IMG/VR virus record: IMGVR_UViG_3300020021_000009
Coordinates: 1 to 62,352 of that record
Strand: one strand, 5' to 3'
DNA length: 62,352 nucleotides
DNA from: a virus
Lineage: Duplodnaviria > Caudoviricetes
In this document: in pieces, positions 1 through 62,352 of the stretch
Layout of the letters: each line of letters starts with the position of its first letter
Position numbering within the stretch: the stretch's first letter is position 1
Translations under genes and position numbers: made by a program
The notes under the pieces: model-generated
What the model saw: only the letters and a program-made list of their open reading frames with translations
What the model was told of the DNA's origin: nothing
Database searches by the model: none

Positions 1-126
1 GACGCCGCTGGGGCCGCCGCTGGGGACGCCGCTGGGGACGCCGCTGGGGACGCCGCTGGGGCCGCCGCTCGGGCCGCCGCTGGGGACGCCGCTCGGGCCG
101 CCGCTTGGGACGCCGCTTGGGCCGCC
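1..126 (+). repeat. 12-bp tandem repeat G(A/C)CGCCGCT(T/G/C)GG
   Basis: Ten consecutive units visible at the start. Confidence 0.95.
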
Positions 127-207
127 TTGGCCCCCACCGTCACCACACTCCAGGCCAGCGCCATCGACCTCCTCGACCGCATGATCCGAGCAGTCCCGCA
201 GGACTGA
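1..207 (+). CDS. 3' part of tetrapeptide-repeat protein (probably continues from 61760 across the contig junction)
   Basis: Frame +1 reads DAAGAAAGDAAG...AAAWDAAWAALAPTVTTLQASAIDLLDRMIRAVPQD*; same 12-bp repeat as the window end. Confidence 0.8.
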   Translation, partial: DAAGAAAGDAAGDAAGDAAGAAARAAAGDAARAAAWDAAWAALAPTVTTLQASAIDLLDRMIRAVPQD

Positions 208-239
208 TCAACCTCTGACCCGGAAGGATCACAGTGACC
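204..239 (+). repeat. 36-bp direct repeat, copy of 61730..61765, containing RBS and GTG start
   Basis: CTGATCAACCTCTGACCCGGAAGGATCA(C/T)AGTGACC, 1 mismatch. Confidence 0.9.
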
Positions 240-737
240 GACGAACTGAACCTGCACAAGCTGGTCCGCGACACCGCGAACGAGTTCCCGGAGACGGCCG
301 ACCCCGGCATCCTGGCCGACAAGGTGTTCGACCTGATCCCGGCCGACCAGTACGCCGCTGTGGTCCGGACCATGCTGCGCTCCTACGTGCGCCGGGTGAT
401 GACGGAGGGGCGCGGGGCGTTCGCACCCGTCCAGCCGCCGCTGGCCACGCTGCCGAAGCAGAGCGCGCCCCGGTCGCGGTACATGGACGACATGCGCGCC
501 GGTATCTGGCGGGCCCGGCTGGGAGAGCGTACGCACGGCGCCAACGGGTGGCTGCTGCTGGGCGACTGCACGCATGCGGACCTGGTGGCGGCAGCGGAGG
601 AGCGGCGCAACCTGGCCGTGGCCAACGCCCGCGCCGCCGGTACCTACGACCGGCTGGCCGCGCTGCTCACGGCACACGCCGTACAGATCGTGTCCAATCT
701 TCCGGAGTCGGCCCTGGCGGAAGCGCTGGCCGACTGA
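234..737 (+). CDS. hypothetical protein
   Basis: GAAGGA RBS, GTG start, GC3-rich codons. Confidence 0.75.
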   Translation: MTDELNLHKLVRDTANEFPETADPGILADKVFDLIPADQYAAVVRTMLRSYVRRVMTEGRGAFAPVQPPLATLPKQSAPRSRYMDDMRAGIWRARLGERTHGANGWLLLGDCTHADLVAAAEERRNLAVANARAAGTYDRLAALLTAHAVQIVSNLPESALAEALAD

Positions 738-912
738 CACCCCACAGACTCCACGTGGTCCCGTGCGTGCGCTGCGGGCCGTCCGGCAAGCCTGCGCTGC
801 CCGGGTCCGACTGGTCCGCCGGGCACCGCCACGCGGACGCCCTGCGGGTCACCGCGAAGGAGATCCTCAAAGGCCTGTGGCTCGCCTCCCGCGACGCCCG
901 CTGACCGACCGA

Positions 913-945
913 CGGCCCCGTTCCCGATCACTGGGAGCGGGGCCG
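913..945 (+). terminator. GC-rich hairpin, putative terminator
   Basis: CGGCCCCGTTCCC-N7-GGGAGCGGGGCCG. Confidence 0.55.
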
Positions 946-1005
946 GCGCACGTTCGGGAACCGGTTCGACCAAATCCCCCGAACCCCTTCCGCCGGAGCC
1001 CGGTA

Positions 1006-1025
1006 ACTGATTTAATTAAATCAGT
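1006..1025. promoter_or_regulatory. recurrent operator-like site, perfect 20-bp palindrome
   Basis: ACTGATTTAATTAAATCAGT upstream of gene 1052. Confidence 0.85.
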
Positions 1026-1051
1026 AAGCAGGAACAGCGGAGGAGAGAACG

Positions 1052-1384
1052 ATGACGGAGAGTGTGAAGTGCCAGGGGTGCGGACGGAAGCTGACGGCAG
1101 CTCGGAGCATCGCCGACGGCAGGGGTCGCACCTGCGCACGGAAGCTGCGCACGGCAGCCGCTGCCGCCTCCCTGACGGTGAAGCCGGAAACGGTGGCCAA
1201 GGCCGTGGAGCTGCTCGCGGACGGCGGCCTGGTCCGCATCCGCCCGACCGTTTTCAAGTCCGCGTCCAGCGACGGTAGCCGGGTCTACCGGACGGCGCCG
1301 CAGGGGTGCACCTGCCCCGCCGGGATCCGTGGGAAGTACCTGTGCTACCACCGCGTAGCCGCAGCCATCGCGCTCGCGGCCTGA
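1052..1384 (+). CDS. zinc-finger protein (N-terminal CxxC, C-terminal SWIM-like)
   Basis: CQGCGRKL...GRTC and CTCPAG...CYH; GGAG RBS. Confidence 0.75.
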   Translation: MTESVKCQGCGRKLTAARSIADGRGRTCARKLRTAAAAASLTVKPETVAKAVELLADGGLVRIRPTVFKSASSDGSRVYRTAPQGCTCPAGIRGKYLCYHRVAAAIALAA

Positions 1385-1398
1385 GAGGAGAACGACCG

Positions 1399-1674
1399 AT
1401 GGACAGGGTCCGAGAAGTCCATGCGGAGGTCCGAGTGGACCTGGACCGCTCACTGAGGAGAACGGTCACCGGGCCGTCCGGCGGCCCCCGTGTCGTCTAC
1501 GGCCTGCGTATCAGCTACCAGCGCGGGGCCCTCCGGGCGACGGACCGGTCATTCGTGACGGTGGAGTGCCGTGACGGCGCGTTCCTGCTCACCGGTCCCC
1601 GGCCGCAGTGGGTCACGGAGCTCGTGGCGAGCCTCCGTCCGGACACAATGCTGGACCGCGTCCGCGCGGCCTGA
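1399..1674 (+). CDS. hypothetical protein bracketed by 23-bp direct repeats
   Basis: GAGGAG RBS; repeats at 1375..1397 and 1665..1687. Confidence 0.65.
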   Translation: MDRVREVHAEVRVDLDRSLRRTVTGPSGGPRVVYGLRISYQRGALRATDRSFVTVECRDGAFLLTGPRPQWVTELVASLRPDTMLDRVRAA

Positions 1675-1687
1675 GAGGAGAACGACC

Positions 1688-2860
1688 ATGGACAGCGAGA
1701 TCACCGTCGCCGAGCGGGCCGAAGCGCTCCGGATCCTGGAAATGGACAACGAGGGGGCCGGGATGGACAACCACACCCGTGCCTACTTCGGGTTCGTCGC
1801 CTACGACGTCCCCGGGGTCCACCCGGTCCGCAGCGTGACCGGGGGCATCATCGGGTACCGGCGCGACTCTGTCACGGCAGACATCGACAGGTTCACGGCG
1901 AAGGAGGCGGAGCACCTGGCCGCTGCGGAGCGGGCGGACGGCGCGGAGATGCGCGGTGCCCATGAGGCCGTGGCCCAGAACTACCGGCTGGCCCGGCTGA
2001 CCCGTGAGGTGGACGCGCGGTACGACGCACAGACCTACCTGGTGGCCGCGCAGGGCTGGGAGAACCTGATGACCGATCAGGGCCACCGGGCCGTCTACAC
2101 GGGCAAGTCCCAGGGGTTGTGGCCGCGCGAGCGGGCGCAGCGGGACGCGGCGGAGACGGAGGAGGCGGCAGCCCGGCTGCTGGCAGTGGCGCGGCAGAAC
2201 CGGGACAAGCGGTTGCTGCGCGAGGCCACGGCCAAGGACGCTGCCGCGATGACGGACACCGAACTGGACGCGGCGGTCAAGGCGACCGCTGCGGACGACA
2301 CGACCCGGTTCCTGGTCCTGGTCCATGAGCGGGACAAGAGGTCGGCGGTCGTCCGCAGGGCGAAGTCCAAGGCGCAGCGCACCCCCGCGTCCACAGACCC
2401 GTGGACGGCGGCGGAGGAGCGGATGATGGCCGCTACGGCGGCGCAGACGGCCGGGATGGACCTGGGACAGCTCCAGGGCTACCGGGACGCGTTCGCGCCC
2501 AGCAACCTGTCCGGTCGCACCCGCATGGACCAGCTCAAGTACGAGTCCATCATCCGGGAGCTGGACAGGCGCGAGGCCGCCCGGGTCGCGGCCCAGGAAC
2601 TGCTGACGTCCCTTCCTGTCCTGCGCAAGGACTCCGGGTCCTTCGGTCCGATGCGCGACCAGGGCTCCCAGTGGGCCATGGACCCGGCGGACCGCCGACG
2701 TCTGGGACGGCTGGACCTGGCCGCGCTGGTCGCGTTGAAGGACTCCGTGACGGCCGCACTGGACGCGGGGCAGCCGACCCGGGAGCAGCGCACGGCCGTC
2801 TCCCGCTACCTGCGCGCCGTCCGTGACCGCATCGCTGTCCGGAAGGCAGAGCAGCGGTGA
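1688..2860 (+). CDS. hypothetical alpha-helical protein
   Basis: GAGGAG RBS before ATG 1688; long ORF with coding-like composition. Confidence 0.75.
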   Translation: MDSEITVAERAEALRILEMDNEGAGMDNHTRAYFGFVAYDVPGVHPVRSVTGGIIGYRRDSVTADIDRFTAKEAEHLAAAERADGAEMRGAHEAVAQNYRLARLTREVDARYDAQTYLVAAQGWENLMTDQGHRAVYTGKSQGLWPRERAQRDAAETEEAAARLLAVARQNRDKRLLREATAKDAAAMTDTELDAAVKATAADDTTRFLVLVHERDKRSAVVRRAKSKAQRTPASTDPWTAAEERMMAATAAQTAGMDLGQLQGYRDAFAPSNLSGRTRMDQLKYESIIRELDRREAARVAAQELLTSLPVLRKDSGSFGPMRDQGSQWAMDPADRRRLGRLDLAALVALKDSVTAALDAGQPTREQRTAVSRYLRAVRDRIAVRKAEQR

Positions 2861-3456
2861 CCGTGGACGTCTGGCCCCTGACCAAGGAACAGCGCCGCGC
2901 GCTGGCGGTGTCGGACATCGCCTGCGGCACCCCGGAGGGCTACCGGCTGCACCGGCACCAGCACACCGACCCGTGCCCGCCGTGCGCCTGGGCCTGGGAC
3001 GCAAGCCCCGGCTGCACCCCGGTACCGCGCCGGATCTGCGGAACGAACGAGGGGTGGACCGCGCACCGCAAGCGGTTGGAGTGGCCGTGCGGGCGCTGTG
3101 CGGAGGCGCGCGAGCAGCACGCCCTGGATCTGTGCGGGAGCTACGCCGGATGGATGCTGCACCGCAACAGCGGCACCGTCGTCTGTGACCGGTGCCGGGA
3201 CGCGAACCGGCGCTACACGGCCGCGCGCGGGGAGCGGTCCGGGGGACGGCGGTACCGGACCCTGTCCGGCCGACTGCTCCGGGAACGGGGCGCCGGGGCG
3301 GTCCTGGTCTGCACCCGGCCCGGCTTCACCGGACGTGCCGTGTCCTACGCCCCGCGCAGCCTGCGCGACAAGTACCCGTGGATGGTCGACCCCGGCCTCC
3401 ACATATCGGCCCGCGAGGTGCTGGCCGTCCGCCCAGAGAACGGAACCGCGTCATGA
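2857..3456 (+). CDS. protein with three CGTxxGY/WxxH..CxxC zinc-binding repeats
   Basis: Motif repeated three times; GTGA coupling to previous gene. Confidence 0.7.
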   Translation: MTVDVWPLTKEQRRALAVSDIACGTPEGYRLHRHQHTDPCPPCAWAWDASPGCTPVPRRICGTNEGWTAHRKRLEWPCGRCAEAREQHALDLCGSYAGWMLHRNSGTVVCDRCRDANRRYTAARGERSGGRRYRTLSGRLLRERGAGAVLVCTRPGFTGRAVSYAPRSLRDKYPWMVDPGLHISAREVLAVRPENGTAS

Positions 3457-3677
3457 CGAACCTTCCCGCCGACGGCTTCACCGTCCATCTCACCCACTGC
3501 ACCCAGGGCTGCGACGTCCGGCTGGACGGCACCGGTCCGCTGTGCGCGGACGGCCAGCGGGAGCTGGATGCCGTGGACTGGGGCGCGCGCGCACGGGCCA
3601 TGAACATGGTCGCGGCCCTGGACGGAACACGCCGTGGGCGGGCCAACGCCGCGGCCCGCCGGAGCGCGGCGGCCTGA
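3453..3677 (+). CDS. small hypothetical protein
   Basis: ATGA coupling; MTNLPADGF... Confidence 0.55.
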   Translation: MTNLPADGFTVHLTHCTQGCDVRLDGTGPLCADGQRELDAVDWGARARAMNMVAALDGTRRGRANAAARRSAAA

Positions 3678-3678
3678 C

Positions 3679-4116
3679 CTAGCCCACCGACGGCGGGGAT
3701 GTGATGAACTCCGCACAGCCCAGCGCGTCGTAACCGCCCCGGATGACCATGACCGCGTGATCGTACGCGGCCCGGTCCGGGGCGGCTGCGCGTGCGGCGG
3801 AGGTCTCCGTGGAGATCAGCAGGGTGTACAGCGGGCAGAGGCTGTTCCGCCGGGTGGTGGTCTGCGAGGTGTCCAGCCGGTCCGTCAGCGTGTGCACCTG
3901 GACCAGGGCGAGGCCGAGCACCGCGGACAGCACGACGTCCATCGCGACGGCCACGGAGACCACGACGATCCGCCGCCCCTTGCTCCGGTCGCGCCGGTTC
4001 AGCGACACGATCTCCGCCCCGTTGGCGCGGGCGAGTTCCGCGTACTCCTCAGCGATCCCCGCAGCGCGCTCCGCCAGCGCCACCAGCTTGTCCGCCGCGT
4101 CACTCTCCGGACTCAT
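3679..4116 (-). CDS. membrane protein (one TM), possibly lysis-associated
   Basis: Hydrophobic IVVVSVAVAMDVVLSAVLGLALV; purine-rich RBS. Confidence 0.65.
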   Translation of the reverse strand: MSPESDAADKLVALAERAAGIAEEYAELARANGAEIVSLNRRDRSKGRRIVVVSVAVAMDVVLSAVLGLALVQVHTLTDRLDTSQTTTRRNSLCPLYTLLISTETSAARAAAPDRAAYDHAVMVIRGGYDALGCAEFITSPPSVG

Positions 4117-4279
4117 GGCCGTCCCCCTCTTCGCGCTCCAGGACCGCTGCCCGCAGGGCCCGTGCTTCGCGCAGCAGGTCCGCAGTGAACCCGGTCAGCT
4201 CCGCCCCGGACTCCGCCAGGACGCGCCGTAGCTGCTCAGCCCTCAGGATCACCGGGTCCCCCGCGCTGGTGCCGGACAT
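4100..4279 (-). CDS. small hypothetical protein
   Basis: MSGTSAGDPVIL...; fills the gap between two minus-strand genes. Confidence 0.55.
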   Translation of the reverse strand: MSGTSAGDPVILRAEQLRRVLAESGAELTGFTADLLREARALRAAVLEREEGDGHESGE

Positions 4280-4283
4280 GCGG

Positions 4284-4586
4284 TCAGCTCCTGCGGAGCG
4301 CGGCCAGCGCGTCCGCCACGGCACGGGAGGACTCCCCGATAGCCGTGTTCGCCTTGACGATCGTATTGACATAGCCATCCTGCACCGCCCTGTTCAACTG
4401 CGAAAGCTCCGACTCGAAACGGTCGGCGCGTGCCTGGGCCGCATCACGGTCGGCGACCAGGCGGGCGGTCTCCTGGTCGTGGTCCTCCTCCATGCGTGTG
4501 AACAGCGACTTGATGGTGACTCCGGCGATGACGGCTATCAGGCCGGCCACCCCGGACTGGAGCAGGATCTGTACGACAGGGTCCAC
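4284..4586 (-). CDS. membrane protein with TM and coiled coil (holin-like)
   Basis: N-terminal TM GVAGLIAVIAGVTI then coiled coil; AAGGAGG RBS. Confidence 0.65.
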   Translation of the reverse strand: MDPVVQILLQSGVAGLIAVIAGVTIKSLFTRMEEDHDQETARLVADRDAAQARADRFESELSQLNRAVQDGYVNTIVKANTAIGESSRAVADALAALRRS

Positions 4587-4662
4587 GGTCCTCCTTCCGC
4601 CTGCCGTGCATTGTGCCGGAAAAAGATGTTGGACCCGTCATCCGCCGACCGCCCGGAACCGT

Positions 4663-4676
4663 GGTTTAATTAAATC
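4663..4676. promoter_or_regulatory. recurrent operator-like site
   Basis: GGTTTAATTAAATC between divergent genes. Confidence 0.8.
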
Positions 4677-4699
4677 AGTAGGACGAAACGACGGAGGAC

Positions 4700-5053
4700 A
4701 TGGTGACCGCAGCAGGGACCCGGACAGCCAACCGGCTCCAGTCCGTGAAAGATGCGCTGGCGCTCGCTCTCGCCAACGGCTGGGAGCGCACGCCCGGCAA
4801 GCCCAACTCGGTCATGCGGGCGGTGGAGCACCGGACCCCGGAGCGCATCACCAAGAACTGGTGGCCCGGTGAGACGTACACCTCGTGCGAGTGGGTCAGC
4901 TTCCTGGTGTTCGACGGCGGGGCGCGGATCACCGCGTTCCACGACACCTCGCGCTGCCCGTGGGTCATCCGGCAGGACCGGAAGGTGTCGCTCAAGCGGG
5001 CCCTGGAGATCCTGTCCGACCCGGGACTGTCCGACGCCCACACGAACCACTGA
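4700..5053 (+). CDS. hypothetical protein
   Basis: GGAGG RBS, downstream of the operator-like site. Confidence 0.65.
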   Translation: MVTAAGTRTANRLQSVKDALALALANGWERTPGKPNSVMRAVEHRTPERITKNWWPGETYTSCEWVSFLVFDGGARITAFHDTSRCPWVIRQDRKVSLKRALEILSDPGLSDAHTNH

Positions 5054-5088
5054 CCTTCCCGCGCGCCACCCGAACGACGGAGGACACC

Positions 5089-5310
5089 GTGAGCACACAC
5101 AGGTGCTGCCCGAACGGCAGCGAGACCATCGCGAGCTACCCGGCCGGAGCCACGGTGTCGCAGCCGCGCGCGGACGAGTACGCGCGCGGCCACCGTGCGC
5201 ACGTCCACTACGACCCGGACACCGACACGTTCACCGTGGCGCGCGCACTGCCCGCGATGCCTGCCGGGACGTGGACCGCACCAGCGGCCTACGCCGCGTT
5301 CGGACGCTGA
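5089..5310 (+). CDS. small hypothetical protein
   Basis: GGAGG RBS, GTG start. Confidence 0.55.
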   Translation: MSTHRCCPNGSETIASYPAGATVSQPRADEYARGHRAHVHYDPDTDTFTVARALPAMPAGTWTAPAAYAAFGR

Positions 5311-5372
5311 CCCTCACGCTTCCGCCACATGCGGAGCACACTCACAGCAGGTATACCGCCAGGGAGGACACC

Positions 5373-5621
5373 GTGGACCCGTCGTCGCACCCGAGGACCG
5401 CACCGATCACCGGGGACGCGGACGACCCGGTCCGCGTCCCCGTCCAGCCCATGCTGCGCACGCTGCCGTACTACGGGGCGGAGCAGCGGTGGGTGTTCCA
5501 CCAGTCTCTGTGTCCCACCTGCGGCGGCCAGGGCTGCTTCCCCTGCCCGGTGGGCGGGGCGCTCGCCATCGACGTGGAGAACGCCATCCTGTCCATGCGC
5601 GCGTCCGCGCGGATGAACTGA
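5373..5621 (+). CDS. small Cys-rich hypothetical protein
   Basis: GGAGG RBS; HQSLCPTC...CFPCPVG. Confidence 0.55.
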   Translation: MDPSSHPRTAPITGDADDPVRVPVQPMLRTLPYYGAEQRWVFHQSLCPTCGGQGCFPCPVGGALAIDVENAILSMRASARMN

Positions 5622-6088
5622 TGGGCCGCGCAGCCAACGGGGTAGCGGACCAGATCCCCGCCTGGCACGCCCGCGCCTACTGCCGGTGGGCCGGCGAGCA
5701 CTGGACGCTGTTCTTCCCCCGTACCGGGATGCCGGGGCGGGCGACGGCGGACGCCGCGTACGACGGCTACTGCGGACTGTGCCCGGTCCGGGTGCAGTGC
5801 CTGGAGGCCGCGATGGCTGGGGGCGAGTCAGGGGTGTGGGCGGGCACCACGGACGACGACCGGCGCAAGCTGTCCCGGATCCGGGGCCGCTCGAAGTGCC
5901 CGGTCTGCCTGTCCGGGGACCCGGTCCAGATCGTGGCGGGGCGCCGGAACGGGAGGGTGGTCGTGGACCAGATCTGCCGGGCCTGCGGCCACTCCTGGAA
6001 GGCGGAGACCAACGCGTCGCCCCCGCTGCCCGGGTCGCTGAACGACCGCCGCCGCGAGCAGCGGGCCCGGAAGGCGGTGGCGTCGTGA
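5621..6088 (+). CDS. whiB: WhiB-family transcriptional regulator with C-terminal zinc ribbon
   Basis: W...AYC...LFFP...CGLCPVRVQCL...GVWAG..DDDRR; extra CxxC..CxxC. Confidence 0.85.
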   Translation: MGRAANGVADQIPAWHARAYCRWAGEHWTLFFPRTGMPGRATADAAYDGYCGLCPVRVQCLEAAMAGGESGVWAGTTDDDRRKLSRIRGRSKCPVCLSGDPVQIVAGRRNGRVVVDQICRACGHSWKAETNASPPLPGSLNDRRREQRARKAVAS

Positions 6089-6285
6089 CCGTTCCCCTGG
6101 GAGCTGTCGACCTGGCCCGCCGCGCGTCCGAACTGCGCGAGCTCCTCACGTGCAAGCGTGAGGCCCTGTCGTGGGCCGACTACCAGATAGACGCGCTGGT
6201 CCGGCGTGTCGAGGAAATCGAGACCGCCGCCCTGGCGCTCTCCGACCGGAAGGCCGTACCGTGCGCATCCGACCCGCAGCCGTAG
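6085..6285 (+). CDS. small hypothetical protein
   Basis: GTGA coupling. Confidence 0.5.
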   Translation: MTVPLGAVDLARRASELRELLTCKREALSWADYQIDALVRRVEEIETAALALSDRKAVPCASDPQP

Positions 6286-6605
6286 CGCTGCCCGTGCTCC
6301 TGCTGGCCGCCGTCCTGACGGCCTGCGGTCCCGGGGGTGCGCCGCTGTACCCGGCCCCCGTCCCCACCTCCGCAGCGCCGTCCGCGGCCCCGCCCGCCGA
6401 CACGTCCGCGAGTGGGCAGGTCCAGGGCTGCGAGACGGCCCTGGTCGCCCAGTTCTCCGGGACGGCGCCGGATCCTGACTACGTCCCCGACGTGTGCGAC
6501 GGCCTGGACCAGGACACGCTGCTGTCGCTGGGGACCGAAGCCCTGGAGACCGTGGAGGACAGCATCATCACCTCCGCCTTCCCCACGGACATGACGTACC
6601 CCTAG
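6261..6605 (+). CDS. lipoprotein
   Basis: Signal peptide with lipobox LTA-C, Pro/Ala linker, Cys pair. Confidence 0.7.
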   Translation: MRIRPAAVALPVLLLAAVLTACGPGGAPLYPAPVPTSAAPSAAPPADTSASGQVQGCETALVAQFSGTAPDPDYVPDVCDGLDQDTLLSLGTEALETVEDSIITSAFPTDMTYP

Positions 6606-7675
6606 GCGGAGGCGGCCCTGACGGGGGCGCCCCGCTGGATCTCCAGCGCGTCGCTCCACGCCTCCAGCCAGCGCCACGCCTGGAGCTCGATCCTCAGATC
6701 CGCCACCGCGGCCCGTCCGGACTCCCCGAGTTCGAGGCGGGCCGCTTCACTGCGGTGCAGCCGGGACAGCTCCCGGTACCAGCGCCGCGGCGTGTCCGCG
6801 AGCACCCCGGCCCCGCGGGCGTGCAGCCGGGCGTACTCCGGCCGGGGGGAAGCGACCCAGGGCACGCCCACGCCGGACATCTCCAGCGGCTTGAGCCAGC
6901 TCTTCGCCCGGTTGAAGCGGGTGTCGGCCAGGGGCGAGACACCGATGCCGAGCAGGGAGACGGCCAGCGGCCAGTCCTCCAGCGGCACGTTACCGAGCCC
7001 GACCGGGTCCCGCCCGCCGGGCAGGCCGAAAGCGGCCCCGGTCCCGGTGGGGTCGCCCGCGATACGGAAGTCCGCGCCGTCGGAGACCATGCGGGCCACC
7101 GCCCCGCCCGTGACGCCGGGGTCGTCGGGGTGGGAGTGCAGCGACGCCGGCCAGCCGATCAGACCGCTGTCCGTGTGCGGGGTGCTGTAGAACTTCTCCG
7201 GCAGGGCGTTGTACAGCACACGTCCCCTGCCGTGCGGGGCGTAGGCACCCAGCAGCGCGGACGTGGACACGGTCACCATCGTGGCGTCCCCGCAGGCCTT
7301 GGCGAGGTGCGACCAGGAGTGCGCCCCGCCCCCGGCAGGGTGCATGTCCCGGAAGGCCGGATTGCGCGGGTGGATGGCGCCCAGGTCGTCGTCCATGTCA
7401 ACGACCACGGCAATGCCCTTGGACCGCAGGATGCCCACCGCCTGGGCCATCAGGGGGTGGGTGATGCGCTGGAGCACGATCACGTCGGCGTCGTCCTCCG
7501 GCCGTCCCATGACGTCGGCCACCACGTTGTCGTCGTCCACCTTGAGCTGGAAGTCCCGGTGCTCTGGAGTGACCACGGTGACGTCGTGGCCCTGCCGCCG
7601 GAGCGCCTGCGCGGGCCAGATGAGCCGGTACATGCCACAACCATGAAGATCAGCGGGATAGATCTTGACACGCAT
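6602..7675 (-). CDS. glycosyltransferase (GT-B/GT4-like)
   Basis: GCGMYRLIWP, VVVDMDDDL, IGW, PLADTRFNRAKSWLKPLE..GVP.VASP. Confidence 0.85.
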   Translation of the reverse strand: MRVKIYPADLHGCGMYRLIWPAQALRRQGHDVTVVTPEHRDFQLKVDDDNVVADVMGRPEDDADVIVLQRITHPLMAQAVGILRSKGIAVVVDMDDDLGAIHPRNPAFRDMHPAGGGAHSWSHLAKACGDATMVTVSTSALLGAYAPHGRGRVLYNALPEKFYSTPHTDSGLIGWPASLHSHPDDPGVTGGAVARMVSDGADFRIAGDPTGTGAAFGLPGGRDPVGLGNVPLEDWPLAVSLLGIGVSPLADTRFNRAKSWLKPLEMSGVGVPWVASPRPEYARLHARGAGVLADTPRRWYRELSRLHRSEAARLELGESGRAAVADLRIELQAWRWLEAWSDALEIQRGAPVRAASA

Positions 7676-7677
7676 TC

Positions 7678-8034
7678 TCAGGCCTCCGGGTCCACGGGGA
7701 CGGTGCTCACCCCGGCATCGTAGGCGGTCCCCGCACCCTTGGCCGTCCGCCCCACGGAGACCGCTCCGCCCCCGGGGTCGGGGTCGGGGGCGTCCGGCAC
7801 GTCCGGCCATACGGCGGGGGTGTTCAGGTACACGGTGAACGCCTGGGTGACGTCGGTGTCCGTGAGCAGCCCCTTGTCCACCAGCAGTTTGACCAGGACG
7901 CAGACCATGCCCAGGATCAGGTTGAGCTTGATCCGCTCCGTCCGCTCCTCCAGGCCGATGTCCTCGCCCATCCCCCGGCCCACCGCGCGGGCCACGGCGC
8001 GCAGGGACTGGGCGTACTGCCGCACCGTGGTCAC
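7678..8034 (-). CDS. hypothetical protein
   Basis: GTGA coupling with upstream tail gene; VTTVRQYAQSL... Confidence 0.6.
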   Translation of the reverse strand: MTTVRQYAQSLRAVARAVGRGMGEDIGLEERTERIKLNLILGMVCVLVKLLVDKGLLTDTDVTQAFTVYLNTPAVWPDVPDAPDPDPGGGAVSVGRTAKGAGTAYDAGVSTVPVDPEA

Positions 8035-8561
8035 AGCGGGAACACCCCGATCCGGCGGTCCAGGAACGATCCGGTGGAGGTGCTCACCCGGTACTTGAGC
8101 GTGAACGTGTTCGTCCCGGCGGTGAGCCCGGTCAACAGGAACGCCCCGGAAACCCGGGCCCCGACCGCTCCGGCGGGCAGGCCCACGGAGGCAGCGTCCG
8201 CGGCGGCCACCGCGGACGCCCCGCCGACCGCCACGGAGACCAGGGAGAAACCGGACCCGGAGTTGGCGATGGAGGACGCCACGACCACCAGGGCGGATGT
8301 CCCGGTGGCGGCGGAGATGGACGGCCCGGGAGTGGTCAGGTCCACGTACGACGTGGACGTGGTGGTCTCCATCGCCGCGATAGAGGATGCGGAGATCGTC
8401 CGAGCGGCCACCGAGCTGGCCCCGGTGGACACGATCCACTGGTTGGCCGCGGTCGCCTTGGCGGGGGCGGTCTCGTTCAGGTTGTCGCGGACGTACTGGT
8501 TGAACTGGGCCGCGGTGAAGGCGGACCCCGCCACCGCGGTCATGGGGACCGACCAGGCCAT
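8031..8561 (-). CDS. minor tail protein (paralog 2)
   Basis: MAWSVPMTAVAGSAFTAAQFNQYVRDNL; beta-rich; position in tail module. Confidence 0.75.
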   Translation of the reverse strand: MAWSVPMTAVAGSAFTAAQFNQYVRDNLNETAPAKATAANQWIVSTGASSVAARTISASSIAAMETTTSTSYVDLTTPGPSISAATGTSALVVVASSIANSGSGFSLVSVAVGGASAVAAADAASVGLPAGAVGARVSGAFLLTGLTAGTNTFTLKYRVSTSTGSFLDRRIGVFPL

Positions 8562-8573
8562 AGCTGTCTCCGA

Positions 8574-9101
8574 TCAGAGGGGCATGACGATGATGCGGCG
8601 GGAGACGAACGTCCCGGTCCCGGTGGACACCCGGTACTTGGCGGTGAAGGTGTTCACTCCCGGCACCAGACCGGTGATCAGGTCCACCCCGGACGCCAGC
8701 ATGATGTCCGTGTTGGCGTTGCCGATCCCCCGGTTGTCCGCCGCGGCCACGGTGGTAGCCCCGCTGATGTCGTAGGCCATGCGGGTGGACCCGGTCCCGG
8801 TGTTGGACGTGGAGCCGTGCACGACCACCAGTGCCATGGTGCCCGTGGTCGCGGTGACGGCCGGCCCCACGGTGGCCAGGTCCGTGAACGTGGTGCTCGT
8901 GGTGGTCTCCGACACGAGTACGGCCGCCGTCTGCCCCAGCCGCTGCACGATGGAGTTGGGGGCGTCCGCGACAAAGTAGCCGGAGACGGTGGCCGCGTTG
9001 GCGGGGGCGGTCTCCAGCAGGTTGTCCCGGATGCTCTGGTTGAACTGGGCAGCGGTGAAGATCGACCCCGCCACCGCGGTCATGGGTGCTGTCCAGCTCA
9101 A
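8574..9101 (-). CDS. minor tail protein (paralog 1)
   Basis: MSWTAPMTAVAGSIFTAAQFNQSIRDNL; colinear with the adjacent gene. Confidence 0.75.
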   Translation of the reverse strand: MSWTAPMTAVAGSIFTAAQFNQSIRDNLLETAPANAATVSGYFVADAPNSIVQRLGQTAAVLVSETTTSTTFTDLATVGPAVTATTGTMALVVVHGSTSNTGTGSTRMAYDISGATTVAAADNRGIGNANTDIMLASGVDLITGLVPGVNTFTAKYRVSTGTGTFVSRRIIVMPL

Positions 9102-9113
9102 GGCGTTCTCCGA

Positions 9114-9353
9114 TCAGGCGTCGTGGACGGAGGTCTTGCGGGGTGCGCGCTTGCGCGGGGCCGGTTCCGGCACCAGGTCGGCCACGTCGTCCGTCCCGTC
9201 CGGCTGGTCCGGCCACGGCTCCGGGGAGGGGACCGGCTTCGACAGCGAGGCCTCCAACGCCTCCAGCCGGGCGATCAACGGGGGCAGCACCTCTTCCAGG
9301 GCCCCTGTCAGGATCTTCTGCATTTCGTCTCTGATCATTCCTTGAATGGACAT
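9114..9353 (-). CDS. small hypothetical protein
   Basis: GGGAG RBS; fits operon. Confidence 0.6.
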   Translation of the reverse strand: MSIQGMIRDEMQKILTGALEEVLPPLIARLEALEASLSKPVPSPEPWPDQPDGTDDVADLVPEPAPRKRAPRKTSVHDA

Positions 9354-9363
9354 GTCTCCCTCT

Positions 9364-9699
9364 CTATACCGGTACGTCGTGGTCGCGGTTCTCTTCCCGC
9401 AGTTCGTCCAGGGTCTGGCCGTTCGTGACCCGCATCCGGACCGCCCCCGTGTGGTCCTGCGGGTACCAGTTCCGGTTGTGCGGGAACGGCCGCTGGGCGA
9501 GGACCGCCAGCGCGTCCCGCATGAACTCCGCCGCAGGCCATTCGATGGCGTCCACCTGCCGGCAGTAGGAGCAGAGGAACGCAGGCTTCCTGGTCCCGTA
9601 CGCGTGGTCCCCGTCCATCAGGAACTCTGCGCTCGCACAGAGCGGACGGGAGCAGTCCCCGACCCAGTTCCCGTGATAGATGTACGCCCGCACTGTCAT
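9364..9699 (-). CDS. small Cys-containing tail-module protein
   Basis: ATGA coupling; WVGDCSRPLC...FLCSYC. Confidence 0.65.
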   Translation of the reverse strand: MTVRAYIYHGNWVGDCSRPLCASAEFLMDGDHAYGTRKPAFLCSYCRQVDAIEWPAAEFMRDALAVLAQRPFPHNRNWYPQDHTGAVRMRVTNGQTLDELREENRDHDVPV

Positions 9700-12554
9700 G
9701 TCCCCAGCCTTCCCACGTTGAACATCCCGCGTACCGGGTCGTCGAAGACGAACACCGTATCCGGGTCGTCGCTGCTCGGAGGATCCCACACCCCCTGATC
9801 GAACCCGGCCCCGCGCAGGTCGAACGTGAACGGGTTGGAGGAACCGGAGGCCCCCACCTGCTCACAGCCGAGCACCACGGCATGGACCGGGGGCCGGCCC
9901 GCCCAGCCCATCCGGTCCGCCTGGTGGGCCACGTGCTCCACGTAGAAGTCGGCGTCGATGCCGAGCTCCCCGTCAGTGATCCGGATCAGGTCGGAGACGG
10001 TGCGGGACAGCACCTGCACGTAGTGGACCGGGTCGGAGGACACCACCCGCAGCTGGACCAGGGGACGGCGCTGCGCGTACTTGCCCAGGATCGACTGGGC
10101 CACCGCGTCCGCGTCCGCCGCCCCCGCCCACGGCACGGTGTCCGGGTACGCCTTGGTGCCGTGCTGGCCCACCGACGTCGGGTCGCTGCGCTGCACGGTC
10201 ACGGTGTTGGCCACCGGGACGGAGTAGGCCATCAGCTGCATGCCGGTCACGATCACGTCCCCGGCCAGGGCCGTGAGCGTGATCGTGGTGGACAGCCCGG
10301 ACGTCTGCCCGACGGTGACGACCAGCGTTCCGGCCCCGGACGCCTGGTAGTCGGTGCCGAGGACGGGGACGACCGCGCCCAGGAACGGGTCGGAGGCCAC
10401 GGCCTGGATGGTGACGGGCTGCCCGGTGGTGACGCTGTACACCGACGTGGACGACCACACGGCGGACGGGAGGGCGGCGATCTCGCGCTGCCCGACCTGG
10501 AAGGTCACGGAGTTGATGATGTCGCGCCAGCCGTGGGAGTAGGTCACCGGGGAGGTGAACGACAGGCCGGACGCGGGAGGCACCGCACAGTCCACGGCGG
10601 ACGCGGCGTAGACGCCCTGCTCCGCCGTGGACCGGTCCCGGAGCAGCCGGTGGGTGCGGTCCCGGAACACGAACGTGCCGTCGGGACCGGCGTAGGCGAT
10701 GGCCGGCGGGCCCTCCGACTTCAGCAGGTCACTGACCGCGTCACTGGCGGCGGTGGCGTTCAGCCACCACCACGGCATGAGCGTGGCGCCGGGGTCGATG
10801 TCCCGGGGCCCGGTCCAGCCCACGGCGTCCAGCACGATGTTGATGGCGTCCCCGGTGCGCAGCCCGGAGTACAGCGCGGTCGTCACGGGGGTGGACTGGA
10901 CCGCGGCGGCGGAGTCCAGGAAGGTGAAGTCCACCGTGCGGTTGTTGCGGTCCGCATGCACCGTGTAGTCGTCGATGCGTCCGGCGAACAGCGGGTAGGT
11001 GTGGCCGCCGAACTGCACCTGTCCGGTCATGGGGCGCGCCGCGTCCAGGGTCCCGGACAGCGGGGACGTGGTGACGTCCGGGCTGTAGACCCTGCGCACG
11101 TTGTTGACAGAGAACCCGGCGGTCCCCAGCGCGGCGGGGCTGATCTGTCGCATTTGGTCTCGCCCGTACGCCCAGGACGCGCCGCTGGACAGCATGTCGT
11201 AGGTGACCAGGTCGGTGGGCGCGGGCGTGATCTGCTGCTCCGCCTGGAGCGGGTCCAGGAGCATGAGGCCGAAGACGTAGAACACGTCCGCGGACGGGGG
11301 CGTGCTGCCGAACCGGAAGCGGACACTGTGCCGGGACGCGGTGGCGGGGGCGGTCAGCGTCTGCGTCAGGTGCGTCCACACCCCGGCGGGGACGGAGGAC
11401 GCCACGCCCAGACCGGTGGACACGAACACGTCTGCGGACGTCCACCAGTCCACCGCGGTCCGGACGTCCGCCCAGGCGACCGGGGCGTACACCCAGCAGT
11501 CCGCGATGTACTGCTGCCCGGGGACAACAGCGCCGACGGCGGAGTGCGGCAGGGCGGTGACGCCCCCGGACGCGCTCACCCCGTCGGGGACCACCAGCGT
11601 CATGGGGACGGAGCGGCCGGCCAGAAGGTCGGTACTGCGCGAGATGGTTGCCCCGGACGACGACCACCCGGCCAGGTCCTGGCGCACGTACGGGTTCGAC
11701 GACAGGATCTTCCCCGCCGCGGCCAGCCCCGTCTGCGGCCAGTCCACGGCCCAGGTGTACTCCGGTAGGCCGCCGGGCCCGCAGTTGTCCCAGGGCCCGT
11801 TCACGGAGGCGGAGGTGACCCCGAACGCGGTGCCGGTCCCGTTGGCCGTCTGTGCCTGGGCGACACCTGCGGAGGCGGAGGGAAGGATCTTGATCGCGAG
11901 CGATACGGCCGTGTCCCCGTCCCAGGACCCGAAGGTGTTGGCCGTGGACGTCCGCTGGGTCTGGAGACCGGAGGGGAGCGCGGCAGCGTTGTCCCACACG
12001 AACATGTTCAGCGACCGGTACGAGCTCCCGGACCGGTTCGTGTCGGAGGGGGAGACGGAGTACGTGGACGTGGTGCCGCTGCTCCCGCGGAAGGAGAGCA
12101 GCCATCCGTTCGGTACCGCGGTGGTCAGCTGGGGGTGGGACATGATCGAGTTCAGTGTGCTGCCGCTGTCGGAGGCGGAGGCGGACACCTCCACGGGCGT
12201 GGCGGGGTCGGTCCCGGTGTAGGACAGCATTCGGCCGATCACGTCCGGGCGGCCCGCGGGCCAGGAGGACGTGGAGAACGTCCAGGTCTGCGACGCCCCC
12301 TCCGTGCCGTTGGACACCCGCCGCCACACCTCCGCCGTGGGCGGCTGGTAGGACCCGCCCGCGGTCGCGGACCGGACCCGCTGCACCAGGGTCCATCCGG
12401 CCGGGGCGGTCGGGTTCGTGTTGCAGTCGTAGACCAGGAAGGCGAGCAGCAGGTTGCCGGACACCACGCCCGCGGGGGTCGCCACGGCGACGGCTCCCGG
12501 AGTGGTGACGGACGCGGTGGCGATGGTCCCGGCCGCACCGAACGCGACGGCCAT
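9696..12554 (-). CDS. large minor tail protein with probable carbohydrate-binding module
   Basis: Follows tape measure (TGATG overlap); 952 aa beta-rich; CBM-like VVPGQQYIADCWVY..GVWTHLTQTLTAPA. Confidence 0.8.
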   Translation of the reverse strand: MAVAFGAAGTIATASVTTPGAVAVATPAGVVSGNLLLAFLVYDCNTNPTAPAGWTLVQRVRSATAGGSYQPPTAEVWRRVSNGTEGASQTWTFSTSSWPAGRPDVIGRMLSYTGTDPATPVEVSASASDSGSTLNSIMSHPQLTTAVPNGWLLSFRGSSGTTSTYSVSPSDTNRSGSSYRSLNMFVWDNAAALPSGLQTQRTSTANTFGSWDGDTAVSLAIKILPSASAGVAQAQTANGTGTAFGVTSASVNGPWDNCGPGGLPEYTWAVDWPQTGLAAAGKILSSNPYVRQDLAGWSSSGATISRSTDLLAGRSVPMTLVVPDGVSASGGVTALPHSAVGAVVPGQQYIADCWVYAPVAWADVRTAVDWWTSADVFVSTGLGVASSVPAGVWTHLTQTLTAPATASRHSVRFRFGSTPPSADVFYVFGLMLLDPLQAEQQITPAPTDLVTYDMLSSGASWAYGRDQMRQISPAALGTAGFSVNNVRRVYSPDVTTSPLSGTLDAARPMTGQVQFGGHTYPLFAGRIDDYTVHADRNNRTVDFTFLDSAAAVQSTPVTTALYSGLRTGDAINIVLDAVGWTGPRDIDPGATLMPWWWLNATAASDAVSDLLKSEGPPAIAYAGPDGTFVFRDRTHRLLRDRSTAEQGVYAASAVDCAVPPASGLSFTSPVTYSHGWRDIINSVTFQVGQREIAALPSAVWSSTSVYSVTTGQPVTIQAVASDPFLGAVVPVLGTDYQASGAGTLVVTVGQTSGLSTTITLTALAGDVIVTGMQLMAYSVPVANTVTVQRSDPTSVGQHGTKAYPDTVPWAGAADADAVAQSILGKYAQRRPLVQLRVVSSDPVHYVQVLSRTVSDLIRITDGELGIDADFYVEHVAHQADRMGWAGRPPVHAVVLGCEQVGASGSSNPFTFDLRGAGFDQGVWDPPSSDDPDTVFVFDDPVRGMFNVGRLGT

Positions 12555-15500
12555 CAGCCACCCGCCGGAACGATGCCGCGCAGGCGTCCCTCGCGCTTGG
12601 CCTGCTGGAGGGAGGCGACCAGCCAGTTCATGACGTCGCGCTGGCTGCCCAGCACACCCTGGTTGACGATGGTCAGGTTGACCGTCACGCCCGCCGCCTC
12701 GCGCGGGCCGATGACCCGCTCCGGGCGGCCCGTGTTGTTGACCGCCAGCGTCCTGCCCGGCATGAGCCAGCCGCCGGAGTCGTAGCCCTGCGGCGGCAGG
12801 TTGGCGTTCGCCTGCTGCACGTGGGTGATGTTGCCGTACCGGGACACGATGTAACGAATGGCCGCCGCGACGTTGGCCACCGGGTTGAGGATGCCGAGGG
12901 ACCGGAGCGAGGACGGGACGTAGTGGTTGAAGGTTCCGGGGATCGTCTGCGCGAGGCCCTGCGAGGGGTGTCCGGCCTTGGCGTTGCTGTCGGTCCGGTT
13001 GATCGCGGACGCGTTCCATCCGGACTCACGCGTGATAAGGGTGTTCATCCCGGACAGCCACTGCGGGGCGGTCCCGGGCGGCGGTACCCCTGCGGCGGCC
13101 ATGGCGGTCCGGATCACGGCCAGGTGCTGGCCCGTCGGGATCTTCCCGCCCATGGAGGAAATCATCTTGTTGTACGCCGTGGCGTACGACGACGCGATCC
13201 GCTTCACCACCGACGCGATGTCCTGCTGCTCCGTGGATCTGGTGGACGCCTGGACACCCGCGTCGGTCGGCATCGTGTAGGACATGGCCATACCCCGGGG
13301 CCCTACAGGTCCGCCGGCCGCGTAGCCGGCCATCTTCAGCACCTGCTTGCGCAGCCGGGACACGGCGTAGTGGCCGCCCGCCGCGCGCACCTCCTTCGCC
13401 GTCCACACGTGCTCGTTGTCGGACAGCATGGACGGGATGTCATCGGAAGTGTCGGTGCCCGGCCCCCGGACGGCTCCGCCGGTCGCGTAGGAGAAGCCGG
13501 TGGTGGACGTGTACGAGTGACCGGTGATCTTGCCCTGGTCCACCCCGTTGAACTTGATATTGACCGGGACGGTCTTCGGCTTTATACCGCCCAGTGATTT
13601 GTTCACGGAGTCTGCGAAGTGGTCGAATGCTTTCTCTGCCGTCTTGAGCTTTCCGCCCAGGCCCGGGATCCACCCGAACATGAGCACGGCCCCGTGCAGG
13701 ATACTGCCCACCATATTCAGGAATCCATTGACGATGAATTTAATAGCAGGCTGAATACCGTTGGTCCACAGCCACATGAACGATGAGGCCAGGGGCTTGA
13801 TCACCCACTTTTCCAGGAAGTTCCAGGTGTCCACGGCGGACGTCTTGATAACGTTCCAGGTCTCTTTCCAGTGCAGCGCGAGGAAGGCGATGGGGGCGAG
13901 CGGTCCGAGAATGAGGATCGCGAACTGGCCGAACCCGTGGGTGAGGAAGTCGAATACCTCGGACGTCGTGGTCTTGATGAAGTTCCACGTCGCGTGCCAG
14001 GCCGTCTGGAACCAGGTGGTCTTGGTGGCGATCAGCACAATGACCGCGATCAGCGCCACGATCCCGATCACGACCCAGGTGACCGGGTTGGCCAGCAGGG
14101 CTACGGTCATCGCCCAGGTGGCCGCGATGGCGGGCCCCAGGGCCGCGGTCCACAGCCATGTGGCCGCGGTCACCAGACCGGTGGCCGTGGCGCTCGCGGC
14201 CATCGCCACGTTGCGCGCGATCAGTGACGCGGTGGACGCGATCAGGGCGATGGTGCCGCTGACCAGGGACGTGCCCCAGAGCCACTGGGCGGCGGTGACC
14301 AGCCCGGTCCACAGTGCCTGCAACCGCAACTGTACGAACACCAGCGCCATCTGGATCCGCAGGCCGAGCATCTGTACCCGGCTGGCTCCGTTGGCCGTGG
14401 AGAACAGCCAGGTCGCGGCAGCCGCGATGGCCGTCACGATGGCGTACGCCTTCATCGCAAGGTTGATCGCGACGATGGCGTTGACCACCTGGTTCAGCAC
14501 CGGGACGGGCAGCGCGGCCAGGATCCGGGCGAGCACCTCCGCCACCTTGAGACCGATCCCGGTCAGCGGGCCCAGGCCCCCGGCTACGTGGGTGGCAGCG
14601 GCGGCGATCTTCTCGAACGCCGCACCGACCTTGGGGCCGTCCTCCTTCGCGGTGGCGAAGAACGCCTGCACCCCGCCATTGCTCCCCGCGGTGGCACCCC
14701 AGTCGGCGAACTTCGCGGTGAGTGTGGTCAGGCCCCCGGTCACCCCGGCAGCCATCGGGGTGAAGGCGTCCAGGATCCCTGCGAAGCCGACGGCGAGGTT
14801 CCGGCCAATGTTCAGGAAGTCCGTGAGGCTGCCGCCGGACAGGTCCCCGATGTCCTTCCCGAACTTGCTGAAGACCTGGCCCCCGGTGCCGGCGCCGATG
14901 TTCTCCACGAACGACTTGACGTCCGCCGCCGCCGTGCGCACGATCGGGGACAGCTTCGGCAGCAGCCCCTGGACCTTCTCGATACCGAGAGTGAAGATCG
15001 GCATGGTGGATCCGGACAGGCCGTCCGACCACTTCTGGAACGCGTCCTGGAGGCCGGCGAACGCCACGGCCGTCTGACGGGTGGCCGGCGGCAGCCCGGA
15101 GAGCGTGTCGTTGTACTGCGCCTGGGCGGTCTTGGCCGCGTCGCTCGCGCTCTTTGCCTTGGCCAGGGCCGCCGCGTACTCCTTCCCCCCGGCACCCGCG
15201 AGCTGCTGCGCGCGCAGTGCCGCCTCCGCCGCCGCCTTCTGGGCCGCCGCCGCTCCCTTGGACCCGGACAGGGCGAGCTGCTGAGCCCGCTGCCGCAGCG
15301 CGGTGGCGTTGGCCACCGCGTTCTCGTACGCGACGCCGTTCTTCCCGGCGGCGGCGGTCGCCTGCTGCTGGGCGACGGTGGCCTTCTGCTGCGCAGCCTG
15401 GGCCGTGGCCTGCTGCTGGGTCGCAGCCGTGATCTGCTTGAACTGCGGGATCACCGCCGCACCGAGCGCCCCGGCGGCGGCCCCCGCACCGAGGAAGGCG

Positions 15501-15667
15501 GCAGCGATGGCGCCGACGCCAACGACCACGGGGGCGACGGCGGGCAGCAGGGTGGTGGACAGGACCGTCTTGCCGATCCCGCCCAGTGCCTCAATGGCCA
15601 CCTCCGCCGGTTTGGTGTCTGCGGAGATGCGAACGAACGCGGAACCGATCAGGCTACCGAGTGCCAT
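12554..15667 (-). CDS. tape measure protein with C-terminal lytic transglycosylase (SLT) domain
   Basis: 1037 aa Ala/Gly-rich with periodic W/F; ITRESGWN..AIN..DSNA..GHPSQGLAQTI. Confidence 0.92.
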   Translation of the reverse strand: MALGSLIGSAFVRISADTKPAEVAIEALGGIGKTVLSTTLLPAVAPVVVGVGAIAAAFLGAGAAAGALGAAVIPQFKQITAATQQQATAQAAQQKATVAQQQATAAAGKNGVAYENAVANATALRQRAQQLALSGSKGAAAAQKAAAEAALRAQQLAGAGGKEYAAALAKAKSASDAAKTAQAQYNDTLSGLPPATRQTAVAFAGLQDAFQKWSDGLSGSTMPIFTLGIEKVQGLLPKLSPIVRTAAADVKSFVENIGAGTGGQVFSKFGKDIGDLSGGSLTDFLNIGRNLAVGFAGILDAFTPMAAGVTGGLTTLTAKFADWGATAGSNGGVQAFFATAKEDGPKVGAAFEKIAAAATHVAGGLGPLTGIGLKVAEVLARILAALPVPVLNQVVNAIVAINLAMKAYAIVTAIAAAATWLFSTANGASRVQMLGLRIQMALVFVQLRLQALWTGLVTAAQWLWGTSLVSGTIALIASTASLIARNVAMAASATATGLVTAATWLWTAALGPAIAATWAMTVALLANPVTWVVIGIVALIAVIVLIATKTTWFQTAWHATWNFIKTTTSEVFDFLTHGFGQFAILILGPLAPIAFLALHWKETWNVIKTSAVDTWNFLEKWVIKPLASSFMWLWTNGIQPAIKFIVNGFLNMVGSILHGAVLMFGWIPGLGGKLKTAEKAFDHFADSVNKSLGGIKPKTVPVNIKFNGVDQGKITGHSYTSTTGFSYATGGAVRGPGTDTSDDIPSMLSDNEHVWTAKEVRAAGGHYAVSRLRKQVLKMAGYAAGGPVGPRGMAMSYTMPTDAGVQASTRSTEQQDIASVVKRIASSYATAYNKMISSMGGKIPTGQHLAVIRTAMAAAGVPPPGTAPQWLSGMNTLITRESGWNASAINRTDSNAKAGHPSQGLAQTIPGTFNHYVPSSLRSLGILNPVANVAAAIRYIVSRYGNITHVQQANANLPPQGYDSGGWLMPGRTLAVNNTGRPERVIGPREAAGVTVNLTIVNQGVLGSQRDVMNWLVASLQQAKREGRLRGIVPAGG

Positions 15668-15670
15668 GGG

Positions 15671-16020
15671 TCACGCCATCCCGGGGGCGTAGGCGGACAG
15701 GAAGGACTGGGACGCTTCCTCGTCCGACTCCCACCAGGCGGGAGCTCCCGCGGGGCGCGTGTCCACGCGAGGGGCCGCGTCGGCCGGTGTCCGCCACGTC
15801 CGTACCCCCATCTCGTTGTCGAACGCCGCCAGCACCTGGTCCGGCGTGGTGCCCTCCGCCTGGTAGTCCAGGCGCTCCAGCATCTCCGCATAGACGACGT
15901 TCAGGAACCGGTCGAAGGGGAGGCTGCCGAGATCGACACCTCGCCCGATGTACTGTCCGTCCAGGCGATGCCAGACCCCGGGCTGTCCGACCCAGGAGCA
16001 GAGGGCCCGGACGGCGTCGT
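15671..16020 (-). CDS. tail assembly chaperone C-terminal frame (possible -1 frameshift product or separate gene)
   Basis: LGSLPFDRFLNVVYAEML frame overlaps the 3' end of TAC; candidate shift at CGCCCTAC near 16020. Confidence 0.6.
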
Positions 16021-16344
16021 AGGGCGTAGCCCGAACTCCTCCAGCAGGAAGCTGATGGACTGCTCCAGCTGGTCGAACTCGATCATGTTGACGGGGTCGT
16101 AGGAGCTCGTCATCTCGGACAGCAGGGCGAAGCTCTCCGGCTCCAGCAGACTGCCCAGGATCTCTTTGAACGCGCCGATCTGCTGGTCCACGGGCGTGCC
16201 CGCGGCCATGGCGCCGAACCGGACGGTGAACGCCAGCACGGTGTCCGCGGGCAGGCCCACGACACCCGTGTAGGTGTGGTCCCCGATGGTGAAGGAGGGG
16301 GCTTCGGCCCGTTTCTTGGAGAAGTCCTTGGTCGTCATGGGCAC
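15901..16344 (-). CDS. tail assembly chaperone
   Basis: Position before tape measure; EEFGLRPT followed by Ser-rich tail. Confidence 0.75.
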   Translation of the reverse strand: MPMTTKDFSKKRAEAPSFTIGDHTYTGVVGLPADTVLAFTVRFGAMAAGTPVDQQIGAFKEILGSLLEPESFALLSEMTSSYDPVNMIEFDQLEQSISFLLEEFGLRPTTPSGPSAPGSDSPGSGIAWTDSTSGEVSISAASPSTGS

Positions 16345-16362
16345 AGCGTAGGACGGCCACGG

Positions 16363-16782
16363 TCAAGATCCTCCCGCGAGGTTCCCGCCCGCGCGCAGGC
16401 TCCGGGTCAGGAAGTCGTTCGCCTTGTTCCCGGGGTGGTGGACGACACGGGCGTAGACGTACTTCCCGCCCCGCACCTTGAAGCGCAGCCGCCCGTGCGG
16501 ACGCGGCTTCGGGAAGATCAGGTGGGGCCGCGTGCCCTGGGTCACGAACAGGGTCGCAGGGTGCGAGCACTGGATGTCCACCACGTCGGAGTCCGTCAGG
16601 TTCGTGATCGTGACCGACGTGATTTTCCGTTTCATGGAGCCGGGGGCGAGCTGGCGGGCCCTGGTCATGATGAGCCGCCCGCGCCGCTCCAGGTCGTTGG
16701 TCGTCGGCGATCCCTTCCCCCGGAACAGGCGGCGGATGGCGACCCCGTCCAACTTGACCGTCACCGTGATCTTCCCAGCCAT
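16363..16782 (-). CDS. HK97 gp10-like neck/tail completion protein
   Basis: GTRPHLIFPK...VHHPGNKANDFL. Confidence 0.75.
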   Translation of the reverse strand: MAGKITVTVKLDGVAIRRLFRGKGSPTTNDLERRGRLIMTRARQLAPGSMKRKITSVTITNLTDSDVVDIQCSHPATLFVTQGTRPHLIFPKPRPHGRLRFKVRGGKYVYARVVHHPGNKANDFLTRSLRAGGNLAGGS

Positions 16783-16793
16783 ATCAAGATCCT

Positions 16794-16834
16794 TAATACT
16801 CGAGTATTAGTAGATATACGCACTAACACTCGAG
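16794..16834. other. AT-rich intergenic palindrome / overlapping inverted repeats
   Basis: TAATACTCGAGTATTA (16794..16809) plus IR 16799..16811 with 16822..16834. Confidence 0.7.
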
Positions 16835-16841
16835 CCTCTCG

Positions 16842-17366
16842 TCAGCCACGGGGCAGCGCCACCAGGACGTGGAGCTCCGAGCCGACACACATGCCCTCAG
16901 GGCCGACGGCTGTTTGCGCCTGGACCACGTAGTCCAGGATCTCGGCGTCCCCGCCCCCGTCATCCTTCATCGCGCAGAGCTCGCGGTCCACGGCCGTAAG
17001 CACGTTGAAGGCGTCGGCCAGCCCCTGCCGGGCGTCCGCGTCCAGTTCGTCGGGACCGGGGGCGGGATCGGTCTGCGGGTTCTCCGGCTGGGACGCGCAG
17101 CGCAGCACCACGACCACGATCTCCGCCACCTCCGTGGACGGGGAGCAGCCCACCCCCACAGGAGCCTCCACGGGGGCGGGGAAGGTGTCGGACAGGTATG
17201 CCTGCGCGACGGTGACGTACAGCCCCCCGCACTCGCAGTCGTCCCACGCGACCGCACCAGCCACCACGCCGTACCGGCAGGGCGGCGGGTCCAGCGCGGT
17301 GTACGCGGCGTCGCGCAGCGCGGCGGCCACCGTGTACCACTTGAACTGACCGGACAGCATGGTCAC
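16842..17366 (-). CDS. head-tail joining / tail terminator-like protein
   Basis: AWDDCECGGL...VLRC...GPEGMCVG; position. Confidence 0.7.
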   Translation of the reverse strand: MTMLSGQFKWYTVAAALRDAAYTALDPPPCRYGVVAGAVAWDDCECGGLYVTVAQAYLSDTFPAPVEAPVGVGCSPSTEVAEIVVVVLRCASQPENPQTDPAPGPDELDADARQGLADAFNVLTAVDRELCAMKDDGGGDAEILDYVVQAQTAVGPEGMCVGSELHVLVALPRG

Positions 17367-18160
17367 GATCCCGCCCTCCGGGGTTCGGCACGGTCCACGG
17401 CGTAGACCCGGGACCGTGAGGAGAGCCGGTTGGGGTTGACGGCCGCGAGCCACAGATCCACCAGGTAGACGCCGGTCCGCCCCGCCTCCACGGCCGCGTT
17501 GATGTCCGGGAAGCTGATCGTGACCCCCTGCCGGACCAGGGACTGGAGCTGCATGGGCAGGCGGCAGTCCGCGCCGTTGCGCGCGCGCAGGATCTGGCAC
17601 GCGAGCTCGCCCATGGGCCCGGCCGCGTCGCTGGGGACGTCCAGGCCGTAGGCCGCGGTCACGGACCACGTGCCCGGCTCCGTGTCCGCCAGCCGCAGGT
17701 TGTTGCAGCGCGGCCACCGGAGACCGTCCGTGCGGACCAGCAGCCGGTTGTCGTCCAGCCGGTATGCGGACGGATCAAGCAGCACCCCGTCCACCTTCAC
17801 CGCGGACACGGCGTTGGTCAGCGCGGGTAGCAGAACGGTGGGCACCTCCCCGCAGGAGCAGGTGCCGGCGCACGTCCCGCAGCCGGAGCTGAACCAGTAG
17901 GACGCGTCCCAGTTGGACGGGGACCCGCCCCACGACGACATGGGCCACGTCAGCGGGTGCGCCTGCGGCCACGGCTGGTAGCAGCTCTCCCGGCACGGCC
18001 GGAGCGTCGTGGTGCACGTCCCGTACCGGCGGCCGGACAGCGACCACAGCACCCGCGTCGCCATGCCCACCGCCAGGCCGGTGGCCTCCGGGGAGTAGGT
18101 GGACACGTCGCAGGTCCAGTCCACTGGCCACGGGTCGCACGGTCCGTCACTGAACGTCAT
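17363..18160 (-). CDS. head-to-tail adaptor
   Basis: LWSLSGRRYG...CRLP...RQGVT...TGVYLVDLWLAAVNP. Confidence 0.8.
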   Translation of the reverse strand: MTFSDGPCDPWPVDWTCDVSTYSPEATGLAVGMATRVLWSLSGRRYGTCTTTLRPCRESCYQPWPQAHPLTWPMSSWGGSPSNWDASYWFSSGCGTCAGTCSCGEVPTVLLPALTNAVSAVKVDGVLLDPSAYRLDDNRLLVRTDGLRWPRCNNLRLADTEPGTWSVTAAYGLDVPSDAAGPMGELACQILRARNGADCRLPMQLQSLVRQGVTISFPDINAAVEAGRTGVYLVDLWLAAVNPNRLSSRSRVYAVDRAEPRRAGS

Positions 18161-18501
18161 ATCTGTGGCACTCCTCCGACTGGTTCCCGCACAGTGAACA
18201 CCAGGCGGACGGACGCGAACCGGTTAGCCCCGTTGCCCACCCAGAACTCCGCCGTGTACTGGCCGGACTCCGACCACTCGGCACCGGTCCAGACGTACGA
18301 CACCAGCCCGCTGGTGCCGATCTGGACGACTGCCGTGTACGTGGTCGGCACGCCCCCGGGGGTGCGGACCACAAACTTCGCCGTGTACCCGGACAGGTCC
18401 GTGCCCGCCCCGGCGGAGTCCAGGAACTGGTACACCAGCGGGGGCTGCTTCTCCCCGCGTACGTACGGGCCGATGGCGACCCGGGGCTGGTTGATCCGCA
18501 C
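18157..18501 (-). CDS. BppU-like small structural protein
   Basis: DLSGYTAKF...GLVSYVW...GQYTAEFWV; GAAGG RBS. Confidence 0.65.
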   Translation of the reverse strand: MRINQPRVAIGPYVRGEKQPPLVYQFLDSAGAGTDLSGYTAKFVVRTPGGVPTTYTAVVQIGTSGLVSYVWTGAEWSESGQYTAEFWVGNGANRFASVRLVFTVREPVGGVPQI

Positions 18502-18511
18502 GGTACCTTCC

Positions 18512-19717
18512 TCACGCTGGGGCGAAGGGCTCGCGCCCGGATGCGGCGGTCCCCGGCAACCTGCCGGAGATGGAGGCGGACGGCCCCCGGCCGGAGGCGT
18601 CCGTGGACGGCTCCCGACCGGAGACCGTCTCCTGGTACGCGGACACCGGGGCCTGGACGGATACGGCATGTGCCGACCCGGAGGCGTGACCGGCCGCGGC
18701 AGTGACCACGATAGCCGTGCCCGGGGTGTAGGCGGTCCCGGCACCGGAGGCGTGACCGGCCACGGCAATGACCACGGCAGCCGTGGCCGGAGCGTAGGCG
18801 GTCCCGGTGCCGGAGGCGCGGCCGGCGGTCCCGGCCAGTGCCCCCACCGGAGCGAAGACCGTTCCGGTGCCGGCGGCCTGACCGACGGTCCCTGCCAGTG
18901 CCGCCCCCGGGGCGTAGGCGGTGCCGGTACCGGCGGCCGTTGCCGGGGACGGAGCGGCCCCGGCACGGGGTGCGTAGGCAGTGCCGGACCCGGCGGCCGT
19001 TGCCGGGGATGGAGCGGTCCCTGTACCGGGTGCGTAGGCGGTGCCGGATCCGGAGGCGGTGCCAGCGGTCCCGACCAGGGCTGCTCCAGGAGCGTAGGCG
19101 GTGCCGGTACCGGCGGCCTGGCCGGCCACCGCAGCGGCCCCGGCACGGGGCGCGTAGGCGGTACCGGACCCGGCGGCCTGACCGGCCACCGCGGTGGTTC
19201 CGCTGGTGACGTCGGCCCCGGTGAAGTCGTCGTAGCGGAGCGCGGACGCGCCGTCGGAACGGATGCCGACGCTGGTGCCGGTCGTCACGACCGTGTTCGT
19301 GACGGAGACCTGCTGTACGCCGTTGACGAATCCCTTGATCGTCGAACCAACGGCCTGGACCTTCGCGACGTCCCCGGAGACGGCCGCCGCAGCGAAGGTG
19401 CCGATGCTGGTGAAAGACCCACCGAGGACGGAGAACAGGGTCCACGTCGTGCCGTCGTTACGCCAGAGGTAGCCCTGGGTGATGCCGCTGTTCCCGCGGC
19501 ACCACACGCCCTGACTCGCTGCCGCCGTGACCGCGATGGTGGCCTGCGCACTGTTGTCGTTGGTCGCCATCGCGGTCACGGCGGTCAGGACAAGACCGGT
19601 GCCGGTCGTCCCCGGCGAGAGCCGATTGGAGGCGATGGTCCAGGTGCCGGACACCTGGGTCCAGCTGGCGCCGACAGACCCGTCCGCCCGGTTGAAGTCG
19701 TCTGTGAACGTGGTCAC
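18512..19717 (-). CDS. virion protein with N-terminal lectin-like beta domain and ~20-aa Ala/Gly/Thr repeats
   Basis: FTDDFNRADG start; about 8 AGxAxGxGTAYAP repeats; GGAGG RBS. Confidence 0.7.
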   Translation of the reverse strand: MTTFTDDFNRADGSVGASWTQVSGTWTIASNRLSPGTTGTGLVLTAVTAMATNDNSAQATIAVTAAASQGVWCRGNSGITQGYLWRNDGTTWTLFSVLGGSFTSIGTFAAAAVSGDVAKVQAVGSTIKGFVNGVQQVSVTNTVVTTGTSVGIRSDGASALRYDDFTGADVTSGTTAVAGQAAGSGTAYAPRAGAAAVAGQAAGTGTAYAPGAALVGTAGTASGSGTAYAPGTGTAPSPATAAGSGTAYAPRAGAAPSPATAAGTGTAYAPGAALAGTVGQAAGTGTVFAPVGALAGTAGRASGTGTAYAPATAAVVIAVAGHASGAGTAYTPGTAIVVTAAAGHASGSAHAVSVQAPVSAYQETVSGREPSTDASGRGPSASISGRLPGTAASGREPFAPA

Positions 19718-19730
19718 GACGCGCCTCCGC

Positions 19731-20228
19731 TCACGTGGTGAAGGCGAAGACCCCGGAGGCGGACCAGTTGAGCGAGAATGTTCCGGCGGTGACGGACTGC
19801 GACCCGCCGAAGTAGTTGTAGCAGACGGCCTGCTTGGCCACCGTGCCGCCACTGATCGTGTCGTCGTAGACCAGGCAGCCGAAGATCCCCGCCATGGTCA
19901 CGGACGCGGACCCGGCCAGGTTGGCAGCCGCGTAGGTGACGATCCCGCCCGCGGTCTTGGTCATCGTGTCCGTCGCCAGTGCCCGGCCCCCGGCGACCCA
20001 CTCACTGGCTCCGGTCACCTCGTTGGCGGTAACCCACTGCCCGGTGTTGTAGCCGGTGGCGGTGACCGCCGCGTCACGGTCGGGCGTCCCGGTGTTGCCG
20101 AAGAGCGCGGCCTTGACCGTGTCGGTCAGCAGGTCCGTGTACGAGGTGGGAGCGGTCCCCTGCTTGAGCATGGGGTTGTAGACCCACTCCCGGAAGATCC
20201 GGCTGTCCCCGGTTGCCGACCAGCTCAT
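19731..20228 (-). CDS. virion structural protein
   Basis: DTVKAALF...GGRAL...LVYDDT...GTFSLNWSASGVF. Confidence 0.7.
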   Translation of the reverse strand: MSWSATGDSRIFREWVYNPMLKQGTAPTSYTDLLTDTVKAALFGNTGTPDRDAAVTATGYNTGQWVTANEVTGASEWVAGGRALATDTMTKTAGGIVTYAAANLAGSASVTMAGIFGCLVYDDTISGGTVAKQAVCYNYFGGSQSVTAGTFSLNWSASGVFAFTT

Positions 20229-20536
20229 GAGGTACCTGCTCCCCGTGCCGTGGGCACGTTCACCATCACGTCGTTGGACCCGTCGGGGCGCTCGGTCACC
20301 ACGGCCATGACCGGGCGGCCGTCGGCGTCCGACTGGACCGCCTCCCGGCCCACGTAGTCCTCGCGCAGCACGGCGGTGACGCGGGCACCGGACCCGACCG
20401 GGACCAGGGGCGCGGTCAGTCCGCCCATCCCTGCGCACGGGTGGAACCGGTTGGATTGCCCGGTCGTGCAGTCGGTCACCGTGCAGTTCGGGCACTCCCA
20501 GAACTGCTGCGGGGGCTGGAGCAGGACGCCGCGCAT
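20225..20536 (-). CDS. small Cys-rich protein
   Basis: WECPNC...RFHPC; coupled to neighbours on both sides. Confidence 0.6.
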   Translation of the reverse strand: MRGVLLQPPQQFWECPNCTVTDCTTGQSNRFHPCAGMGGLTAPLVPVGSGARVTAVLREDYVGREAVQSDADGRPVMAVVTERPDGSNDVMVNVPTARGAGTS

Positions 20537-21225
20537 CACAGCGTGCTGGGCGAGCAGGCGGCGGAGGGCGGAGGCGTGGTGGTCACGTTCCAGAACCAAT
20601 GCTGGAGGGACGTGGCGACGAATCCGGCGGGCATCCAGGACGTGGTCCCGGGGCCGTCGCCCCACCCGATCGTGGCGACGGCGGAGGCGCCCCGCGTCTG
20701 CCCGATCATCTGGAGCGTGGACCGCGCGTTGGCGATCGTGTAGCCGCCCAGTTTCGCCGACCCGACGTTGGGCCAGGCGTTGTAGATGTAACGCTGGAGG
20801 CCGCTGGTCGGGTCGCACGCCCCGGAGCCCGCCACCTGCTGCCAGCACTCCAGGGACCACCGGTTAGTGGCGGTGCCCTCCACGGCTGCGAAGCCGGTCC
20901 CGGTGGCCCCGGCCCCGGTGGTCAGCTCCTGCATGGACGCCATCCACGCCGCGCCGGTCTGGTTGACCTCGCAGAAGTCCATCGTGAGCTGGAACCGCTT
21001 GAGTGTCGGGTCGTCCATCTGGTTGACGCACACGGAGCCGTCCGCAGTGCGCTCGAAGAACTCCACACCATCCTCGTACTGCGGGTCCTGCTGGATCTGC
21101 ACGAACCCCTTGGACACGATGACCATGGAACCCGCACCGGTCACCGGGGACCCGCAGGTGTCCAGCTTGATCAGTCGGTACATGCTGCCCTTGATCGGGG
21201 TCACGCATGTGGCGGTGGCGGACAT
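20536..21225 (-). CDS. major tail protein
   Basis: RLIKLDTCG...DGSVCV...DFCEVN; actinophage cluster-B-like type and position. Confidence 0.75.
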   Translation of the reverse strand: MSATATCVTPIKGSMYRLIKLDTCGSPVTGAGSMVIVSKGFVQIQQDPQYEDGVEFFERTADGSVCVNQMDDPTLKRFQLTMDFCEVNQTGAAWMASMQELTTGAGATGTGFAAVEGTATNRWSLECWQQVAGSGACDPTSGLQRYIYNAWPNVGSAKLGGYTIANARSTLQMIGQTRGASAVATIGWGDGPGTTSWMPAGFVATSLQHWFWNVTTTPPPSAACSPSTL

Positions 21226-21267
21226 TCAGTCACCCCTCTCTGGGGTCAGACGGTGGGAGGGGCGACA

Positions 21268-22176
21268 TCAGATGCTCCCGCCCCCGGTGGCAGGGACGCC
21301 CGTGGCGATCTGGGCCGCGAGCAGGCAGCACTCGTAACCCAGTACATAGGTGCGCTGGGCGATGGAGTGAATCGTGTTCTTGGCCTTGTCCAGGGTTTCC
21401 GGGACGGGCCAGGACGTGACATCGGACCGGTAGCCGAAGACGGCCCCGGTGGCGTAGATCCAGGACTGGCCGGCGGCCGGCGCGGTGCCGTCCGGCCCGG
21501 TGCCCGGGTAGCCGCCGCCGGGGACGACCAGGTTCCCGGCGGCGGTGTACAGCTTCCCGTCCACGTCGTGGACCAGGGACCAGGCCACGAACGTGGGCAG
21601 TGCGCGGCGCGGGATATGGATGACACCCTTGCCGCCGTAGCAGGCGGCCAGCTGACCCTCCAGCTGACCGAGCGAGTCCGTGACGTCCACACCGGTCCCG
21701 GACACGACGACGGACGCCGCGCTCTGGAGCAGGATCGCATCCTTGTCCAGGGTCTGCGCGTTGGCCGCGAGGTGCGGCCACACCACCTGCTGGGATCCGG
21801 CGATCCCGGTCCAGAAGGCGTTCTCCACGGCGTAGGACTCCAGCCGGGCGATCGCGGACCGGGCCAGGTCGGTGTCCTGGAGCCCGACCGGGGAGCAGTC
21901 GAATTCGGCGTAGACCGTGAACGGGGTGCCGCCCCGGTTGTGCTGCACGACGTTGCCCCCGGCGGGCAGCGTCGGGAACGGCGGCGGGGAGCCGGTGCCC
22001 GTGACGGCAATGCACTCGTCATAGAGCGTGTCCGGGACCTGCGGGCACCACTCCTGCCAGGTGATCCCGTTCTGCCAGTGCGGCCCGTCGGTCGTGGGCT
22101 GCTGCACCGCGTCCCACAGCGCGTAGGGGAGCGGCTCGAAACTCGGTCCGGTGACGATCAGGCGGGGTCCGGCCAC
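21268..22176 (-). CDS. second capsid protein (major capsid pentamer-like)
   Basis: HWQNGI..PFTVYA..DCS..G..E..FW..GVIH..GGGY..YATG..AQRTY; follows MCP. Confidence 0.75.
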   Translation of the reverse strand: MAGPRLIVTGPSFEPLPYALWDAVQQPTTDGPHWQNGITWQEWCPQVPDTLYDECIAVTGTGSPPPFPTLPAGGNVVQHNRGGTPFTVYAEFDCSPVGLQDTDLARSAIARLESYAVENAFWTGIAGSQQVVWPHLAANAQTLDKDAILLQSAASVVVSGTGVDVTDSLGQLEGQLAACYGGKGVIHIPRRALPTFVAWSLVHDVDGKLYTAAGNLVVPGGGYPGTGPDGTAPAAGQSWIYATGAVFGYRSDVTSWPVPETLDKAKNTIHSIAQRTYVLGYECCLLAAQIATGVPATGGGSI

Positions 22177-22216
22177 GGCCGCCTCCTCTCAAGCGTGGGG
22201 GTGAGGAGCGGACGGA

Positions 22217-24004
22217 TCAGAGCTGGCCGGCTGCGTCCAGGGTGCGGCCCAGGACTCCCTGCCCGCTCACCTGGAAGTTGGCGGTGTAGCGACGGCTCTC
22301 GTGGCCCACCTTGGCGATCAGGTGCGCCTCTTCCATCCACGCGGCGGTGAAGTCGTTCTCTGCGTTCAGGACGGAGTCACGGACGACGCCCAGGTCCAGG
22401 GAGAGCCCGGTCCCGTGCACGAACGTGCCCGCCGCGAACAGCATGAAGTCCACGGATACCGGCCACAGGCCCATGTTGGCGGCGGACCGGCCGAACTGGT
22501 TCGCCCCGCGGACCTGCCAGTCGGACACGAACTGGGGGGCGATCCCGCGCGTGGTGAAGTAGCCGCGGATCTCGGCGTCGCTGACGTCCTGGAGTTCGAC
22601 GGCCGTCCTCCAGGCCAGGTCCGCACGGATGACCGCGAGGATCCAGCGGGGGATGACCAGCTCCAGGATCGCGTCGTCCGCCATGGCGAACTTGTTGCGG
22701 TAGTCCGTGGCCGCGAGCTCCACCCCGTCCAGGATGGTGTTGAACGCGCTCTGGGTGGTGATGGTCGTGGGGATCGCGATCGCGCCTGTGGAGGCCGCGA
22801 GCATGAGCGCGATCAGGCGGGCGTTCACGCTGTGCGCGTAGGCGTTGCGGATCAGCCGCAGGAAGTTCTGGGTGGCCTCCGGGTACGCGCTGTCCGTCAG
22901 GTTCCCGGCGGTCAGCGTGATGCCGTACAACTCCAGCCGCTGAGTGTTGAAGGTGGCGCACGGCACCCGGAGCGTGGGCTTGTTCACGGAGCCGGTGACG
23001 GTGGCGATGTCGTCGGCCTCCGACCACAGCCACGGCACGGTGGCGTTGGTCATCGGGAAGGCGAACCCACCCATGCCGGACGCCGCGTTGGAGGCCCCGG
23101 AGGTGTAGAAGATATCCGCGATGGACGGGCTGACCGGGTACTGGAGGCCGCCGCGCGAGATCCCCAGCGTCGGCAGGTCGATAATCCCGGACGGCACGTC
23201 CGAGATGTTGAACAGGTCGTAGCGGATCTCGGACGGGGCGCACCATCCGCCGCCCGCGAGAAGCGACTCCTGACGGTCCTTCTTGGTGAGCTCGCGGATG
23301 ATGGACTCCACCTGACTGGGCGGGGTCCGGTCGTCCACGGTGTGCGCGAACTCGTTGCGGATGGAGGCCACCGGGTAGCGCGGGGTGCCCTCACCGAGAC
23401 GCATCTCCGGCAGGCTGGACGCGCGGGTCTGGACGGCGTCCACCAGGGCGTCCATGTCCGGGATCTCGGCACCCGCGGTGAGTGAACGCTTGGGGATGTC
23501 CACGCTGGTGGTCATCGTGAGCGTGGTCCGCTTGGCCGCGATGGCGGGGTCAGGGGCGTGGCCGGCAGCGGCGGACAGGGACGCGAGCTGCTTCCCGCCC
23601 TGCCCCATCCGGCTTCCGAAGATCTTGACGAACGAGTCCGTGACGCCCTGCGCTGCGGCAGCCGCGACGGCTGCCATGTCCGTGGTGCCGTCGCCGGTCG
23701 CGGTGGTCTCCGCCTCACCGGGGCCGTTCACCCGCGCCGCGAGGCGCTCCATGGTGGCGTTGGCGCCGTCGCGCTCCGACTCGGAGGCCATGGTGGCGCG
23801 CAGCGCGCGGGCCGCCTGCTCCGCCCGGATCGCGTCCAGGTCGCCGGCCAGCGTCTCCGCATAGGCCAGTACCTCCGCCGTCCAGTTGTCGGAGTCCGCG
23901 TGGACCCGGGTGAACTCCGCCGACGCCTGGTCGTGGGCCGCGCTGAGATCGGCCTCACTCAGGAGCGGGAGGTTCTCCGGACGTGTGAACAGTTCTCCAG
24001 CCAC
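22217..24004 (-). CDS. major capsid (hexamer) protein with N-terminal scaffold-like region
   Basis: SLLAGGGWCAPSEIRYD...DLP...RGG...LDLGVVRDS.LN..ND...EE. Confidence 0.88.
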   Translation of the reverse strand: MAGELFTRPENLPLLSEADLSAAHDQASAEFTRVHADSDNWTAEVLAYAETLAGDLDAIRAEQAARALRATMASESERDGANATMERLAARVNGPGEAETTATGDGTTDMAAVAAAAAQGVTDSFVKIFGSRMGQGGKQLASLSAAAGHAPDPAIAAKRTTLTMTTSVDIPKRSLTAGAEIPDMDALVDAVQTRASSLPEMRLGEGTPRYPVASIRNEFAHTVDDRTPPSQVESIIRELTKKDRQESLLAGGGWCAPSEIRYDLFNISDVPSGIIDLPTLGISRGGLQYPVSPSIADIFYTSGASNAASGMGGFAFPMTNATVPWLWSEADDIATVTGSVNKPTLRVPCATFNTQRLELYGITLTAGNLTDSAYPEATQNFLRLIRNAYAHSVNARLIALMLAASTGAIAIPTTITTQSAFNTILDGVELAATDYRNKFAMADDAILELVIPRWILAVIRADLAWRTAVELQDVSDAEIRGYFTTRGIAPQFVSDWQVRGANQFGRSAANMGLWPVSVDFMLFAAGTFVHGTGLSLDLGVVRDSVLNAENDFTAAWMEEAHLIAKVGHESRRYTANFQVSGQGVLGRTLDAAGQL

Positions 24005-24102
24005 GGAATGGCCTCCCTAACCGTCAGCCGCGCAAGGCGGGGTGTGGCCGAACCGTAGCACCGATCATGGAAAACGTCACACACCGCGCATTTCACCTTA
24101 TT

Positions 24103-24116
24103 GATTCGATTAAATG
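24103..24116. promoter_or_regulatory. degenerate operator-like site upstream of capsid gene
   Basis: CATTTAATCGAATC on the minus strand. Confidence 0.55.
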
Positions 24117-24119
24117 AAA

Positions 24120-24148
24120 GGACCGGCCTGCGATTCGCAGGCCGGTCC
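24120..24148 (-). terminator. intrinsic terminator
   Basis: GGACCGGCCTGCGA-T-TCGCAGGCCGGTCC followed on the minus strand by TTTCATTT. Confidence 0.75.
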
Positions 24149-24163
24149 CGGGTCGTGCTCGGA

Positions 24164-24238
24164 TCACTTCGCAGGGGGCTCGACCGGGGCCGGAACCTGC
24201 GGAGGGGGCGGGGGCTGCTGTCCACCGCAACCGCACAT
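24164..24238 (-). CDS. 24-aa peptide MCGCGGQQPPPPPQVPAPVEPPAK
   Basis: AAGGAG RBS; lies between protease and capsid genes. Confidence 0.55.
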   Translation of the reverse strand: MCGCGGQQPPPPPQVPAPVEPPAK

Positions 24239-24243
24239 GTGGA

Positions 24244-27200
24244 TCACTCTCCTTCGACGCGTCGTGCCAGGACAGCCATGCGCTCGCGCATCTCCGCCCG
24301 GTCCCTGTCTGCCTGACTCATACCCGGTGCCATGGTAGGCGCACCCGCCGCCACCAGGGCCACGGGCTGCCCGGACGCGGTGAGCAGCGCGGGCCTGGGA
24401 ACCGGGAAGCCGGGCACGTTGACGGCCAGCAACCCGACCAACCGGAGCTTGCCGCCGATCCGCCGCCAGTCCCCGGACACCTGCCCGGATGCCCGGAGCT
24501 CGGAGACCAGGCCGGGGTCCGCTCCCGCGCGGACCGAGCCGGCCACCCATATCCCGTGCGCGTCGTTGCCCACGGCCACGTCCGCGATCGCGGTCCCGGT
24601 GTTGTCGTAGTGCGCGGCGGCGGCCTGGTGCCCCGCCGACAGTGCCGCGTGCCCGGTCCCCAGCGTGATCTGCCCGACGCTGACCGAGCGGCCGTCCTCG
24701 GTGGAGAGCTCCCCGGTCAGGTAGTAGGCGTGCTCGTTCTCGCGCGGGGGCTTGACACACTCCCCGCCCAGGCCGATGTGACAGGTGGACCAGGTGGCCG
24801 CGTGCCCGTACACCCGTCCGCCCGCGTCCACCGTGATCGGGGTGGGCAGCGACAGCCCGGGGTCCGCGAACCAGGCGGCGGGCGGGGCAGCGGGGGCGCC
24901 GTGGGCGGTGACGGCCCGCTGCCCGGTGACCGGCTGCGCGTCGGCCCAGGCCTGCGCGTCCATCGCCCCGCCCGCCGTGACCGCGCCCGTGTCGTCGGTC
25001 AGCGCGATGTACGCCTCTGCAAACGCCGGGATGTCGCACAGCGTGGCGGCCCGGATCCGGCCCCCGTGAAAGATCATCTTCTCCGGGGACGCGAACAGCA
25101 TGGCGAACAGGTCGTCGTCGTCCCCGCCGTCGCCGTCGCCCTCCGGCCAGACGTACTCCACCTGCGCGTCCCCGATGGAGTCCGCGTCGATCGAAACCCC
25201 GCGCAGGAAGTTGCCCGCGATCTTGTCCCGGGCCGCCACACCGTTCGGGTCAGACAGGTCCAGGACACCGGTCGCACGCAACTCGCTGCCCACCCGCTCA
25301 ATGGTGTCGATCCGGCCCACGTTGACGGCCACCGTCCGGGGTTCGCCCCCGTGGGAGTCCTCGATGTTCCAGCGCAGCGGCACCGGGAGCTCGGACCAGG
25401 TGAGCGCGTCCGGGGCGAACTCGCGCCCGTCCCCGGTCGTCACACCCTCCACGGCGAGCACCCCGGACCACGGGGCCGTGGGTGCGTCCGGTGCGATCAG
25501 TGTGTCGGGCCCTGCCGTCTGCGCGGCCAGCTGCTCCACGGTCGCGGCGGCTGCCGTCACGCATCCGTCCCCGTCGGGGTCGCGGACCATGCCCGGCGGG
25601 CAGGCGGGCTGCTTGTCGCCCGGGGACCAGCCTGCGGGCACGCACCCGTCGCCGGCAGGGTCCGGCCCCCAGCCGTCGGGGCAGGTGACGGCGGCAGCGG
25701 TGGCGGATGCGGTGAGCGAAGGAGGCACGTCTTCCCCTAGCGAGTGGTAGTGGCCGCGCAGGTGGGCCTTGGCCCGGCTCACGGCTTCGGGACTGTGCCC
25801 CTTGAGCGAGCCCGCGCGCGAGGCGGCGGCATGCAGACCGGCCACGTTCAGCGCGCCCGTGGGCTCGTGGTGCGGCAGGAAACAGCGCTCCTTCACCGTG
25901 CCGTCCCCGGGGTCGCAGGCGGCGGACGCCGTCTGGTACTGCTTGTCGTCGAACCGGGACGCGGCCCCGTCCCAGGGACCGGTGTCCTTGGACGTGGACG
26001 CGCCGAAGTGCTCGTCGTCCGGGCAGGTGGGGCAGGGCTCGTTGGTCGCCGTGGCAGGGTTCTCCTCCAGCCGCCTGTCCCGCTTGGTGCCCTTGGACGG
26101 CTTACCGCCCAGCTCCGTGGCCGTGGCCATGTCGTCCGTCCTCTCCTCGGCAGCGGCCGTGATGCCACTGCCCCACACCGCGATGACCAGGCCCCGGCAG
26201 CGGTCCCCGCCCAGGCAGTCCCGGTACCCCTCCGTCGGGTACGCCTCCCCCGCCAGGAGCAGCGTCGGGAACTGCTTACCGTCCACCTCCCGGCACGGCC
26301 GGCACGTGTTGCCGTCCAGGATCTCCGAACTGTAGTAGTCCGCTTTCGGGGCGACGTCCAGGACGGCCATCCGCCCGGCGTTCTGCGCGGCCGTGACCGA
26401 CGCGCCCAGCTGCTCCCGGGTGAAGGCGTCGGACAGGTCAGCCAGGTACTGGTCCACCTCGCTGGCCAGCCGGATCCCGTCGTACACCCCGAACAGGGAG
26501 CGGGCCCGCTGCCGCGCGGCGTTGACCATGCGCGATCCCAGCACGTCGGAGGTGACGGAGGCGACGTTGCGTAGCAGCCGCCGACCGGACAGCCCGGCCG
26601 CGGTGACCGCGTCGGCCCCCAGGTCCCAGTGCGGGACGGTGGCCCCCTGCCGCTCAGCCTCCGCCTGCTGTGCCTTACCGGCGGCCATCGCGGCAGCCTC
26701 CATGCGGGCGTACAGCAGTGACGCTCCGTGAGCGGTGGACACGGAGAGCGACGACAGTTCGGGGGCGGTGTCCGCGGTCAGCATCTGCTGCCGGATCTCG
26801 TTGCGCCATCCTGCGGAGACCTGGGCCCAGTCGTGCACGGAGGCGTCCACGGCGGACGTCCACCCGGCCTGGTGAGCGGAGAAGTCACAGGTACTGGCCA
26901 GCTCGACCGGTGTGAGCTTCCTGCGCAGCACGGTCCCGGAAGCGGTCATCGGACTGTCGTCCGGGTCCGTGCTGCCGTCCAGGGGGATGTCCGTGTTCTG
27001 GTCGCCGAAGCTGACCCGTACCCGGTCGAACGTCACCGGCCCCAGGCGCTGCTCCATGGCCGGGACCATCGTCTGGTCATCGGTGTACTGCGCGCAGACG
27101 TGCGCCACCCAGGGGGTGTGCTGTGCGGACAGTTCCGGCTGGTCGTGCATGTCCTCCAGCGCCATGACCGCGCCCAGGTGCGCCGCGTCCAGGCTCTGGC

Positions 27201-27519
27201 CGCTGTCCGGGCCGTCGCCCACAGACCAGACCCAGGAGGCCGCGTCACCGTCACCGTTCCAGTGCGCCACCCCGAAGACGTCGGCCTGGACCGGGGCCGT
27301 GCCGTCGAACGAATCGTGCAGCCCCTGGACAAGGTCCGCACGCATGTCCGGGGTCCAGGCAGTGGCGTCCGGACCCAGGTAGAACAGGGTGCAGTGGAGT
27401 TCGCCCGGTGCCTCACCCCCGTCCACGGCCAGCGCCTTGGCGTCGGCGACCGTGGGCATGAGAGCGATCATGCAGCCGGACGTGTGGCTGCCGTCGGCCG
27501 CCGCCAGGAGGTCAGGCAC
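24244..27519 (-). CDS. fusion of 2H-phosphoesterase-like domain, MuF-like minor head domain and capsid maturation protease
   Basis: LHCTLFYLG / WVAHVC; ILDGNTCRPC..DG..CLGGDRCRG; EGVTTGDGR...GVSID...IPAF. Confidence 0.8.
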   Translation of the reverse strand: MPDLLAAADGSHTSGCMIALMPTVADAKALAVDGGEAPGELHCTLFYLGPDATAWTPDMRADLVQGLHDSFDGTAPVQADVFGVAHWNGDGDAASWVWSVGDGPDSGQSLDAAHLGAVMALEDMHDQPELSAQHTPWVAHVCAQYTDDQTMVPAMEQRLGPVTFDRVRVSFGDQNTDIPLDGSTDPDDSPMTASGTVLRRKLTPVELASTCDFSAHQAGWTSAVDASVHDWAQVSAGWRNEIRQQMLTADTAPELSSLSVSTAHGASLLYARMEAAAMAAGKAQQAEAERQGATVPHWDLGADAVTAAGLSGRRLLRNVASVTSDVLGSRMVNAARQRARSLFGVYDGIRLASEVDQYLADLSDAFTREQLGASVTAAQNAGRMAVLDVAPKADYYSSEILDGNTCRPCREVDGKQFPTLLLAGEAYPTEGYRDCLGGDRCRGLVIAVWGSGITAAAEERTDDMATATELGGKPSKGTKRDRRLEENPATATNEPCPTCPDDEHFGASTSKDTGPWDGAASRFDDKQYQTASAACDPGDGTVKERCFLPHHEPTGALNVAGLHAAASRAGSLKGHSPEAVSRAKAHLRGHYHSLGEDVPPSLTASATAAAVTCPDGWGPDPAGDGCVPAGWSPGDKQPACPPGMVRDPDGDGCVTAAAATVEQLAAQTAGPDTLIAPDAPTAPWSGVLAVEGVTTGDGREFAPDALTWSELPVPLRWNIEDSHGGEPRTVAVNVGRIDTIERVGSELRATGVLDLSDPNGVAARDKIAGNFLRGVSIDADSIGDAQVEYVWPEGDGDGGDDDDLFAMLFASPEKMIFHGGRIRAATLCDIPAFAEAYIALTDDTGAVTAGGAMDAQAWADAQPVTGQRAVTAHGAPAAPPAAWFADPGLSLPTPITVDAGGRVYGHAATWSTCHIGLGGECVKPPRENEHAYYLTGELSTEDGRSVSVGQITLGTGHAALSAGHQAAAAHYDNTGTAIADVAVGNDAHGIWVAGSVRAGADPGLVSELRASGQVSGDWRRIGGKLRLVGLLAVNVPGFPVPRPALLTASGQPVALVAAGAPTMAPGMSQADRDRAEMRERMAVLARRVEGE

Positions 27520-29308
27520 TGGGCACCGGCTTCCGGGACGGGGACAGCACGGTGGGCACCAGGACGGACGTGTCCAGGTACAGGTCCCGGTCCCCGACCA
27601 CTACACGGCCGAAGACGTCCAGCGTGATCCGGTACGCACCCGGCGCACCGGGCGTGCCCGCCGGGGCGTTGCGCATCACGGCGTGGGTGTGCGGGCAGGA
27701 GTACGCCCCGGACTCGCACACGTCGGGGTGGAACAGGGCCCAACGCCCGTCCGCGAGGAACCGGGCGTGGTGCGCGGTCCGCGCCTGGACCGACCTGCGC
27801 ATCCGGGCGTTGGCCGCCGCCTGCGCGGGCGGGCCCTTGGCCGGAACTGGCGGAGCAGCGGCCGGAGCCGGTGGCGGTGTCTTCTCGGAGGGCAGCGGCT
27901 CCTGTCCCGGGGGTGCCACCGGTCCCTGGGGAGCGGCAGCCGCACCGGGTCCCTGGGTCGCGGGGATGACCACCTGGCGTCCGACCAGAGCGTCCAGCGC
28001 ACCGGGGGCCGCACCGTGGCTGTCCCGGATCAGCGCCTTGAGCCCCATCTGCTCCAGGTCGCCCGTGGTCGGGCGGTCGTCGTCGTTGTAGCCCATCTCC
28101 CGGCGGAAGGCGTCCCCGCTGATCTCCATCCGGTCGTACGCGCTGACCGCGTTGGCGGAGCCGTCGGGACGCAGCGTCAGTTCCGACATGTCGTACCAGG
28201 TGACGAACGCGGCGGGGTCGGTCCCGGACGCTGCCAGCCGGGGCTGGAGGTAGCCGGTCGTGATCGCGGAACAGATCTGCTCCACGACCGGGGCGATGTG
28301 TGCCTTGAGTCCGCTCTCCTCCACCGCCCACGCGGTCCAGTGGTTCGTGTCGCCCAGTCCCAGCATCACGTCCGAGGGGATATCCATGATCGTGGCCAGG
28401 CGGCGGATCGCCTGGTCCCGCTTCTCCAGGATCTTGTCGTCGATCCGCAACGAGAAGTCCACGAACTTGATCTTGTCCACCAGTTCGGCAGGGACCTTGA
28501 TCGGGATCGGGATCGCCGCCCGCGCCGTGCCCGGGGACGAGATCCCGGTGGCCGCGATCTCGATCCACTCCATGGTGAACGGATCCTCTGCGTCCGCGAA
28601 CTCCTCACGGACCGGGAACTCCATCTCGTCCGGGAAGACCACCATGCCAGACGACGCGAGCCTGGACAGGTACTGGGCCGTGATGTGGCGGTTGACCAGC
28701 TCCAGCTCCCGCATCACGGTCAGGGCCGCGCGGGCGGGGCTGTCGGCCAGGTGGTACCAGCGGTCATGCGGACGCCACACGCGGACCGGGATCGAGTCCA
28801 GGGCGAGGTCGCGCCACTTGGCCCCGGTGTTCACCGTGTCCTCATCCATGACCTGGTACCTGCCGCCCTGGGCCCGTACCTCGTCCACGGACCGGACCTG
28901 CCAGGTGGACACACCCCTGACCGTCTCGCCGATCAGGTAGCCCTCACCGGGCACCGACAGCTGGACCACGAGGCGCCGCAGGATCTCCGCCTTGCCCCCG
29001 ATGCCGTTGCCGAGCTGGGCCATCGCCTCCGCCGGCAGGCCGGTGTCCACGATGGACGGTTCGTCGGAGGCCGGGTCCAGCTCGCCGGCCCGCAGCCGGA
29101 CACGGGAGATCATGTTGGCGAGCCAGTTCACGCCGTAGCGGAACTCACCCAGGGTGTCGTAGTAGGTCCACGCCTCGTTCTGCCAGCGGTCCGGGACCCG
29201 GATGTACTGCGCGAGCGGGGCGGCGGCGGGGACGGCTGCGGCGGTCAGTGCCGCGGGCTCCGCCGGGGGCGTCTGCCTGCGGCCGGTGAACACGTCGTAC
29301 CACGCCAT
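27512..29308 (-). CDS. portal protein
   Basis: WQNEAW.YYD..GEF...SRVRL...VPGE...RVWRPH...ADSP...NHWTAW. Confidence 0.88.
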   Translation of the reverse strand: MAWYDVFTGRRQTPPAEPAALTAAAVPAAAPLAQYIRVPDRWQNEAWTYYDTLGEFRYGVNWLANMISRVRLRAGELDPASDEPSIVDTGLPAEAMAQLGNGIGGKAEILRRLVVQLSVPGEGYLIGETVRGVSTWQVRSVDEVRAQGGRYQVMDEDTVNTGAKWRDLALDSIPVRVWRPHDRWYHLADSPARAALTVMRELELVNRHITAQYLSRLASSGMVVFPDEMEFPVREEFADAEDPFTMEWIEIAATGISSPGTARAAIPIPIKVPAELVDKIKFVDFSLRIDDKILEKRDQAIRRLATIMDIPSDVMLGLGDTNHWTAWAVEESGLKAHIAPVVEQICSAITTGYLQPRLAASGTDPAAFVTWYDMSELTLRPDGSANAVSAYDRMEISGDAFRREMGYNDDDRPTTGDLEQMGLKALIRDSHGAAPGALDALVGRQVVIPATQGPGAAAAPQGPVAPPGQEPLPSEKTPPPAPAAAPPVPAKGPPAQAAANARMRRSVQARTAHHARFLADGRWALFHPDVCESGAYSCPHTHAVMRNAPAGTPGAPGAYRITLDVFGRVVVGDRDLYLDTSVLVPTVLSPSRKPVPSA

Positions 29309-29375
29309 GGCGGCCTCCGTCCGGGTCGGATGGGGATCACGGTACCGCCATCGTCCCCGGACGGCCGCCGACCGG

Positions 29376-29555
29376 CTACGGCGCCGCGTCCGCCGCAGTG
29401 TCCGCCGTGCCTCCGGGGCACGTCTCCGTACCGCCCCCTGTCGCCCGCGAGTGCTTCAAGATCAGCACCGTGGGGCGGACCAGCGGCACCGTGGACCCGC
29501 GCACATCCCCGCAGGACGGGCAGTACAGCCGCATCACGACCCGCTTCCTGCTCAC
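29376..29555 (-). CDS. 59-aa zinc-finger-like protein (not in ORF track)
   Basis: GTGA coupling; LYCPSCG...KH...CPG. Confidence 0.5.
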   Translation of the reverse strand: MSRKRVVMRLYCPSCGDVRGSTVPLVRPTVLILKHSRATGGGTETCPGGTADTAADAAP

Positions 29556-30076
29556 GCCTGCTCCCGCGCGGTGGTCTGCGCGAGCGCTGCGCCCCAGAGG
29601 TCGCCCGGGGTGACGTTTCCGGGGTCCCGCCCGTCGGCGAAGACGTGCCAGCCGCCGTCGGCCGCCGCCTTGTCCGCGAGTTGCGAGCAGATCTGGTGGC
29701 CGCTGGACGCCACGTACTTCCGCAGGCCGGGCACGATCAGGTGGAACCGGTCAGCGGCTACGGAGACGTAGTCCAGCCAGCTGTACGGCACGCCCACGTA
29801 CCCCTTGGCGGCCACGGACACCGCCTGCCGGAACTGCTGCGGGCAGCGGAGCCACATGACCGCAGCCGGGTCGTAGCGCTTGACGTCGGACAGCAACGCC
29901 CCGCCAGGCTCCGCTTCAACGATCTTCTGGTTGCCCACGTAGACGAACGCGTGCTCGTACCGGGAGAAGCCGTCACCCACCAGCCACTGGCCGACGCGGA
30001 TACCGCGTCCGGCCCAGCCGCGGATGGAGGTCAGGCCGATGTCCCCGGGCAGCGGGACGTACACGGGGCCGCTCAT
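29552..30076 (-). CDS. permuted papain-like amidase (YiiX/YebB NlpC/P60 type)
   Basis: PGDI...YEHAFVYVG..IVEA...GVPY...ICSQL (His before Cys). Confidence 0.8.
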   Translation of the reverse strand: MSGPVYVPLPGDIGLTSIRGWAGRGIRVGQWLVGDGFSRYEHAFVYVGNQKIVEAEPGGALLSDVKRYDPAAVMWLRCPQQFRQAVSVAAKGYVGVPYSWLDYVSVAADRFHLIVPGLRKYVASSGHQICSQLADKAAADGGWHVFADGRDPGNVTPGDLWGAALAQTTAREQA

Positions 30077-30489
30077 GCCCACTCCTTCGATGCCAGCAGT
30101 GCTCCGGCCGCCCACACGGCGGGACCCGCGAGGAACGGGGCGGGCACCCCTACGGTCAGGTCCGTGGCCAGCGTGACCAGGCCTGCGATCCAGCCGGACG
30201 CGCACCATGCGCAGGACACCAGCTTGCCCAACCAGTACGGCGACCAGGGTGCGCTAACCAGGTAGCGGTTCCGTACGTCACTGATCGTCGCCATGGTCCA
30301 TCCCAGGGACGTGCGACCGTCGGCGACCGCCGCCGCGTACCGGTCGATCTCCTGCTGCGTCATCGGACGCCATCCGCCGCACACCAGGTCACGGAGGGCG
30401 AGCAGCGGCGGGAAGTCGTCCGTCGTGATCAACCGCGTGGCCCGGTACACGGTGAGTGCCATCACCGTGAGCAGCAGCCAGGGGCTCAC
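30073..30489 (-). CDS. DUF1360-like membrane protein
   Basis: YRATRLITTDD...LVSCAWCASGW. Confidence 0.75.
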   Translation of the reverse strand: MSPWLLLTVMALTVYRATRLITTDDFPPLLALRDLVCGGWRPMTQQEIDRYAAAVADGRTSLGWTMATISDVRNRYLVSAPWSPYWLGKLVSCAWCASGWIAGLVTLATDLTVGVPAPFLAGPAVWAAGALLASKEWA

Positions 30490-30845
30490 GCGAGCGGGGT
30501 CCGGGCTCGCGCCACGGGGGTGACCTGGTGGCGGGTCAGCAGCATGAGGACGGACAGGACCACTCCGTTGACCTGGGCCAGGACAGCGGGGTCCACATGG
30601 AAGTGGTAGCCCATGAGCAGTGCTCCGACGGCGGTCACGAGGGTGGTGAACGCGGCGGGGGCGACAGGGCGGGTGAGCAGCGCGGCAGCGAGGCCGAACA
30701 CGGCTGTGACCACGGCGACCCACAGGCCGCCCTGCTCCGGGGTCAGTCCCACGTTCAGGGTGACGATCAGCGAGACGGCCGCGCTGATCACCGTCAGGAT
30801 CAGCGCGGGCTCTCCGGTCAGCGGAGCGCGTACGGGGGTGGACAT
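30486..30845 (-). CDS. holin-like multi-TM membrane protein
   Basis: GEPAL..., four hydrophobic segments, C-terminal RHQVTP. Confidence 0.7.
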   Translation of the reverse strand: MSTPVRAPLTGEPALILTVISAAVSLIVTLNVGLTPEQGGLWVAVVTAVFGLAAALLTRPVAPAAFTTLVTAVGALLMGYHFHVDPAVLAQVNGVVLSVLMLLTRHQVTPVARARTPLA

Positions 30846-30883
30846 GGTCGGTTCCCTTCGGTCGGCTACCGGAAGTGTGGCAC

Positions 30884-30897
30884 GGCTTAATCAAATC
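30884..30897. promoter_or_regulatory. recurrent operator-like site
   Basis: GGCTTAATCAAATC overlapping the terminase stop codon. Confidence 0.65.
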
Positions 30898-33100
30898 AGC
30901 CCACGACGCGGTCCATGGCCTTGAAGCCCTGGCCCACCCGGATGCCCCCCTTGCCGCCGCGCAGGTGCGCCACACCGAGCCCGATGGCGTCCCAGACCAT
31001 GGCGTCCAGCCGGTCCGGGGACCAGTCCAGTTCCGGGGTCCAGGTGGTCAGCTGGTCCTCCAGCTGCTCGAAGCGACCGGCGAAGTGCCACCGCCCCTGC
31101 TGGGTGAGCGCGGACACCGGTTCCGCCCGCACCCGCTTGCCCCGGGTCGCGGTCACCACCTTGATCCTGATCGGTACGCCCATGTCCTCCGCCGCGGACC
31201 GGATCGTGGACACGGCCATGTCACGGCCGTAGTTCAGTTCCACGGTGATGTCCGCCGCGTCGTGGTCGATCGCGGCCTGGACCGCGCGCCGGCCCCACCC
31301 GTCCGGCTTGAGATGACAGGTGTAGTCCGCGAGCACGAACCCGTGCACCGTCTTGCGTCCGCCCTCCTCAGGCGTCCACAGCGCGCTCTTCCCGGCGACG
31401 ACGATGCCCTGCTCCCCGGCACCGCCCGACGGGTCCACGCCCACCGTGACGCGGGTCAGCGGGGGCAGGTCCGCGGGGTCGATGCGCACGGCACTGATCA
31501 TGTCGCGGGTCCACAGCGCGTTCTCGTCCTCCTCCATGATCAGGCCCAGCAGCTCCTGGTCGCCCTTGCGCGTCCCCTTGTACGCGTCCTCCAGGGCGTC
31601 GCGGATCTCCTGCGGGAGGTGGGGGTTGTCGTACGTCGTGGCCCGGGTCACGACCGTGTTCCGGAACTCGCCGCGTTCCAGGCGCTTGATCAGTCCGCGC
31701 GGCTTCGGCGTGGTGGACCCGATCCAGCGCGGATGCGGACCGGACCGGAGTCCGAACCGCATCTGGTCCCACGCCTCGTCCATGAACCGCCAGGCCGCGA
31801 TCTCCTCCAACCAGGCCAGGCAGTTGGAGACCAGGAGATCGTCAGCGAAGAACTCATGATCATGCTCAACGGTCAGGTCGTAGACCCTTGCCACGCTGTG
31901 CGTAGGCGTGGACCGAAGTACACCGCCGCGAACAGGTGCTGGTGGGGTTGCGGGCAGGGCACTCGAACATGTTGCCGCACACGCGGCACACCCGTTGCTC
32001 CCGTGTTCGTGACGCATGGTCACGACAGGCAGCGGAGCAGAACCGGACCACGGCAGCGGCTGCGCGGCTACGGAACGGCCGGGAGCAGCGTTCACAGGTG
32101 AAGTCCCGCCAGACACGTGCCGCGACGGACGCCCGACCGCCCTTGGCGTGCCAGTCCTCCCCGCGCTCCGCTCCGTGCTCTGCCCAGTGCTCACCGGGTG
32201 GGAGCAGCACAAAGTTGGAGACCTGGTTGTCCCGCTTGTCGTGGTTCTTGTGGTGCACCTGCATGCCGTCCGGGATGTCCCCGACTTCCTTGGTCCACAT
32301 CCATCGGTGCAGCAGCCCCCGGTTGCTGTTCCGGTAGTACGGATCCCGCCCGTTCGCGTTCCACCGGACCCCGTCGTACGTGATCGGCTCACCGTATCGT
32401 CCCATGACAACACTGTATCAGTCGTCTGGACGAACGAGGCTTGTTGCCACCCGCGCTGCTCCGTCCAGACCTCATGGTCCGGAGTCAGCCAGGTGGACCC
32501 CGCATCGTGGTCGAACCGCCACACCGGGCGCACCCCGTTGTCCCAGACCTGGAGAACAAACCTCAGTCCGTTTCTGGTCCACACCCGGTCACCGGGTCGC
32601 ACCTGCTCAATCGGTACCGGACCGCGCTCCGTACGGATCATGGACCCTTCACGCACGCAACGGTTACCGCCCGAGCGCAGCCGCTCCGTGTCGTCCATGC
32701 TGTTGGCTCCGAACAGCTTCGCCTCCGAGCCGTTGGGCCAGCGGACCACGGTGCCTCCCTGGACCGTGACCATGCGCGCGGTCGGGTCGTGGGCCATGAT
32801 CCCGGACGGCCCGGTGACGCAGGAGGTGGCAGCGTCGCCCAGGGTGGGGGCGATGATCCCGACCCAGTGCGGAGCCCGGCCGGGCAGGCACGGCGGTCCG
32901 TTGACGTGGTCCACGATGTACTTCGCGCAGGCGTCCGTCTTGCCCGCCCCGCGCCCCGCGAGCAGCAGCCACCCGTACCAGTCGCCCGGCGGCGGGACCT
33001 GGTGGGGGCGCGGTGTCCAGCGCGGGGACAGCAGGTCGGCCAGGCGTGAGGAGAACACGTCCTTCGCCTTGGCCGCCACCTCGCGCTGATCACGGTTCAT
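30896..33100 (-). CDS. terL: terminase large subunit, intein-containing
   Basis: Walker A AGRGAGKT, Walker B LAWLEE, TTPKP, nuclease VGVDP...DRLDA. Confidence 0.95.
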   Translation of the reverse strand: MNRDQREVAAKAKDVFSSRLADLLSPRWTPRPHQVPPPGDWYGWLLLAGRGAGKTDACAKYIVDHVNGPPCLPGRAPHWVGIIAPTLGDAATSCVTGPSGIMAHDPTARMVTVQGGTVVRWPNGSEAKLFGANSMDDTERLRSGGNRCVREGSMIRTERGPVPIEQVRPGDRVWTRNGLRFVLQVWDNGVRPVWRFDHDAGSTWLTPDHEVWTEQRGWQQASFVQTTDTVLSWDDTVSRSRTTGSGGTRTGGIRTTGTATGGCCTDGCGPRKSGTSRTACRCTTRTTTSGTTRSPTLCCSHPVSTGQSTERSAGRTGTPRAVGRPSRHVSGGTSPVNAAPGRSVAAQPLPWSGSAPLPVVTMRHEHGSNGCAACAATCSSALPATPPAPVRGGVLRSTPTHSVARVYDLTVEHDHEFFADDLLVSNCLAWLEEIAAWRFMDEAWDQMRFGLRSGPHPRWIGSTTPKPRGLIKRLERGEFRNTVVTRATTYDNPHLPQEIRDALEDAYKGTRKGDQELLGLIMEEDENALWTRDMISAVRIDPADLPPLTRVTVGVDPSGGAGEQGIVVAGKSALWTPEEGGRKTVHGFVLADYTCHLKPDGWGRRAVQAAIDHDAADITVELNYGRDMAVSTIRSAAEDMGVPIRIKVVTATRGKRVRAEPVSALTQQGRWHFAGRFEQLEDQLTTWTPELDWSPDRLDAMVWDAIGLGVAHLRGGKGGIRVGQGFKAMDRVVG
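31823..32659 (-). mobile_element. intein (279 aa) in TerL
   Basis: Block A CVREGSMIRT, block B TPDHEVW, blocks F/G VYDLTVEHDHEFFADDLLVSN followed by Cys. Confidence 0.92.
31866..32405 (-). CDS. HNH homing endonuclease with zinc fingers, nested out of frame in the intein
   Basis: LHRWMW...GDIPDGMQVHHKNHDKRDNQVSNF; CERC..FCSAAC; CRVC..CSRRC. Confidence 0.85.
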   Translation of the reverse strand: MGRYGEPITYDGVRWNANGRDPYYRNSNRGLLHRWMWTKEVGDIPDGMQVHHKNHDKRDNQVSNFVLLPPGEHWAEHGAERGEDWHAKGGRASVAARVWRDFTCERCSRPFRSRAAAAVVRFCSAACRDHASRTREQRVCRVCGNMFECPARNPTSTCSRRCTSVHAYAQRGKGLRPDR

Positions 33101-33199
33101 GGGGACAGGATGCCCGACCCCGGACAGCACGACGCCCCGGCAGCGTGGGGACTGCCGGGGCGGGGCCGCGTCATGGCCCCCGCAGCGTAGCGCAGGCGG

Positions 33200-33790
33200 T
33201 CAGCCCACGGCGCCGCTGTCGTCGGCCACCCTCGCCAGCTGCTCCCCCATGGTCTCCAGCATCATCCGCCGCATGTCGGGCGGCAGGCCCATGGCGTCGG
33301 CCACCGCGAACAGGGTGTCGGCCACCACGGACGCCTCCACGCTGCTGCGCGCGTCCAGGGCGATGGACAGTTCCTTGGCCGCGTTCAGGCCGTGGAGCAG
33401 CGCGTGACGGTCCGCGATCCGGCCCAACTGCGCGATGGCCGCCATGACCGGGGCGTGGTCACGGAGCGGTACCCCGTCGTCGTCCTTGACGATGCGGCCC
33501 TGCGAGACGACCACGTGGTCCGCGCGGATGATCGCGTACAGCCGCTGCCGCAGGTCGTTGTTCCGGTCGTCCTCCACCTGGCGGAGCTCCACAAGATCGT
33601 GGCCCAGCGCCTCGCGCTCGTTCTTGAGCGCGGCCGTCACGGCGTGGTAGGCGGACCCGCGGTCCGCGTACCCGCCGGCCACCGCCGCGACGTCCCAGGT
33701 CGCCCCCTCCAGGCGTGCCTGGATCACCCGGCGCCGCTTGGCCGCGGCGTCCGCCTGGTCCTCGGGTCCCGGGAACGGGTTGGACGCCAC
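33200..33790 (-). CDS. terS: terminase small subunit
   Basis: N-terminal HTH (GATWDVAA..GY), RHALLHGLN; directly upstream of terL. Confidence 0.75.
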   Translation of the reverse strand: MASNPFPGPEDQADAAAKRRRVIQARLEGATWDVAAVAGGYADRGSAYHAVTAALKNEREALGHDLVELRQVEDDRNNDLRQRLYAIIRADHVVVSQGRIVKDDDGVPLRDHAPVMAAIAQLGRIADRHALLHGLNAAKELSIALDARSSVEASVVADTLFAVADAMGLPPDMRRMMLETMGEQLARVADDSGAVG

Positions 33791-33793
33791 GGG

Positions 33794-34792
33794 TCAGCCC
33801 GCCAGCCGTGCGGCCAGCAGGTCGGCCAGCGCGGGGCCCACCTGGGCGGCGATGGCGGACACCTGGGCCGGGGTCAGGGTGAGTGCCTCGATCCCTGCCA
33901 CAGCGGCGGCCAGGTGGTCCACCTTGAGAGTGAGTGCGGACAGCGCCTCCCCGTTGGCCGACGCCTGGACGGACAGGGCGTCCGCCTTGGTGTCCGCCTG
34001 GCGGGCACCGGAGATGCACTCGCCGACGGTCGGGATGTAGTCGGGCTTGCCGGGCACCTTGACAGCGGCGTACGCGGGCATCCTGTCGGACAGGTTCACG
34101 TCGGTCTCCAGGGGTGGGTACTGGCCCCAGTCGGGGGCCAGGATCGTGTTGACGTCGGCCGACCCCGACAGGGCGGTGTGGCCGTTCTGGTACAGCACGG
34201 CGTGCGGGTCCACCTGACCGGCGGACCACGCGAGGGTCTGCCAGCAGCGCCGGTACCCGGCCGCGTAGGCGGCGGTCGTGATCCGGTACCCGCCGTACGG
34301 CGCCGTCTGCGTCTTGCCGATGACGGAGGCGAACCCCTCGAAGTATGCCGCCACCGCCGCCCAGGTGGTGTCCGTGTCAACGGCCGCGCGGATCAGCTGG
34401 CGGGCGGGGAGCCCGCACGCGTCACGCTGGGTGACCGCGTCCCGGGCGTCCGCCTGCCCCGCCGCGTAGCCGGAGCTGGCGCGGCCCGCCGTCGTCTCCC
34501 AGATCGGGCACACCCCGATCCCGGCCAGCACGTAGTCGGACACCTGGGACGGGGTCAGGTTCTTGGTCGTGTCGTGGGAGAAGTACCCGATCACGCCGGA
34601 CACCCCGGCAGCCTTCACCTGGGCCGCCGTCGGATTGGCCCAGGCGACGTCCCACACGGTGCCGAGGTCCGGGATCAGGTTCGGGGACAGCGGCGGTGTC
34701 TTGGCCAGCGCGTCGTGGACGGCCGCGCGGCGGGCACTTGTCGCGGCCAGGTGCGCCGCGTAGATCAGGGATCCGGTCGGCTGCTGTGTCAT
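33794..34792 (-). CDS. endolysin, DUF1906/GH25-like glycoside hydrolase
   Basis: YFS..TKNLT..CPIWE..G..DA..AVDTD..YGG..WQTLAWS..LYQ..DVN. Confidence 0.8.
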   Translation of the reverse strand: MTQQPTGSLIYAAHLAATSARRAAVHDALAKTPPLSPNLIPDLGTVWDVAWANPTAAQVKAAGVSGVIGYFSHDTTKNLTPSQVSDYVLAGIGVCPIWETTAGRASSGYAAGQADARDAVTQRDACGLPARQLIRAAVDTDTTWAAVAAYFEGFASVIGKTQTAPYGGYRITTAAYAAGYRRCWQTLAWSAGQVDPHAVLYQNGHTALSGSADVNTILAPDWGQYPPLETDVNLSDRMPAYAAVKVPGKPDYIPTVGECISGARQADTKADALSVQASANGEALSALTLKVDHLAAAVAGIEALTLTPAQVSAIAAQVGPALADLLAARLAG

Positions 34793-34893
34793 CCCAGCTC
34801 CCGGTGGATCTTGTGCCGCAGCCGCCTGCGCTGCGCGGGGGTCAGTGTGCCGCGGTCCCGGAGGTAGAGCTGCTCCCTGCGCGCGTTGCTCAT
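34789..34893 (-). CDS. 34-aa basic peptide (not in ORF track)
   Basis: MSNARREQLYLRDRGTLTPAQRRRLRHKIHRELG; ATGA overlaps on both sides. Confidence 0.55.
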   Translation of the reverse strand: MSNARREQLYLRDRGTLTPAQRRRLRHKIHRELG

Positions 34894-35759
34894 GACAGCC
34901 CGTCGGAGGCGGCCAGCGCCTTCATCTGGTTCCACATGCCCTGCGCGGTGAGGCCGGGCACGGGAGGCGCGGGCGGGACCGGGGGCGTCGGGGGAACGGG
35001 CAGCGCGGCGAAGGAGGGCACGGTGACGTCACCCTGCTGCGAGAGCAGCCAGGTCATGTCCGGCGTGGTCATGAACCCGGTCCCGTCGATGCCGAAGCCT
35101 GACGCGCCCCAACTGTTGGGGATCTCGTACAGCCCGGTCGCGGTGTCGTAGCCGATCACCTCCAGCTCGTGGCCCCCGGCGACGCCGCTGTTCCGATCGA
35201 CGACGAACGTCCCGCCGGGGGCGGTGTCGTACATCGACTCCAGCCACTCGATCCCGATGATCACGCTGGACGCCTGGAGCGCGCTGTTCAGGGCCGCGAC
35301 GGAGAACGCGTGGGTGTAGGCCGTGATCAGGCCCAGCGCCTGGAGCGCCTTGGACACGGAAACTCCGTCGGACCCGGTGTCGGTCGGGGGATAGGTGCCG
35401 GAGTAGTTGTCGAGAACGGTGGCGAGCCCGTACAGCGCCACGGCGAAGTTCTCATCCAGCGGGTAGGTGCCCGCGCTGAACCGACCGTGAGACGCGGCGG
35501 CCCCGGCCGCGGTGATCGTCACGGTCGGGGTCGCGGTCCTGTTGACCGAGTCGGTGCCGAGCATGCCGGTCGCGGCGTTGCCGGTGCAGCTCCCCAGCTG
35601 GCCCTGGTCCAGGATCGGGATCCGCCGGGTCCAGCGCACGGTCTTGATCGCGGACGCGGGGAGCACGCCGTGGGCGTAGCGCAGTGACTCCGGGTAGTGC
35701 GCGATGTGCCGGCCCAGGCGGGCGTCCGTCGGGGTGTAGCGGTGCAGGTGTGGCGTCAT
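34890..35759 (-). CDS. papain-like (C1) cysteine peptidase
   Basis: DQGQLGSC...GGHE..VIGYD...NSWG. Confidence 0.88.
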   Translation of the reverse strand: MTPHLHRYTPTDARLGRHIAHYPESLRYAHGVLPASAIKTVRWTRRIPILDQGQLGSCTGNAATGMLGTDSVNRTATPTVTITAAGAAASHGRFSAGTYPLDENFAVALYGLATVLDNYSGTYPPTDTGSDGVSVSKALQALGLITAYTHAFSVAALNSALQASSVIIGIEWLESMYDTAPGGTFVVDRNSGVAGGHELEVIGYDTATGLYEIPNSWGASGFGIDGTGFMTTPDMTWLLSQQGDVTVPSFAALPVPPTPPVPPAPPVPGLTAQGMWNQMKALAASDGLS

Positions 35760-35789
35760 GCGGCCAGGGTAGCGCCCAACCGGTTCAAC

Positions 35790-36167
35790 TCATTCCGTCC
35801 GCTGCTCCGCCTCCGGGTCCAGCGGCAGGGCCCCGGTGACGGGGGCGGCGAACGGGTGGGACCCGTCCATCAGCTGGAGGCTCCGCACCTCCTGCGGGCC
35901 CGTGTCCGCGAGCAGCCCGTGGGCCACGGCCTGCCGGTCCGTCAGGGCGGCCCCGTACCCGGAGGACGGCTCACGGACGGCGTAGGCGGGCCCGGTGGAG
36001 CTGGCGTCGCCGATGCCGCAGTCCTCATTGCGTCGGTGCCACGCCGCGTGCTCGCCGCGGTCCAGGGCCGGGGAACAGCAGATGGAGCACGCCCACAGCA
36101 CCTCCCCGGGCAGCACCGTCCGGAATTCTATGTACACGTCATCTCCAGAGTTGTAGGAACCCGACAA
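35790..36167 (-). CDS. hypothetical protein (start uncertain)
   Basis: CSIC...HAAWH zinc-like motif. Confidence 0.4.
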   Translation of the reverse strand: MSGSYNSGDDVYIEFRTVLPGEVLWACSICCSPALDRGEHAAWHRRNEDCGIGDASSTGPAYAVREPSSGYGAALTDRQAVAHGLLADTGPQEVRSLQLMDGSHPFAAPVTGALPLDPEAEQRTE

Positions 36168-36297
36168 GGGACCGTCCCGCGTCGGTGGTACCGATCATGA
36201 TCCCGACCACCAGGGCCAGCAGCATGCCGAGCCGCGTATGCCCGCTGACCAGGGCTACTACCGCCCCGGTCAGCAGACAGAGGAAGATCACGGGCAT
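36139..36297 (-). CDS. small membrane protein
   Basis: MPVIFLCLLTGAVVALV...LGMLLALVVGIMIG. Confidence 0.55.
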   Translation of the reverse strand: MPVIFLCLLTGAVVALVSGHTRLGMLLALVVGIMIGTTDAGRSLVGFLQLWR

Positions 36298-36779
36298 GGT
36301 CCCGCCCCGTTGTCCACTCGTGGCGTTGCTCCTGTTGTCGGAAGCAGACAAGGCGGCAGCCGCAGGTCCGTGACCAGGCCCGGGATCTCGACCTGACCGG
36401 CCCACGTGCGGCAGTCCGGGCAGCGGAGCACGCGGAACGAGACCGGGCGGCAGCGCCGGACCCGCAGCCGGCCACCCGTCCAGGTCTTGCGGTACGTCGC
36501 GCGGGACGGGTCCCAACTGACGGACTCCGCCGCGTTGGGGTGCCAGCAGATCGGGACCTGTTCGTATGACACCTGGGACGGCAGCAGACGCAGCACGCCA
36601 CCGGGAACCGGCATGTCCTCCCCGCCCCCGTCCGGGTGCAGCCGCCGGAACACGGCGACGGACATCTGCCCCGCCTCCACGGCACGCCGGTCCAGCCGCA
36701 GCATCGCTGCGTCCTGCTGCCGTGCGTCGCCCTCCAGGTACGCCTGGAGATCGTTGTAGTCCTCCGGGTCCGTGCTCAC
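36288..36779 (-). CDS. hypothetical protein
   Basis: GTGA coupling, GGAGG RBS, CPDC motif. Confidence 0.55.
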   Translation of the reverse strand: MSTDPEDYNDLQAYLEGDARQQDAAMLRLDRRAVEAGQMSVAVFRRLHPDGGGEDMPVPGGVLRLLPSQVSYEQVPICWHPNAAESVSWDPSRATYRKTWTGGRLRVRRCRPVSFRVLRCPDCRTWAGQVEIPGLVTDLRLPPCLLPTTGATPRVDNGAGPCP

Positions 36780-37330
36780 GATCCGTCCTCCAACTCCGGC
36801 CACTCGACCTTGTCCAGCCACGCCCGCTGCTGCGCGCTCACCCGCCGCGTGCCCAGCGGCAGCAGCCCGTACCGATCCAGCGCCATCTGCCGCAGCCACC
36901 AGGCGTCGCACTCGTCATCCGTGGCGAACACGCTGCCGTCCGTCTTGTACGCGGACCGGGCCATGGCTTCCTTGTCGTTGCGGGCCCACCCCGCGTACGC
37001 CTTCACATGTGCCGGGTTCACCAGGGCGTACGGCACCCCGGCGTCCATCAGCGCCATGCGAACGGCCGCCTGGACCATGTGCAGGGCCGCGATGGCCGGG
37101 CCCTTGAGACCGGGGGGCGCCATCTCCACCACGGCCAGGTCCATCGTCTCCGGACTCCGCAGGGTGGGACGGTCCGGGGACCGCACCACCGCGACCGCCG
37201 CCACCGCCCGGTTGATCACCCGCAGCCGGTTGTCCCGCTGCTTGGCGTTGGTCTTGACCGTGGACGTCGTCCCGTCCCAGGCGCACAGCCCGGTGCCCGT
37301 CATACTCGGATCGATTCCTATTACACGCAC
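36776..37330 (-). CDS. RuvC-like Holliday junction resolvase
   Basis: VIGIDPSMTGTG, VVE, VNP..VKAYA, DDECDA; GAAAGG RBS. Confidence 0.85.
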   Translation of the reverse strand: MRVIGIDPSMTGTGLCAWDGTTSTVKTNAKQRDNRLRVINRAVAAVAVVRSPDRPTLRSPETMDLAVVEMAPPGLKGPAIAALHMVQAAVRMALMDAGVPYALVNPAHVKAYAGWARNDKEAMARSAYKTDGSVFATDDECDAWWLRQMALDRYGLLPLGTRRVSAQQRAWLDKVEWPELEDGS

Positions 37331-37605
37331 AGTGTCGCCACCTTTCCGTTCACTCGGATAGCCCTGGCTACTTTGACGGGGTCCCATTCCGCCAATGAGC
37401 GATCTTTCTTTCCGGAATTGCATGGCCGACAGGCTGGGACCAGGTTGCTTTCATGCTCCCAACCACCACGGGCCAGGGGGATGACATGGTCCACCGTCTC
37501 CGACGGGCCACCGCAGTACACACACTCCCCCGTCGCCCGGATGCCGGTCCACAGACACCGGGCACAGACCGCCCGGACACAGAACCGGCACCCGACAGAG
37601 ATCAT
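37321..37605 (-). CDS. small HNH endonuclease
   Basis: CVYCG...VDHVIPLARGG..SNLVPACRPCNSGK; overlaps both neighbours; lower GC. Confidence 0.8.
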   Translation of the reverse strand: MISVGCRFCVRAVCARCLWTGIRATGECVYCGGPSETVDHVIPLARGGWEHESNLVPACRPCNSGKKDRSLAEWDPVKVARAIRVNGKVATLCV

Positions 37606-39332
37606 TTGGCGCTCACCTCGCCCCACGACCGTCCCGGCTTCGAGACGTCGCAGGTGATCGGAACGCCGCGCCACTCCGTGGTGAACGCGGCCCGGACGAC
37701 TTCCGCGACCTCCGCCGCGTCCTCCTTCGGGACGGACAGCAGGATCTCGTCATGGATGACGGCCCGCAGGTACGGCCGGAAACTGTCCGGCAGCCGCAGC
37801 AGCGCGTCGCACAGCAGGTCCCGCGCCGTGCCCTGGCCCATCAGCGCGGGGGCTTGGGTGTAGGTCCGCTCCGGGTCGCAGCGCATGAGCCGGCCGAAAC
37901 CGTTGTCCAGCAGCTCCCCGGCGTCGGCCAGGGTCCTCACCTCGTCGGTCCACTGGGCCTTGCGCGGGAACATCCGCGCCATGCCGTCGAAGAACGCGTT
38001 CACCAGTTCCGGGTCGTGCCCGTCCGCGATCATCCGCTTGGGGCCCATGCCGTAGTTGGCTCCGTGGCCCAGTGGCTTGGCCGCCTCCCGGAAGGACGCG
38101 TCGCCGAAGATCTGCACCGCCAGTTCCGTGTGCGCGTCCCGTCCGGGCAAAAACAGGTCCATGTAGTTCCGGTCCTGGCAGTGCCCTGCCACGCCCCGCA
38201 TGTCGATCTGGGACAGGTCGCAGGACAGCAGCACGTGGCCCGCCTCCGGCAGGAAGACGTCCCGCTCCACGTGCCTGCCGCCGCGCTTGCCGTAGACCGT
38301 CAGCCCCGGCGCGGTGAACGACCACCGCCCCGACGCCTGCCCCATGTTGATCTTCGGGTGGACCCGGTCCCCCTCCAGGTGGTTGGCCGCCGTCTGGTAG
38401 ACCGTGCGGATCGTGGTCACCACACCCATCAGGCCCAGGACCTCCCGCAGCTCCGGCGGGCACTTCGGGTGGGCGGACAGGCCCTTGAGCACCTCCGCCG
38501 CCGTGGACAGCCCCGTCCGGGTGCGCGGGGGTGACAGGACGCCGTAGCGGGCGTACACGGCCTCCAGCCAGTCCGCCCCCTCCCGGGTGGCCAACGGGGA
38601 CGAGAACGGCTCCCAGACGGGCCTCCTGGCCGCGCCACGGCCCCGCAGGACGTCCCGGCCCAGCGGGAGCCCGTGCACGGCGTGCAGGCGCTCCAGGGCC
38701 TCCGTCTTGCGCGCCTCGCCCTGCGCGATCCGCTCGCGCAGCAGCGGCACGTCCACCCGGAACCCGTTCAGCGTCATCCGCCCGGCAAGGGACGCCAGGC
38801 GGTGCTCCCGGGCCCCGTACTCCGTCATCGGGTAGCGGGCCGCCACGGCGCGCGTCGCCTCCACGTCGGCCCGCAGGTAGGCCGCGTACCGGGAGTCGCC
38901 CACCGGGATGGCGTCGTACCCCCCGAACTCGCGCTTGAGCGATGCCAGGCCGCCGTCCCCGGTGACCTTCCCGGCGACGCCCAGCTTCTGCGCGACGTGG
39001 TCCAGGTCGTACCGGTCCGTGCTGCCGCCCGTGTCCCGGGCACGCGGCGGGTCCGCCAGCCGGGCCAGGATCAGGGTGTCCACCGCCTTGGCGGACAGCG
39101 CCTCCCAGTCGGCCCCGTGGTGGTACGCCAGCGCCAGCAGGTCGAAGCCCAGGACGTTGTGGCCCACCACGGCACCCGCCCGGTCCAGGAAGGCGGTGAG
39201 CACCCCCATGTCGGCGGTCACCCCGACCGGGCCGTCCGGCCCCGCCGCGCCGGCCAGCCGCAGGAAGTCCGGACGGTGAAACAGGTCGTCGGCGGAGCAG
39301 GTCTCCAGGTCGAAGTACGCGGTCGTCACCAT
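37602..39332 (-). CDS. DNA polymerase family A with 3'-5' exonuclease domain
   Basis: FDLET, GHN..FD, YLRAD; SGRWS, DLSQID, R..AK..HGANYG, HDEI. Confidence 0.93.
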   Translation of the reverse strand: MVTTAYFDLETCSADDLFHRPDFLRLAGAAGPDGPVGVTADMGVLTAFLDRAGAVVGHNVLGFDLLALAYHHGADWEALSAKAVDTLILARLADPPRARDTGGSTDRYDLDHVAQKLGVAGKVTGDGGLASLKREFGGYDAIPVGDSRYAAYLRADVEATRAVAARYPMTEYGAREHRLASLAGRMTLNGFRVDVPLLRERIAQGEARKTEALERLHAVHGLPLGRDVLRGRGAARRPVWEPFSSPLATREGADWLEAVYARYGVLSPPRTRTGLSTAAEVLKGLSAHPKCPPELREVLGLMGVVTTIRTVYQTAANHLEGDRVHPKINMGQASGRWSFTAPGLTVYGKRGGRHVERDVFLPEAGHVLLSCDLSQIDMRGVAGHCQDRNYMDLFLPGRDAHTELAVQIFGDASFREAAKPLGHGANYGMGPKRMIADGHDPELVNAFFDGMARMFPRKAQWTDEVRTLADAGELLDNGFGRLMRCDPERTYTQAPALMGQGTARDLLCDALLRLPDSFRPYLRAVIHDEILLSVPKEDAAEVAEVVRAAFTTEWRGVPITCDVSKPGRSWGEVSAK

Positions 39333-39333
39333 G

Positions 39334-41985
39334 TCACGCGCTCCAGTCGAAGTCGTCGGTCCCGGCCGCCGGATCGGCGGGGGCGAACGGGTTGGGCGCT
39401 CCCGTCACGTCGTCGGTCTGCACCGACGGCAGGGCACCAGGCCCCGCGCCTGCGCTTCCGCCAACTGGACCGCCAGCACCTGCCGACCACTGCGGAACCG
39501 GCCCATCGACGTGCACTCCCGCATCCGGTGGTACACGGTCACGGTCGGGACCTGCGGTACGAACACGTTCACCGTCACTCTCCGTATAAGTAGTCAACGG
39601 GTCGGTCCGCGGCTCGGGGACCGGCGCGGGGCCGTCGAACGGGTCCCAGACGGCAGGTGTGGGCGGTGTGGGGAGTGTGGGTTGTTCGCAATCCTGTCTA
39701 TGAGTCGGGACTGTATCCATGATCTTTTTCTCTTCAGTCCCAACCCTCACATAGGGTTGTATGGCACTCACACTAGTCACACTTCGCAGGTCAGAACCCA
39801 CACCAAGATCTCCGGCACCCACACCACTACCCACACTCCGCAGGTCAGAGCCCACACCGTGATCGTTTGACCCCCCCGTCGTGGTGACCGCCACATCCCG
39901 GTTACGGGTGGTTTGTCCGATTTCCTTGTCCTCCCCCGTGCGGGTTGTCACGTTCATGCCGACGTTTTTGTTCCGGTGGGTCAGCCGTACCTCACCCACA
40001 CCCGGCAGCGTCCGCAGCCGCTCTGCGAACTTCGGCCGGGACATGGCTTTGGCCGTACCGTCGTCCTCTGCCCAGGACCGGAACGCCACGTAGAGTGACG
40101 TGATCGTGTCCCCCTGGTCGGCCCCCACCGTCCGTCCCACGGCGTCCGGGTGCACGTCGCACCGGGTGGCCGCCCATCGGGCCACGCGGTCCGAGCGCGT
40201 CTCGAACTCCTGGCGCACGTCCGCGTCCTGCGGCAGGTAGCCGCCACGCCCGTGGAACCCCTGCCAGGCCCCCACCCAGCGGACCAGGATCCCGGGGAGC
40301 TCGCGCATCATGGAGTCCTCGATCGTCGGGTCCTCGCGTCCGGCGAAGCTGAACGGGAACCTGAACGGGGAGATCCGGTTGGTGTACGCGTCGGACGTCT
40401 CGCTGACCGTCGGCGGCTCGTTGGCGGAGAACGCGAACAGTGCCTGGTTGGTGAACCGGAAGGGCAGCCCGTACTTGCGGTCCGCCTCCACGACGTCCTC
40501 GCCGGACATCATCTTGAACAGGGACATGTCCGTCAGGTGCGCGCTGGACAGGTCCGCCGCGATGTTGGCCATCTTCTGATAGAGCGCGGCGGCCATGAAC
40601 CTGTTGTCGGCCAACTGGTGCAGCGACACCCCCGAGATGTTCTCAGGGCCCGCGACAGCACCCAGGATGCGCAGGGCGGTGCTCTTGCCGGAGTGGGAGG
40701 GGCCGAACGCGAACAACGCCTTGGCAGGGGTGCGGGAGGGGTCCAGCATCGTGGACGCCACCTCCTCCAGCTCACGCCCCTGGTCCGGGATCACCTGCTG
40801 GAGCCATGCCTCGTAATGGGGCGCCGTGGCACCAGGGTCCCAGGGCACGGGGATCTGCTGTGCGGACAGGTACTGCGGGCCGTGCGGCAGCAGCTCCCCC
40901 GTGCGCAGGTCCAGCATCCCGTTCGCGCAGTTCAGCACCGGTTCCGTTGCCCGGTCGCCCAGTCGCAGCCCGCGCCGGGTCAGTTCGCCCACGAGGTACT
41001 CCTCCACCGTGGACCGGTGGGCGGGCCGGAAGTCCTCGCCCAGCATGTCGCTGATCCGGTCGATCAGCGGCTCCCGGCCGCGGTCCACGCGGAACGCCCC
41101 GTCGCGGTACAGCGCGATCATTGATCCCTTGCCGAGCGCCGCAGGCTGGCCCTCCAGCACGGCGAGTGCCGTGGTCCGGGCGAGCAGGCCCTTCTCCGTC
41201 ATGTAGGGGGACGCGGCCTTGCGGCCCGGGGGCCGGCCCAGCTTCGCCACGGCCAGCTTCGCCAGCTGCTCCAGGAAGGACGTCCGCCCGCCCGCTGCGC
41301 GCCGTCCCAGGACGTCGTCCAGGCCGTCGGTCGACCTGGCCCCCGCGATCTTGGCGAAGCGCACGCCCTCCGCCCCTTCGAGCTCCAACGCCTCCTGGAG
41401 CCTGACCGCCGCGTCGTGGACGTTGCGGTTGGTGGCCACGTCGCCGTCGAAGACCACCACCACCTCCCGGCCGGCCGCCCAGGACAGGTCCGTGCCCACC
41501 CAGGAGTCACAGCCGGGTACCGCCACCACGCCCCAGGCCACCGGGGCCCACACGGCCGCCGCGATCCCCTGCTTGGTGCCCTCCACGAACAGGTACGGGT
41601 CCTCGCCCCCGGCGGGTGCGCGCAGGTGGTTCAGGAAGGTTCCGCAGCCCTTCGGCAGGACGTACTTGTGCGCCTCCCCCCGGTCGTCCACCACGGGTGT
41701 GTCGGGGCGGAACTGGACCACGGTCCGGTCCTGGTCGCGCCACTCGAACAGCAGCCCGGGCCCGCGGCCGGGCCCCTGCACCCACCAGCGGGCGATCTCG
41801 TCCGGCACGTGGTCCGGATGGGCCACCGCCCGCACGCCGTACTCCAGCGCCTTGTCCACCGGGATGCCCCCGGCCTCCAGCGCCTCCAGTCCGGCCGGGC
41901 TGAACGCGTTCCCCAGCGCGTCCACGGCGCGTGTCTGCGCGTCCTCGGCATGTCCGTTCAGCGACGGGTCCACGTCTGTGGTCAT
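39334..41985 (-). CDS. primase-helicase (TOPRIM-like plus D5/SF3 helicase)
   Basis: FVEGTKQ, VFDGD, DGLDD; LNCANG.LDL, GPSHSGKS, FSANEPP. Confidence 0.9.
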   Translation of the reverse strand: MTTDVDPSLNGHAEDAQTRAVDALGNAFSPAGLEALEAGGIPVDKALEYGVRAVAHPDHVPDEIARWWVQGPGRGPGLLFEWRDQDRTVVQFRPDTPVVDDRGEAHKYVLPKGCGTFLNHLRAPAGGEDPYLFVEGTKQGIAAAVWAPVAWGVVAVPGCDSWVGTDLSWAAGREVVVVFDGDVATNRNVHDAAVRLQEALELEGAEGVRFAKIAGARSTDGLDDVLGRRAAGGRTSFLEQLAKLAVAKLGRPPGRKAASPYMTEKGLLARTTALAVLEGQPAALGKGSMIALYRDGAFRVDRGREPLIDRISDMLGEDFRPAHRSTVEEYLVGELTRRGLRLGDRATEPVLNCANGMLDLRTGELLPHGPQYLSAQQIPVPWDPGATAPHYEAWLQQVIPDQGRELEEVASTMLDPSRTPAKALFAFGPSHSGKSTALRILGAVAGPENISGVSLHQLADNRFMAAALYQKMANIAADLSSAHLTDMSLFKMMSGEDVVEADRKYGLPFRFTNQALFAFSANEPPTVSETSDAYTNRISPFRFPFSFAGREDPTIEDSMMRELPGILVRWVGAWQGFHGRGGYLPQDADVRQEFETRSDRVARWAATRCDVHPDAVGRTVGADQGDTITSLYVAFRSWAEDDGTAKAMSRPKFAERLRTLPGVGEVRLTHRNKNVGMNVTTRTGEDKEIGQTTRNRDVAVTTTGGSNDHGVGSDLRSVGSGVGAGDLGVGSDLRSVTSVSAIQPYVRVGTEEKKIMDTVPTHRQDCEQPTLPTPPTPAVWDPFDGPAPVPEPRTDPLTTYTESDGERVRTAGPDRDRVPPDAGVHVDGPVPQWSAGAGGPVGGSAGAGPGALPSVQTDDVTGAPNPFAPADPAAGTDDFDWSA
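39650..39860. other. putative replication origin within the 3' end of the primase gene
   Basis: 27-bp direct repeats at 39778..39804 and 39832..39858; CCCACAC units with inverted GTGTGGG; AT-richer core. Confidence 0.6.
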
Positions 41986-42018
41986 GCTGCCCCCTCTCAG
42001 GTGCTGTGGTGGGGGACG

Positions 42019-42219
42019 CTACGCGCTGCGCGGGGCGTCAGGCGTCGGGGTGCGCAGCGCGTCCAGCTGCTCCTGGTCGATGCGCACGGCGCGGCGTCCG
42101 ACGCGGTAGCGGGTCAGGGTGCCGTCCGCCAGCCATGCGTCCACGGTGCGGATGTCCACTCCGGCCCGGCCGGCCGCCTCCTGGCGGGTCAGCCAGGTCC
42201 TTGTCTCGGTAGGTGTCAT
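42019..42219 (-). CDS. excisionase/MerR-like HTH DNA-binding protein
   Basis: WLTRQEAA..GVDIRTV..W..G.L..YRVG. Confidence 0.85.
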   Translation of the reverse strand: MTPTETRTWLTRQEAAGRAGVDIRTVDAWLADGTLTRYRVGRRAVRIDQEQLDALRTPTPDAPRSA

Positions 42220-42256
42220 GGGGAGGAGACTAGCAGCACGGATCAGTCCGCACCAG

Positions 42257-42291
42257 TTGACGTCAGGAGGGATCTCCGATTTAATCAAACC
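42257..42291 (+). promoter_or_regulatory. sigma70-like promoter overlapped by operator-like site at the main divergence point
   Basis: TTGACG-N17-TTTAAT; GATTTAATCAAACC at 42278..42291; ATG at 42293 may be leaderless. Confidence 0.75.
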
Positions 42292-42292
42292 C

Positions 42293-42892
42293 ATGACAGA
42301 GACACCGAGCACCACCGGACGACTGCGCGTCGGAGTCCTGGCCGGCTGCGACCGCACCGGCCCGCACGCCCCGCACCGGGGCACGTCGTCCGCGACCGTG
42401 GACGGTACCTGGTATTGGGTTGGCTGGCTGTGCAACGGCAAGACAGAGCCGGTCCAGGACCTGAACGGCAACCAGGTGGAGGCCGCCCGCGCTGCGGCGG
42501 GTCCGGAGGTGTCGCAGACGTTCATCACACAGGCGTCCGCCCCGCTGGACCCGCGGACGCACGCATTCCTAGGAGGTCCGGAGGAAGTGGTCGTGGAGAT
42601 GCTGGCCTACACGGACCCGAAGCCGGTCCTGGACTCGAACAGTAACCAGGGGGAGGCACTGCGGGGTATCGCGTCCCTGCTGATCCGCCAGGACATGCGC
42701 AACGCGGACCCGGTGGAGAGCCGGGGCACGAACGACCAGAAGATCATGCAGTGGGCCGTGGACACGGCCGGACACCTGTTCGACCAGCACGAGTTGTGGG
42801 ACTACGACATGGTGTCCGACGCGGACCACGTCCACCGCTGCTACGACCACCGTCACGACGGACCCGGGACGCGGGGACTGGACCGTGGCTGA
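42293..42892 (+). CDS. hypothetical protein
   Basis: Start immediately after promoter; coding-like. Confidence 0.65.
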   Translation: MTETPSTTGRLRVGVLAGCDRTGPHAPHRGTSSATVDGTWYWVGWLCNGKTEPVQDLNGNQVEAARAAAGPEVSQTFITQASAPLDPRTHAFLGGPEEVVVEMLAYTDPKPVLDSNSNQGEALRGIASLLIRQDMRNADPVESRGTNDQKIMQWAVDTAGHLFDQHELWDYDMVSDADHVHRCYDHRHDGPGTRGLDRG

Positions 42893-43088
42893 CTGGCTTC
42901 GGGCCGGTCTGTCGTACCCGGCGTACTGCAACGTGTTCTTTGGCACCCACGGATGCGACCTGTCCGCGGGCCACCCGCCGGAGTTGGGTCACGTCTGCCT
43001 GGAGGCGGATTACGACCTGCTGCCTGACCAGGGAGGGTTCCACGACCCGGTGGAGCTCTCCCTGATCTGCCGGCGGGCGGACGGGTGA
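42885..43088 (+). CDS. small hypothetical protein
   Basis: Overlaps previous stop; Cys/His-rich. Confidence 0.45.
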   Translation: MADWLRAGLSYPAYCNVFFGTHGCDLSAGHPPELGHVCLEADYDLLPDQGGFHDPVELSLICRRADG

Positions 43089-43166
43089 CCCCGCCACGTA
43101 CTCACGCATCGCTCCGGGGCCCCGGTCGTGCCCGGGCCACCCCGACTACCGAGAGAGGGAACGATC

Positions 43167-43511
43167 ATGATCGGACACACCACGACGACCGAACTGCGGT
43201 TGCGTCATGCGGAGCTGGAGGCGTCCGCGCAGCGGCTGCGGGAGCGGGCTGCGGGCATGGACCCGACCCGGGCCACCACATCCGGGACCATGCGACTGAT
43301 CCGTGCCACCCAGAAGCGGGCGGACGACTATGCACGGATCCTCTCGCAGTCGGAGACACCCCCGCTGGACCTGGACCGTATGGAGGTGCACCTGGTCGGG
43401 GCGCTGGGGGCGGTCCGGGAGACGTCGGGGGTGGAGATCACCGATGCGGCAGTGGCGGAGGTTCTGTACGTGGTGGGGAACCTGTTCAGCGGATGGCGGT
43501 CACAGCCGTGA
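43167..43511 (+). CDS. hypothetical protein
   Basis: GAGAGGG RBS; helical composition. Confidence 0.55.
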   Translation: MIGHTTTTELRLRHAELEASAQRLRERAAGMDPTRATTSGTMRLIRATQKRADDYARILSQSETPPLDLDRMEVHLVGALGAVRETSGVEITDAAVAEVLYVVGNLFSGWRSQP

Positions 43512-44650
43512 GCACACCGACGATGGCAGGGCTGTGCGCCGGGGCCGGTGGCCTGGAGATGGCCGTCAGCCAGGTCACCGGGGCGGTCCCGCTGTGGCTG
43601 GCGGAGAACGACCCGTGGGCCGTCGCCGTCCTCGCGGAGCGCTTCCCGGGCGTGCCCAACGTGGGTGACATCACGACGGCCGACTGGTCGTCGCTGCCCG
43701 CAGTGGACGTCCTGGCGGCCGGTTTCCCGTGCACGGACATTAGCGACGCGGGACCCAGGACTGGGATCACCGGACCCAGGTCGTCGGTGTGGAAGAACGT
43801 GGCGGAGGCCGTCTCCGTGCTCCGGCCCCGCCTGGTCATGCTGGAGAACGTGGCCGCCATCCGGGGCCGCGGCCTGGACACGGTCGTCACCGACCTGGCG
43901 GCCCTCGGCTACGGGGTGCGGTGGGTGTGCGTGTACGCCTCCGACGTCAAGGCACCGCATCCGCGCAGGCGCTGGTTCGCCGTGGCCGTGCCCCTGTCGG
44001 AGTCCCCGCTTCCGGGTTGGGACTCGGTCCGCGAGCCGATGCCGATGCACGGAATGTTCACCGGGGGCGTCGTCCGTGTCGCGCCGGGGCTGCCTACCGC
44101 GCTCCGTCGGACTGGTCTGCTGCCCAGTCCGACGGCCGCGGACGGGACGGGCGGTCCGGGCACGTCCCCGAAGCGAACGGGGGGTATCAACCTACGGACT
44201 GCTGTCTCCCTACTCCCCACACCGAAGGCGAGCGATGGCCCCCACGGGGGCCCGTCGCAGCGGGACGCGGCCGGTCACTTCTACCTGCCGGGCGTTGCCG
44301 GTCACCTGCTCCCGGCGGACGGCAGTGAATGGTCGTGGGTGTGTGCGGACGGCCGGGACTTCGGTCCGGCCGTCAAGCGTTGGCAGGGGGTGCTCCAGCA
44401 GGGTGCGCCGTGCCCCGTCACGAGGGGGCACGGCGGAGGCCTGTCCCTGGCACCCGCGTTCGCCGAATGGATGATGGGCTGGCCACCCGGCCACGTCACG
44501 GCCACGCGCACGCCGGCCCCCCGAAGCCAGCAGCTCCGGATCATCGGCAACGGTGTGGTACCCCGGCAGGCGGCCTACGCCTACCGGTTCCTGCTCAGCC
44601 AGTGGAGGAACGGATCAGGACCGAGAGCAGGAACGCGGACTGCGAGATGA
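43508..44650 (+). CDS. DNA (cytosine-5)-methyltransferase
   Basis: LCAGAGG (motif I), GFPC (IV), ENV (VI), PHPRRRWF (VIII), IGNGVVP (X). Confidence 0.9.
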   Translation: MSTPTMAGLCAGAGGLEMAVSQVTGAVPLWLAENDPWAVAVLAERFPGVPNVGDITTADWSSLPAVDVLAAGFPCTDISDAGPRTGITGPRSSVWKNVAEAVSVLRPRLVMLENVAAIRGRGLDTVVTDLAALGYGVRWVCVYASDVKAPHPRRRWFAVAVPLSESPLPGWDSVREPMPMHGMFTGGVVRVAPGLPTALRRTGLLPSPTAADGTGGPGTSPKRTGGINLRTAVSLLPTPKASDGPHGGPSQRDAAGHFYLPGVAGHLLPADGSEWSWVCADGRDFGPAVKRWQGVLQQGAPCPVTRGHGGGLSLAPAFAEWMMGWPPGHVTATRTPAPRSQQLRIIGNGVVPRQAAYAYRFLLSQWRNGSGPRAGTRTAR

Positions 44651-44780
44651 CACGGCCCCGGTACGGCGAGTGCCCGCAGGTCCGCCGCCACGTCGCGCAC
44701 CAGTGGACCGGCGGTGTGGCTAACGAGGTGCGCTACCGGTGCGACGGAGTGGGCTCCGACCCTTCCACAGAGCTCCTGCA

Positions 44781-44800
44781 ACTGCTTTAATTAAATCAGT
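44781..44800. promoter_or_regulatory. recurrent operator-like site
   Basis: ACTGCTTTAATTAAATCAGT, 1 mismatch from the perfect palindrome. Confidence 0.85.
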
Positions 44801-44827
44801 ATCCGACCACGACCGAAGGACACGGCT

Positions 44828-44941
44828 ATGGGAAACGCCCCTCGCGGCATCGGCTGGGGCCTGCTGTTCTCCGCACTCCTCTGGATCATCGTCGGAGGCC
44901 TGACCGGGTTCGTCCTCTTCTACGTGGCGGGTGCCCGGTGA
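44828..44941 (+). CDS. 37-aa membrane peptide (not in ORF track)
   Basis: GAAGGA RBS; MGNAPRGIGWGLLFSALLWIIVGGLTGFVLFYVAGAR. Confidence 0.55.
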   Translation: MGNAPRGIGWGLLFSALLWIIVGGLTGFVLFYVAGAR

Positions 44942-45002
44942 GGTGCCCGGAGTGCGGGACGCGGTTCCCGGGCCACACCGGGGACGGCCCGGAGGTGTCG
45001 CT

Positions 45003-46670
45003 GTGAGCACGGACATGCTGCCGCTGCGCGGCTATCAGCGGGAGGCTATCGACGCCGTGTTCCGCGCGCACGCGGACGGGATGCGGCGGCCGGCCGTCGT
45101 GCTCAGTACCGGGGCCGGCAAGACCGTCGTCTTCTCGCACCTGGCCTCCGAGTTCCACGAGCGCACCGGGAAGCGGGTTCTGGTCCTGGTGCACCGAGAC
45201 GAGCTCGCGGACCAGGCGCTGTCCAAGCTGCGCACGGTGGCGCCGCACCTGTCGGCGGGGAAGGTCAAGGCGGGCGTGGACGAGGTGGACGCCCAGGTGG
45301 TCGTCGCCTCCGTGCAGACGATCGTCCGCCCGTCCCGGATGGCCCGGCTGCTGGACTCCCAGCAGCGGTATCGGCCGTTCGGCCTGATCATCTCTGATGA
45401 GGCGCACCATGCGGTGAGTCCGTCATGGCAAAAGATCTTCAACGCCTTCCCGGACGCGGTGCACGCGGGCTTCACCGCGACCATGGCACGCGGGGACGGC
45501 ATCGGCCTGGGCACCGCGTGGGAGGACGTGGTGTACACCAAGTCCCTGGCGTACATGATCTCCAAGGGCCACCTGGTCCCGCCCACCGGACGCTCGGTCG
45601 CGGTGGACGACCTGGACCTGTCCGGCGTCAGGCAGTCCCGGGGCGACTACCAGGCGGGGGGCCTGGGCCACGCGCTGGAGGAGTCCGACGCGCTGGCCCG
45701 GATCGCGGTCGCCTACCGGGAGCACGCCTCCGACCGGCCCGGCGTCGTCTTCACCCCGACGGTCGCCACCGCCCACGGCGCGGCGAAGGAGCTGGAGGCG
45801 CTGGGCCTGCGGTCCGCTGTCGTCACCGGGGAGACGCCGCGCGAGGACCGGGTACGGATCTTCGCCGACTACGCGGCCGGCAGGGTGCAGGTACTCGCGA
45901 ACTGCATGGTGCTGACCGAGGGCTGGGACGCGCCCCACGCCTCGTGTGCCGTCATCGCCCGACCCACCGCCTCCCAGCCGCTGTACATGCAGATGGTGGG
46001 CCGGGTGCTCCGCCCGTTCCCGGGGAAGGCGGACGCCCTGGTCCTGGACGTGGTGGGGGCGAGCGAGACCAACAAACTCGCCACTTTGATCGATCTCGAA
46101 GAGGGGCTGTTCGCAGAGCGGAAGCCCTGCCGCACCTGCGGTACGACCCCGTGCACCTGCCCGTGCGCGGGATGCGGGGGGCGCCGGCCGTGCAGGACCT
46201 GCGTCCTGGAGGCAGACGCCCCGCTGGTGCTCAGGGGGACCGGGGAGAAGCTGGACCTGTTCGCGTCCTCCCGGTCCGCGTGGCTGCGCACGGTGATGGG
46301 GGTGTGGTTCATCCCGGCGGGGGACACCGTGGTCCTGCTGTGGCCGCAGACGGACGGGTCGTGGACGGTGGCCGCCGCCCCCAAGCGCGGCCAGTGGGAG
46401 CGGCTGCACGGGGACCTGACACTGGAGACGGCCATGTCCTGGGGCGAGGTGGAGGCGGAGGACCGCGGCGGCAGCATCGCCATGCGGGGCGCGTCCTGGC
46501 GCAAGCGGAAGGCGGAGCCGACGGAGCCCCAGCTGAACATGGCCCGGTCGCTGCGGATCGTGCACAGCCCCGACACCACCAAGGCGGAGCTCTCCGACCT
46601 GATCTCCGTGGCGTTCGCGTCCCGGGTCATCGACCGGTTCGTCCCCCGCGACAGCGTCCCGCAGGCCTGA
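45003..46670 (+). CDS. SF2 DEAH-box helicase
   Basis: LRGYQ, TGAGKT, DEAHH, FTAT, QMVGRVLR. Confidence 0.92.
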   Translation: MSTDMLPLRGYQREAIDAVFRAHADGMRRPAVVLSTGAGKTVVFSHLASEFHERTGKRVLVLVHRDELADQALSKLRTVAPHLSAGKVKAGVDEVDAQVVVASVQTIVRPSRMARLLDSQQRYRPFGLIISDEAHHAVSPSWQKIFNAFPDAVHAGFTATMARGDGIGLGTAWEDVVYTKSLAYMISKGHLVPPTGRSVAVDDLDLSGVRQSRGDYQAGGLGHALEESDALARIAVAYREHASDRPGVVFTPTVATAHGAAKELEALGLRSAVVTGETPREDRVRIFADYAAGRVQVLANCMVLTEGWDAPHASCAVIARPTASQPLYMQMVGRVLRPFPGKADALVLDVVGASETNKLATLIDLEEGLFAERKPCRTCGTTPCTCPCAGCGGRRPCRTCVLEADAPLVLRGTGEKLDLFASSRSAWLRTVMGVWFIPAGDTVVLLWPQTDGSWTVAAAPKRGQWERLHGDLTLETAMSWGEVEAEDRGGSIAMRGASWRKRKAEPTEPQLNMARSLRIVHSPDTTKAELSDLISVAFASRVIDRFVPRDSVPQA

Positions 46671-46688
46671 CGCCGGAGCCCGTTTACT

Positions 46689-46702
46689 GATTTAATGAAA
46701 TC
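46689..46702. promoter_or_regulatory. recurrent operator-like site
   Basis: GATTTAATGAAATC; upstream CGCCGGAGCCCG is shared with the site at 1006. Confidence 0.8.
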
Positions 46703-46723
46703 GACACAGCGAAAGGGGCGGGC

Positions 46724-46939
46724 ATGCTCGCATCGGAGCGGGACGCCGTGCGCAGGATCGTCCGGGAAGAGCTGGACATCCTGCTGAACGAGATCGGGAA
46801 CGCCGCGCAGTTCCTGGACATGGGACCGGCCGCGGACGTCCCGGTGACGGTCCTGACCAGGGTGGTCCGACAGGTACAGACCGTGCGGCCGGGGGCCGCG
46901 GGAGACACGAGGGAAGAGGGGACCGACAGTGCCGACTGA
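46724..46939 (+). CDS. small hypothetical protein
   Basis: After operator-like site; VRRIVREEL. Confidence 0.55.
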   Translation: MLASERDAVRRIVREELDILLNEIGNAAQFLDMGPAADVPVTVLTRVVRQVQTVRPGAAGDTREEGTDSAD

Positions 46940-49055
46940 TCCGTTCATGGGGCCGGAGCCCGACTCCGCCCGGTCCAGGCCCACGATCAACGCAGGGTAC
47001 GAGGGCGAGTGCGGGGTGTGCGGGATCGAGTTCGACGAGGGCGACGAGATCCGCGCCACCGCGGACGGGGCCGGGTGGGAGGCGGTGGACCACGACCACG
47101 ACCCAGAGGAGTCCGCCGCGGTGCTGCCCGTGGAGGTGGGCCGCCTGCCGCTGCCGAGCTTCCCGGAGGGGCTGTACGGGGACTCCCCGCCGGACGACCG
47201 AGTGGCGGAACCGGCCCAGTTCTCCTGCCCGGAGTGCCCGAAGCAGTTCGCCGTCACCAAGGACCGGCTGGTCCGCACGCACAAGCTGAACGGCGTCCGC
47301 TGCCCCGGCAGCCGGTCCGTCCCACTGGAGCTGGTGGACGCGGCCGTGGCGGATCCCGGGGAGCCGGGGCCGCTGGGCCGGGAGGCCGTGCGGACGCTGA
47401 CCGACGCGGTCCCGCCGGGCACCCCCCACGTGTTCAGCACCGACCCGGAGGCGGTGGCGGTCCTGGACCGGGCGGCGGCCATGTCCCCGACGGTGGCGGC
47501 CATGCGCGAGCGACTGGCGGGCGGACAGGCCGACCGGATCCCGGTCGCGGCTCCGCCGGAGGACGCACCGGACGCGGCCCACGACGATTACGAGAAGCAG
47601 CCGGGCACCGCGTTCCCGCTGCCGGAACTGGCACCAGAGGGCGTCACGCCGGTACCGGAGCCGCTGCGGGCGAACCCGGACGTGGACCGGGTCGCGCTCT
47701 ACGCCCACCGCCCGGCGGAGCCGGAGCCGACGGCGGAGAACGGGGGGCGCGAGCCGCTCTACGGCCGGTACGTGCTGCCGAACCCGAAGACCGGCAAGGG
47801 GAAGACCTGGCGCCGGGCCACCACGTTCGCGAGCCAGTTGGACGACACGTACAACCTGGACGCGTGGCAGAAGCGGCACCTGGTCAGGGGTGCGGCCCTG
47901 GCGGTGGCCCGGGATTCGGGGATGCTGCTCCCGTACGCGCAGATGGACGTCAGGGCCGACAAGTCGGTTCTCAACGACCTGGCCGAAGCCCTCATGACGG
48001 AGTCCGGCGTCCACGCGGCGGCGGAGCAGGGCACCTACGTCCACACGCTGACGGAGACCGTGGACCGGGCCCCGACAGCGGAGCAGGAGGCGGACGCCTG
48101 GGAGCAGGTCCCGCACCACTACCGGGCCGACGTCGCGGCCTACCGCAACGCCCTGGAGACGTACGGCCTGCGGGTCGTTCCCGCCCTGCTGGAGCGGCGT
48201 ACAGCGGTCGTGGAGTACGGCGTGGCGGGGACGTTCGACCAGGTGACCGAAGTCGTGGAACTCCAGGACTGGTCCCGGCGCCTGGACCTGTCGGTCGGCG
48301 ACTTCCTGGTCACGGACAAGAAGACCGGCTCCGACATGTCGTACGGCACCGGGACCCACGGGATCCAGTTGTGGCTGTACGCCCACGGGATCAACACCTC
48401 CGGCGTCTGGGACGCGTTCACCGGTCAGTGGACCCGTCCGGTCACCGTTCGTGAGGACGTGGGAGTCATCGTCCACATTCCGCTGGAGCAGGGCAAGTGC
48501 ACGCTGCACTCCCTGAACCTGACCAGGGGCCGTGAGGGTGCCGTCCTGGTGCAGCAGGGGTACGACCGGGCGAAGATGGTCCGGTCTCAGGCCCTGCGTT
48601 TCTCCCAGCCCATCGGTACCGTCACCGTGCCGAAGACCCCGCCGCCGCCGTCCGTCCCCGTACCCGTGGAGGCCCCCGTGTCCCAGCCCGTCCCCGCCGC
48701 ACCCGCCGTGAACCCGATGCAGGTGTGGATAGACCGGGTGGCGGCCGTGGCCGATCAGCAGCAGGCGTACGCCGTGTACCAGGCGGCGGCGGACGCGGGC
48801 ATGCCGGACGGACTGCGGAAGCAGCTCCAGGACGCGCTGACCGCGCGCCTGGCCGCTGTCGCGGCACCCGCTCTGGTCGCCGTGGCGCACGGGACTTCCC
48901 CGGAGTGGGACGGGTGGGCCCGCCGGGTGGCGACCAGGGAGCAGGCCGGCGAGCTGTTCATCCGGGCACAGAACGCCCCCGGGATGACGGCGGAAAGGCT
49001 CCGGGACCTGACGGCGGTCATGCAGTCCGCGATCGCGGGACAGCCGCCGTTCTAG
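46929..49055 (+). CDS. PD-(D/E)XK exonuclease (RecE/Cas4-like) with N-terminal zinc motifs
   Basis: RATT..LDD..L..W, GTYVH, VAGTFD, DKKTG, QLWLYA. Confidence 0.8.
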   Translation: MPTDPFMGPEPDSARSRPTINAGYEGECGVCGIEFDEGDEIRATADGAGWEAVDHDHDPEESAAVLPVEVGRLPLPSFPEGLYGDSPPDDRVAEPAQFSCPECPKQFAVTKDRLVRTHKLNGVRCPGSRSVPLELVDAAVADPGEPGPLGREAVRTLTDAVPPGTPHVFSTDPEAVAVLDRAAAMSPTVAAMRERLAGGQADRIPVAAPPEDAPDAAHDDYEKQPGTAFPLPELAPEGVTPVPEPLRANPDVDRVALYAHRPAEPEPTAENGGREPLYGRYVLPNPKTGKGKTWRRATTFASQLDDTYNLDAWQKRHLVRGAALAVARDSGMLLPYAQMDVRADKSVLNDLAEALMTESGVHAAAEQGTYVHTLTETVDRAPTAEQEADAWEQVPHHYRADVAAYRNALETYGLRVVPALLERRTAVVEYGVAGTFDQVTEVVELQDWSRRLDLSVGDFLVTDKKTGSDMSYGTGTHGIQLWLYAHGINTSGVWDAFTGQWTRPVTVREDVGVIVHIPLEQGKCTLHSLNLTRGREGAVLVQQGYDRAKMVRSQALRFSQPIGTVTVPKTPPPPSVPVPVEAPVSQPVPAAPAVNPMQVWIDRVAAVADQQQAYAVYQAAADAGMPDGLRKQLQDALTARLAAVAAPALVAVAHGTSPEWDGWARRVATREQAGELFIRAQNAPGMTAERLRDLTAVMQSAIAGQPPF

Positions 49056-49060
49056 TCCCG

Positions 49061-49086
49061 TGGACCGGTTTACTTAAATCGGTCCA
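49061..49086. promoter_or_regulatory. recurrent operator-like site with extended dyad
   Basis: TGGACCGGTTTACTTAAATCGGTCCA upstream of the ncRNA region. Confidence 0.75.
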
Positions 49087-49249
49087 GGCACTACTGTGGG
49101 ACCTGCCGGACCCGCTCCTGAGGGGGATGCGGGACCGGCTCACAGGCTGAACCGCGACACCCGGACGGATAGGCCCGGCCCATGCCATGGGACCGGATAC
49201 CGCTCCCGAACGGCCCATCCGGTCAGAGGTCGGCGGACCGAAAACGTGG

Positions 49250-49316
49250 CGTACGGTACCTCAACGGAAGAGGCCCTGGGAACAGGGGGATGCGGGTTCG
49301 AATCCCGTCCGTACAC
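49250..49316 (+). ncRNA. tRNA-like RNA with anticodon loop replaced by a GGAA tetraloop
   Basis: Acceptor CGTACGG/CCGTACA, D arm CCTC-AACGGAA-GAGG, CCCTG-GGAA-CAGGG, T arm GCGGG-TTCGAAT-CCCGT. Confidence 0.65.
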
Positions 49317-49417
49317 GGGACCCCTCCGGCTCATACCCGGTGGCGGGTCCAAGGGCCCCGCCGGGCCCGGTGCGGGTACGACGACGCTTCGGCGGGCCCG
49401 TCGTCGGCCCGCATTCC

Positions 49418-49489
49418 GCGCCCCCAGCTCAGCAACAGATCAACCGCCTCTTAAGCGGTCGGTCGTCGGTCCGAATCCGACGGGGCGCA
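49418..49489 (+). tRNA. tRNA-Lys(CTT), non-canonical or degenerate
   Basis: GCGCCCC/GGGGCGC-A, ACCGC-CTCTTAA-GCGGT, GTCGG-TCCGAAT-CCGAC; C at position 8, no D-loop GG, no encoded CCA. Confidence 0.75.
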
Positions 49490-49581
49490 CTGCGGTACCG
49501 GGTCCTGCGGGGCCTCACTCCCCCGGGGCACGGGCCCGGTACCGTCCCGATGGCAATGACCAAAGACAAGAGGAGACACCC

Positions 49582-50208
49582 GTGGACCCCTTCGCAGGAA
49601 CCGGCGGAAGCCCCAGTGGCGACCCGTTCAGCGCACCCGCCACCATCCCCAGCGAGTACCCGAAGCTGGAGGGCCTCCGGACCCGGCTGCTTCTGATCGC
49701 ACCCACCAAGTACGAGCAGGGCATCCCGTCCGCCTTCAAGGACAGCAACGGCGTGGTCCAGCTCCAGAACCGGATGACCGCGGACGTCTACGTGGTGGAC
49801 GGCGGGCAGGTCACCGGTTTCGACGTCACCGCGTTCACGTCGATGTACATCTCCAACGCCCGGCTGGTGGACCAGTTGATGAAGGGTTTCAAAGAGCACT
49901 TCATGATCCTGGGCCGTCTCGACACCTTCAAGCCCGGCACCAATGCGGGGGCGGGGAACCCGTGGGGCCTCGCGGACCCGACCGAGCAGGACAAGCAGGC
50001 GGCCCGCGCGTACATCGCGGCCGGTCGTCGGCAGCCGGGCGAGGGCCCGGACGGCTTCCCGCAGCAGGCCCCGCAGAGCGCCCCGCAGTTCCAGCAGGCT
50101 CCGCCGCAGGCCGCTCCCGCTCAGAACCCGTGGGACCAGGCCGCCGCACCGGTCACCGCCTCCGGATGGGGCGCGCCGGTCACGTCGAACGGGAACCCGT
50201 TCGGCTGA
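49582..50208 (+). CDS. putative ssDNA-binding protein
   Basis: GAGGAG RBS; beta-rich core with Q/P/A tail ending NPFG; follows the exonuclease. Confidence 0.55.
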   Translation: MDPFAGTGGSPSGDPFSAPATIPSEYPKLEGLRTRLLLIAPTKYEQGIPSAFKDSNGVVQLQNRMTADVYVVDGGQVTGFDVTAFTSMYISNARLVDQLMKGFKEHFMILGRLDTFKPGTNAGAGNPWGLADPTEQDKQAARAYIAAGRRQPGEGPDGFPQQAPQSAPQFQQAPPQAAPAQNPWDQAAAPVTASGWGAPVTSNGNPFG

Positions 50209-50254
50209 CACCCCGCACTCCCCGGCTGCCGGTTCCCCCGGCGGACGGGTGAGC

Positions 50255-50298
50255 GAGGCCCCGTCTTCCTCCCTTCGCCCGGAGGCAGGCGGGGCCTC
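50255..50298 (+). terminator. hairpin, putative terminator
   Basis: GAGGCCCCGTCT...AGGCGGGGCCTC. Confidence 0.55.
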
Positions 50299-50330
50299 TG
50301 CCATTCCCGGGTACTGTCCGGGGCCGTGAC

Positions 50331-50344
50331 GATTTAATCAAATC
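50331..50344. promoter_or_regulatory. recurrent operator-like site
   Basis: GATTTAATCAAATC upstream of the wHTH gene. Confidence 0.8.
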
Positions 50345-50376
50345 CTGATACCGTCAGGTGACGAGAGGAGTGGACC

Positions 50377-50673
50377 ATGGAGACCGAACAGGGTCCGGCC
50401 CCCCGCGGCCGGCCGCCGGGCCACAGCGGGGCACGTGAGCGCGAGGCCCGGATACTGGAACTGCTGGGGGAGCACCCGGAGGGGATGACCCGCAACGCCA
50501 TCGCGGACGCCACCGGGGAGGCCCCTCAGAAGGTGTGGCTCGCCCTGGACCGGCTGCGGGACCAGGGCCTGGTCCGCACCTGCGCACCGGTCCAGGTGAC
50601 GGAGGACGTGGACGGGCAGCCGCGCAGCCGCGGACGCCAGCTCACCTGGTCGCTGGGTGAGGAGTGCCAGTGA
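50377..50673 (+). CDS. winged-helix DNA-binding protein with AT-hook-like motif
   Basis: PRGRPP; ILELL...GMTRNAIA...VWLALDRLRDQGLV. Confidence 0.8.
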   Translation: METEQGPAPRGRPPGHSGAREREARILELLGEHPEGMTRNAIADATGEAPQKVWLALDRLRDQGLVRTCAPVQVTEDVDGQPRSRGRQLTWSLGEECQ

Positions 50674-50915
50674 GCCGGAAGCCGAACGCCGACCGGGCCC
50701 TGCGTCATCTGCGGCAGCAGATGTACGACGCCCAGGACCGTGCCCGCAGGAACGATCCACCGCTGCCGGGACCTGTCGTCAACCCCCTGGTGGCGATGGA
50801 CGCCTTCATTGCCGCGTACACGGCGCCGCTGCCCCGGCGGGTCCGGCTCCTGCCCACCTGGGCCGGGGTCCGGGTGGACCACGCGGACGACCGCGTACGG
50901 GAGGCGGGACGGTGA
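50670..50915 (+). CDS. small hypothetical protein
   Basis: GTGA coupling. Confidence 0.5.
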   Translation: MSRKPNADRALRHLRQQMYDAQDRARRNDPPLPGPVVNPLVAMDAFIAAYTAPLPRRVRLLPTWAGVRVDHADDRVREAGR

Positions 50916-51205
50916 AGCGTCTTCCGACCCGGGCGGAGGTGTCCGCCTTCCTGGCCGCCAACGCGTCTCACTACGACGACGGTCGCTGGGGTGTTCCGTC
51001 GGTCTCCGGTGGGTTCACGCCCGTGTTCGAGCCGGCCGCTCTCAAGCTGGCGGAGGTGCACCTGATCGTGGGCACCCCGCTGCTGGACACGGTCACGTCC
51101 GACTTCGCGCTGATCCTGGCCCGCCGCCTGGTCGCCCTGGAACAGGCCGTGGCCGAGTGCCGTGCTCCGGTGTCGGCTCCGGAGCCGGGGGTGGTGCCGG
51201 TATGA
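50912..51205 (+). CDS. small hypothetical protein
   Basis: GTGA coupling; VKRLPTRAEV... Confidence 0.5.
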   Translation: MKRLPTRAEVSAFLAANASHYDDGRWGVPSVSGGFTPVFEPAALKLAEVHLIVGTPLLDTVTSDFALILARRLVALEQAVAECRAPVSAPEPGVVPV

Positions 51206-51873
51206 GGACACGGCCCACGATCTCCGTCTGCATCCCCACCCTCCCCGGCCGCGAGACCGAGCTCCGCCGCGCGGTGGCCTCCGTGCTCCGCCAGAAGGAC
51301 TCCGGCTGGGGCCCGCTGGAGATCCTGGTGGAGCGGGACCCGGACCGCAACGGGGCGGCGGCCACCCGCAACAAGCTGCTCGCCCGGTCCCGGGGGGACG
51401 TCATCGCCTGGCTGGACGACGACGACTGGATGGGTGACCGCCACCTGTCCGTCTGCGGCCGGATCCTGCACGACCGCCCGGACGTGGACCTGGTGTACCC
51501 GTCTCCGATCATGGAGCCGCGCCAGGACGACGGCACGTTCCGCCGGGCACCGGTCTGCCCGGCCGCCGTCACCCATCAGGGTGTGTTCCCCACCGAGCCG
51601 TGGGGCCTGCGCTGGTGTGACGAGTTCGCGGCCCACATCCGCCGGCTCGGCTCGTTCATCCCGATGACGCACCTGGTCCGCCGGGACGTGCTGGTGGACG
51701 CGGGCGGGTTCCCGGAGGGGCGCACACTCCCCGACGGCCGGTACCAGGGGGAGGATGAGCGGATGCTGCTCGCCCTGCTGGACCGGGGCGCCGTGTTCGA
51801 ACACGTGGACCGGGCGACGTGGCACTGGTACGTCAACCCGAAGAGCACAGCGGGGAAGGGGCGGGCACAATGA
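51202..51873 (+). CDS. glycosyltransferase family 2
   Basis: ISVCIPT..R, AVASV..Q, GAAATRN, IAWLDDDD, GGF, ED. Confidence 0.88.
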   Translation: MRTRPTISVCIPTLPGRETELRRAVASVLRQKDSGWGPLEILVERDPDRNGAAATRNKLLARSRGDVIAWLDDDDWMGDRHLSVCGRILHDRPDVDLVYPSPIMEPRQDDGTFRRAPVCPAAVTHQGVFPTEPWGLRWCDEFAAHIRRLGSFIPMTHLVRRDVLVDAGGFPEGRTLPDGRYQGEDERMLLALLDRGAVFEHVDRATWHWYVNPKSTAGKGRAQ

Positions 51874-52439
51874 CGGACATGATGCACTGGGGGCCGGACA
51901 CGGACATCGTTCCGTTCCGTGCGGATGACTCGCTGTCCTGGAGGCTGGAGGCGCTGCGGCGGGACGTCGCCCAGACGGCGGACCTGCTGGAGCGGTGGGA
52001 GGCGGGCGAGCTGACCGAGGACACCCCGCCGGTCAGCCGGTCCGGGTACGGGGTGGCTGGACAGAGGACTGAGGAGCCGGACCCCGTGGCGAATCTGTCC
52101 GCCCTCGCGCGGGAGGTCTACCGGTCGGCTGCGTCCGATCCGGACAGCGTTCCCGTCACCCCGGACACGGCCGGCGGACACGGAGTCTTCATCGGTCCAG
52201 GACCGGACACCGGAGCATTGACCTCCTGGCGCAATGAGTGGACGGACGACTGGTACGACGCCCTCCTGTACGGCTACACGGAGGCGGAGGCGCGGACGGC
52301 CGGACTCCGTCCGTCCTGGGAGTGGCGGACGGACACGGTCAACGTCCGGACAGGGGATCCCGGACAGCCGTGGCGGACAACGGCGGACAGTCGGACGGAC
52401 ACGGACAGCGGACACGATGTCCGGGGCGGACACATGTAG
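51870..52439 (+). CDS. hypothetical protein in GGACA-rich DNA
   Basis: ATGA coupling; low-complexity 3' half. Confidence 0.5.
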   Translation: MTDMMHWGPDTDIVPFRADDSLSWRLEALRRDVAQTADLLERWEAGELTEDTPPVSRSGYGVAGQRTEEPDPVANLSALAREVYRSAASDPDSVPVTPDTAGGHGVFIGPGPDTGALTSWRNEWTDDWYDALLYGYTEAEARTAGLRPSWEWRTDTVNVRTGDPGQPWRTTADSRTDTDSGHDVRGGHM

Positions 52440-52450
52440 GGTCGCGGACA

Positions 52451-52486
52451 GAAGGGCGGACACCGGGTCCACGGTGTCCGCCCTTC
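52451..52486 (+). terminator. perfect 15-bp inverted repeat
   Basis: GAAGGGCGGACACCG-N6-CGGTGTCCGCCCTTC. Confidence 0.65.
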
Positions 52487-52617
52487 GCCATGTCCGGATG
52501 TCCGTGTCCGTCCACCTGTCCGTCCACCTGTCCGTCCGCCTGTCCGTCCGCCTGTCCGGATGTCCGTGTCCGTCCGACTGTCCGCTTGACGCTGTCCGCC
52601 GGACATGGGACAGTGGC

Positions 52618-52645
52618 GATCTAATCAAATCGGTTTAATCAAATC
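52618..52645. promoter_or_regulatory. tandem double operator-like site before the spd/tra genes
   Basis: GATCTAATCAAATC directly followed by GGTTTAATCAAATC. Confidence 0.8.
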
Positions 52646-52666
52646 CCCGGACAAGAGGCGGACACG

Positions 52667-53512
52667 ATGGACGCGGACAGCGGACAGAGCGGACAGGACA
52701 CCCGGACACCGGACATGCCCGTCTGGGTGTCCTGGTTCACGGACGGCGGACGCCCGGTCGTGGCCGTACTGGTCATGATCATGTGCGCACCCGGGGAGCA
52801 CCACCTGGCTGCCATGGCCGGCTGGGAGGACTGGCTGGCCTGGGGCATGCCCGGCTGCCTGGTCATCTACACGGGCATCGCCGCGGTCGTGGCCACCAAG
52901 CGGGCCAAGGGCACGCCCGGCAAGCGCACGGCCGTGGTGGGGGCGATCCTGTCCCTGCTGCTGGCCATGAGCGCGCAACCGATCAGCCACCTGTTCGTGA
53001 CCGGGATCTGGCACGGCGACCCCTGGCCCCTGGTCGTGGTCGTCTCCTGTATCCCGCCCATGGTCCTCGGACACCTGCTCCACCTGGCCGCCGGGGGATC
53101 TGTCCGGTCCGTCCGGCGGACAGTGGCGGACACCGGACAGGCTGACGTCCCGGACAGTGCGGACGCACCGCTGCGGACAGTGGCGGACACGGACGGACAC
53201 CGGGCCGTGCGGACGGACATCGGACGGACGGACACCTGGATCATCGTGCCGGACACGGACACGGACACGGACACGGACACGGATACGGTGTCCGGACACT
53301 TTGCCGAACCGGTCGTCGTGTCCGTCCCGGTCCGCCGTTCCGTTGTCCGGCAGATGGCGTCCGGCTCCATCCCGTCCGTCGTCAAGGACATCCTCACGGA
53401 CAGCCCGGACGCCACGAACGCCGATGTCCGGGACATGGTCCTGAACCGGCTCGGACCGGACACCAAGACAGACAGCATTAGCAAGGCGATCCGCCGCGTG
53501 CGCGCGGCCTAA
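52667..53512 (+). CDS. Spd-like (DUF2637-type) multi-TM membrane protein with C-terminal helical domain
   Basis: About four TM segments ending IPPMVLGHLLHL, low-complexity linker, basic C-terminus SISKAIRRVR; first gene of the tra operon. Confidence 0.7.
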   Translation: MDADSGQSGQDTRTPDMPVWVSWFTDGGRPVVAVLVMIMCAPGEHHLAAMAGWEDWLAWGMPGCLVIYTGIAAVVATKRAKGTPGKRTAVVGAILSLLLAMSAQPISHLFVTGIWHGDPWPLVVVVSCIPPMVLGHLLHLAAGGSVRSVRRTVADTGQADVPDSADAPLRTVADTDGHRAVRTDIGRTDTWIIVPDTDTDTDTDTDTVSGHFAEPVVVSVPVRRSVVRQMASGSIPSVVKDILTDSPDATNADVRDMVLNRLGPDTKTDSISKAIRRVRAA

Positions 53513-53526
53513 GGAGGGACACGGAC

Positions 53527-54003
53527 ATGAGCACTACCCAGGTTGGAACGTCCGCGAGCAACGCCCAACGGGAGCCCGCACGACCGTCCCACAAGCCGAC
53601 CGTCGGACGGACGGGGACGGGATCGGACAGGATCGACGCCCTGGTCCGGGCGCTGGACGATATTCAGATCGAGGACCAGCACGACCTCCACGCGATCCTG
53701 GAGGCGTTCCGCAAGCTCGGTCACCGCCTCGCGATGGAGTCCATGCTGACCGGGTCCGAACTGGAGGCCGGTCTCAAGCAGGCGGCCCGCGGCGGCAGCG
53801 TCTTCGGGACCGTCGGGTTCGGCACCCACCGGAAGATCAGGCGCACGCTCAAGGCGCTGCGGACCATGGCCGACGGATTCGCGGGGGCGAGCGCCAGCGC
53901 GGTCGTCGCGTGGCGCGCGTTCGAGAAGGATTTCGCCGAAGACCTGGCACCCACCCGCACCAGGCCCGCTCCCCGCAAGGGGTTCCGGATCAACCCGAAC
54001 TGA
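53527..54003 (+). CDS. TraA-like plasmid transfer protein
   Basis: Small helical protein directly before traB; AWRAFEKDFAEDL...GFRI end resembles Streptomyces plasmid TraA. Confidence 0.6.
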   Translation: MSTTQVGTSASNAQREPARPSHKPTVGRTGTGSDRIDALVRALDDIQIEDQHDLHAILEAFRKLGHRLAMESMLTGSELEAGLKQAARGGSVFGTVGFGTHRKIRRTLKALRTMADGFAGASASAVVAWRAFEKDFAEDLAPTRTRPAPRKGFRINPN

Positions 54004-54043
54004 CCCCTGACCAGCGAAGACGACCCGAAAGGAGGCGGACACC

Positions 54044-56074
54044 GTGAACGCCAAGACACCGAAGACACCGAAGGTCCCGACCGTGGACCTGGGCGACCGG
54101 GCCAAGCAGGTGCTCGCCCCCTGGGGGCTGGCCGTGGCCGCGATGCCCGTCTCCGTGGTGCTGCATGCGGCCTGGGGCGGGGACGCGGTCATGCAGGAGC
54201 TGATGGCGGGCGGCTCCGTCCTGCTCACCGGGGCCGTGCACACCACGTGGTCCCGGCGCCACGAGCACACCAGGCTGCTGGCCACGGTGTACACAGGCCT
54301 GGTCACGGGCTGGATCTCGGTCGGGACGGCGGTCAACCCGCTGTCCTCCGGGATGGTCAAGGCGTGGGAGTTCGGCGGGGCGCTGGCGTCCATCGTCTGG
54401 AACATCGCCTCTGCTGCGCACCGTGCGCCCCACGAGACCGACACGGCCTCCGGGAAGGCCGGCGACCTGGACCTGTCCACGGTGGGCGGGGCCCTGACCG
54501 GTGCCGTGGCCGACAAGGTACGGCGCAAGACCGGCCGACTGGAGGCAGACGTCCAGCTCAAGCCGGGTGAGACGGCGGAGGGGGTGGAGGGCGAGCGTGG
54601 CCGGATCGCGTCCCTGGCCAAGGTGGGTGCCGACCAGGTGACCGTCACCCCCAACCGCAAGCGGGCCGACCGGGTCATGCTCTCGTTCTCCGCCAGCCCC
54701 GATCAGCGCAAGGCCGTGCGCGGGTTCGTCCAGGGCGAGCTGGGCCGCTCCGTCGCGGACGCCCCGCTGGTCATCGGGCAGCGGGCGGACGGCTCCGACC
54801 TGGCCATATGGATGGTCGGCAACGACGACATGGACGACCCCCGGGCACTGGGCCACACACTCTGCACGGGCATGACCGGGTCCGGCAAGACCGAGACGAT
54901 CAACACACTCATCCTGCGGATCCGGGAGACCTGCGACATGGTCCCCGTGGTGGCCGACCCGGCGAAGTTCGAGCAGTCGTTCGGCACCATCGCGGACGCC
55001 TTGGAGATCGCGGCCAAGGGGCGGCAGCAGACGAACGCGCTGGTCCGGAACCTGCCCGCCGCCATCACCTACCGCTCGGAACTGCTCGGCACGCTGGAGC
55101 GGTCCGACGGGCTGTCCGGCGGCTACTCGCAATGGGTCCCCGAGTGCTGGACGCTGCACCGCATCCCGGCCGTGTTCGTCGATATCGAAGAGGCGACCGA
55201 CGTCCTGTCCACGGTCGATGACGAGTTCGACGACGCCATTCGCAAGGCACGGTCGGTGGGAATCCACCTGTGTGCCTCGCTCCAGACGGCGATCCACTCG
55301 AACATGGAGCGCAAGACCCGCGGACAGTTCTCCAACACGCTGTGCCACGGCTGCACCGAGGACCACGACGCGAAGTTCTCCCTGAACGCCAACACCCTGG
55401 CGGCCGGCGCGGACCCGACCAAGTGGCAGAACTCCTACCCCGGCAGCCTGTACGGGGAGTTGTTGGGGGTGCCGCCGGAGGAGTGGTCCATGGACGCCCG
55501 CGCCTACGGCGTGGAGCGCTCCGAGAAGCGGGCCGCGGTGGACACCTCGCGTCCGTTCTGGGCCCGCCTGGACCCGGGGACGGCCATGCGCCTGGGGGCG
55601 GGGATCGCGATGCCGGACGCCAAGGTGGTAGCCGGGCTGACTGCGGTCACCCGGGACCCGGCCCCGTCCCAGGAGGAGGTGTCCGTGTACGTGGACGACG
55701 ACCGGGAACCGGCGTTCGACCCGACCAGGGTTTCGGCAGAAGGAGGGGACATCGACGTGACCACACCCATCCCGGCCCCGGACCGCGACGGCCCGCGGGT
55801 CGTCCTGGCACCCGCGCGCACGGAACCGGTCGACTTCGAGGGGGCGTACCGGAAGATCAAACTGCGGCTGGCGAAGCTGGAGCAGGGCGGCCAGGACCAC
55901 ATCACGTACCAGGACATCGGGGACATTCAGGCGGAGTCCGGTGTCAGCCGGGGGTGGATGTACAAGGCGATGCGGCGACTGGAGGAGAACGGCCGCCTGG
56001 TCGCGGTGTCGGGGGCGGGAAAACCCCCGTACCGGATCGTCGCGAGGGAGCGGAACGGCACCGCTGTCGGTTAG
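54044..56074 (+). CDS. traB: TraB FtsK/SpoIIIE-family conjugative DNA translocase
   Basis: N-terminal TMs, GMTGSGKT, VVADPAK, FVDIEEA, ARSVGI..SLQ, C-terminal wHTH SRGWMYKAMRRL. Confidence 0.9.
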   Translation: MNAKTPKTPKVPTVDLGDRAKQVLAPWGLAVAAMPVSVVLHAAWGGDAVMQELMAGGSVLLTGAVHTTWSRRHEHTRLLATVYTGLVTGWISVGTAVNPLSSGMVKAWEFGGALASIVWNIASAAHRAPHETDTASGKAGDLDLSTVGGALTGAVADKVRRKTGRLEADVQLKPGETAEGVEGERGRIASLAKVGADQVTVTPNRKRADRVMLSFSASPDQRKAVRGFVQGELGRSVADAPLVIGQRADGSDLAIWMVGNDDMDDPRALGHTLCTGMTGSGKTETINTLILRIRETCDMVPVVADPAKFEQSFGTIADALEIAAKGRQQTNALVRNLPAAITYRSELLGTLERSDGLSGGYSQWVPECWTLHRIPAVFVDIEEATDVLSTVDDEFDDAIRKARSVGIHLCASLQTAIHSNMERKTRGQFSNTLCHGCTEDHDAKFSLNANTLAAGADPTKWQNSYPGSLYGELLGVPPEEWSMDARAYGVERSEKRAAVDTSRPFWARLDPGTAMRLGAGIAMPDAKVVAGLTAVTRDPAPSQEEVSVYVDDDREPAFDPTRVSAEGGDIDVTTPIPAPDRDGPRVVLAPARTEPVDFEGAYRKIKLRLAKLEQGGQDHITYQDIGDIQAESGVSRGWMYKAMRRLEENGRLVAVSGAGKPPYRIVARERNGTAVG

Positions 56075-56083
56075 CAGCGCCTG

Positions 56084-56246
56084 TGTCACGGGGCGTCACA
56101 GCCCCGTGTCACGGACGGTACCAACCGGTACAGATCAGCTGTAACAGGGACGCTGTCACGGGGCAGTGTCACGGCATGTCACGGGGCTCCGACCTTAGGG
56201 AGTCCTCGCGTGACGTCCCGCCCTGGACACGGGAACGATGTCACGG
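56084..56246 (+). repeat. putative clt locus: six direct TGTCACGG 8-mers
   Basis: Copies at 56084, 56107, 56154, 56167, 56177 and 56239 plus variants, directly after the traB stop. Confidence 0.8.
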
Positions 56247-56256
56247 AGGACTGATC

Positions 56257-56451
56257 ATGAGGAACACGATCGCGGCGGTGCACGCGGTGGCCATCCTTGT
56301 CTGGGTGCTGGTCGTCGGTACGGGACGGCTCACGGTGCCCGGCTTCCTGCTCTGGCTCGCGCTCTGCGCGGCCGGGGACCAGGCCCTGGTCTGGGCGCTC
56401 TGGCTCGGCTCCGGCCGCAAGGGTCCGTCCCCGAACCGGCGCTGGCGCTGA
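56257..56451 (+). CDS. small membrane protein (Spd-like)
   Basis: GGAGG RBS; hydrophobic; downstream of traB. Confidence 0.6.
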   Translation: MRNTIAAVHAVAILVWVLVVGTGRLTVPGFLLWLALCAAGDQALVWALWLGSGRKGPSPNRRWR

Positions 56452-56558
56452 TGGCTGGCCGCCGCCCCTCGTTCCTGGGGCTGTGGTCCGGCCGGCTGAT
56501 CGGCTGGATCGGTTTCGGGGACGCGGCACGCATCCTGTTCGAGCACCTGACGCACTGA
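56451..56558 (+). CDS. small hydrophobic peptide
   Basis: TGATG coupling. Confidence 0.45.
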   Translation: MAGRRPSFLGLWSGRLIGWIGFGDAARILFEHLTH

Positions 56559-56571
56559 GAGAGGACGCACC

Positions 56572-57009
56572 ATGGAGCGTGACCCGACCTACGGGGAGGA
56601 GATCGCACGGCGCTGGCCGGACGTCGCCCCGTACCTGCCGCAGCGCAGCGGGGCGGGCGGGGACCAGGTGCACATCCACCTGCACCAGGCACCCGCCGTC
56701 CCGGATCAGAAGGTGTCGGCGGAGCAGCGGGGTTGGGACCTGCTGCACGCGATGGCGCCGTACCTGCTGATCGCGGGCCTGCTCGCGGTCATCGTCTGCG
56801 GGTCGCTGGCGATCCTGGCCTACGCGTTCACCATGGTCATGGCCATGCTGCTGGCGCTGGTCGCGAGTGCGGAGGCCCTGGCAGGGGCGGCGGTGGCGCT
56901 GGTCGTCGCCGTGGCCCTGGCCGCCGCGGGCATCGGCCACCTGGTCCACGGCGGGGGCACCACCGTGACCGGCAACCGGAACACGGTCAACGAGAGAAAG
57001 AGGAACTGA
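56572..57009 (+). CDS. membrane protein (Spd-like)
   Basis: VHIHLH motif, long hydrophobic stretch, TVTGNRNTV tail. Confidence 0.65.
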   Translation: MERDPTYGEEIARRWPDVAPYLPQRSGAGGDQVHIHLHQAPAVPDQKVSAEQRGWDLLHAMAPYLLIAGLLAVIVCGSLAILAYAFTMVMAMLLALVASAEALAGAAVALVVAVALAAAGIGHLVHGGGTTVTGNRNTVNERKRN

Positions 57010-57010
57010 C

Positions 57011-57244
57011 ATGACATGGGTGACGAGCGGGGACAGTGCGGCGGTCAACCTGGACCGGGTGGCCGTCCTCGGAGTGCGGAACACGGGCGAGGACGAGTAC
57101 CAGATCGGTGTCTTCGCCAGTGAGGACGACGTGGCCGGCGACGCACTGCTGTACCTGACCGGGACGTGGGCCACGCTGGCGGACGCGCAGACGGTACTGA
57201 CCCGTCTCGTCAACGCGGTGGACCCGTCCGCGTACGCCTCATGA
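57011..57244 (+). CDS. small hypothetical protein
   Basis: GAGG RBS; VNLDRV. Confidence 0.6.
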   Translation: MTWVTSGDSAAVNLDRVAVLGVRNTGEDEYQIGVFASEDDVAGDALLYLTGTWATLADAQTVLTRLVNAVDPSAYAS

Positions 57245-57921
57245 TCGACGTGCTGGTCCCGTCCAGGGGCCGTCCGGAGATGCTGGTCCGGTCCCTGCAC
57301 TCCCTGTTCACCACGGCAGCGGACCCGCGCAGCGTCCGTTGCCACGTGGCCGTGGACAACGACGACCGGGCCACGGAGGACGTGGTCCGGTACCTGGCAG
57401 GGAGCCTGGAACCGGGGGCGGTCACCCTGACCGTCTCCGAGCGGCACGGCTACGCAGGACTGCACCACTACTACAACACCCTGGCCATGCGCGGCAGCGG
57501 TGACTGGCTGCTGCTGTGGAACGACGACGCGTTCATGCAGACCACCACCTGGGACATGGCCCTGGACGTCCACATGCCTGCGGGCGTCCTGGTGGCCGAC
57601 CTCCAGTCGGCCCACTCCCCCGGTCTGTGCTGCTTCCCGGCCGTGCGCCGGGAGGCGGTGGAGGCGCTGGGGTTCTTCGCCACGGACAACCCGCACTGCG
57701 ACACGCTGTGGCAGGACATCGGCCGGGCCACGGGCACGATCGCGGCAGTCCCGGTCCACGTGCTCCACGACCGTCCCGACCTGACCGGCCGGGCACCCGA
57801 CGCCACCTGGACCGAGGGCCGCGCCGGTACCCACGGCGCGGACTACGGGGGCTCCCCCCACCAGGCCCAGGTACTGCACGCCATAGCGACCATCAGGAAG
57901 GCATTCCCGTGCGCGCTCTGA
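57241..57921 (+). CDS. glycosyltransferase (GT-A fold)
   Basis: IDVLVPSRGRP, VDNDD, WNDD, CFP, CD. Confidence 0.8.
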   Translation: MIDVLVPSRGRPEMLVRSLHSLFTTAADPRSVRCHVAVDNDDRATEDVVRYLAGSLEPGAVTLTVSERHGYAGLHHYYNTLAMRGSGDWLLLWNDDAFMQTTTWDMALDVHMPAGVLVADLQSAHSPGLCCFPAVRREAVEALGFFATDNPHCDTLWQDIGRATGTIAAVPVHVLHDRPDLTGRAPDATWTEGRAGTHGADYGGSPHQAQVLHAIATIRKAFPCAL

Positions 57922-58826
57922 TCTTCGGCGGTTCCGGATTCGTCGGCCGCCATCTGGCCGCGACCCTGACCGGGGGCGAGCACCGGGTCAGGGTGTTCGA
58001 CAGGGCCGACCACCCGGGGGACGACGTCCGGGACCCGGACGCGGTCACCGACGTGGTGCGCCGGTTCGAGCCGGACCAGGTCTACCACCTGGCCGCGATC
58101 TCCTGGCCCGGCGAGTCCCTGTCCGACCCCCGGCACACGATGGACGTCAACGTGACCGGGACGCTCAACGTCCTGGAGGCGGTCCGGGTCACCGGCTCCC
58201 GCGCGCGCGTGCTGATCGCGGGCACCTCCGAGGAGTACGGCTACGGGGAGCGGCCCGGATCGAACGAGATCACGGAGGGGACGGCCTGCGCACCGACCAC
58301 GGTCTACGGGGTGTCCAAGCTGGCGGCCACCACCCTGGGCCAGGTCTACGCCCAGCGGTACGGCATGCACGTCGTGAGTACCCGGGCCTGGAACCACACC
58401 GGTCCCGGCCGGCAGGCGGTCAACGCAGAGTCCGCGTTCGCCTGCCGCATCGTCGCGGTGGAGCGGGGCGAGGCGGACAGTGTTCCGCACGGGGACCTGT
58501 CCGCCGTCCGGAACTGGACCGACGCCCGGGACGTGGTCCGCGCGTACCGGCGGCTGCTGGACCCGAAGGGGGAGGCGACCCCGGGGATCTACAACGTGTG
58601 CTCGGAGGAGAACCTGCCCCTGTCCGAAATCATGGACCTGCTGTTGGAGCAGTCCTCCGTCGGTCCTGCCGACCTCCGGCTGGACCCCGCCCTGGTTTTC
58701 CCGTCCCCGTGGGGTATGTGGCCGCAGCCGTCTGCGGAGAAACTGCGGGAGATCACCGGATGGACCCCGAAGATCCCGCTGGACCAGACCCTGTCCGAAC
58801 TGCTCACCTACTGGAGGAACCGATGA
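57909..58826 (+). CDS. GDP-mannose 4,6-dehydratase / RMD-like extended SDR
   Basis: GGSGFVG, YHLAA, TSEEYG, YGVSK, NHTGP, DARDVVRAY. Confidence 0.88.
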   Translation: MRALIFGGSGFVGRHLAATLTGGEHRVRVFDRADHPGDDVRDPDAVTDVVRRFEPDQVYHLAAISWPGESLSDPRHTMDVNVTGTLNVLEAVRVTGSRARVLIAGTSEEYGYGERPGSNEITEGTACAPTTVYGVSKLAATTLGQVYAQRYGMHVVSTRAWNHTGPGRQAVNAESAFACRIVAVERGEADSVPHGDLSAVRNWTDARDVVRAYRRLLDPKGEATPGIYNVCSEENLPLSEIMDLLLEQSSVGPADLRLDPALVFPSPWGMWPQPSAEKLREITGWTPKIPLDQTLSELLTYWRNR

Positions 58827-60046
58827 TCTGCCGGAGCTGCGGGAGTGGGTCCCTGACCCGGGTCCTGGACCTGGGACTGCACCGCCTTCCCGACTTCCCG
58901 ACACCGCAGGACTACGCGGCCGACACCGGGCAGACCGACGTCCACCCGTTGTCCCTGGTGATCTGCGCCGGCTGCACCCTGGTCCAGTTGGAGCAGACGA
59001 CACCGCGGGGGCTGCTCTACCACGACCGCTACGGGTTCCGGTCGGGGACCAACGAGGCAGTCCGCGCGGACCTGACCGACGTCGTGAACTACGCCCGGAC
59101 CGTGGTCCCGGACGCGAGAACCTGGCTGGACATCGCGTGCAACGACGGCACGCTGCTGTCCAACGTGCCGCCCACAGTGTGGCGGGTCGGGGTGGACCCC
59201 CTGTCCCAGCTCGCCCCGCAGGCGCGCCGGTTCGCGGACCGGGTCGTGTCCGACTACTTCTCCCCGCGGCTGCGGCACGTCGGCAACACGGCGTTCGACG
59301 TGGTCACGTCGGTGTCCATGTTCTACGACCTGGACGACCCGAACGCGTTCGCGGCCGGGGTGGCGGAGGTGCTCGCCCCCGGCGGGGCATGGGTGGTCCA
59401 GCAGAACTACGCGCTGGACATGGTCCGGTCACTGGCGGTGGACAACATCTGCCACGAGCACGTGACGTACTGGTCCGTGACCAGCATGGTGCCGCTGCTG
59501 GCCGCCCACGGGCTGGAGGTCAACGACGTCACATACAGCACGGTCAACGGGGGCTGCTTCCGGACCCTGGTCTCCCACCGGGGGGAGCGGCCGGTCAGCG
59601 CGTCCGTGGCCGACGCGCTGGAGCGGGAGGCGGCGGCAGGGCTGTGGAACCCGGTGACGTGGGACACCTTCGGGGAGCGGGTCCGGGCGGAGCTCGGCAA
59701 GCTCCAGCGGTTCCTGTCCGCGGTCACCGACCGCGGCAAGACCGTGGACCTGTACGGGGCGAGCACCCGGGGCGGGACCTTCCTCCAGATGATCGGAGCA
59801 GGCCCGTCGGTCCTGCGACAGGCGGTGGAGCGGAGCCCGGACAAGGTGGGGAAGGTGATGGCGGCGACCGGCCTGCCGATCGTCGGCGAGGACGTGATGC
59901 GGGCGGACCCGCCGGACTACCTGTTGGTGTCGCCGTGGTTCTTCCGGGACGTGTTCCTGGTCCGCGAGCGCGCGTACCTGGAGGCGGGCGGGACCATGGT
60001 GTTCCCACTGCCGCAGTTCGACATGGTCACAGGGTCCCCGTCATGA
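58823..60046 (+). CDS. NDP-sugar C-methyltransferase
   Basis: CRSCG..LDLG..C..CTLVQL zinc domain, DIACNDG, HEH, YGASTRG, PDYLLV.PW. Confidence 0.88.
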   Translation: MICRSCGSGSLTRVLDLGLHRLPDFPTPQDYAADTGQTDVHPLSLVICAGCTLVQLEQTTPRGLLYHDRYGFRSGTNEAVRADLTDVVNYARTVVPDARTWLDIACNDGTLLSNVPPTVWRVGVDPLSQLAPQARRFADRVVSDYFSPRLRHVGNTAFDVVTSVSMFYDLDDPNAFAAGVAEVLAPGGAWVVQQNYALDMVRSLAVDNICHEHVTYWSVTSMVPLLAAHGLEVNDVTYSTVNGGCFRTLVSHRGERPVSASVADALEREAAAGLWNPVTWDTFGERVRAELGKLQRFLSAVTDRGKTVDLYGASTRGGTFLQMIGAGPSVLRQAVERSPDKVGKVMAATGLPIVGEDVMRADPPDYLLVSPWFFRDVFLVRERAYLEAGGTMVFPLPQFDMVTGSPS

Positions 60047-60630
60047 GCCTGCGTCCCGGCGTCACGGTCGTCGTCCCGGTTCACCCGCCCCGGTTCCACA
60101 CCACGCTGGACCGGGCACTGCGCAGCGTGTGGGAGCAGCAGGCACCGCCGGCCGCGGTCGTCGTGGAGGTCGACCACTCGCATGCCGGGGCGGCCGTGAC
60201 CCGGAACCGGGGCCTGGCAGCAGTGCAGACGGAGTGGGTGGCGTTCCTGGACAGCGACGACCAGCTGAGACCGGCACACCTGCGGCGGTTGACCGAGCAC
60301 CAGCGGGACACGGGGGCTGACCTGGTCTACCCATGGTTCGACGTCGTGAACGGGTGGGACCCGTTCCCGGACCGGTTCGGGGTGCCGTTCGACCCGGCGG
60401 TGCTGCGGGAGCGGAACACGGTCCCGGTCACGGTGCTGGCGCGCACGTCCCTGATCAGGGACGTGGCCGGGGGCTTCCGCCCGAAGGGCCCGCCGGACAA
60501 CCCCTGCGACGACTGGGGCTGCTGGGATGAAATGGTCACAGCGGGGGCACAGTTCAGCCACCTGCCGGAGCGGACCTGGCTCTGGTGGTGGGCCACGGGC
60601 AACACGTCCGGACGCGGTGACGTCTGGTAG
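60043..60630 (+). CDS. glycosyltransferase family 2
   Basis: VTVVVP, ALRSV..Q, GAAVTRNRGL, VAFLDSDD, GGF, DDW. Confidence 0.88.
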   Translation: MSLRPGVTVVVPVHPPRFHTTLDRALRSVWEQQAPPAAVVVEVDHSHAGAAVTRNRGLAAVQTEWVAFLDSDDQLRPAHLRRLTEHQRDTGADLVYPWFDVVNGWDPFPDRFGVPFDPAVLRERNTVPVTVLARTSLIRDVAGGFRPKGPPDNPCDDWGCWDEMVTAGAQFSHLPERTWLWWWATGNTSGRGDVW

Positions 60631-60671
60631 CGGGACACTACAACCGGCAGTACAGACAGAGGGAGAACACC

Positions 60672-60779
60672 ATGCTCAGTGTCATCTTCGACGGCGTCCG
60701 GATCGTCATCCTGTCCCCGTGGTTCGGCCGGTTCGCCCAGGCCGCGCACCATGCGGCGGTGATCGGACTGCACCGGTAG
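60672..60779 (+). CDS. 35-aa peptide
   Basis: GAGGGAG RBS. Confidence 0.4.
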   Translation: MLSVIFDGVRIVILSPWFGRFAQAAHHAAVIGLHR

Positions 60780-60789
60780 GACAGCGGGA

Positions 60790-60827
60790 CAGGGGGCCGG
60801 GCCGAAGAATCATGGTCCGGCCCCCTG
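60790..60827 (+). terminator. hairpin terminator
   Basis: CAGGGGGCCGGGCC...GGTCCGGCCCCCTG. Confidence 0.65.
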
Positions 60828-60834
60828 GCACGTG

Positions 60835-60869
60835 TTGACACCGGGGCCGGATAGCGATTTAATTAAATC
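60835..60869 (+). promoter_or_regulatory. sigma70-like promoter overlapped by operator-like site
   Basis: TTGACA-N17-TTTAAT; GATTTAATTAAATC at 60856..60869. Confidence 0.8.
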
Positions 60870-60904
60870 AGTCGGGAAGCGCAGGACGAACCAGGGAGCA
60901 CATC

Positions 60905-61153
60905 ATGGACTACCCCACCGGAACACCGAAGACGCTCACAGAGCTGTTCGATCAGGTGGCCGCCCGGGGTGGCGAAGTTCTATCCGAGGGTGACCGGATG
61001 TGGACCGTCTCCCTGCCGCGTCGATTCCGGGACGTGGAGGGGAACGTCAGCGTCCGCCAGGTGAACATCTGCCAGGTCGGCTACTACGTCCGTGACGGAC
61101 GCGCTCGGGTCAGCAAGGGAGTCCACAAGATCCGCGAGGCCATGGCCGTCTGA
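60905..61153 (+). CDS. hypothetical protein
   Basis: GGGAG RBS after the promoter. Confidence 0.65.
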   Translation: MDYPTGTPKTLTELFDQVAARGGEVLSEGDRMWTVSLPRRFRDVEGNVSVRQVNICQVGYYVRDGRARVSKGVHKIREAMAV

Positions 61154-61159
61154 CCCACC

Positions 61160-61430
61160 GCACAGCTAGCCCGAACGCGTAAGCCGGGGACCGCATCCGG
61201 CCGGGCACGCTACCGCCGACGGGCGGGGAGCTGGAGTCCACCGGGCACGGTGGATACGCCGTTATCGCGGGAGCCCGACCAACCTGCCTCTGTGGAGGTG
61301 AGCGGAAGGGGGTGCGGGGTTCGATTCCCCGCAGCGGTTCGCCTGACCGGAGCGGAGTACCTGGCCCCGGCCCGACGCCTGCCGGCGATCGGGAGACCGG
61401 GAAGGGTCGGAGGCGGAAACCTCCGCACCA
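61160..61430 (+). ncRNA. putative structured RNA containing a tRNA T-arm
   Basis: About 300 bp intergenic; TGCGGGG-TTCGATT-CCCCGCA at 61313..61333 and other hairpins. Confidence 0.4.
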
Positions 61431-61454
61431 CAGACCGAGAGAGGACCCGCCGAC

Positions 61455-61652
61455 ATGATGAAGCCCCCGACCCAGACCGTGCCGCAGGACGCGGCCACGT
61501 TCGCGTTCTACCTGCTGGACCAGGTGGTGGACTACCTGGACCACAACGACCCGAAGTACTCCCGCGTGTCGCTGGCCATGCAGATGCTGAACGGCAGCCT
61601 GACCGTCGCCCAGGCACTGGACTACGCGAGCGACATCACGGACGCCGGCTGA
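61455..61652 (+). CDS. small hypothetical protein
   Basis: GAGAGG RBS. Confidence 0.55.
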   Translation: MMKPPTQTVPQDAATFAFYLLDQVVDYLDHNDPKYSRVSLAMQMLNGSLTVAQALDYASDITDAG

Positions 61653-61744
61653 TGAGCCGGCACCGCCGCACCGTCTTCGGACAGCCCGTGTTCTGGGCCC
61701 TGTTCGCGGCCGTGATGGCCGTCCTCATCCTGATCAACCTCTGA
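61652..61744 (+). CDS. 30-aa membrane peptide
   Basis: TGATG coupling; VFWALFAAVMAVLILINL. Confidence 0.5.
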   Translation: MSRHRRTVFGQPVFWALFAAVMAVLILINL

Positions 61745-61759
61745 CCCGGAAGGATCATA

Positions 61760-62352
61760 GTGACCACCATCGACCTGACCGCCCTCACCCTGAAGCCCGG
61801 CAACCACCACGACCGCGCCGAAGGCGTCTGCATGCTGGAGGCCGTCGCCTGGTTCGCCGGCGAGGACCACTCCGACCACCCGGCCTGCACGTCCCCCACG
61901 CTGGCCGGCTACGGGCGCCGCCTGAACGACGTGCTGCCGGACGACTCGCGGCAGTTGCTGGTGCCGATGGTGCCGCGCATGGTCGGCACGGCCGGTGACG
62001 GCCTGGACGAGGCGCGCGGGTATCTGGCGCTGGACTGGCTGGTGCGCACGTACACCCCGGCGTGGCTGGATCTGGCTGGGCTGACGGAGCGTGCGGCCGA
62101 GCTGCGGGCGCTCCGCAGGATCGTGGACCTGTCGGCCGCGCAGGCTGCCGGCCCGGTGGCGCTGGCGTCGCGGAAGGACGCGGCCGCCGCTCGGGACGCC
62201 GCTTGGGACGCCGCTGGGGACGCCGCTCGGGCCGCCGCTGGGGACGCCGCTCGGGCCGCCGCTGGGGACGCCGCTTGGGCCGCCGCTGGGGCCGCCGCTG
62301 GGGACGCCGCTGGGGACGCCGCTTGGGACGCCGCTCGGGCCGAGCGGCGTCC
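61760..62352 (+). CDS. 5' part of (D/A)AA(W/R/G) tetrapeptide-repeat protein
   Basis: GAAGGA RBS; GVCMLEAVAWFAGEDHSDHPAC N-terminal domain; open to the window end. Confidence 0.8.
   Translation, partial: MTTIDLTALTLKPGNHHDRAEGVCMLEAVAWFAGEDHSDHPACTSPTLAGYGRRLNDVLPDDSRQLLVPMVPRMVGTAGDGLDEARGYLALDWLVRTYTPAWLDLAGLTERAAELRALRRIVDLSAAQAAGPVALASRKDAAAARDAAWDAAGDAARAAAGDAARAAAGDAAWAAAGAAAGDAAGDAAWDAARAERR
62183..62340 (+). repeat. 12-bp tandem repeat G(A/C)CGCCGCT(T/G/C)GG
   Basis: About 13 consecutive units. Confidence 0.95.

Follow-up and report, generated by a model that had tools for sequence, protein, structure and literature searches.

The centromeres parC/ParR, parH/ParG and tubC/TubR are arrays of short words that lie beside the gene of their cognate binder, diverge rapidly and define incompatibility, and these systems require a partner NTPase, which is ParA, ParM or TubZ. 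Other proteins use a small helical domain that binds DNA to link it to the membrane, among them phi29 p16.7, which has one transmembrane (TM) helix and binds without sequence specificity, and Bacillus Noc, a ParB relative with an amphipathic helix and many dispersed specific sites. Xis/BldC-like HTH_17 proteins polymerise on direct repeats. The SpdB2-type spread proteins (pSVH1) are four-TM integral membrane proteins from the tra/spd region whose binding of dsDNA is reported to be non-specific and which are further marked by oligomerisation and a part in pock or spreading formation, and the protein in the SpdB position of pJV1 has an HTH-like C-terminal segment. Passages in two papers describe clt loci as short direct repeats, and the 8-bp TRS words as being read by a small helical domain of the membrane-bound TraB (PMC4447253, PMC3583192).

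We analyzed a 62,352-nucleotide stretch of DNA (hereafter the window), the IMG/VR record IMGVR_UViG_3300020021_000009, which is a tailed-phage-like genome with TraA/TraB, a Streptomyces phage-plasmid. A preliminary description of this DNA had spoken of a circle. According to its classification the record is linear, with a completeness of 76%; the same 15-bp tandem repeat is found at both of its ends, which is compatible with a circle broken inside the repeat. Upstream of traA and traB, a dense field of GGACA and TGTCC words surrounds a gene for a putative membrane-anchored DNA-binding protein. This protein shares with SpdB2 the four TM helices and the origin in a tra/spd region, and with the pJV1 protein a helical C-terminal segment, but it appears to have a specific word and a field of its own; comparison with the pSN22 and pJV1 proteins revealed no sequence similarity (BLASTP E values of 8.9 and 0.05, hhalign probability 2.6%). 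As in the TraB-clt system, short repeated words stand beside tra genes and would be read by the small helical domain of a membrane-bound protein. Known clt loci, however, hold about 4–9 direct repeats in 50–175 bp after or near tra, whereas the field has 74 bidirectional sites in 1.65 kb upstream and overlaps two genes, and a clt-like array is present at another place in the element.

With the parC/ParR-type centromeres the locus shares an array of short words beside a putative binder gene, but searches for ParA families came up empty for the window and for four of four near-complete relatives, the proposed binder is membrane-anchored, and most sites lie in coding DNA. As for ParABS, a repeat array that might act as a centromere lies beside the gene; the window has no ParB-fold match (PF02195), and the three-helix C-terminal domain (C-domain) of the protein matches nothing in Pfam. 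Like p16.7 and Noc, it would join DNA to the membrane. The likeness to Xis/BldC is confined to class-2 relatives, whose HTH_17 tails go with short-word arrays as would suit cooperative multi-site binders, and does not extend to the C-domain of the window protein. In the literature, we found no description of such a pairing of protein and field in print.

The GGACA field and the operon at which it lies

Between 51870 and 53530, GGACA occurs 52 times and TGTCC 22 times, a total of 74 pentamers where the base composition of the region predicts 3.3 and the rate in the rest of the window (2.33 per 500 bp) predicts ~7.7. The 500-bp bins at 52000, 52500 and 53000 hold 22, 21 and 25 pentamers, and all other bins hold at most 7. 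The word is preceded by C in 64 of the 74 cases, and the window as a whole contains 187 copies of CGGACA compared to 69.7±9.3 in dinucleotide shuffles, with 0 of 100 shuffles reaching 187; the 123 copies outside the field are still a ~1.8-fold excess over the dinucleotide expectation of ~68. Sites are oriented chiefly forward up to 52458, reverse in 12 of 12 cases within 52475–52593, and forward again from 52601, with ten further reverse sites scattered elsewhere in the field.

The first part of the field, with 21 pentamers, lies in ORF-A (51870..52439, + strand; 189 aa), whose start ATG overlaps the stop of the GT2 gene upstream. ORF-A has a GC3 of 0.85 and a coding-like frame plot, but belongs to no family in Pfam, NCBIfam or PHROG and has no tblastn homologue in loci L001–L056; it is an orphan gene. 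Directly after its stop, two inverted CGGACAC sites form a hairpin (52441–52499, + strand; −44.7 kcal/mol, z = −7.2, 0 of 200 shuffles folding as well) that is terminator-like but lacks a T-run and was not matched by a consensus terminator scan. This is followed by a non-coding tandem array of the 12-bp unit TGTCCGTCCGCC (52505..52598, − strand; 6.5 copies, TRF score 100), which bears the reverse sites, and TRF also detects CGGACA as a tandem of 6.5 copies. The sole AT-rich stretch within the field consists of two copies of TAATCAAATC (52622..52645, + strand), and this motif is shared by about ten operon starts (23 matches with ≤2 mismatches, mostly at the starts of gene clusters, versus 2.7±1.6 expected); in the related locus L001, GATTTAAGGAAATCA precedes three operons. 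The TAATCAAATC pair is likely the promoter or operator of an operon in which the gene for the membrane protein (52667..53512, + strand; 281 aa; hereafter the TM gene) comes first, followed by traA and traB in the order found in pSN22 and pJV1. The TraA-like gene (53527..54003, + strand; 158 aa) matches NF041213 plasmid_TraA with an E value of 5.6e-05 (23.3 bits, under the 80-bit cut-off). The TraB-like gene (54044..56074, + strand; 676 aa), for an FtsK/SpoIIIE-type conjugative dsDNA translocase, matches NF041214 plasmid_TraB with an E value of 2.9e-98 (330 bits, under the 800-bit equivalog cut-off), and tblastn with its product matched 51 plasmid records with identities of up to 40% for the top one.

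Sites occur at 3.7 per 100 bp in ORF-A, 7.9 in the intergenic gap and 0.49 in traB. Within the TM gene their density is 9.3 in the codons of the N-tail, 7.0 in the linker and 3.4 in the C-domain; the TM-domain codons hold just 0.56, and the TM-coding part is therefore poor in sites. The non-coding gap thus exceeds every coding segment except the short N-tail, and sites use all three frames and both strands. When codons were resampled synonymously from the element's own codon usage, about two thirds of the sites were lost: ORF-A has 21 sites compared to 5.9±1.8 after resampling and the TM gene 33 compared to 10.7±2.5, while traB, the control, has 10 compared to 7.7. No helical phasing of the sites was seen, the sole periodicity being the 3-bp period of coding. 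That selection acts on the DNA and not on the peptides is supported by the resampling and by the use of all frames and both strands. The preliminary description had counted ~70 pentamers by hand, mostly CGGACA, where a handful was expected, and had reported that they span two ORFs and the gap, flip in orientation, form a hairpin at 52451, are few in the TM-coding part and reflect selection on DNA; the computed counts, binned enrichment, folding and resampling agree with it throughout.

The membrane protein and the words carried by its relatives

The 281-aa protein was characterized from an AF2 model, hydropathy and an alignment (A1). An N-tail (residues 1–18) precedes four TM helices (19–50, 55–78, 86–112 and 120–143), a disordered linker (about 144–230, pLDDT <50) and the C-domain, which is predicted with high confidence as a module of three helices (235–280, pLDDT 92–97). 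The TM segments and linker are as first described; the C-terminal domain, described as basic and helical, is indeed helical, but its net charge is just +1 and the last helix alone is basic. This helix (268–280, with D269 and S272) is, on the model, the candidate recognition helix. The C-domain does not significantly match any DNA-binding fold of solved structure, Foldseek giving 0 hits at E ≤ 0.001; its weak neighbours are DNA-binding HTH structures (Pax6-DNA, Lrp/AsnC and FOXO4, E 2–4), and look-alikes in the ESM Atlas, under the tool's bar, include HARE-HTH clusters. Sequence searches of the PDB returned nothing real, and the protein did not match Pfam DUF2637 even at E ≤ 5. One relative, P0076, carries the UniRef name DUF2637 protein.

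The protein has 165 homologues. We compared the locally enriched words of 105 unique relatives, classified by C-terminal tail; among the rows of the co-variation, L018, L086 and L090 are not independent. Among class-1 tails, which have the window's C-domain, the top 5-mer is GGACA, CGGAC or GACAC in all 20 rows with background sequence (log-likelihood −35 to −133). Seven more rows align as class 1 but stayed unclassified by regular expression; in five of these the top word is GGACA or CGGAC (−24 to −69), and in the other two, L080 and L090, the top word is neither. HTH_17-type tails pair with words other than GGACA, namely CGTCTC, GTCTCA or AGACGC in 14 of 16 rows with ST[VI]RTWK tails and, for 5 of 6 rows with STVGTW tails, words that include GAGC or GCTC. 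Two loci, L003 and L030, have the same TraB synteny as the window together with HTH_17 tails, and carry GTCTCA/CGTCTC on the gene instead of GGACA. With class-3 tails (DPRC...IRG.LR, including gp30 of phage mu1/6), no word scored better than −14 in any of 21 rows; because these relatives have no field, the conserved membrane domain has a field-independent job. Arrays also accompany other architectures: in plasmid pS1D4-14.2, an EndoVII protein that is soluble and has a tail of the same kind carries a CGAAAG/CGAGAG array in its own linker DNA, and gp8 of phage Success (TM + HTH) has CTCTCA 11 times on its own gene versus 2 times elsewhere in 9.3 kb.

Within class 1, the base preceding the word (−1) differs with the residue at the position of D269. 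With Asp, the most frequent −1 base is C in all 9 of 9 loci (47–91%), and with Asn, a purine is found at 65–98% in 12 of 12; with Asn and a Tyr three residues on, the −1 base is a pyrimidine, C being commonest in 6 of 6 rows, three of which have near-identical tails. Sites that lie before the TM domain and linker sites each show these preferences when taken separately, and the −1 base is near uniform in the remainder of each locus. On the TM-domain tree, the Asp class changes at least six times, and the core word is kept in relatives whose linkers are unalignable. Physical linkage of field and C-domain could permit joint inheritance, and tandem duplication, as detected by TRF, can homogenize sites, so the co-variation could be inflated. 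The co-variation of word and C-terminal helix among homologues, which the preliminary description had put forward as a check of its proposal, is present in this set of 105.

Possible roles of the pairing

We consider it somewhat probable, at roughly 55%, that the protein is a sequence-specific membrane tether cognate to its own element's DNA, acting in maintenance or segregation and/or in spreading. That the C-domain binds (C)GGACA is a rather likely part of this; membrane tethering and a biological role we infer, the role from gene context and the absence of ParAB in five records. The 281-aa product is an integral membrane protein whose cytoplasmic three-helix domain would read (C)GGACA via its last helix. 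The 64–74 copies of the word lie in the orphan ORF, the non-coding gap and the gene's own N-tail and linker codons, disordered segments under weak protein constraint. With so many sites around the gene, many anchored copies would coat the 1.65-kb patch in cis, and the coated patch would fix the phage-plasmid to the membrane where the TM-traA-traB operon begins. The likeliest outcome would be membrane-coupled maintenance or segregation of an element without ParAB and integrase, and/or the DNA might be offered to the membrane translocase TraB for spreading. The earlier interpretation, in which the protein binds the repeats and tethers the element as a partition or spreading device, thus gains from the DNA-level selection and the co-variation of word and tail, while its binding, tethering and partition steps stay proposals.

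The window has no ParA (PF13614, 0), no ParB (PF02195, 0) and no serine recombinase or tyrosine integrase, consistent with the first reading of this DNA. Four near-complete class-1 relatives (92–100% complete), each with a terminase, also lack ParA (0 of 4 for both PF13614 and PF01656), and none has a ParB (PF02195), serine recombinase or tyrosine integrase over the cut-off, with one ParB match below it, in G004. This gives modest support to the idea that the field and protein substitute for ParAB and integrase. More tentatively, they may represent an undescribed class of self-encoded membrane centromere, in which an integral membrane protein with an exchangeable, specific DNA-binding tail, together with a 50–75-site field inside its own gene and beside it, would stand in for ParABS and integration. 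Such a class, which may be common among phages, phage-plasmids and integrated elements of Streptomyces, would keep its field largely in codons of the protein's own disordered segments; helix and word would co-evolve, each lineage would form its own specificity (incompatibility or exclusion) group, and hyphae and spores would inherit the element stably.

Should the pairing be real, it would offer the large Streptomyces phage-plasmid/prophage-like class a possible route to persist without ParAB or integration, in a multinucleoid mycelium with few septa. The membrane machinery that surrounds TraB, the dsDNA translocase, is poorly understood, and the protein would be a sequence-specific addition to it. 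The Asp/C, Asn/purine and Asn + Tyr/pyrimidine combinations form a natural protein-DNA co-variation series in a small unclassified three-helix domain, and the field clearly exemplifies how DNA information of a regulatory or structural kind can sit inside codons of disordered protein segments. Cognate pairs of tail and word are possible orthogonal DNA-to-membrane tethers for actinomycetes.

An iteron-like origin or replication-anchoring site, with the membrane protein holding replicating DNA, is an unlikely alternative to a tether, although it has precedents: phi29 p16.7 holds replicating DNA at the membrane, and the lambda ori sits within gene O, as the array here sits inside the binder's own linker codons. 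Co-evolving specificities are typical for incompatibility determinants, and the TM gene of phages Success and Attoomi comes after one annotated as a helix-turn-helix DNA-binding protein, whose N-terminus looks Rep/DnaD-like by eye from its sequence. Against an origin, PolA (37.6–39.3 kb), the D5 primase (39.3–42.0 kb) and a separate cluster of six CCCACACC copies (39656–40002) lie 12 kb from the field, the field's only AT-rich stretch is the operon-start motif, and the genes adjoining the field include no initiator family (Pfam, NCBIfam and PHROG). Control of the transfer operon seems just as doubtful. On this view a repressor or roadblock of the Kor kind would cover the promoter and body of its own gene and the upstream terminator region and silence a potentially toxic traB, with the TM protein standing in for the GntR-type TraR before traA-traB of classical plasmids. 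The TM gene does fill the slot directly upstream of traA-traB where pSN22 and pJV1 have a GntR regulator, family searches saw no such regulator beside the operon, sites lie on both sides of the promoter-like motif at 52622–52645, and traB-traR is a kil-kor pair in other plasmids according to a passage in PMC4447253. However, ~70 sites over 1.65 kb are far above operator need, repression does not need a membrane anchor, and fields are also seen in relatives that lack traB within 5 kb (TraB has no match at 38 of 56 loci, several HTH_17-type fields among them).

Self-specific entry or superinfection exclusion, by a resident protein that captures incoming DNA of the same specificity at the membrane and blocks its establishment, is less plausible still. 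The temperate phages Success and Attoomi carry the gene in a lysogeny module near integrase and HTH genes, and its specificities diversify fast, as is typical of immunity and exclusion systems, but the ~70 self-targets would go unexplained unless they also served a cis function. We disfavour, as very improbable, a functionless by-product of tandem duplication and low-complexity peptides (TDTDTD, RTVAD) in a fast-evolving linker. The two TRF units speak for it, as does a second GGACA hotspot in the complete relative G001, which lies inside a repeat-protein gene and may be a by-product of its peptide repeats; the site density of the gap, the spread over frames and strands, the loss on resampling, the core word that outlasts linker alignment and the flanking base that tracks the helix residue all speak against it.

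Least credible is that the field words are the recognition sequences (clt) of the winged helix of TraB: the field adjoins traA-traB, TGTCC is similar to the TGTCA core of the downstream array and described clt loci are short direct repeats, but the field lies upstream across two genes in both orientations at ten times the copy number of known clt loci, the words do not follow TraB across loci, fields built on other words also turn up with no traB close by, and L002, L005 and L006 share a post-traB TGTCAGA while their upstream fields differ (TCCGGA versus RGGACA). The classical place after traB is taken instead by six exact copies of TGTCACGG (56084..56246), all on the + strand, out of 8 exact copies in the window. 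TGTCA-type arrays occupy this place at 9 of 20 unique TraB loci, and a passage in PMC3583192 gives the pWTY27 clt as four copies of TGACACC beside the tra 3' end. The TGTCACGG array, which is separate from the GGACA field, is thus this element's candidate for the locus that TraB recognises, or classical clt.

The GGACA field and its setting

The preliminary description had drawn attention to about 70 GGACA/TGTCC pentamers within ~1.65 kb (51870-53530), far above the expectation from base composition, and had read them as reflecting selection on the DNA rather than on the protein. We counted 74, compared with 3.3 expected from composition and ~7.7 from the window's background rate. Of these, 64 are CGGACA, a word that occurs 187 times in the whole window against 69.7±9.3 in dinucleotide shuffles. 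The orientation switches (forward, reverse, then forward blocks) are as described, the hairpin has a folding energy of -44.7 kcal/mol (z = -7.2), and sites are indeed scarce in the TM-coding part, at 0.56 per 100 bp versus 7-9 in the gap, N-tail and linker. The sites occupy all frames and both strands, and when synonymous codons were resampled at the element's usage, the 21 sites of ORF-A fell to 5.9±1.8 and the 33 of the TM gene to 10.7±2.5 (the traB control was unremarkable), which bears out the reading of selection on DNA. Spacing analysis revealed no 10-11-bp phasing of the sites, and scans for consensus sigma-70 promoters and terminators returned 0 sites.

The field lies in the following order of features: a GT2 glycosyltransferase gene, ORF-A (51870-52439), the hairpin and reverse array, two copies of TAATCAAATC, the TM gene (52667-53512, plus strand, 281 aa), traA, traB, six copies of TGTCACGG and small hydrophobic ORFs. 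ORF-A is an orphan (GC3 0.85) whose start overlaps the GT2 stop, and it belongs to no family in Pfam, NCBIfam or PHROG searches. Around the transfer module lie two GT2 genes and one gene of the GDP-mannose-dehydratase/epimerase type (51211-51873, 57516-58826 and 58480-60630), and the GT2 gene preceding the field is kept in 16 of 18 TraB-bearing loci.

The 62,352-bp, ~70% G+C window is an entire IMG/VR virus record, classed as linear; CheckV puts its completeness at 76%. A single 15-bp tandem repeat, encoding PSGVP-type peptides on the minus strand, is common to both record ends (1-600 and 61730-62352), so that the contig terminates inside the repeat on either side, probably because the assembly of a circular or permuted molecule broke within a repeat. 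The tailed-phage-like gene set includes a large terminase bearing a Hint (intein-like) domain insertion (30896-33130, minus strand), a family-A DNA polymerase (PolA) and D5-type primase (both within 37602-41985, minus strand), a helicase and an exonuclease, together with TraA-like and TraB-like proteins of the Streptomyces conjugation type (53527-56074, plus strand). The nearest TraB relatives are found on Streptomyces plasmids, headed by the 98.8-kb linear pS1D4-14.2 (40% identity), which also carries a terminase; others are on 70-93-kb viral contigs. From this combination of genes and relatives, the element reads as a phage-plasmid-like genome carrying a conjugative dsDNA translocase. TraB had no tblastn match in the phage collection, which may omit records close to the window, and 51800-56100 had no near-identical DNA match in the plasmid collection.

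The membrane protein and its C-terminal domain

Transmembrane segments, a linker and a helical C-terminal domain had been read from the sequence, with structure prediction proposed as a check. An AF2 model built from a 21-sequence alignment (mean pLDDT 66) agrees, giving four long helices (residues 19-50, 55-78, 86-112 and 120-143), an unstructured linker (pLDDT <50 at residues 156-230) and a C-domain of three helices (235-245, 251-262 and 268-280; pLDDT 92-97). The membrane domain is strongly conserved, the linker is unalignable and the C-domain, or tail, is conserved among full-length relatives. Because polar residues are invariant inside the membrane helices (E44, Q104, H108, H136 and H139, within residues 19-143), the alignment suggests that the membrane domain is more than an anchor. 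This domain is also common to relatives that have a tail and no DNA field.

Matches to a C-domain profile at E ≤ 0.001 numbered only 123 in a set of 1.84 billion representative proteins, and lay at the C-terminus wherever a single stretch matched (most rows). The TM protein had no match in Pfam, NCBIfam or PHROG searches, nor by tblastn in the plasmid collection, from which records close to the window may be missing; PDB sequence searches with two profiles (A1 and A2) gave nothing or compositional matches to designed repeat proteins; Foldseek against the PDB gave 0 matches at E ≤ 0.001; and a feature-based search of the ESM Atlas yielded nothing usable. The weak structural neighbours of the C-domain (Foldseek, ESM Atlas) are DNA-binding HTH domains.

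Co-variation of field and tail among relatives

We fetched loci for membrane-domain relatives (53 viral, 40 metagenomic and 35 genomic); 131 loci with a TM hit yielded 105 unique complete genes. For each gene, the most enriched word in and around it, with the TM-coding part excluded, was compared with the remainder of the locus. A GGACA-type field accompanied the window-type tail in 20/20 classified rows with background sequence, and in five of the seven unclassified rows aligning with that tail. Genes with a third tail type, phage mu1/6 gp30 included, had no field in 21/21 cases and served as an internal negative control of the word-enrichment method. With HTH_17-type tails the fields were weaker and consisted of other words, which differed by recognition-helix subtype (14/16; 5/6). 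At two loci that share the window's TraB synteny, the tail is HTH_17 and the word is of the HTH_17 type, and loci with an identical word after traB differ in their upstream fields; by these comparisons the field tracks the membrane protein's tail and not TraB. The preliminary description had suggested checking whether homologues each carry an enriched k-mer co-varying with the C-terminal helix, and across the 105 unique genes the word does follow tail type.

We then compared, in 27 genes with the window-type tail, the residue aligned to D269 (helix 3, first turn) with the base preceding GGACA (-1). At this position C prevailed with Asp (9/9), purines with Asn (12/12) and pyrimidines where Asn is joined by Tyr three residues on (6/6, three of them near-identical), with the caveat that duplication homogenises sites. 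The window (KTDSISKAI; C 89%) and one relative, L026 (KTNSISKAI; C 27%, purines 65%), differ here almost solely in the D269 residue. Sites preceding the TM domain and those in the linker show an equal -1 preference, which is absent from the remaining locus. On a TM-domain tree the classes are interspersed, and Asp requires at least six changes; the tail and adjacent linker field may recombine as one unit. Since Asp-cytosine and Asn-purine contacts are frequent in protein-DNA recognition, helix 3 is a credible recognition helix. We put the chance that the tail binds the word at roughly three in four.

The cultured Streptomyces phages Success (gp8, locus 4480-5268) and Attoomi (gp48) encode the membrane domain joined to a C-terminal HTH, from a gene in the lysogeny module 3' of an HTH gene; in Success, CTCTCA occurs 11 times on gp8 versus twice elsewhere in 9.3 kb. 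On pS1D4-14.2, a soluble Endonuclease VII protein (4722-5312) has a C-terminal helix of this kind as well (…DSLKKAIARTR), and its linker DNA, like that of the preceding membrane-protein gene, is dense in CGAAAG(C)/CGAGAG in both orientations (4400-5400). In a complete relative, G001, a second CGGACA hotspot (32300-33100; 24 per kb; -1 base C in 18/27) falls within the coding sequence of a 715-aa protein that contains LPDTP…DMS peptide repeats; this hotspot could be either a second functional field or a by-product.

Proposed role, alternatives and other repeats

If the tail binds the word, a 1.65-kb patch occupied by dozens of copies of the membrane-anchored protein would be strongly tethered to the membrane. 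We favour a role in membrane-coupled maintenance and/or DNA hand-over to TraB, because the gene heads the tra operon and ParA, ParB over the cut-off and recombinases are absent. Family searches of the window upheld the reported lack of ParAB and integrase, and ParA, ParB over the cut-off and tyrosine or serine recombinases were likewise missing from 4/4 same-tail relatives (92-100% complete); coming from five records, this absence is a hint. pS1D4-14.2, whose membrane protein is a different one and whose array is of the CGAAAG type, has both ParA and a tyrosine integrase.

Among known systems, SpdB2 and TraB-clt are among the closest, as are repeat-array centromeres, phi29 p16.7 and Noc. SpdB2 is reported to have four TM segments, to bind dsDNA non-specifically and to have actinophage homologues (PMC4447253). 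In sequence, the TM protein does not resemble the proteins that take the SpdB position in pSN22 and pJV1, and the testable features of ParABS and clt membership were not found in the protein or field. A literature search, with most subscription papers outside its scope, found no published account of a membrane protein whose gene sits in a field of its cognate sites. We regard the arrangement as a putative cis-site array with its cognate binder. Transfer of pZL12 reportedly requires two genes beside tra.

Other roles may apply: the membrane protein and field may anchor replication, silence traB in a Kor-like manner or confer self-specific exclusion. The field itself is unlikely to be clt, since six exact TGTCACGG copies after traB, all on one strand, hold the classical clt position. 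This array is a candidate clt and resembles that of pWTY27, where four TGACACC copies adjoining the tra 3' end were bound experimentally (PMC3583192). TGTCA-type arrays directly follow traB in 9/20 unique TraB loci. Small hydrophobic ORFs (56258-56560) lie immediately 3' of the clt-like array, as in two relatives (L002 and L003), where classical plasmids have their spd genes. Tandem units make up a portion of the field (6.5 copies of a 12-bp unit in the gap and 6.5 of CGGACA in the linker) and the greater part is not tandem; a mere by-product of duplication is an unlikely reading.

An AT-rich, partly palindromic motif, TAATCAAATC / GATTTAATTAAATC, has 23 matches (≤2 mismatches) in the window versus 2.7 expected, and TAATCAAATC is found at ~10 operon starts. 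With positions at 1009-1022, 4663-4676, 24103, 30888, 42278-42291, 44784-44797, 46689-46702, 50331-50344, 52622-52645 and 60856-60869, the motif marks gene-cluster starts and probably serves the element as its promoter or operator. On pS1D4-14.2, GATTTAAGGAAATCA precedes three operons. Six of the window's 10 copies of CCCACACC fall within 350 bp (39656-40002) inside the D5 primase gene, in both orientations, forming a candidate origin or iteron cluster. Further word clusters lie near 18.7 kb (18600-19300), with six copies of ACCGCCTA(C) and ten of CCGGCAC.

Follow-up and report, generated by a model that had tools for sequence, protein, structure and literature searches.

A putative TraA–TraB-type DNA transfer module with a candidate clt in the near-complete genome of a tailed phage with a Streptomyces-like host

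The window analyzed here, a metagenome-assembled tailed-phage contig of 62,352 bp from soil, is the near-complete genome of a tailed phage with a high-GC, Streptomyces-like host; one repeat gene is broken between the two contig ends. Matches to PHROGs located the tape measure (12554-15667), major capsid (22217-24004), and portal (27512-29308) genes, as well as a head-tail adaptor and a major tail protein, and TerL lies at 30896-33130. A set of genes resembling the transfer region of Streptomyces plasmids lies on the same contig, as a reading made from the sequence alone (hereafter, the sequence-only reading) had claimed. The set is preceded by a tandem pair of an AT-rich, palindrome-like element (52618-52646, plus strand), a promoter/operator candidate with TAATCAAAT at 52622 and 52636, and all of its genes are on the plus strand. 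These encode a 281-aa membrane protein with about four TM segments by hydropathy (52667-53512), a 158-aa TraA-like helical protein with no TM segment (53527-54003), and a predicted 676-aa TraB-type dsDNA translocase (54044-56074), which is followed by a clt-like array in which a hairpin accompanies six direct TGTCACGG repeats (56084-56246, plus strand; hairpin at approximately 56083-56112). Downstream are a 64-aa protein with two hydrophobic segments (56257-56451) and a 145-aa membrane protein hydrophobic at residues 56-128 (56572-57009), both recognized by hydropathy and Spd-like by position only, and a 77-aa soluble protein from a GC3 gene call (57011-57244), which is translationally coupled to its neighbors and is a candidate member of the module. 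Thus, the multi-TM protein, the small helical protein, and the small membrane proteins of the sequence-only reading were all found. The 64-aa protein gave no family match in Pfam, PHROGs, and NCBIfam searches, nor did the 145- and 77-aa proteins in Pfam and PHROGs searches; the 145-aa protein has a counterpart of 27% identity at the corresponding position in the related phage genome L014. A Pfam search of the window detected no GntR regulator of the TraR (kil/kor) type.

The product of 54044-56074 is composed of an N-terminal membrane anchor, an FtsK-like ATPase core, and a C-terminal wHTH-like tail (approximately residues 615-667). Its four hydrophobic maxima, at residues 23, 48, 79, and 107, are in a region that aligns with the TM region of the Tra protein of pWTY27, a plasmid of Streptomyces sp. 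Y27. The core contains the Walker A motif GMTGSGKT (residues 276-283), a Walker B motif (residues 380-383), and ARSVGIHL...Q (residues 402-414). In an alignment of 34 sequences, G276, G281, K282, T283, D380, E382, and E383 were invariant, and the Walker A, Walker B, ARSxG, and wHTH motifs were conserved in 34 phage and seven plasmid sequences. The wHTH region aligned with that of the plasmid proteins (SRxW...GRL), and matches to wHTH chain profiles were weak (E 0.09-0.5).

The sequence-only reading had assigned this FtsK-like ATPase to the TraB type of Streptomyces plasmids, and both HMM searches and phylogeny bore this out. The NCBIfam profile plasmid_TraB (NF041214) matched residues 16-669 over profile positions 2-635 of 639 with 330 bits (E 2.9e-98), compared with 19.9 bits for Pfam FtsK_SpoIIIE, a match below the cutoff and restricted to the P-loop. 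The match of 330 bits did not reach the NF041214 equivalog cutoff of 800 bits, so the function need not be conserved. By hhalign, the family of the window TraB was aligned with plasmid TraBs over 631 columns (probability 100%, E 2e-82), and BLASTP with pWTY27 Tra gave an end-to-end alignment of 27% identity (E 2e-36). A tblastn search found matches in 51 PLSDB records, 24 of which had a coverage of at least 80%, and a PDB profile search gave a marginal match to FtsK (E 0.03). In the tree, the 34 phage TraBs formed a single clade (SH-aLRT 99) that was sister to the plasmid TraBs and not a subgroup of them. By these comparisons, the predicted ATPase is a relative of Streptomyces plasmid TraB and not of chromosomal FtsK; its hexamer and wHTH folds are predicted by sequence alignment alone.

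The gene immediately upstream of traB is also of plasmid type. The 158-aa protein matched NCBIfam plasmid_TraA (NF041213) with 23 bits (E 5.6e-5), below the cutoff of 80, and BLASTP against pWTY27 TraA was negative. In the ESM Atlas it scored 0.92 to TraA-like clusters of PF28214, the family to which its best structural match (TM 0.57) also belongs, and hhalign of 22 phage homologues with three plasmid TraA proteins gave a probability of 97.5% (E 8e-12, 103 columns). In 26 of 28 relatives, traB is likewise immediately preceded by an ORF. Judged from these profile and structure comparisons, the predicted 158-aa protein is TraA-like, and the putative TraA–TraB pair is homologous end to end to that of small Streptomyces plasmids (pWTY27 and pJV1). 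The TM segments of the 281-aa protein lie within residues 31-142, and its low-complexity, DT-rich C-terminal half is encoded by a hexamer array described below; residues 20-172 are 59% identical to the L014 counterpart. In the ESM Atlas, clusters of DUF2637 scored 0.86, no more than a lead towards SpdB2, and this identity was not borne out by the other searches. The protein gave no Pfam match at E ≤ 10, BLASTP for DUF2637/SpdB2 was negative (E 0.8), a six-frame search of the window with PF10935 (DUF2637) found nothing at E ≤ 0.1, and hhalign with DUF2637, on shallow alignments, gave a probability of 0.07%; the likeness to SpdB2 is one of position and topology only.

The 8-bp repeat array of the sequence-only reading was confirmed. 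The window contains eight copies of TGTCACGG (5.13 expected), six of which, all on the plus strand, are clustered in 163 bp (56084-56246) starting 10 bp past the traB stop codon, and the hairpin right after the stop codon had a DNA fold z of -3.6. The motif TGTC[AG][CG] was enriched downstream of traB in 10 of 27 relatives (P < 0.001), and a motif-free test singled out this region for its repeat content in only 2 of 27. Among the relatives, the motif downstream of traB varies with the wHTH clade. Such a correspondence is also explicable by shared descent. For comparison, the TRS of pSVH1 is GACCCGGA, unlike the TGTCACGG of the window.

The closest parallel to this arrangement is found in pWTY27, whose 672-aa Tra protein is named TraA by Wang et al. 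(2012) and TraB by PGAP. As far as the available text of that study describes it, the clt of pWTY27 runs from the last 16 bp of tra through the next 159 bp, includes four TGACACC repeats, is bound by the Tra protein, and reduces transfer approximately 1000-fold when deleted (PMC3583192). The plasmid and the phage are alike in that a TraA gene lies immediately upstream of tra, Tra aligns with the window TraB over the TM region, Walker A and B motifs, and wHTH, and the clt starts at the 3' end of tra with short direct and inverted repeats, like the TGTCACGG array. Furthermore, TGACACC and TGTCACGG have a GTGACA/TGTCAC core in common, and the pWTY27 clt holds one GTCACGG. However, with respect to the gene, the core is reversed between the two, and the window TraB belongs to a separate phage clade. 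As a theta plasmid of 14 kb, pWTY27 also carries genes for a GntR regulator, DUF2637/SpdB2, and Rep, none of which was detectable in the 62-kb phage. The TGTCACGG array occupies the position of a clt and is a candidate clt.

A second repeat system overlaps the start of the module. The hexamer CGGACA/TGTCCG occurs 187 times in the window (69.7 ± 9.3 expected; not reached in any of 100 shuffles), and 65 exact copies in mixed orientation form a dense array at 51874-53630, which extends across an ORF (51870-52439), the intergenic DNA, and the 3' half of the gene for the 4-TM protein. The orientation changes from plus to minus (52475-52598) and back to plus, and there is no extended consensus beyond the hexamer. 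CGGACA/TGTCCG arms build a giant palindrome at 52370-52620, including a perfect 25-bp inverted repeat (52383-52407 and 52561-52585) and a perfect 15-bp hairpin (52451-52486), with a DNA fold of -92.2 kcal/mol (z = -9.3; none of 200 shuffles equal). All 27 relatives have a dense hexamer array at the equivalent position, with GGACA within it in 22, and this core is near-constant among them although the wHTH varies. The GGACA array, much larger than the TGTCACGG array, does not appear in the sequence-only reading. It could be the real target of TraB or could serve another function.

The AT-rich element ties the module to the rest of the phage genome. TAATCAAAT sits within the palindrome-like sequence tGATT-TAAT(T/C)AAAT-CAgt and, with at most one mismatch, has 13 matches in the window against 0.27 expected, a number reached in none of 100 shuffles. 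Nearly all of the 13 are just upstream of operon starts, and the element lies 25-45 bp upstream of the starts at 1052, 4700, 42293, 46724, 50377, 52667, and 60905, with the tandem pair before the module occupying 22-45 bp upstream of its first gene; no sigma-70 consensus was found at it. The module thus carries the same motif as the other putative phage promoters, as had been noticed from the sequence, and appears to be coupled to the phage's own repeated candidate promoter/operator element. The assembly gave a consistent picture. GC content is even throughout the window, read depth at 51-58 kb is uniform at approximately 100x with no break at the module edges, and independent Logan contigs (49500-56575 and 55450-58500) span these edges with no differences. 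The first two Logan runs are probably the source sample, and identical fragments are also present in a second sample.

Synteny around TraB is common to 31 IMG/VR contigs and the linear "plasmid" pS1D4-14.2, and the gene order is also kept in the relatives L013 and L014; of 10 IMG/VR records with TraB, nine also had the capsid gene on that contig. With this synteny, the depth, and the bridging contigs, the view that the module is native rather than chimeric held, and we conclude that the TraA–TraB module in the early/replication arm is native and vertically inherited. The most informative relative is pS1D4-14.2 (NZ_CP041606.1), a 98.8-kb separate linear replicon of the completely sequenced Streptomyces sp. 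S1D4-14 annotated with hypothetical proteins only; the accessible parts of the papers searched on its strain set contain no description of it as a phage. It matches 34 of 66 window proteins, with 63% identity for the capsid and 57% for the portal, and the 41% identity of TraB is within the spread seen for the genes in common (24-67%). It also has a TraA-like gene upstream of traB and a TGTCGG...CGTCAG repeat region 3' of it. In contrast to the window, pS1D4-14.2 is larger and has ParA, ParB, a tyrosine recombinase, and an XRE regulator. TraB was further found on separate 54-96 kb contigs of S. africanus NRRL B-24243, NRRL S-455, NPDC017936, and NPDC126497, three of which carry a recombinase and two a ParA-like gene.

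How might such a module serve a phage? We lean towards the reading that TraB is a pump that would spread the phage genome between hyphal compartments or hyphae without virions. TraB would be anchored in the membrane via its N-terminal helices, dock on the TGTCACGG repeats with its C-terminal wHTH, and form an FtsK-like hexamer that pumps unprocessed dsDNA of the phage through the membrane or a cross-wall, with help from the membrane proteins encoded on either side; in this way, the genome could reach neighboring hyphal compartments or touching hyphae. By description, this proposed pump resembles the pSVH1 system (Reuther 2006; Vogelmann 2011; Thoma 2015, PMC4447253) in its membrane anchor, FtsK-like motor, C-terminal wHTH reading 8-bp repeats, and small membrane proteins, and TraB of this type has been implicated in intramycelial spreading across cross-walls (PMC4447253). 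It differs in that the spdB3-spd79-spdB2 operon of pSVH1 has no demonstrable homologues in the window. SpdB2 homologues were noted on the actinophages phiC31 and VWB by Thoma et al. (2015; PMC4447253), but these phages are cited for SpdB2 only, whereas TraA, TraB, and a clt-like array occur together in the window, where no SpdB2 is demonstrable.

The sequence-only reading had instead proposed a conjugative phage-plasmid, that is, an extrachromosomal prophage that is transferred between mycelia by TraB and also forms virions. The isolate-borne relatives speak for this: pS1D4-14.2 unites ParA, ParB, a recombinase, and an XRE regulator with virion genes and TraB on a separate linear replicon, and the TraB contigs of the four other isolates are likewise separate. 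The window itself does not. Near-complete as judged from the repeat gene split between its ends, it gave no match to PF00589 or PF00239 (tyrosine and serine recombinases) or to PF02195, PF13614, or PF01656 (ParA/ParB), and contains no homologue of the ParA, ParB, Int, or XRE proteins of pS1D4-14.2, whose ParA was detected at 5.5e-23 as a control for the search. Among 10 related IMG/VR records (nine at least 90% complete), an integrase was found in two, ParA in none, and ParB_N above the cutoff in none, with four weak matches. Plasmid genes are therefore absent from most metagenomic relatives and often present in isolate-borne ones, and TraB is retained without them. Because a near-complete contig lacks integrase, ParA, and ParB, the phage-plasmid label was not sustained for the window, and we regard this reading as unlikely. 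Without partition and integration genes, the pump is more likely to spread a replicating or carried genome than to conjugate a stable plasmid prophage. An AICE, taken as an integrated 10-25 kb element with integrase, Rep, and TraB, was also considered and rejected; no integrase was found, and the element, at 62 kb and with its virion module complete, is a phage genome.

The plasmid-phage pZL12/phiZL12 (GQ919031; Zhong et al. 2010), which had been put forward as a precedent, is one only at the level of concept, as the two sequences are unrelated. According to papers that cite its description, it combines virion genes with a conjugal transfer function involving the FtsK/SpoIIIE-like pZL12.71c and adjacent genes, and pSLE1 is described as syntenic to it. 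The concept stands, but only 2 of 66 window proteins matched pZL12 at E ≤ 0.01 (tape measure and a peptidase), the window TraB had no match to it at this threshold, and pZL12 Tra fell outside the TraB clades in the tree, on a very long branch. Moreover, pZL12 differs in having ParA, ParB, an integrase, and a GntR regulator.

It is distinctly less probable that TraB is a segregation pump and not a transfer pump. In this reading it would act as FtsK/SpoIIIE do when vegetative or sporulation septa close, clearing the phage genome from them or pumping it across, and compartments and spores would thereby inherit a carried (pseudolysogenic or episomal) genome, with the GGACA array as the loading or orienting sequence. 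This would suit the FtsK-like ATPase core, the huge, conserved, strand-switched hexamer array adjoining the module, and the occurrence of some relatives in isolate cultures even though most relatives lack ParA/ParB; in addition, the available text on SpdA/sps states that DNA motifs of the spd region are able to serve plasmid stability (PMC4170104). However, the nearest characterized homologues function in transfer (pWTY27, pJV1, and pSVH1 type), the clt-like array at the 3' end of traB fits a transfer system, and there is no sign of TraB reading GGACA, whose core stays near-constant while the wHTH varies. We consider it improbable that the module serves host takeover or competition through kil-type growth arrest, interference with host FtsK, plasmids, or AICEs, or superinfection exclusion. 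In plasmids traB has a kilA function (PMC4447253), and the module is among early genes with the phage's own control element upstream, but a conserved full-length anchor, motor, and wHTH with cognate-looking repeats would be superfluous for toxicity alone, and the weak match of the ATPase core to PADLOC mad8 (43 bits) is limited to residues 243-449 and far below the TraB match. Finally, although the contig was assembled from a metagenome, a chimeric assembly or an AICE or plasmid recently inserted as cargo is already refuted, within the limits of these data, by the bridging contigs without differences, the depth, the second sample, the gene order repeated in pS1D4-14.2, L013, and L014, the deep phage TraB clade apart from plasmid TraBs, the phage's own promoter element, and the uniform GC content.

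Beyond the preferred reading of a virion-independent pump, we tentatively propose for the lineage as a whole, as a possibility that we still hold in some doubt, that these Streptomyces tailed phages (62-100 kb), mostly without recognizable lysogeny or partition genes, may keep a TraA/TraB/clt core to move their own genomes from cell to cell across cross-walls and between touching hyphae, receptor-free and without virions, and that the GGACA array and palindrome may act in cis as a further element of this system, in loading, orientation, or segregation. The prior precedent is one unrelated plasmid-phage, pZL12; in the present case, a widespread lineage (31 IMG/VR contigs and five isolate-borne elements) has the module as a conserved core set, present with or without plasmid-type genes. 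Since Streptomyces sp. S1D4-14, S. africanus NRRL B-24243, and NRRL S-455 are cultured carriers, the question is directly testable. If the pump moves phage DNA between hyphal compartments or mycelia, these phages could also spread through their multicellular host by a route that needs no receptor, and the module would be a bacterial counterpart of the plant-virus movement protein. In that case, plaque growth, containment by Streptomyces development, and receptor-based resistance would need reinterpretation, and a further route of horizontal gene flow among antibiotic producers would be added.

Scanning of 68 candidate proteins, called by GC3, with Pfam and PHROGs shows that the window, a single viral contig in IMG/VR (62,352 bp, ~70% GC), has the predicted gene content of a tailed actinophage. 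On the minus strand are the portal, capsid, adaptor, tail, tape measure and lysis genes, PolA, a D5-type primase and TerL (a 744-aa ORF, 30896-33130). A methylase, a helicase, an exonuclease and a small wHTH protein are encoded on the plus strand beyond 42.3 kb, together with the TraB module (52618..57009) and a sugar-modification cluster. The 744-aa ORF spans homologues of two separate genes, each ~62% identical, of pS1D4-14.2 (NZ_CP041606.1), a linear 'plasmid' of Streptomyces sp. S1D4-14, namely an HNH endonuclease (31872-32405) and a terminase (30899-31870), and is probably two genes, or one with an N-terminal extension.

CheckV estimated the completeness of the contig at 76%. The 12-bp tandem repeat GACGCCGCTGGG occurs at both ends (1-207 and 61760-62352, with ~10 and ~13 copies), and the ends code, in frame, for two halves of one DAAG/AAAG/DAAR-repeat protein. 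Because of this shared end repeat, the in-frame protein halves and a second recorded contig (62,108 bp) that bears an identical TraB, we read the window as a near-complete genome broken inside a single repeat gene. The 36 bp ahead of the start of the DAAG-repeat gene (61730-61765) are found again at 204-239, ahead of the next gene.

Several other features of the genome were recorded. The sugar-modification cluster (57241-60630), directly 3' of the module, encodes a GT2, an NAD-dependent epimerase/dehydratase, a C-methyltransferase and another GT2, and similar genes also flank TraB in pS1D4-14.2 and in the related locus L013. An additional glycosyltransferase lies at 6602-7633. The 343-aa glycosyltransferase-like protein there (6602-7675, minus strand) is matched by a 728-aa 'LAGLIDADG homing endonuclease' of pS1D4-14.2 (78898-81084) through two separate segments (residues 1-255 and 627-728, ~61% identity); thus, pS1D4-14.2 has an intein-like or homing-endonuclease insertion from which the window is free. 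A gap in the virion module (18501 to 19731) contains tandemly repeated units of 60-66 bp, present in 2.3-4.6 copies, at 18678-19178; they overlap a weak plus-strand ORF. A tRNA-Lys (CTT) at 49418-49490 (+) falls within a long mechanical ORF (49096-50208), whose real gene probably begins at 49582. Two WhiB-like regulators are phage-encoded (5621-6088 and 2857-3456), and pS1D4-14.2 also has one.

The components that the sequence-only reading had described for the module were all recovered: a multi-TM protein (281 aa, ~4 TM segments, 52667..53512), a small helical protein (158 aa, no TM segment, 53527..54003), an FtsK-like ATPase (676 aa, 54044..56074) with N-terminal hydrophobic segments, GMTGSGKT and a wHTH-like tail at the C-terminus, a pair of small membrane proteins, and an 8-bp repeat array. 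The assignment of the ATPase to the TraB type was borne out by HMM comparison, in which Pfam FtsK_SpoIIIE matched the P-loop only (19.9 bits, below cutoff) whereas NCBIfam plasmid_TraB (NF041214) matched the full length (E 2.9e-98) with 330 bits, a score below the 800-bit equivalog cutoff of that model. By tblastn, 51 PLSDB records were matched, 45 of them from Streptomyces, including traB genes annotated on plasmids of 10-30 kb (26-31% identity over ~96% of the length), and the protein aligned end to end with that of pWTY27, a small Streptomyces plasmid (27% identity, E 2e-36). A profile of 34 phage-side sequences aligned with 12 plasmid TraBs over 631 columns in hhalign (probability 100%, E 2e-82); Walker A, Walker B, ARSxGxxL...Q and the wHTH segment SRxW...GRL are kept in the TraB alignments. 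A PDB profile search gave FtsK, PilT and wHTH matches, all marginal. Among GenBank phages, a set that may lack near relatives, tblastn with the window TraB returned nothing at 1e-5, and pWTY27 TraB as query matched 47 records in the ATPase core only, with no actinophage among them. A role in defence was rejected, as PADLOC gave only an ATPase-core match to mad8 (43 bits).

Two further sets of homologues were observed. The gene 3' of traB in pS1D4-14.2 (L001 11271-11720, equal to pS1D4-14.2 6723-7172) encodes a 149-aa protein, residues 66-149 of which resemble the C-terminal wHTH of the window TraB (E 3e-8); by this resemblance, it is a free-standing paralogue of the predicted DNA-reading domain of TraB. 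The S. africanus isolate assembly G011 carries, beside the phage-type TraB, three more homologues (contigs C596, C382 and C422; 28-30% identity), which presumably represent ordinary plasmids or AICEs.

The 158-aa protein is TraA-like by sequence comparison: it matched NCBIfam TraA at E 5.6e-5, below cutoff, aligned with TraA in hhalign at 97.5% (E 8e-12), and was linked in the ESM Atlas to PF28214 clusters (0.92; TM 0.57). Of 28 relatives, 26 have an ORF where the TraA-like gene lies in the window. The 4-TM protein could not be shown to be the plasmid spread protein SpdB2/DUF2637, the sole lead being a sub-threshold ESM match.

Downstream of traB, six of the eight copies of TGTCACGG in the window lie within 163 bp (56084..56246), all on the plus strand; the first is 10 bp past the ATPase stop, and a hairpin opens the array. 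According to PMC3583192, transfer of pWTY27 needs the tra gene and clt, to which the Tra protein binds, and clt consists of the last 16 bp of the gene and the following 159 bp, and contains inverted repeats, CCCGCCC repeats and four copies of TGACACC. In the pWTY27 record, the clt repeats stand directly 3' of the gene, together with one GTCACGG, and the array of the window is similar in having a GTGACA/TGTCAC core and the same position. About 800 bp downstream of its clt, pWTY27 has a gene whose annotation reads 'phage major capsid protein' (L052 6783-8243, equal to pWTY27 10642-12102). For the counts among relatives (motif, repeat, hexamer array and wHTH clade), L028, L029, L037 and L050 were left out for gapped matches and an uncertain gene end, and L045, L021 and L040 were also left out as duplicates or near-duplicates. 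TGTC[AG][CG] was enriched (P<0.001) within 300 bp after traB in 10 of 27 non-redundant relatives, and other relatives have different repeated words in this region. With no motif assumed, repeat-richness after traB was not significant, reaching the top 5% in only 2/27 relatives because stronger arrays sit elsewhere in those loci. The downstream word varies with the wHTH clade, an agreement that can be explained by shared descent.

A much larger array lies upstream. The window contains 187 copies of CGGACA (~70 expected), of which 65 lie at 51.8-53.7 kb in two dense blocks on either side of the TM-encoding portion of the module's first gene, in the orientation order +/-/+, and the region includes a 250-bp palindrome (52370-52620; z = -9.3). 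A dense hexamer array was found up to ~2.6 kb upstream of traB in all 27 relatives, and its hexamer contains GGACA in 22 of them. Since the GGACA core is nearly constant and the TraB wHTH is variable, a protein other than TraB probably reads this array. An SpdA/sps identity was rejected, because sps, as described in PMC4170104, is a 12-bp palindrome repeated 2-3 times. The AT-rich motif said to be shared by the module and other phage promoter regions proved real: TAATCAAAT (<=1 mismatch) has 13 matches in the window, where 0.27 would be expected, and belongs to a palindrome-like element, tGATT-TAAT(T/C)AAAT-CAgt, which lies 25-45 bp upstream of at least seven operon starts, a tandem pair preceding the TraB module. 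A scan of 51-58 kb for sigma-70 and terminator consensus found none.

The module had been considered native rather than chimeric, and the relatives agree with this. The 98.8-kb pS1D4-14.2, from a completely sequenced Streptomyces, has 34 of 66 window proteins in common, including a syntenic virion module; its TraB is 41% identical to that of the window, within a range of 24-67% for the common genes. The order helicase, exonuclease, wHTH, TraB and glycosyltransferase is kept in L013 and L014. An alignment-based scan yielded four contigs from Streptomyces isolates and 31 loci in IMG/VR, the latter on contigs 29-98 kb long, and nine of ten IMG/VR records tested, two of them with terminal repeats, carry a capsid gene together with TraB. 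A 49-row tree, made by a quick search with a single long outgroup branch, groups the 34 phage-side TraBs in a single clade (SH-aLRT 99), whose sister group is a set of 14 plasmid TraBs. Both edges of the module are spanned by Logan contigs from what is probably the source sample, with an even depth of ~100x, and a second sample gave fragments identical to the window; a metagenome scan for a 74%-identical relative found one 3.6-kb contig only. Chimera and cargo readings were rejected on the synteny, the single TraB clade, the evenly covered bridging contigs and the second sample.

The phage-plasmid label fared less well, as recombinase, ParA and ParB searches of the near-complete contig were all negative. 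Nothing in the window matched the tyrosine recombinase, serine recombinase, ParB_N, AAA_31 or CbiA families (the CbiA search, as a control, detected ParA of pS1D4-14.2 at 5.5e-23), and the ParA, ParB, Int and XRE of that plasmid have no homologue there. The plasmid-phage pZL12, offered as a precedent, serves in so far as its conjugal transfer has been reported (as cited in PMC3583192); it differs in being unrelated in sequence to the window, and its Tra falls far outside the TraB clades. An integrase is present in two of ten related IMG/VR records, ParB_N above cutoff (four weak hits) and ParA in none of the ten; the four isolate contigs include three with a recombinase and two with a ParA-like gene. 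The lineage is therefore a mixture of temperate or episomal members and apparently non-temperate ones, with TraB constant throughout.

Thoma et al. (PMC4447253) raised the idea that phiC31 and VWB might spread their DNA by means of the SpdB2 homologues they carry. In the main texts of the open-access literature, we found no description of this phage lineage, nor of a pSVH1/pWTY27-type TraB in any tailed-phage lineage. The best-supported reading of the predicted module is that the phage would use a TraB/clt-type dsDNA pump to move its own genome without virions.
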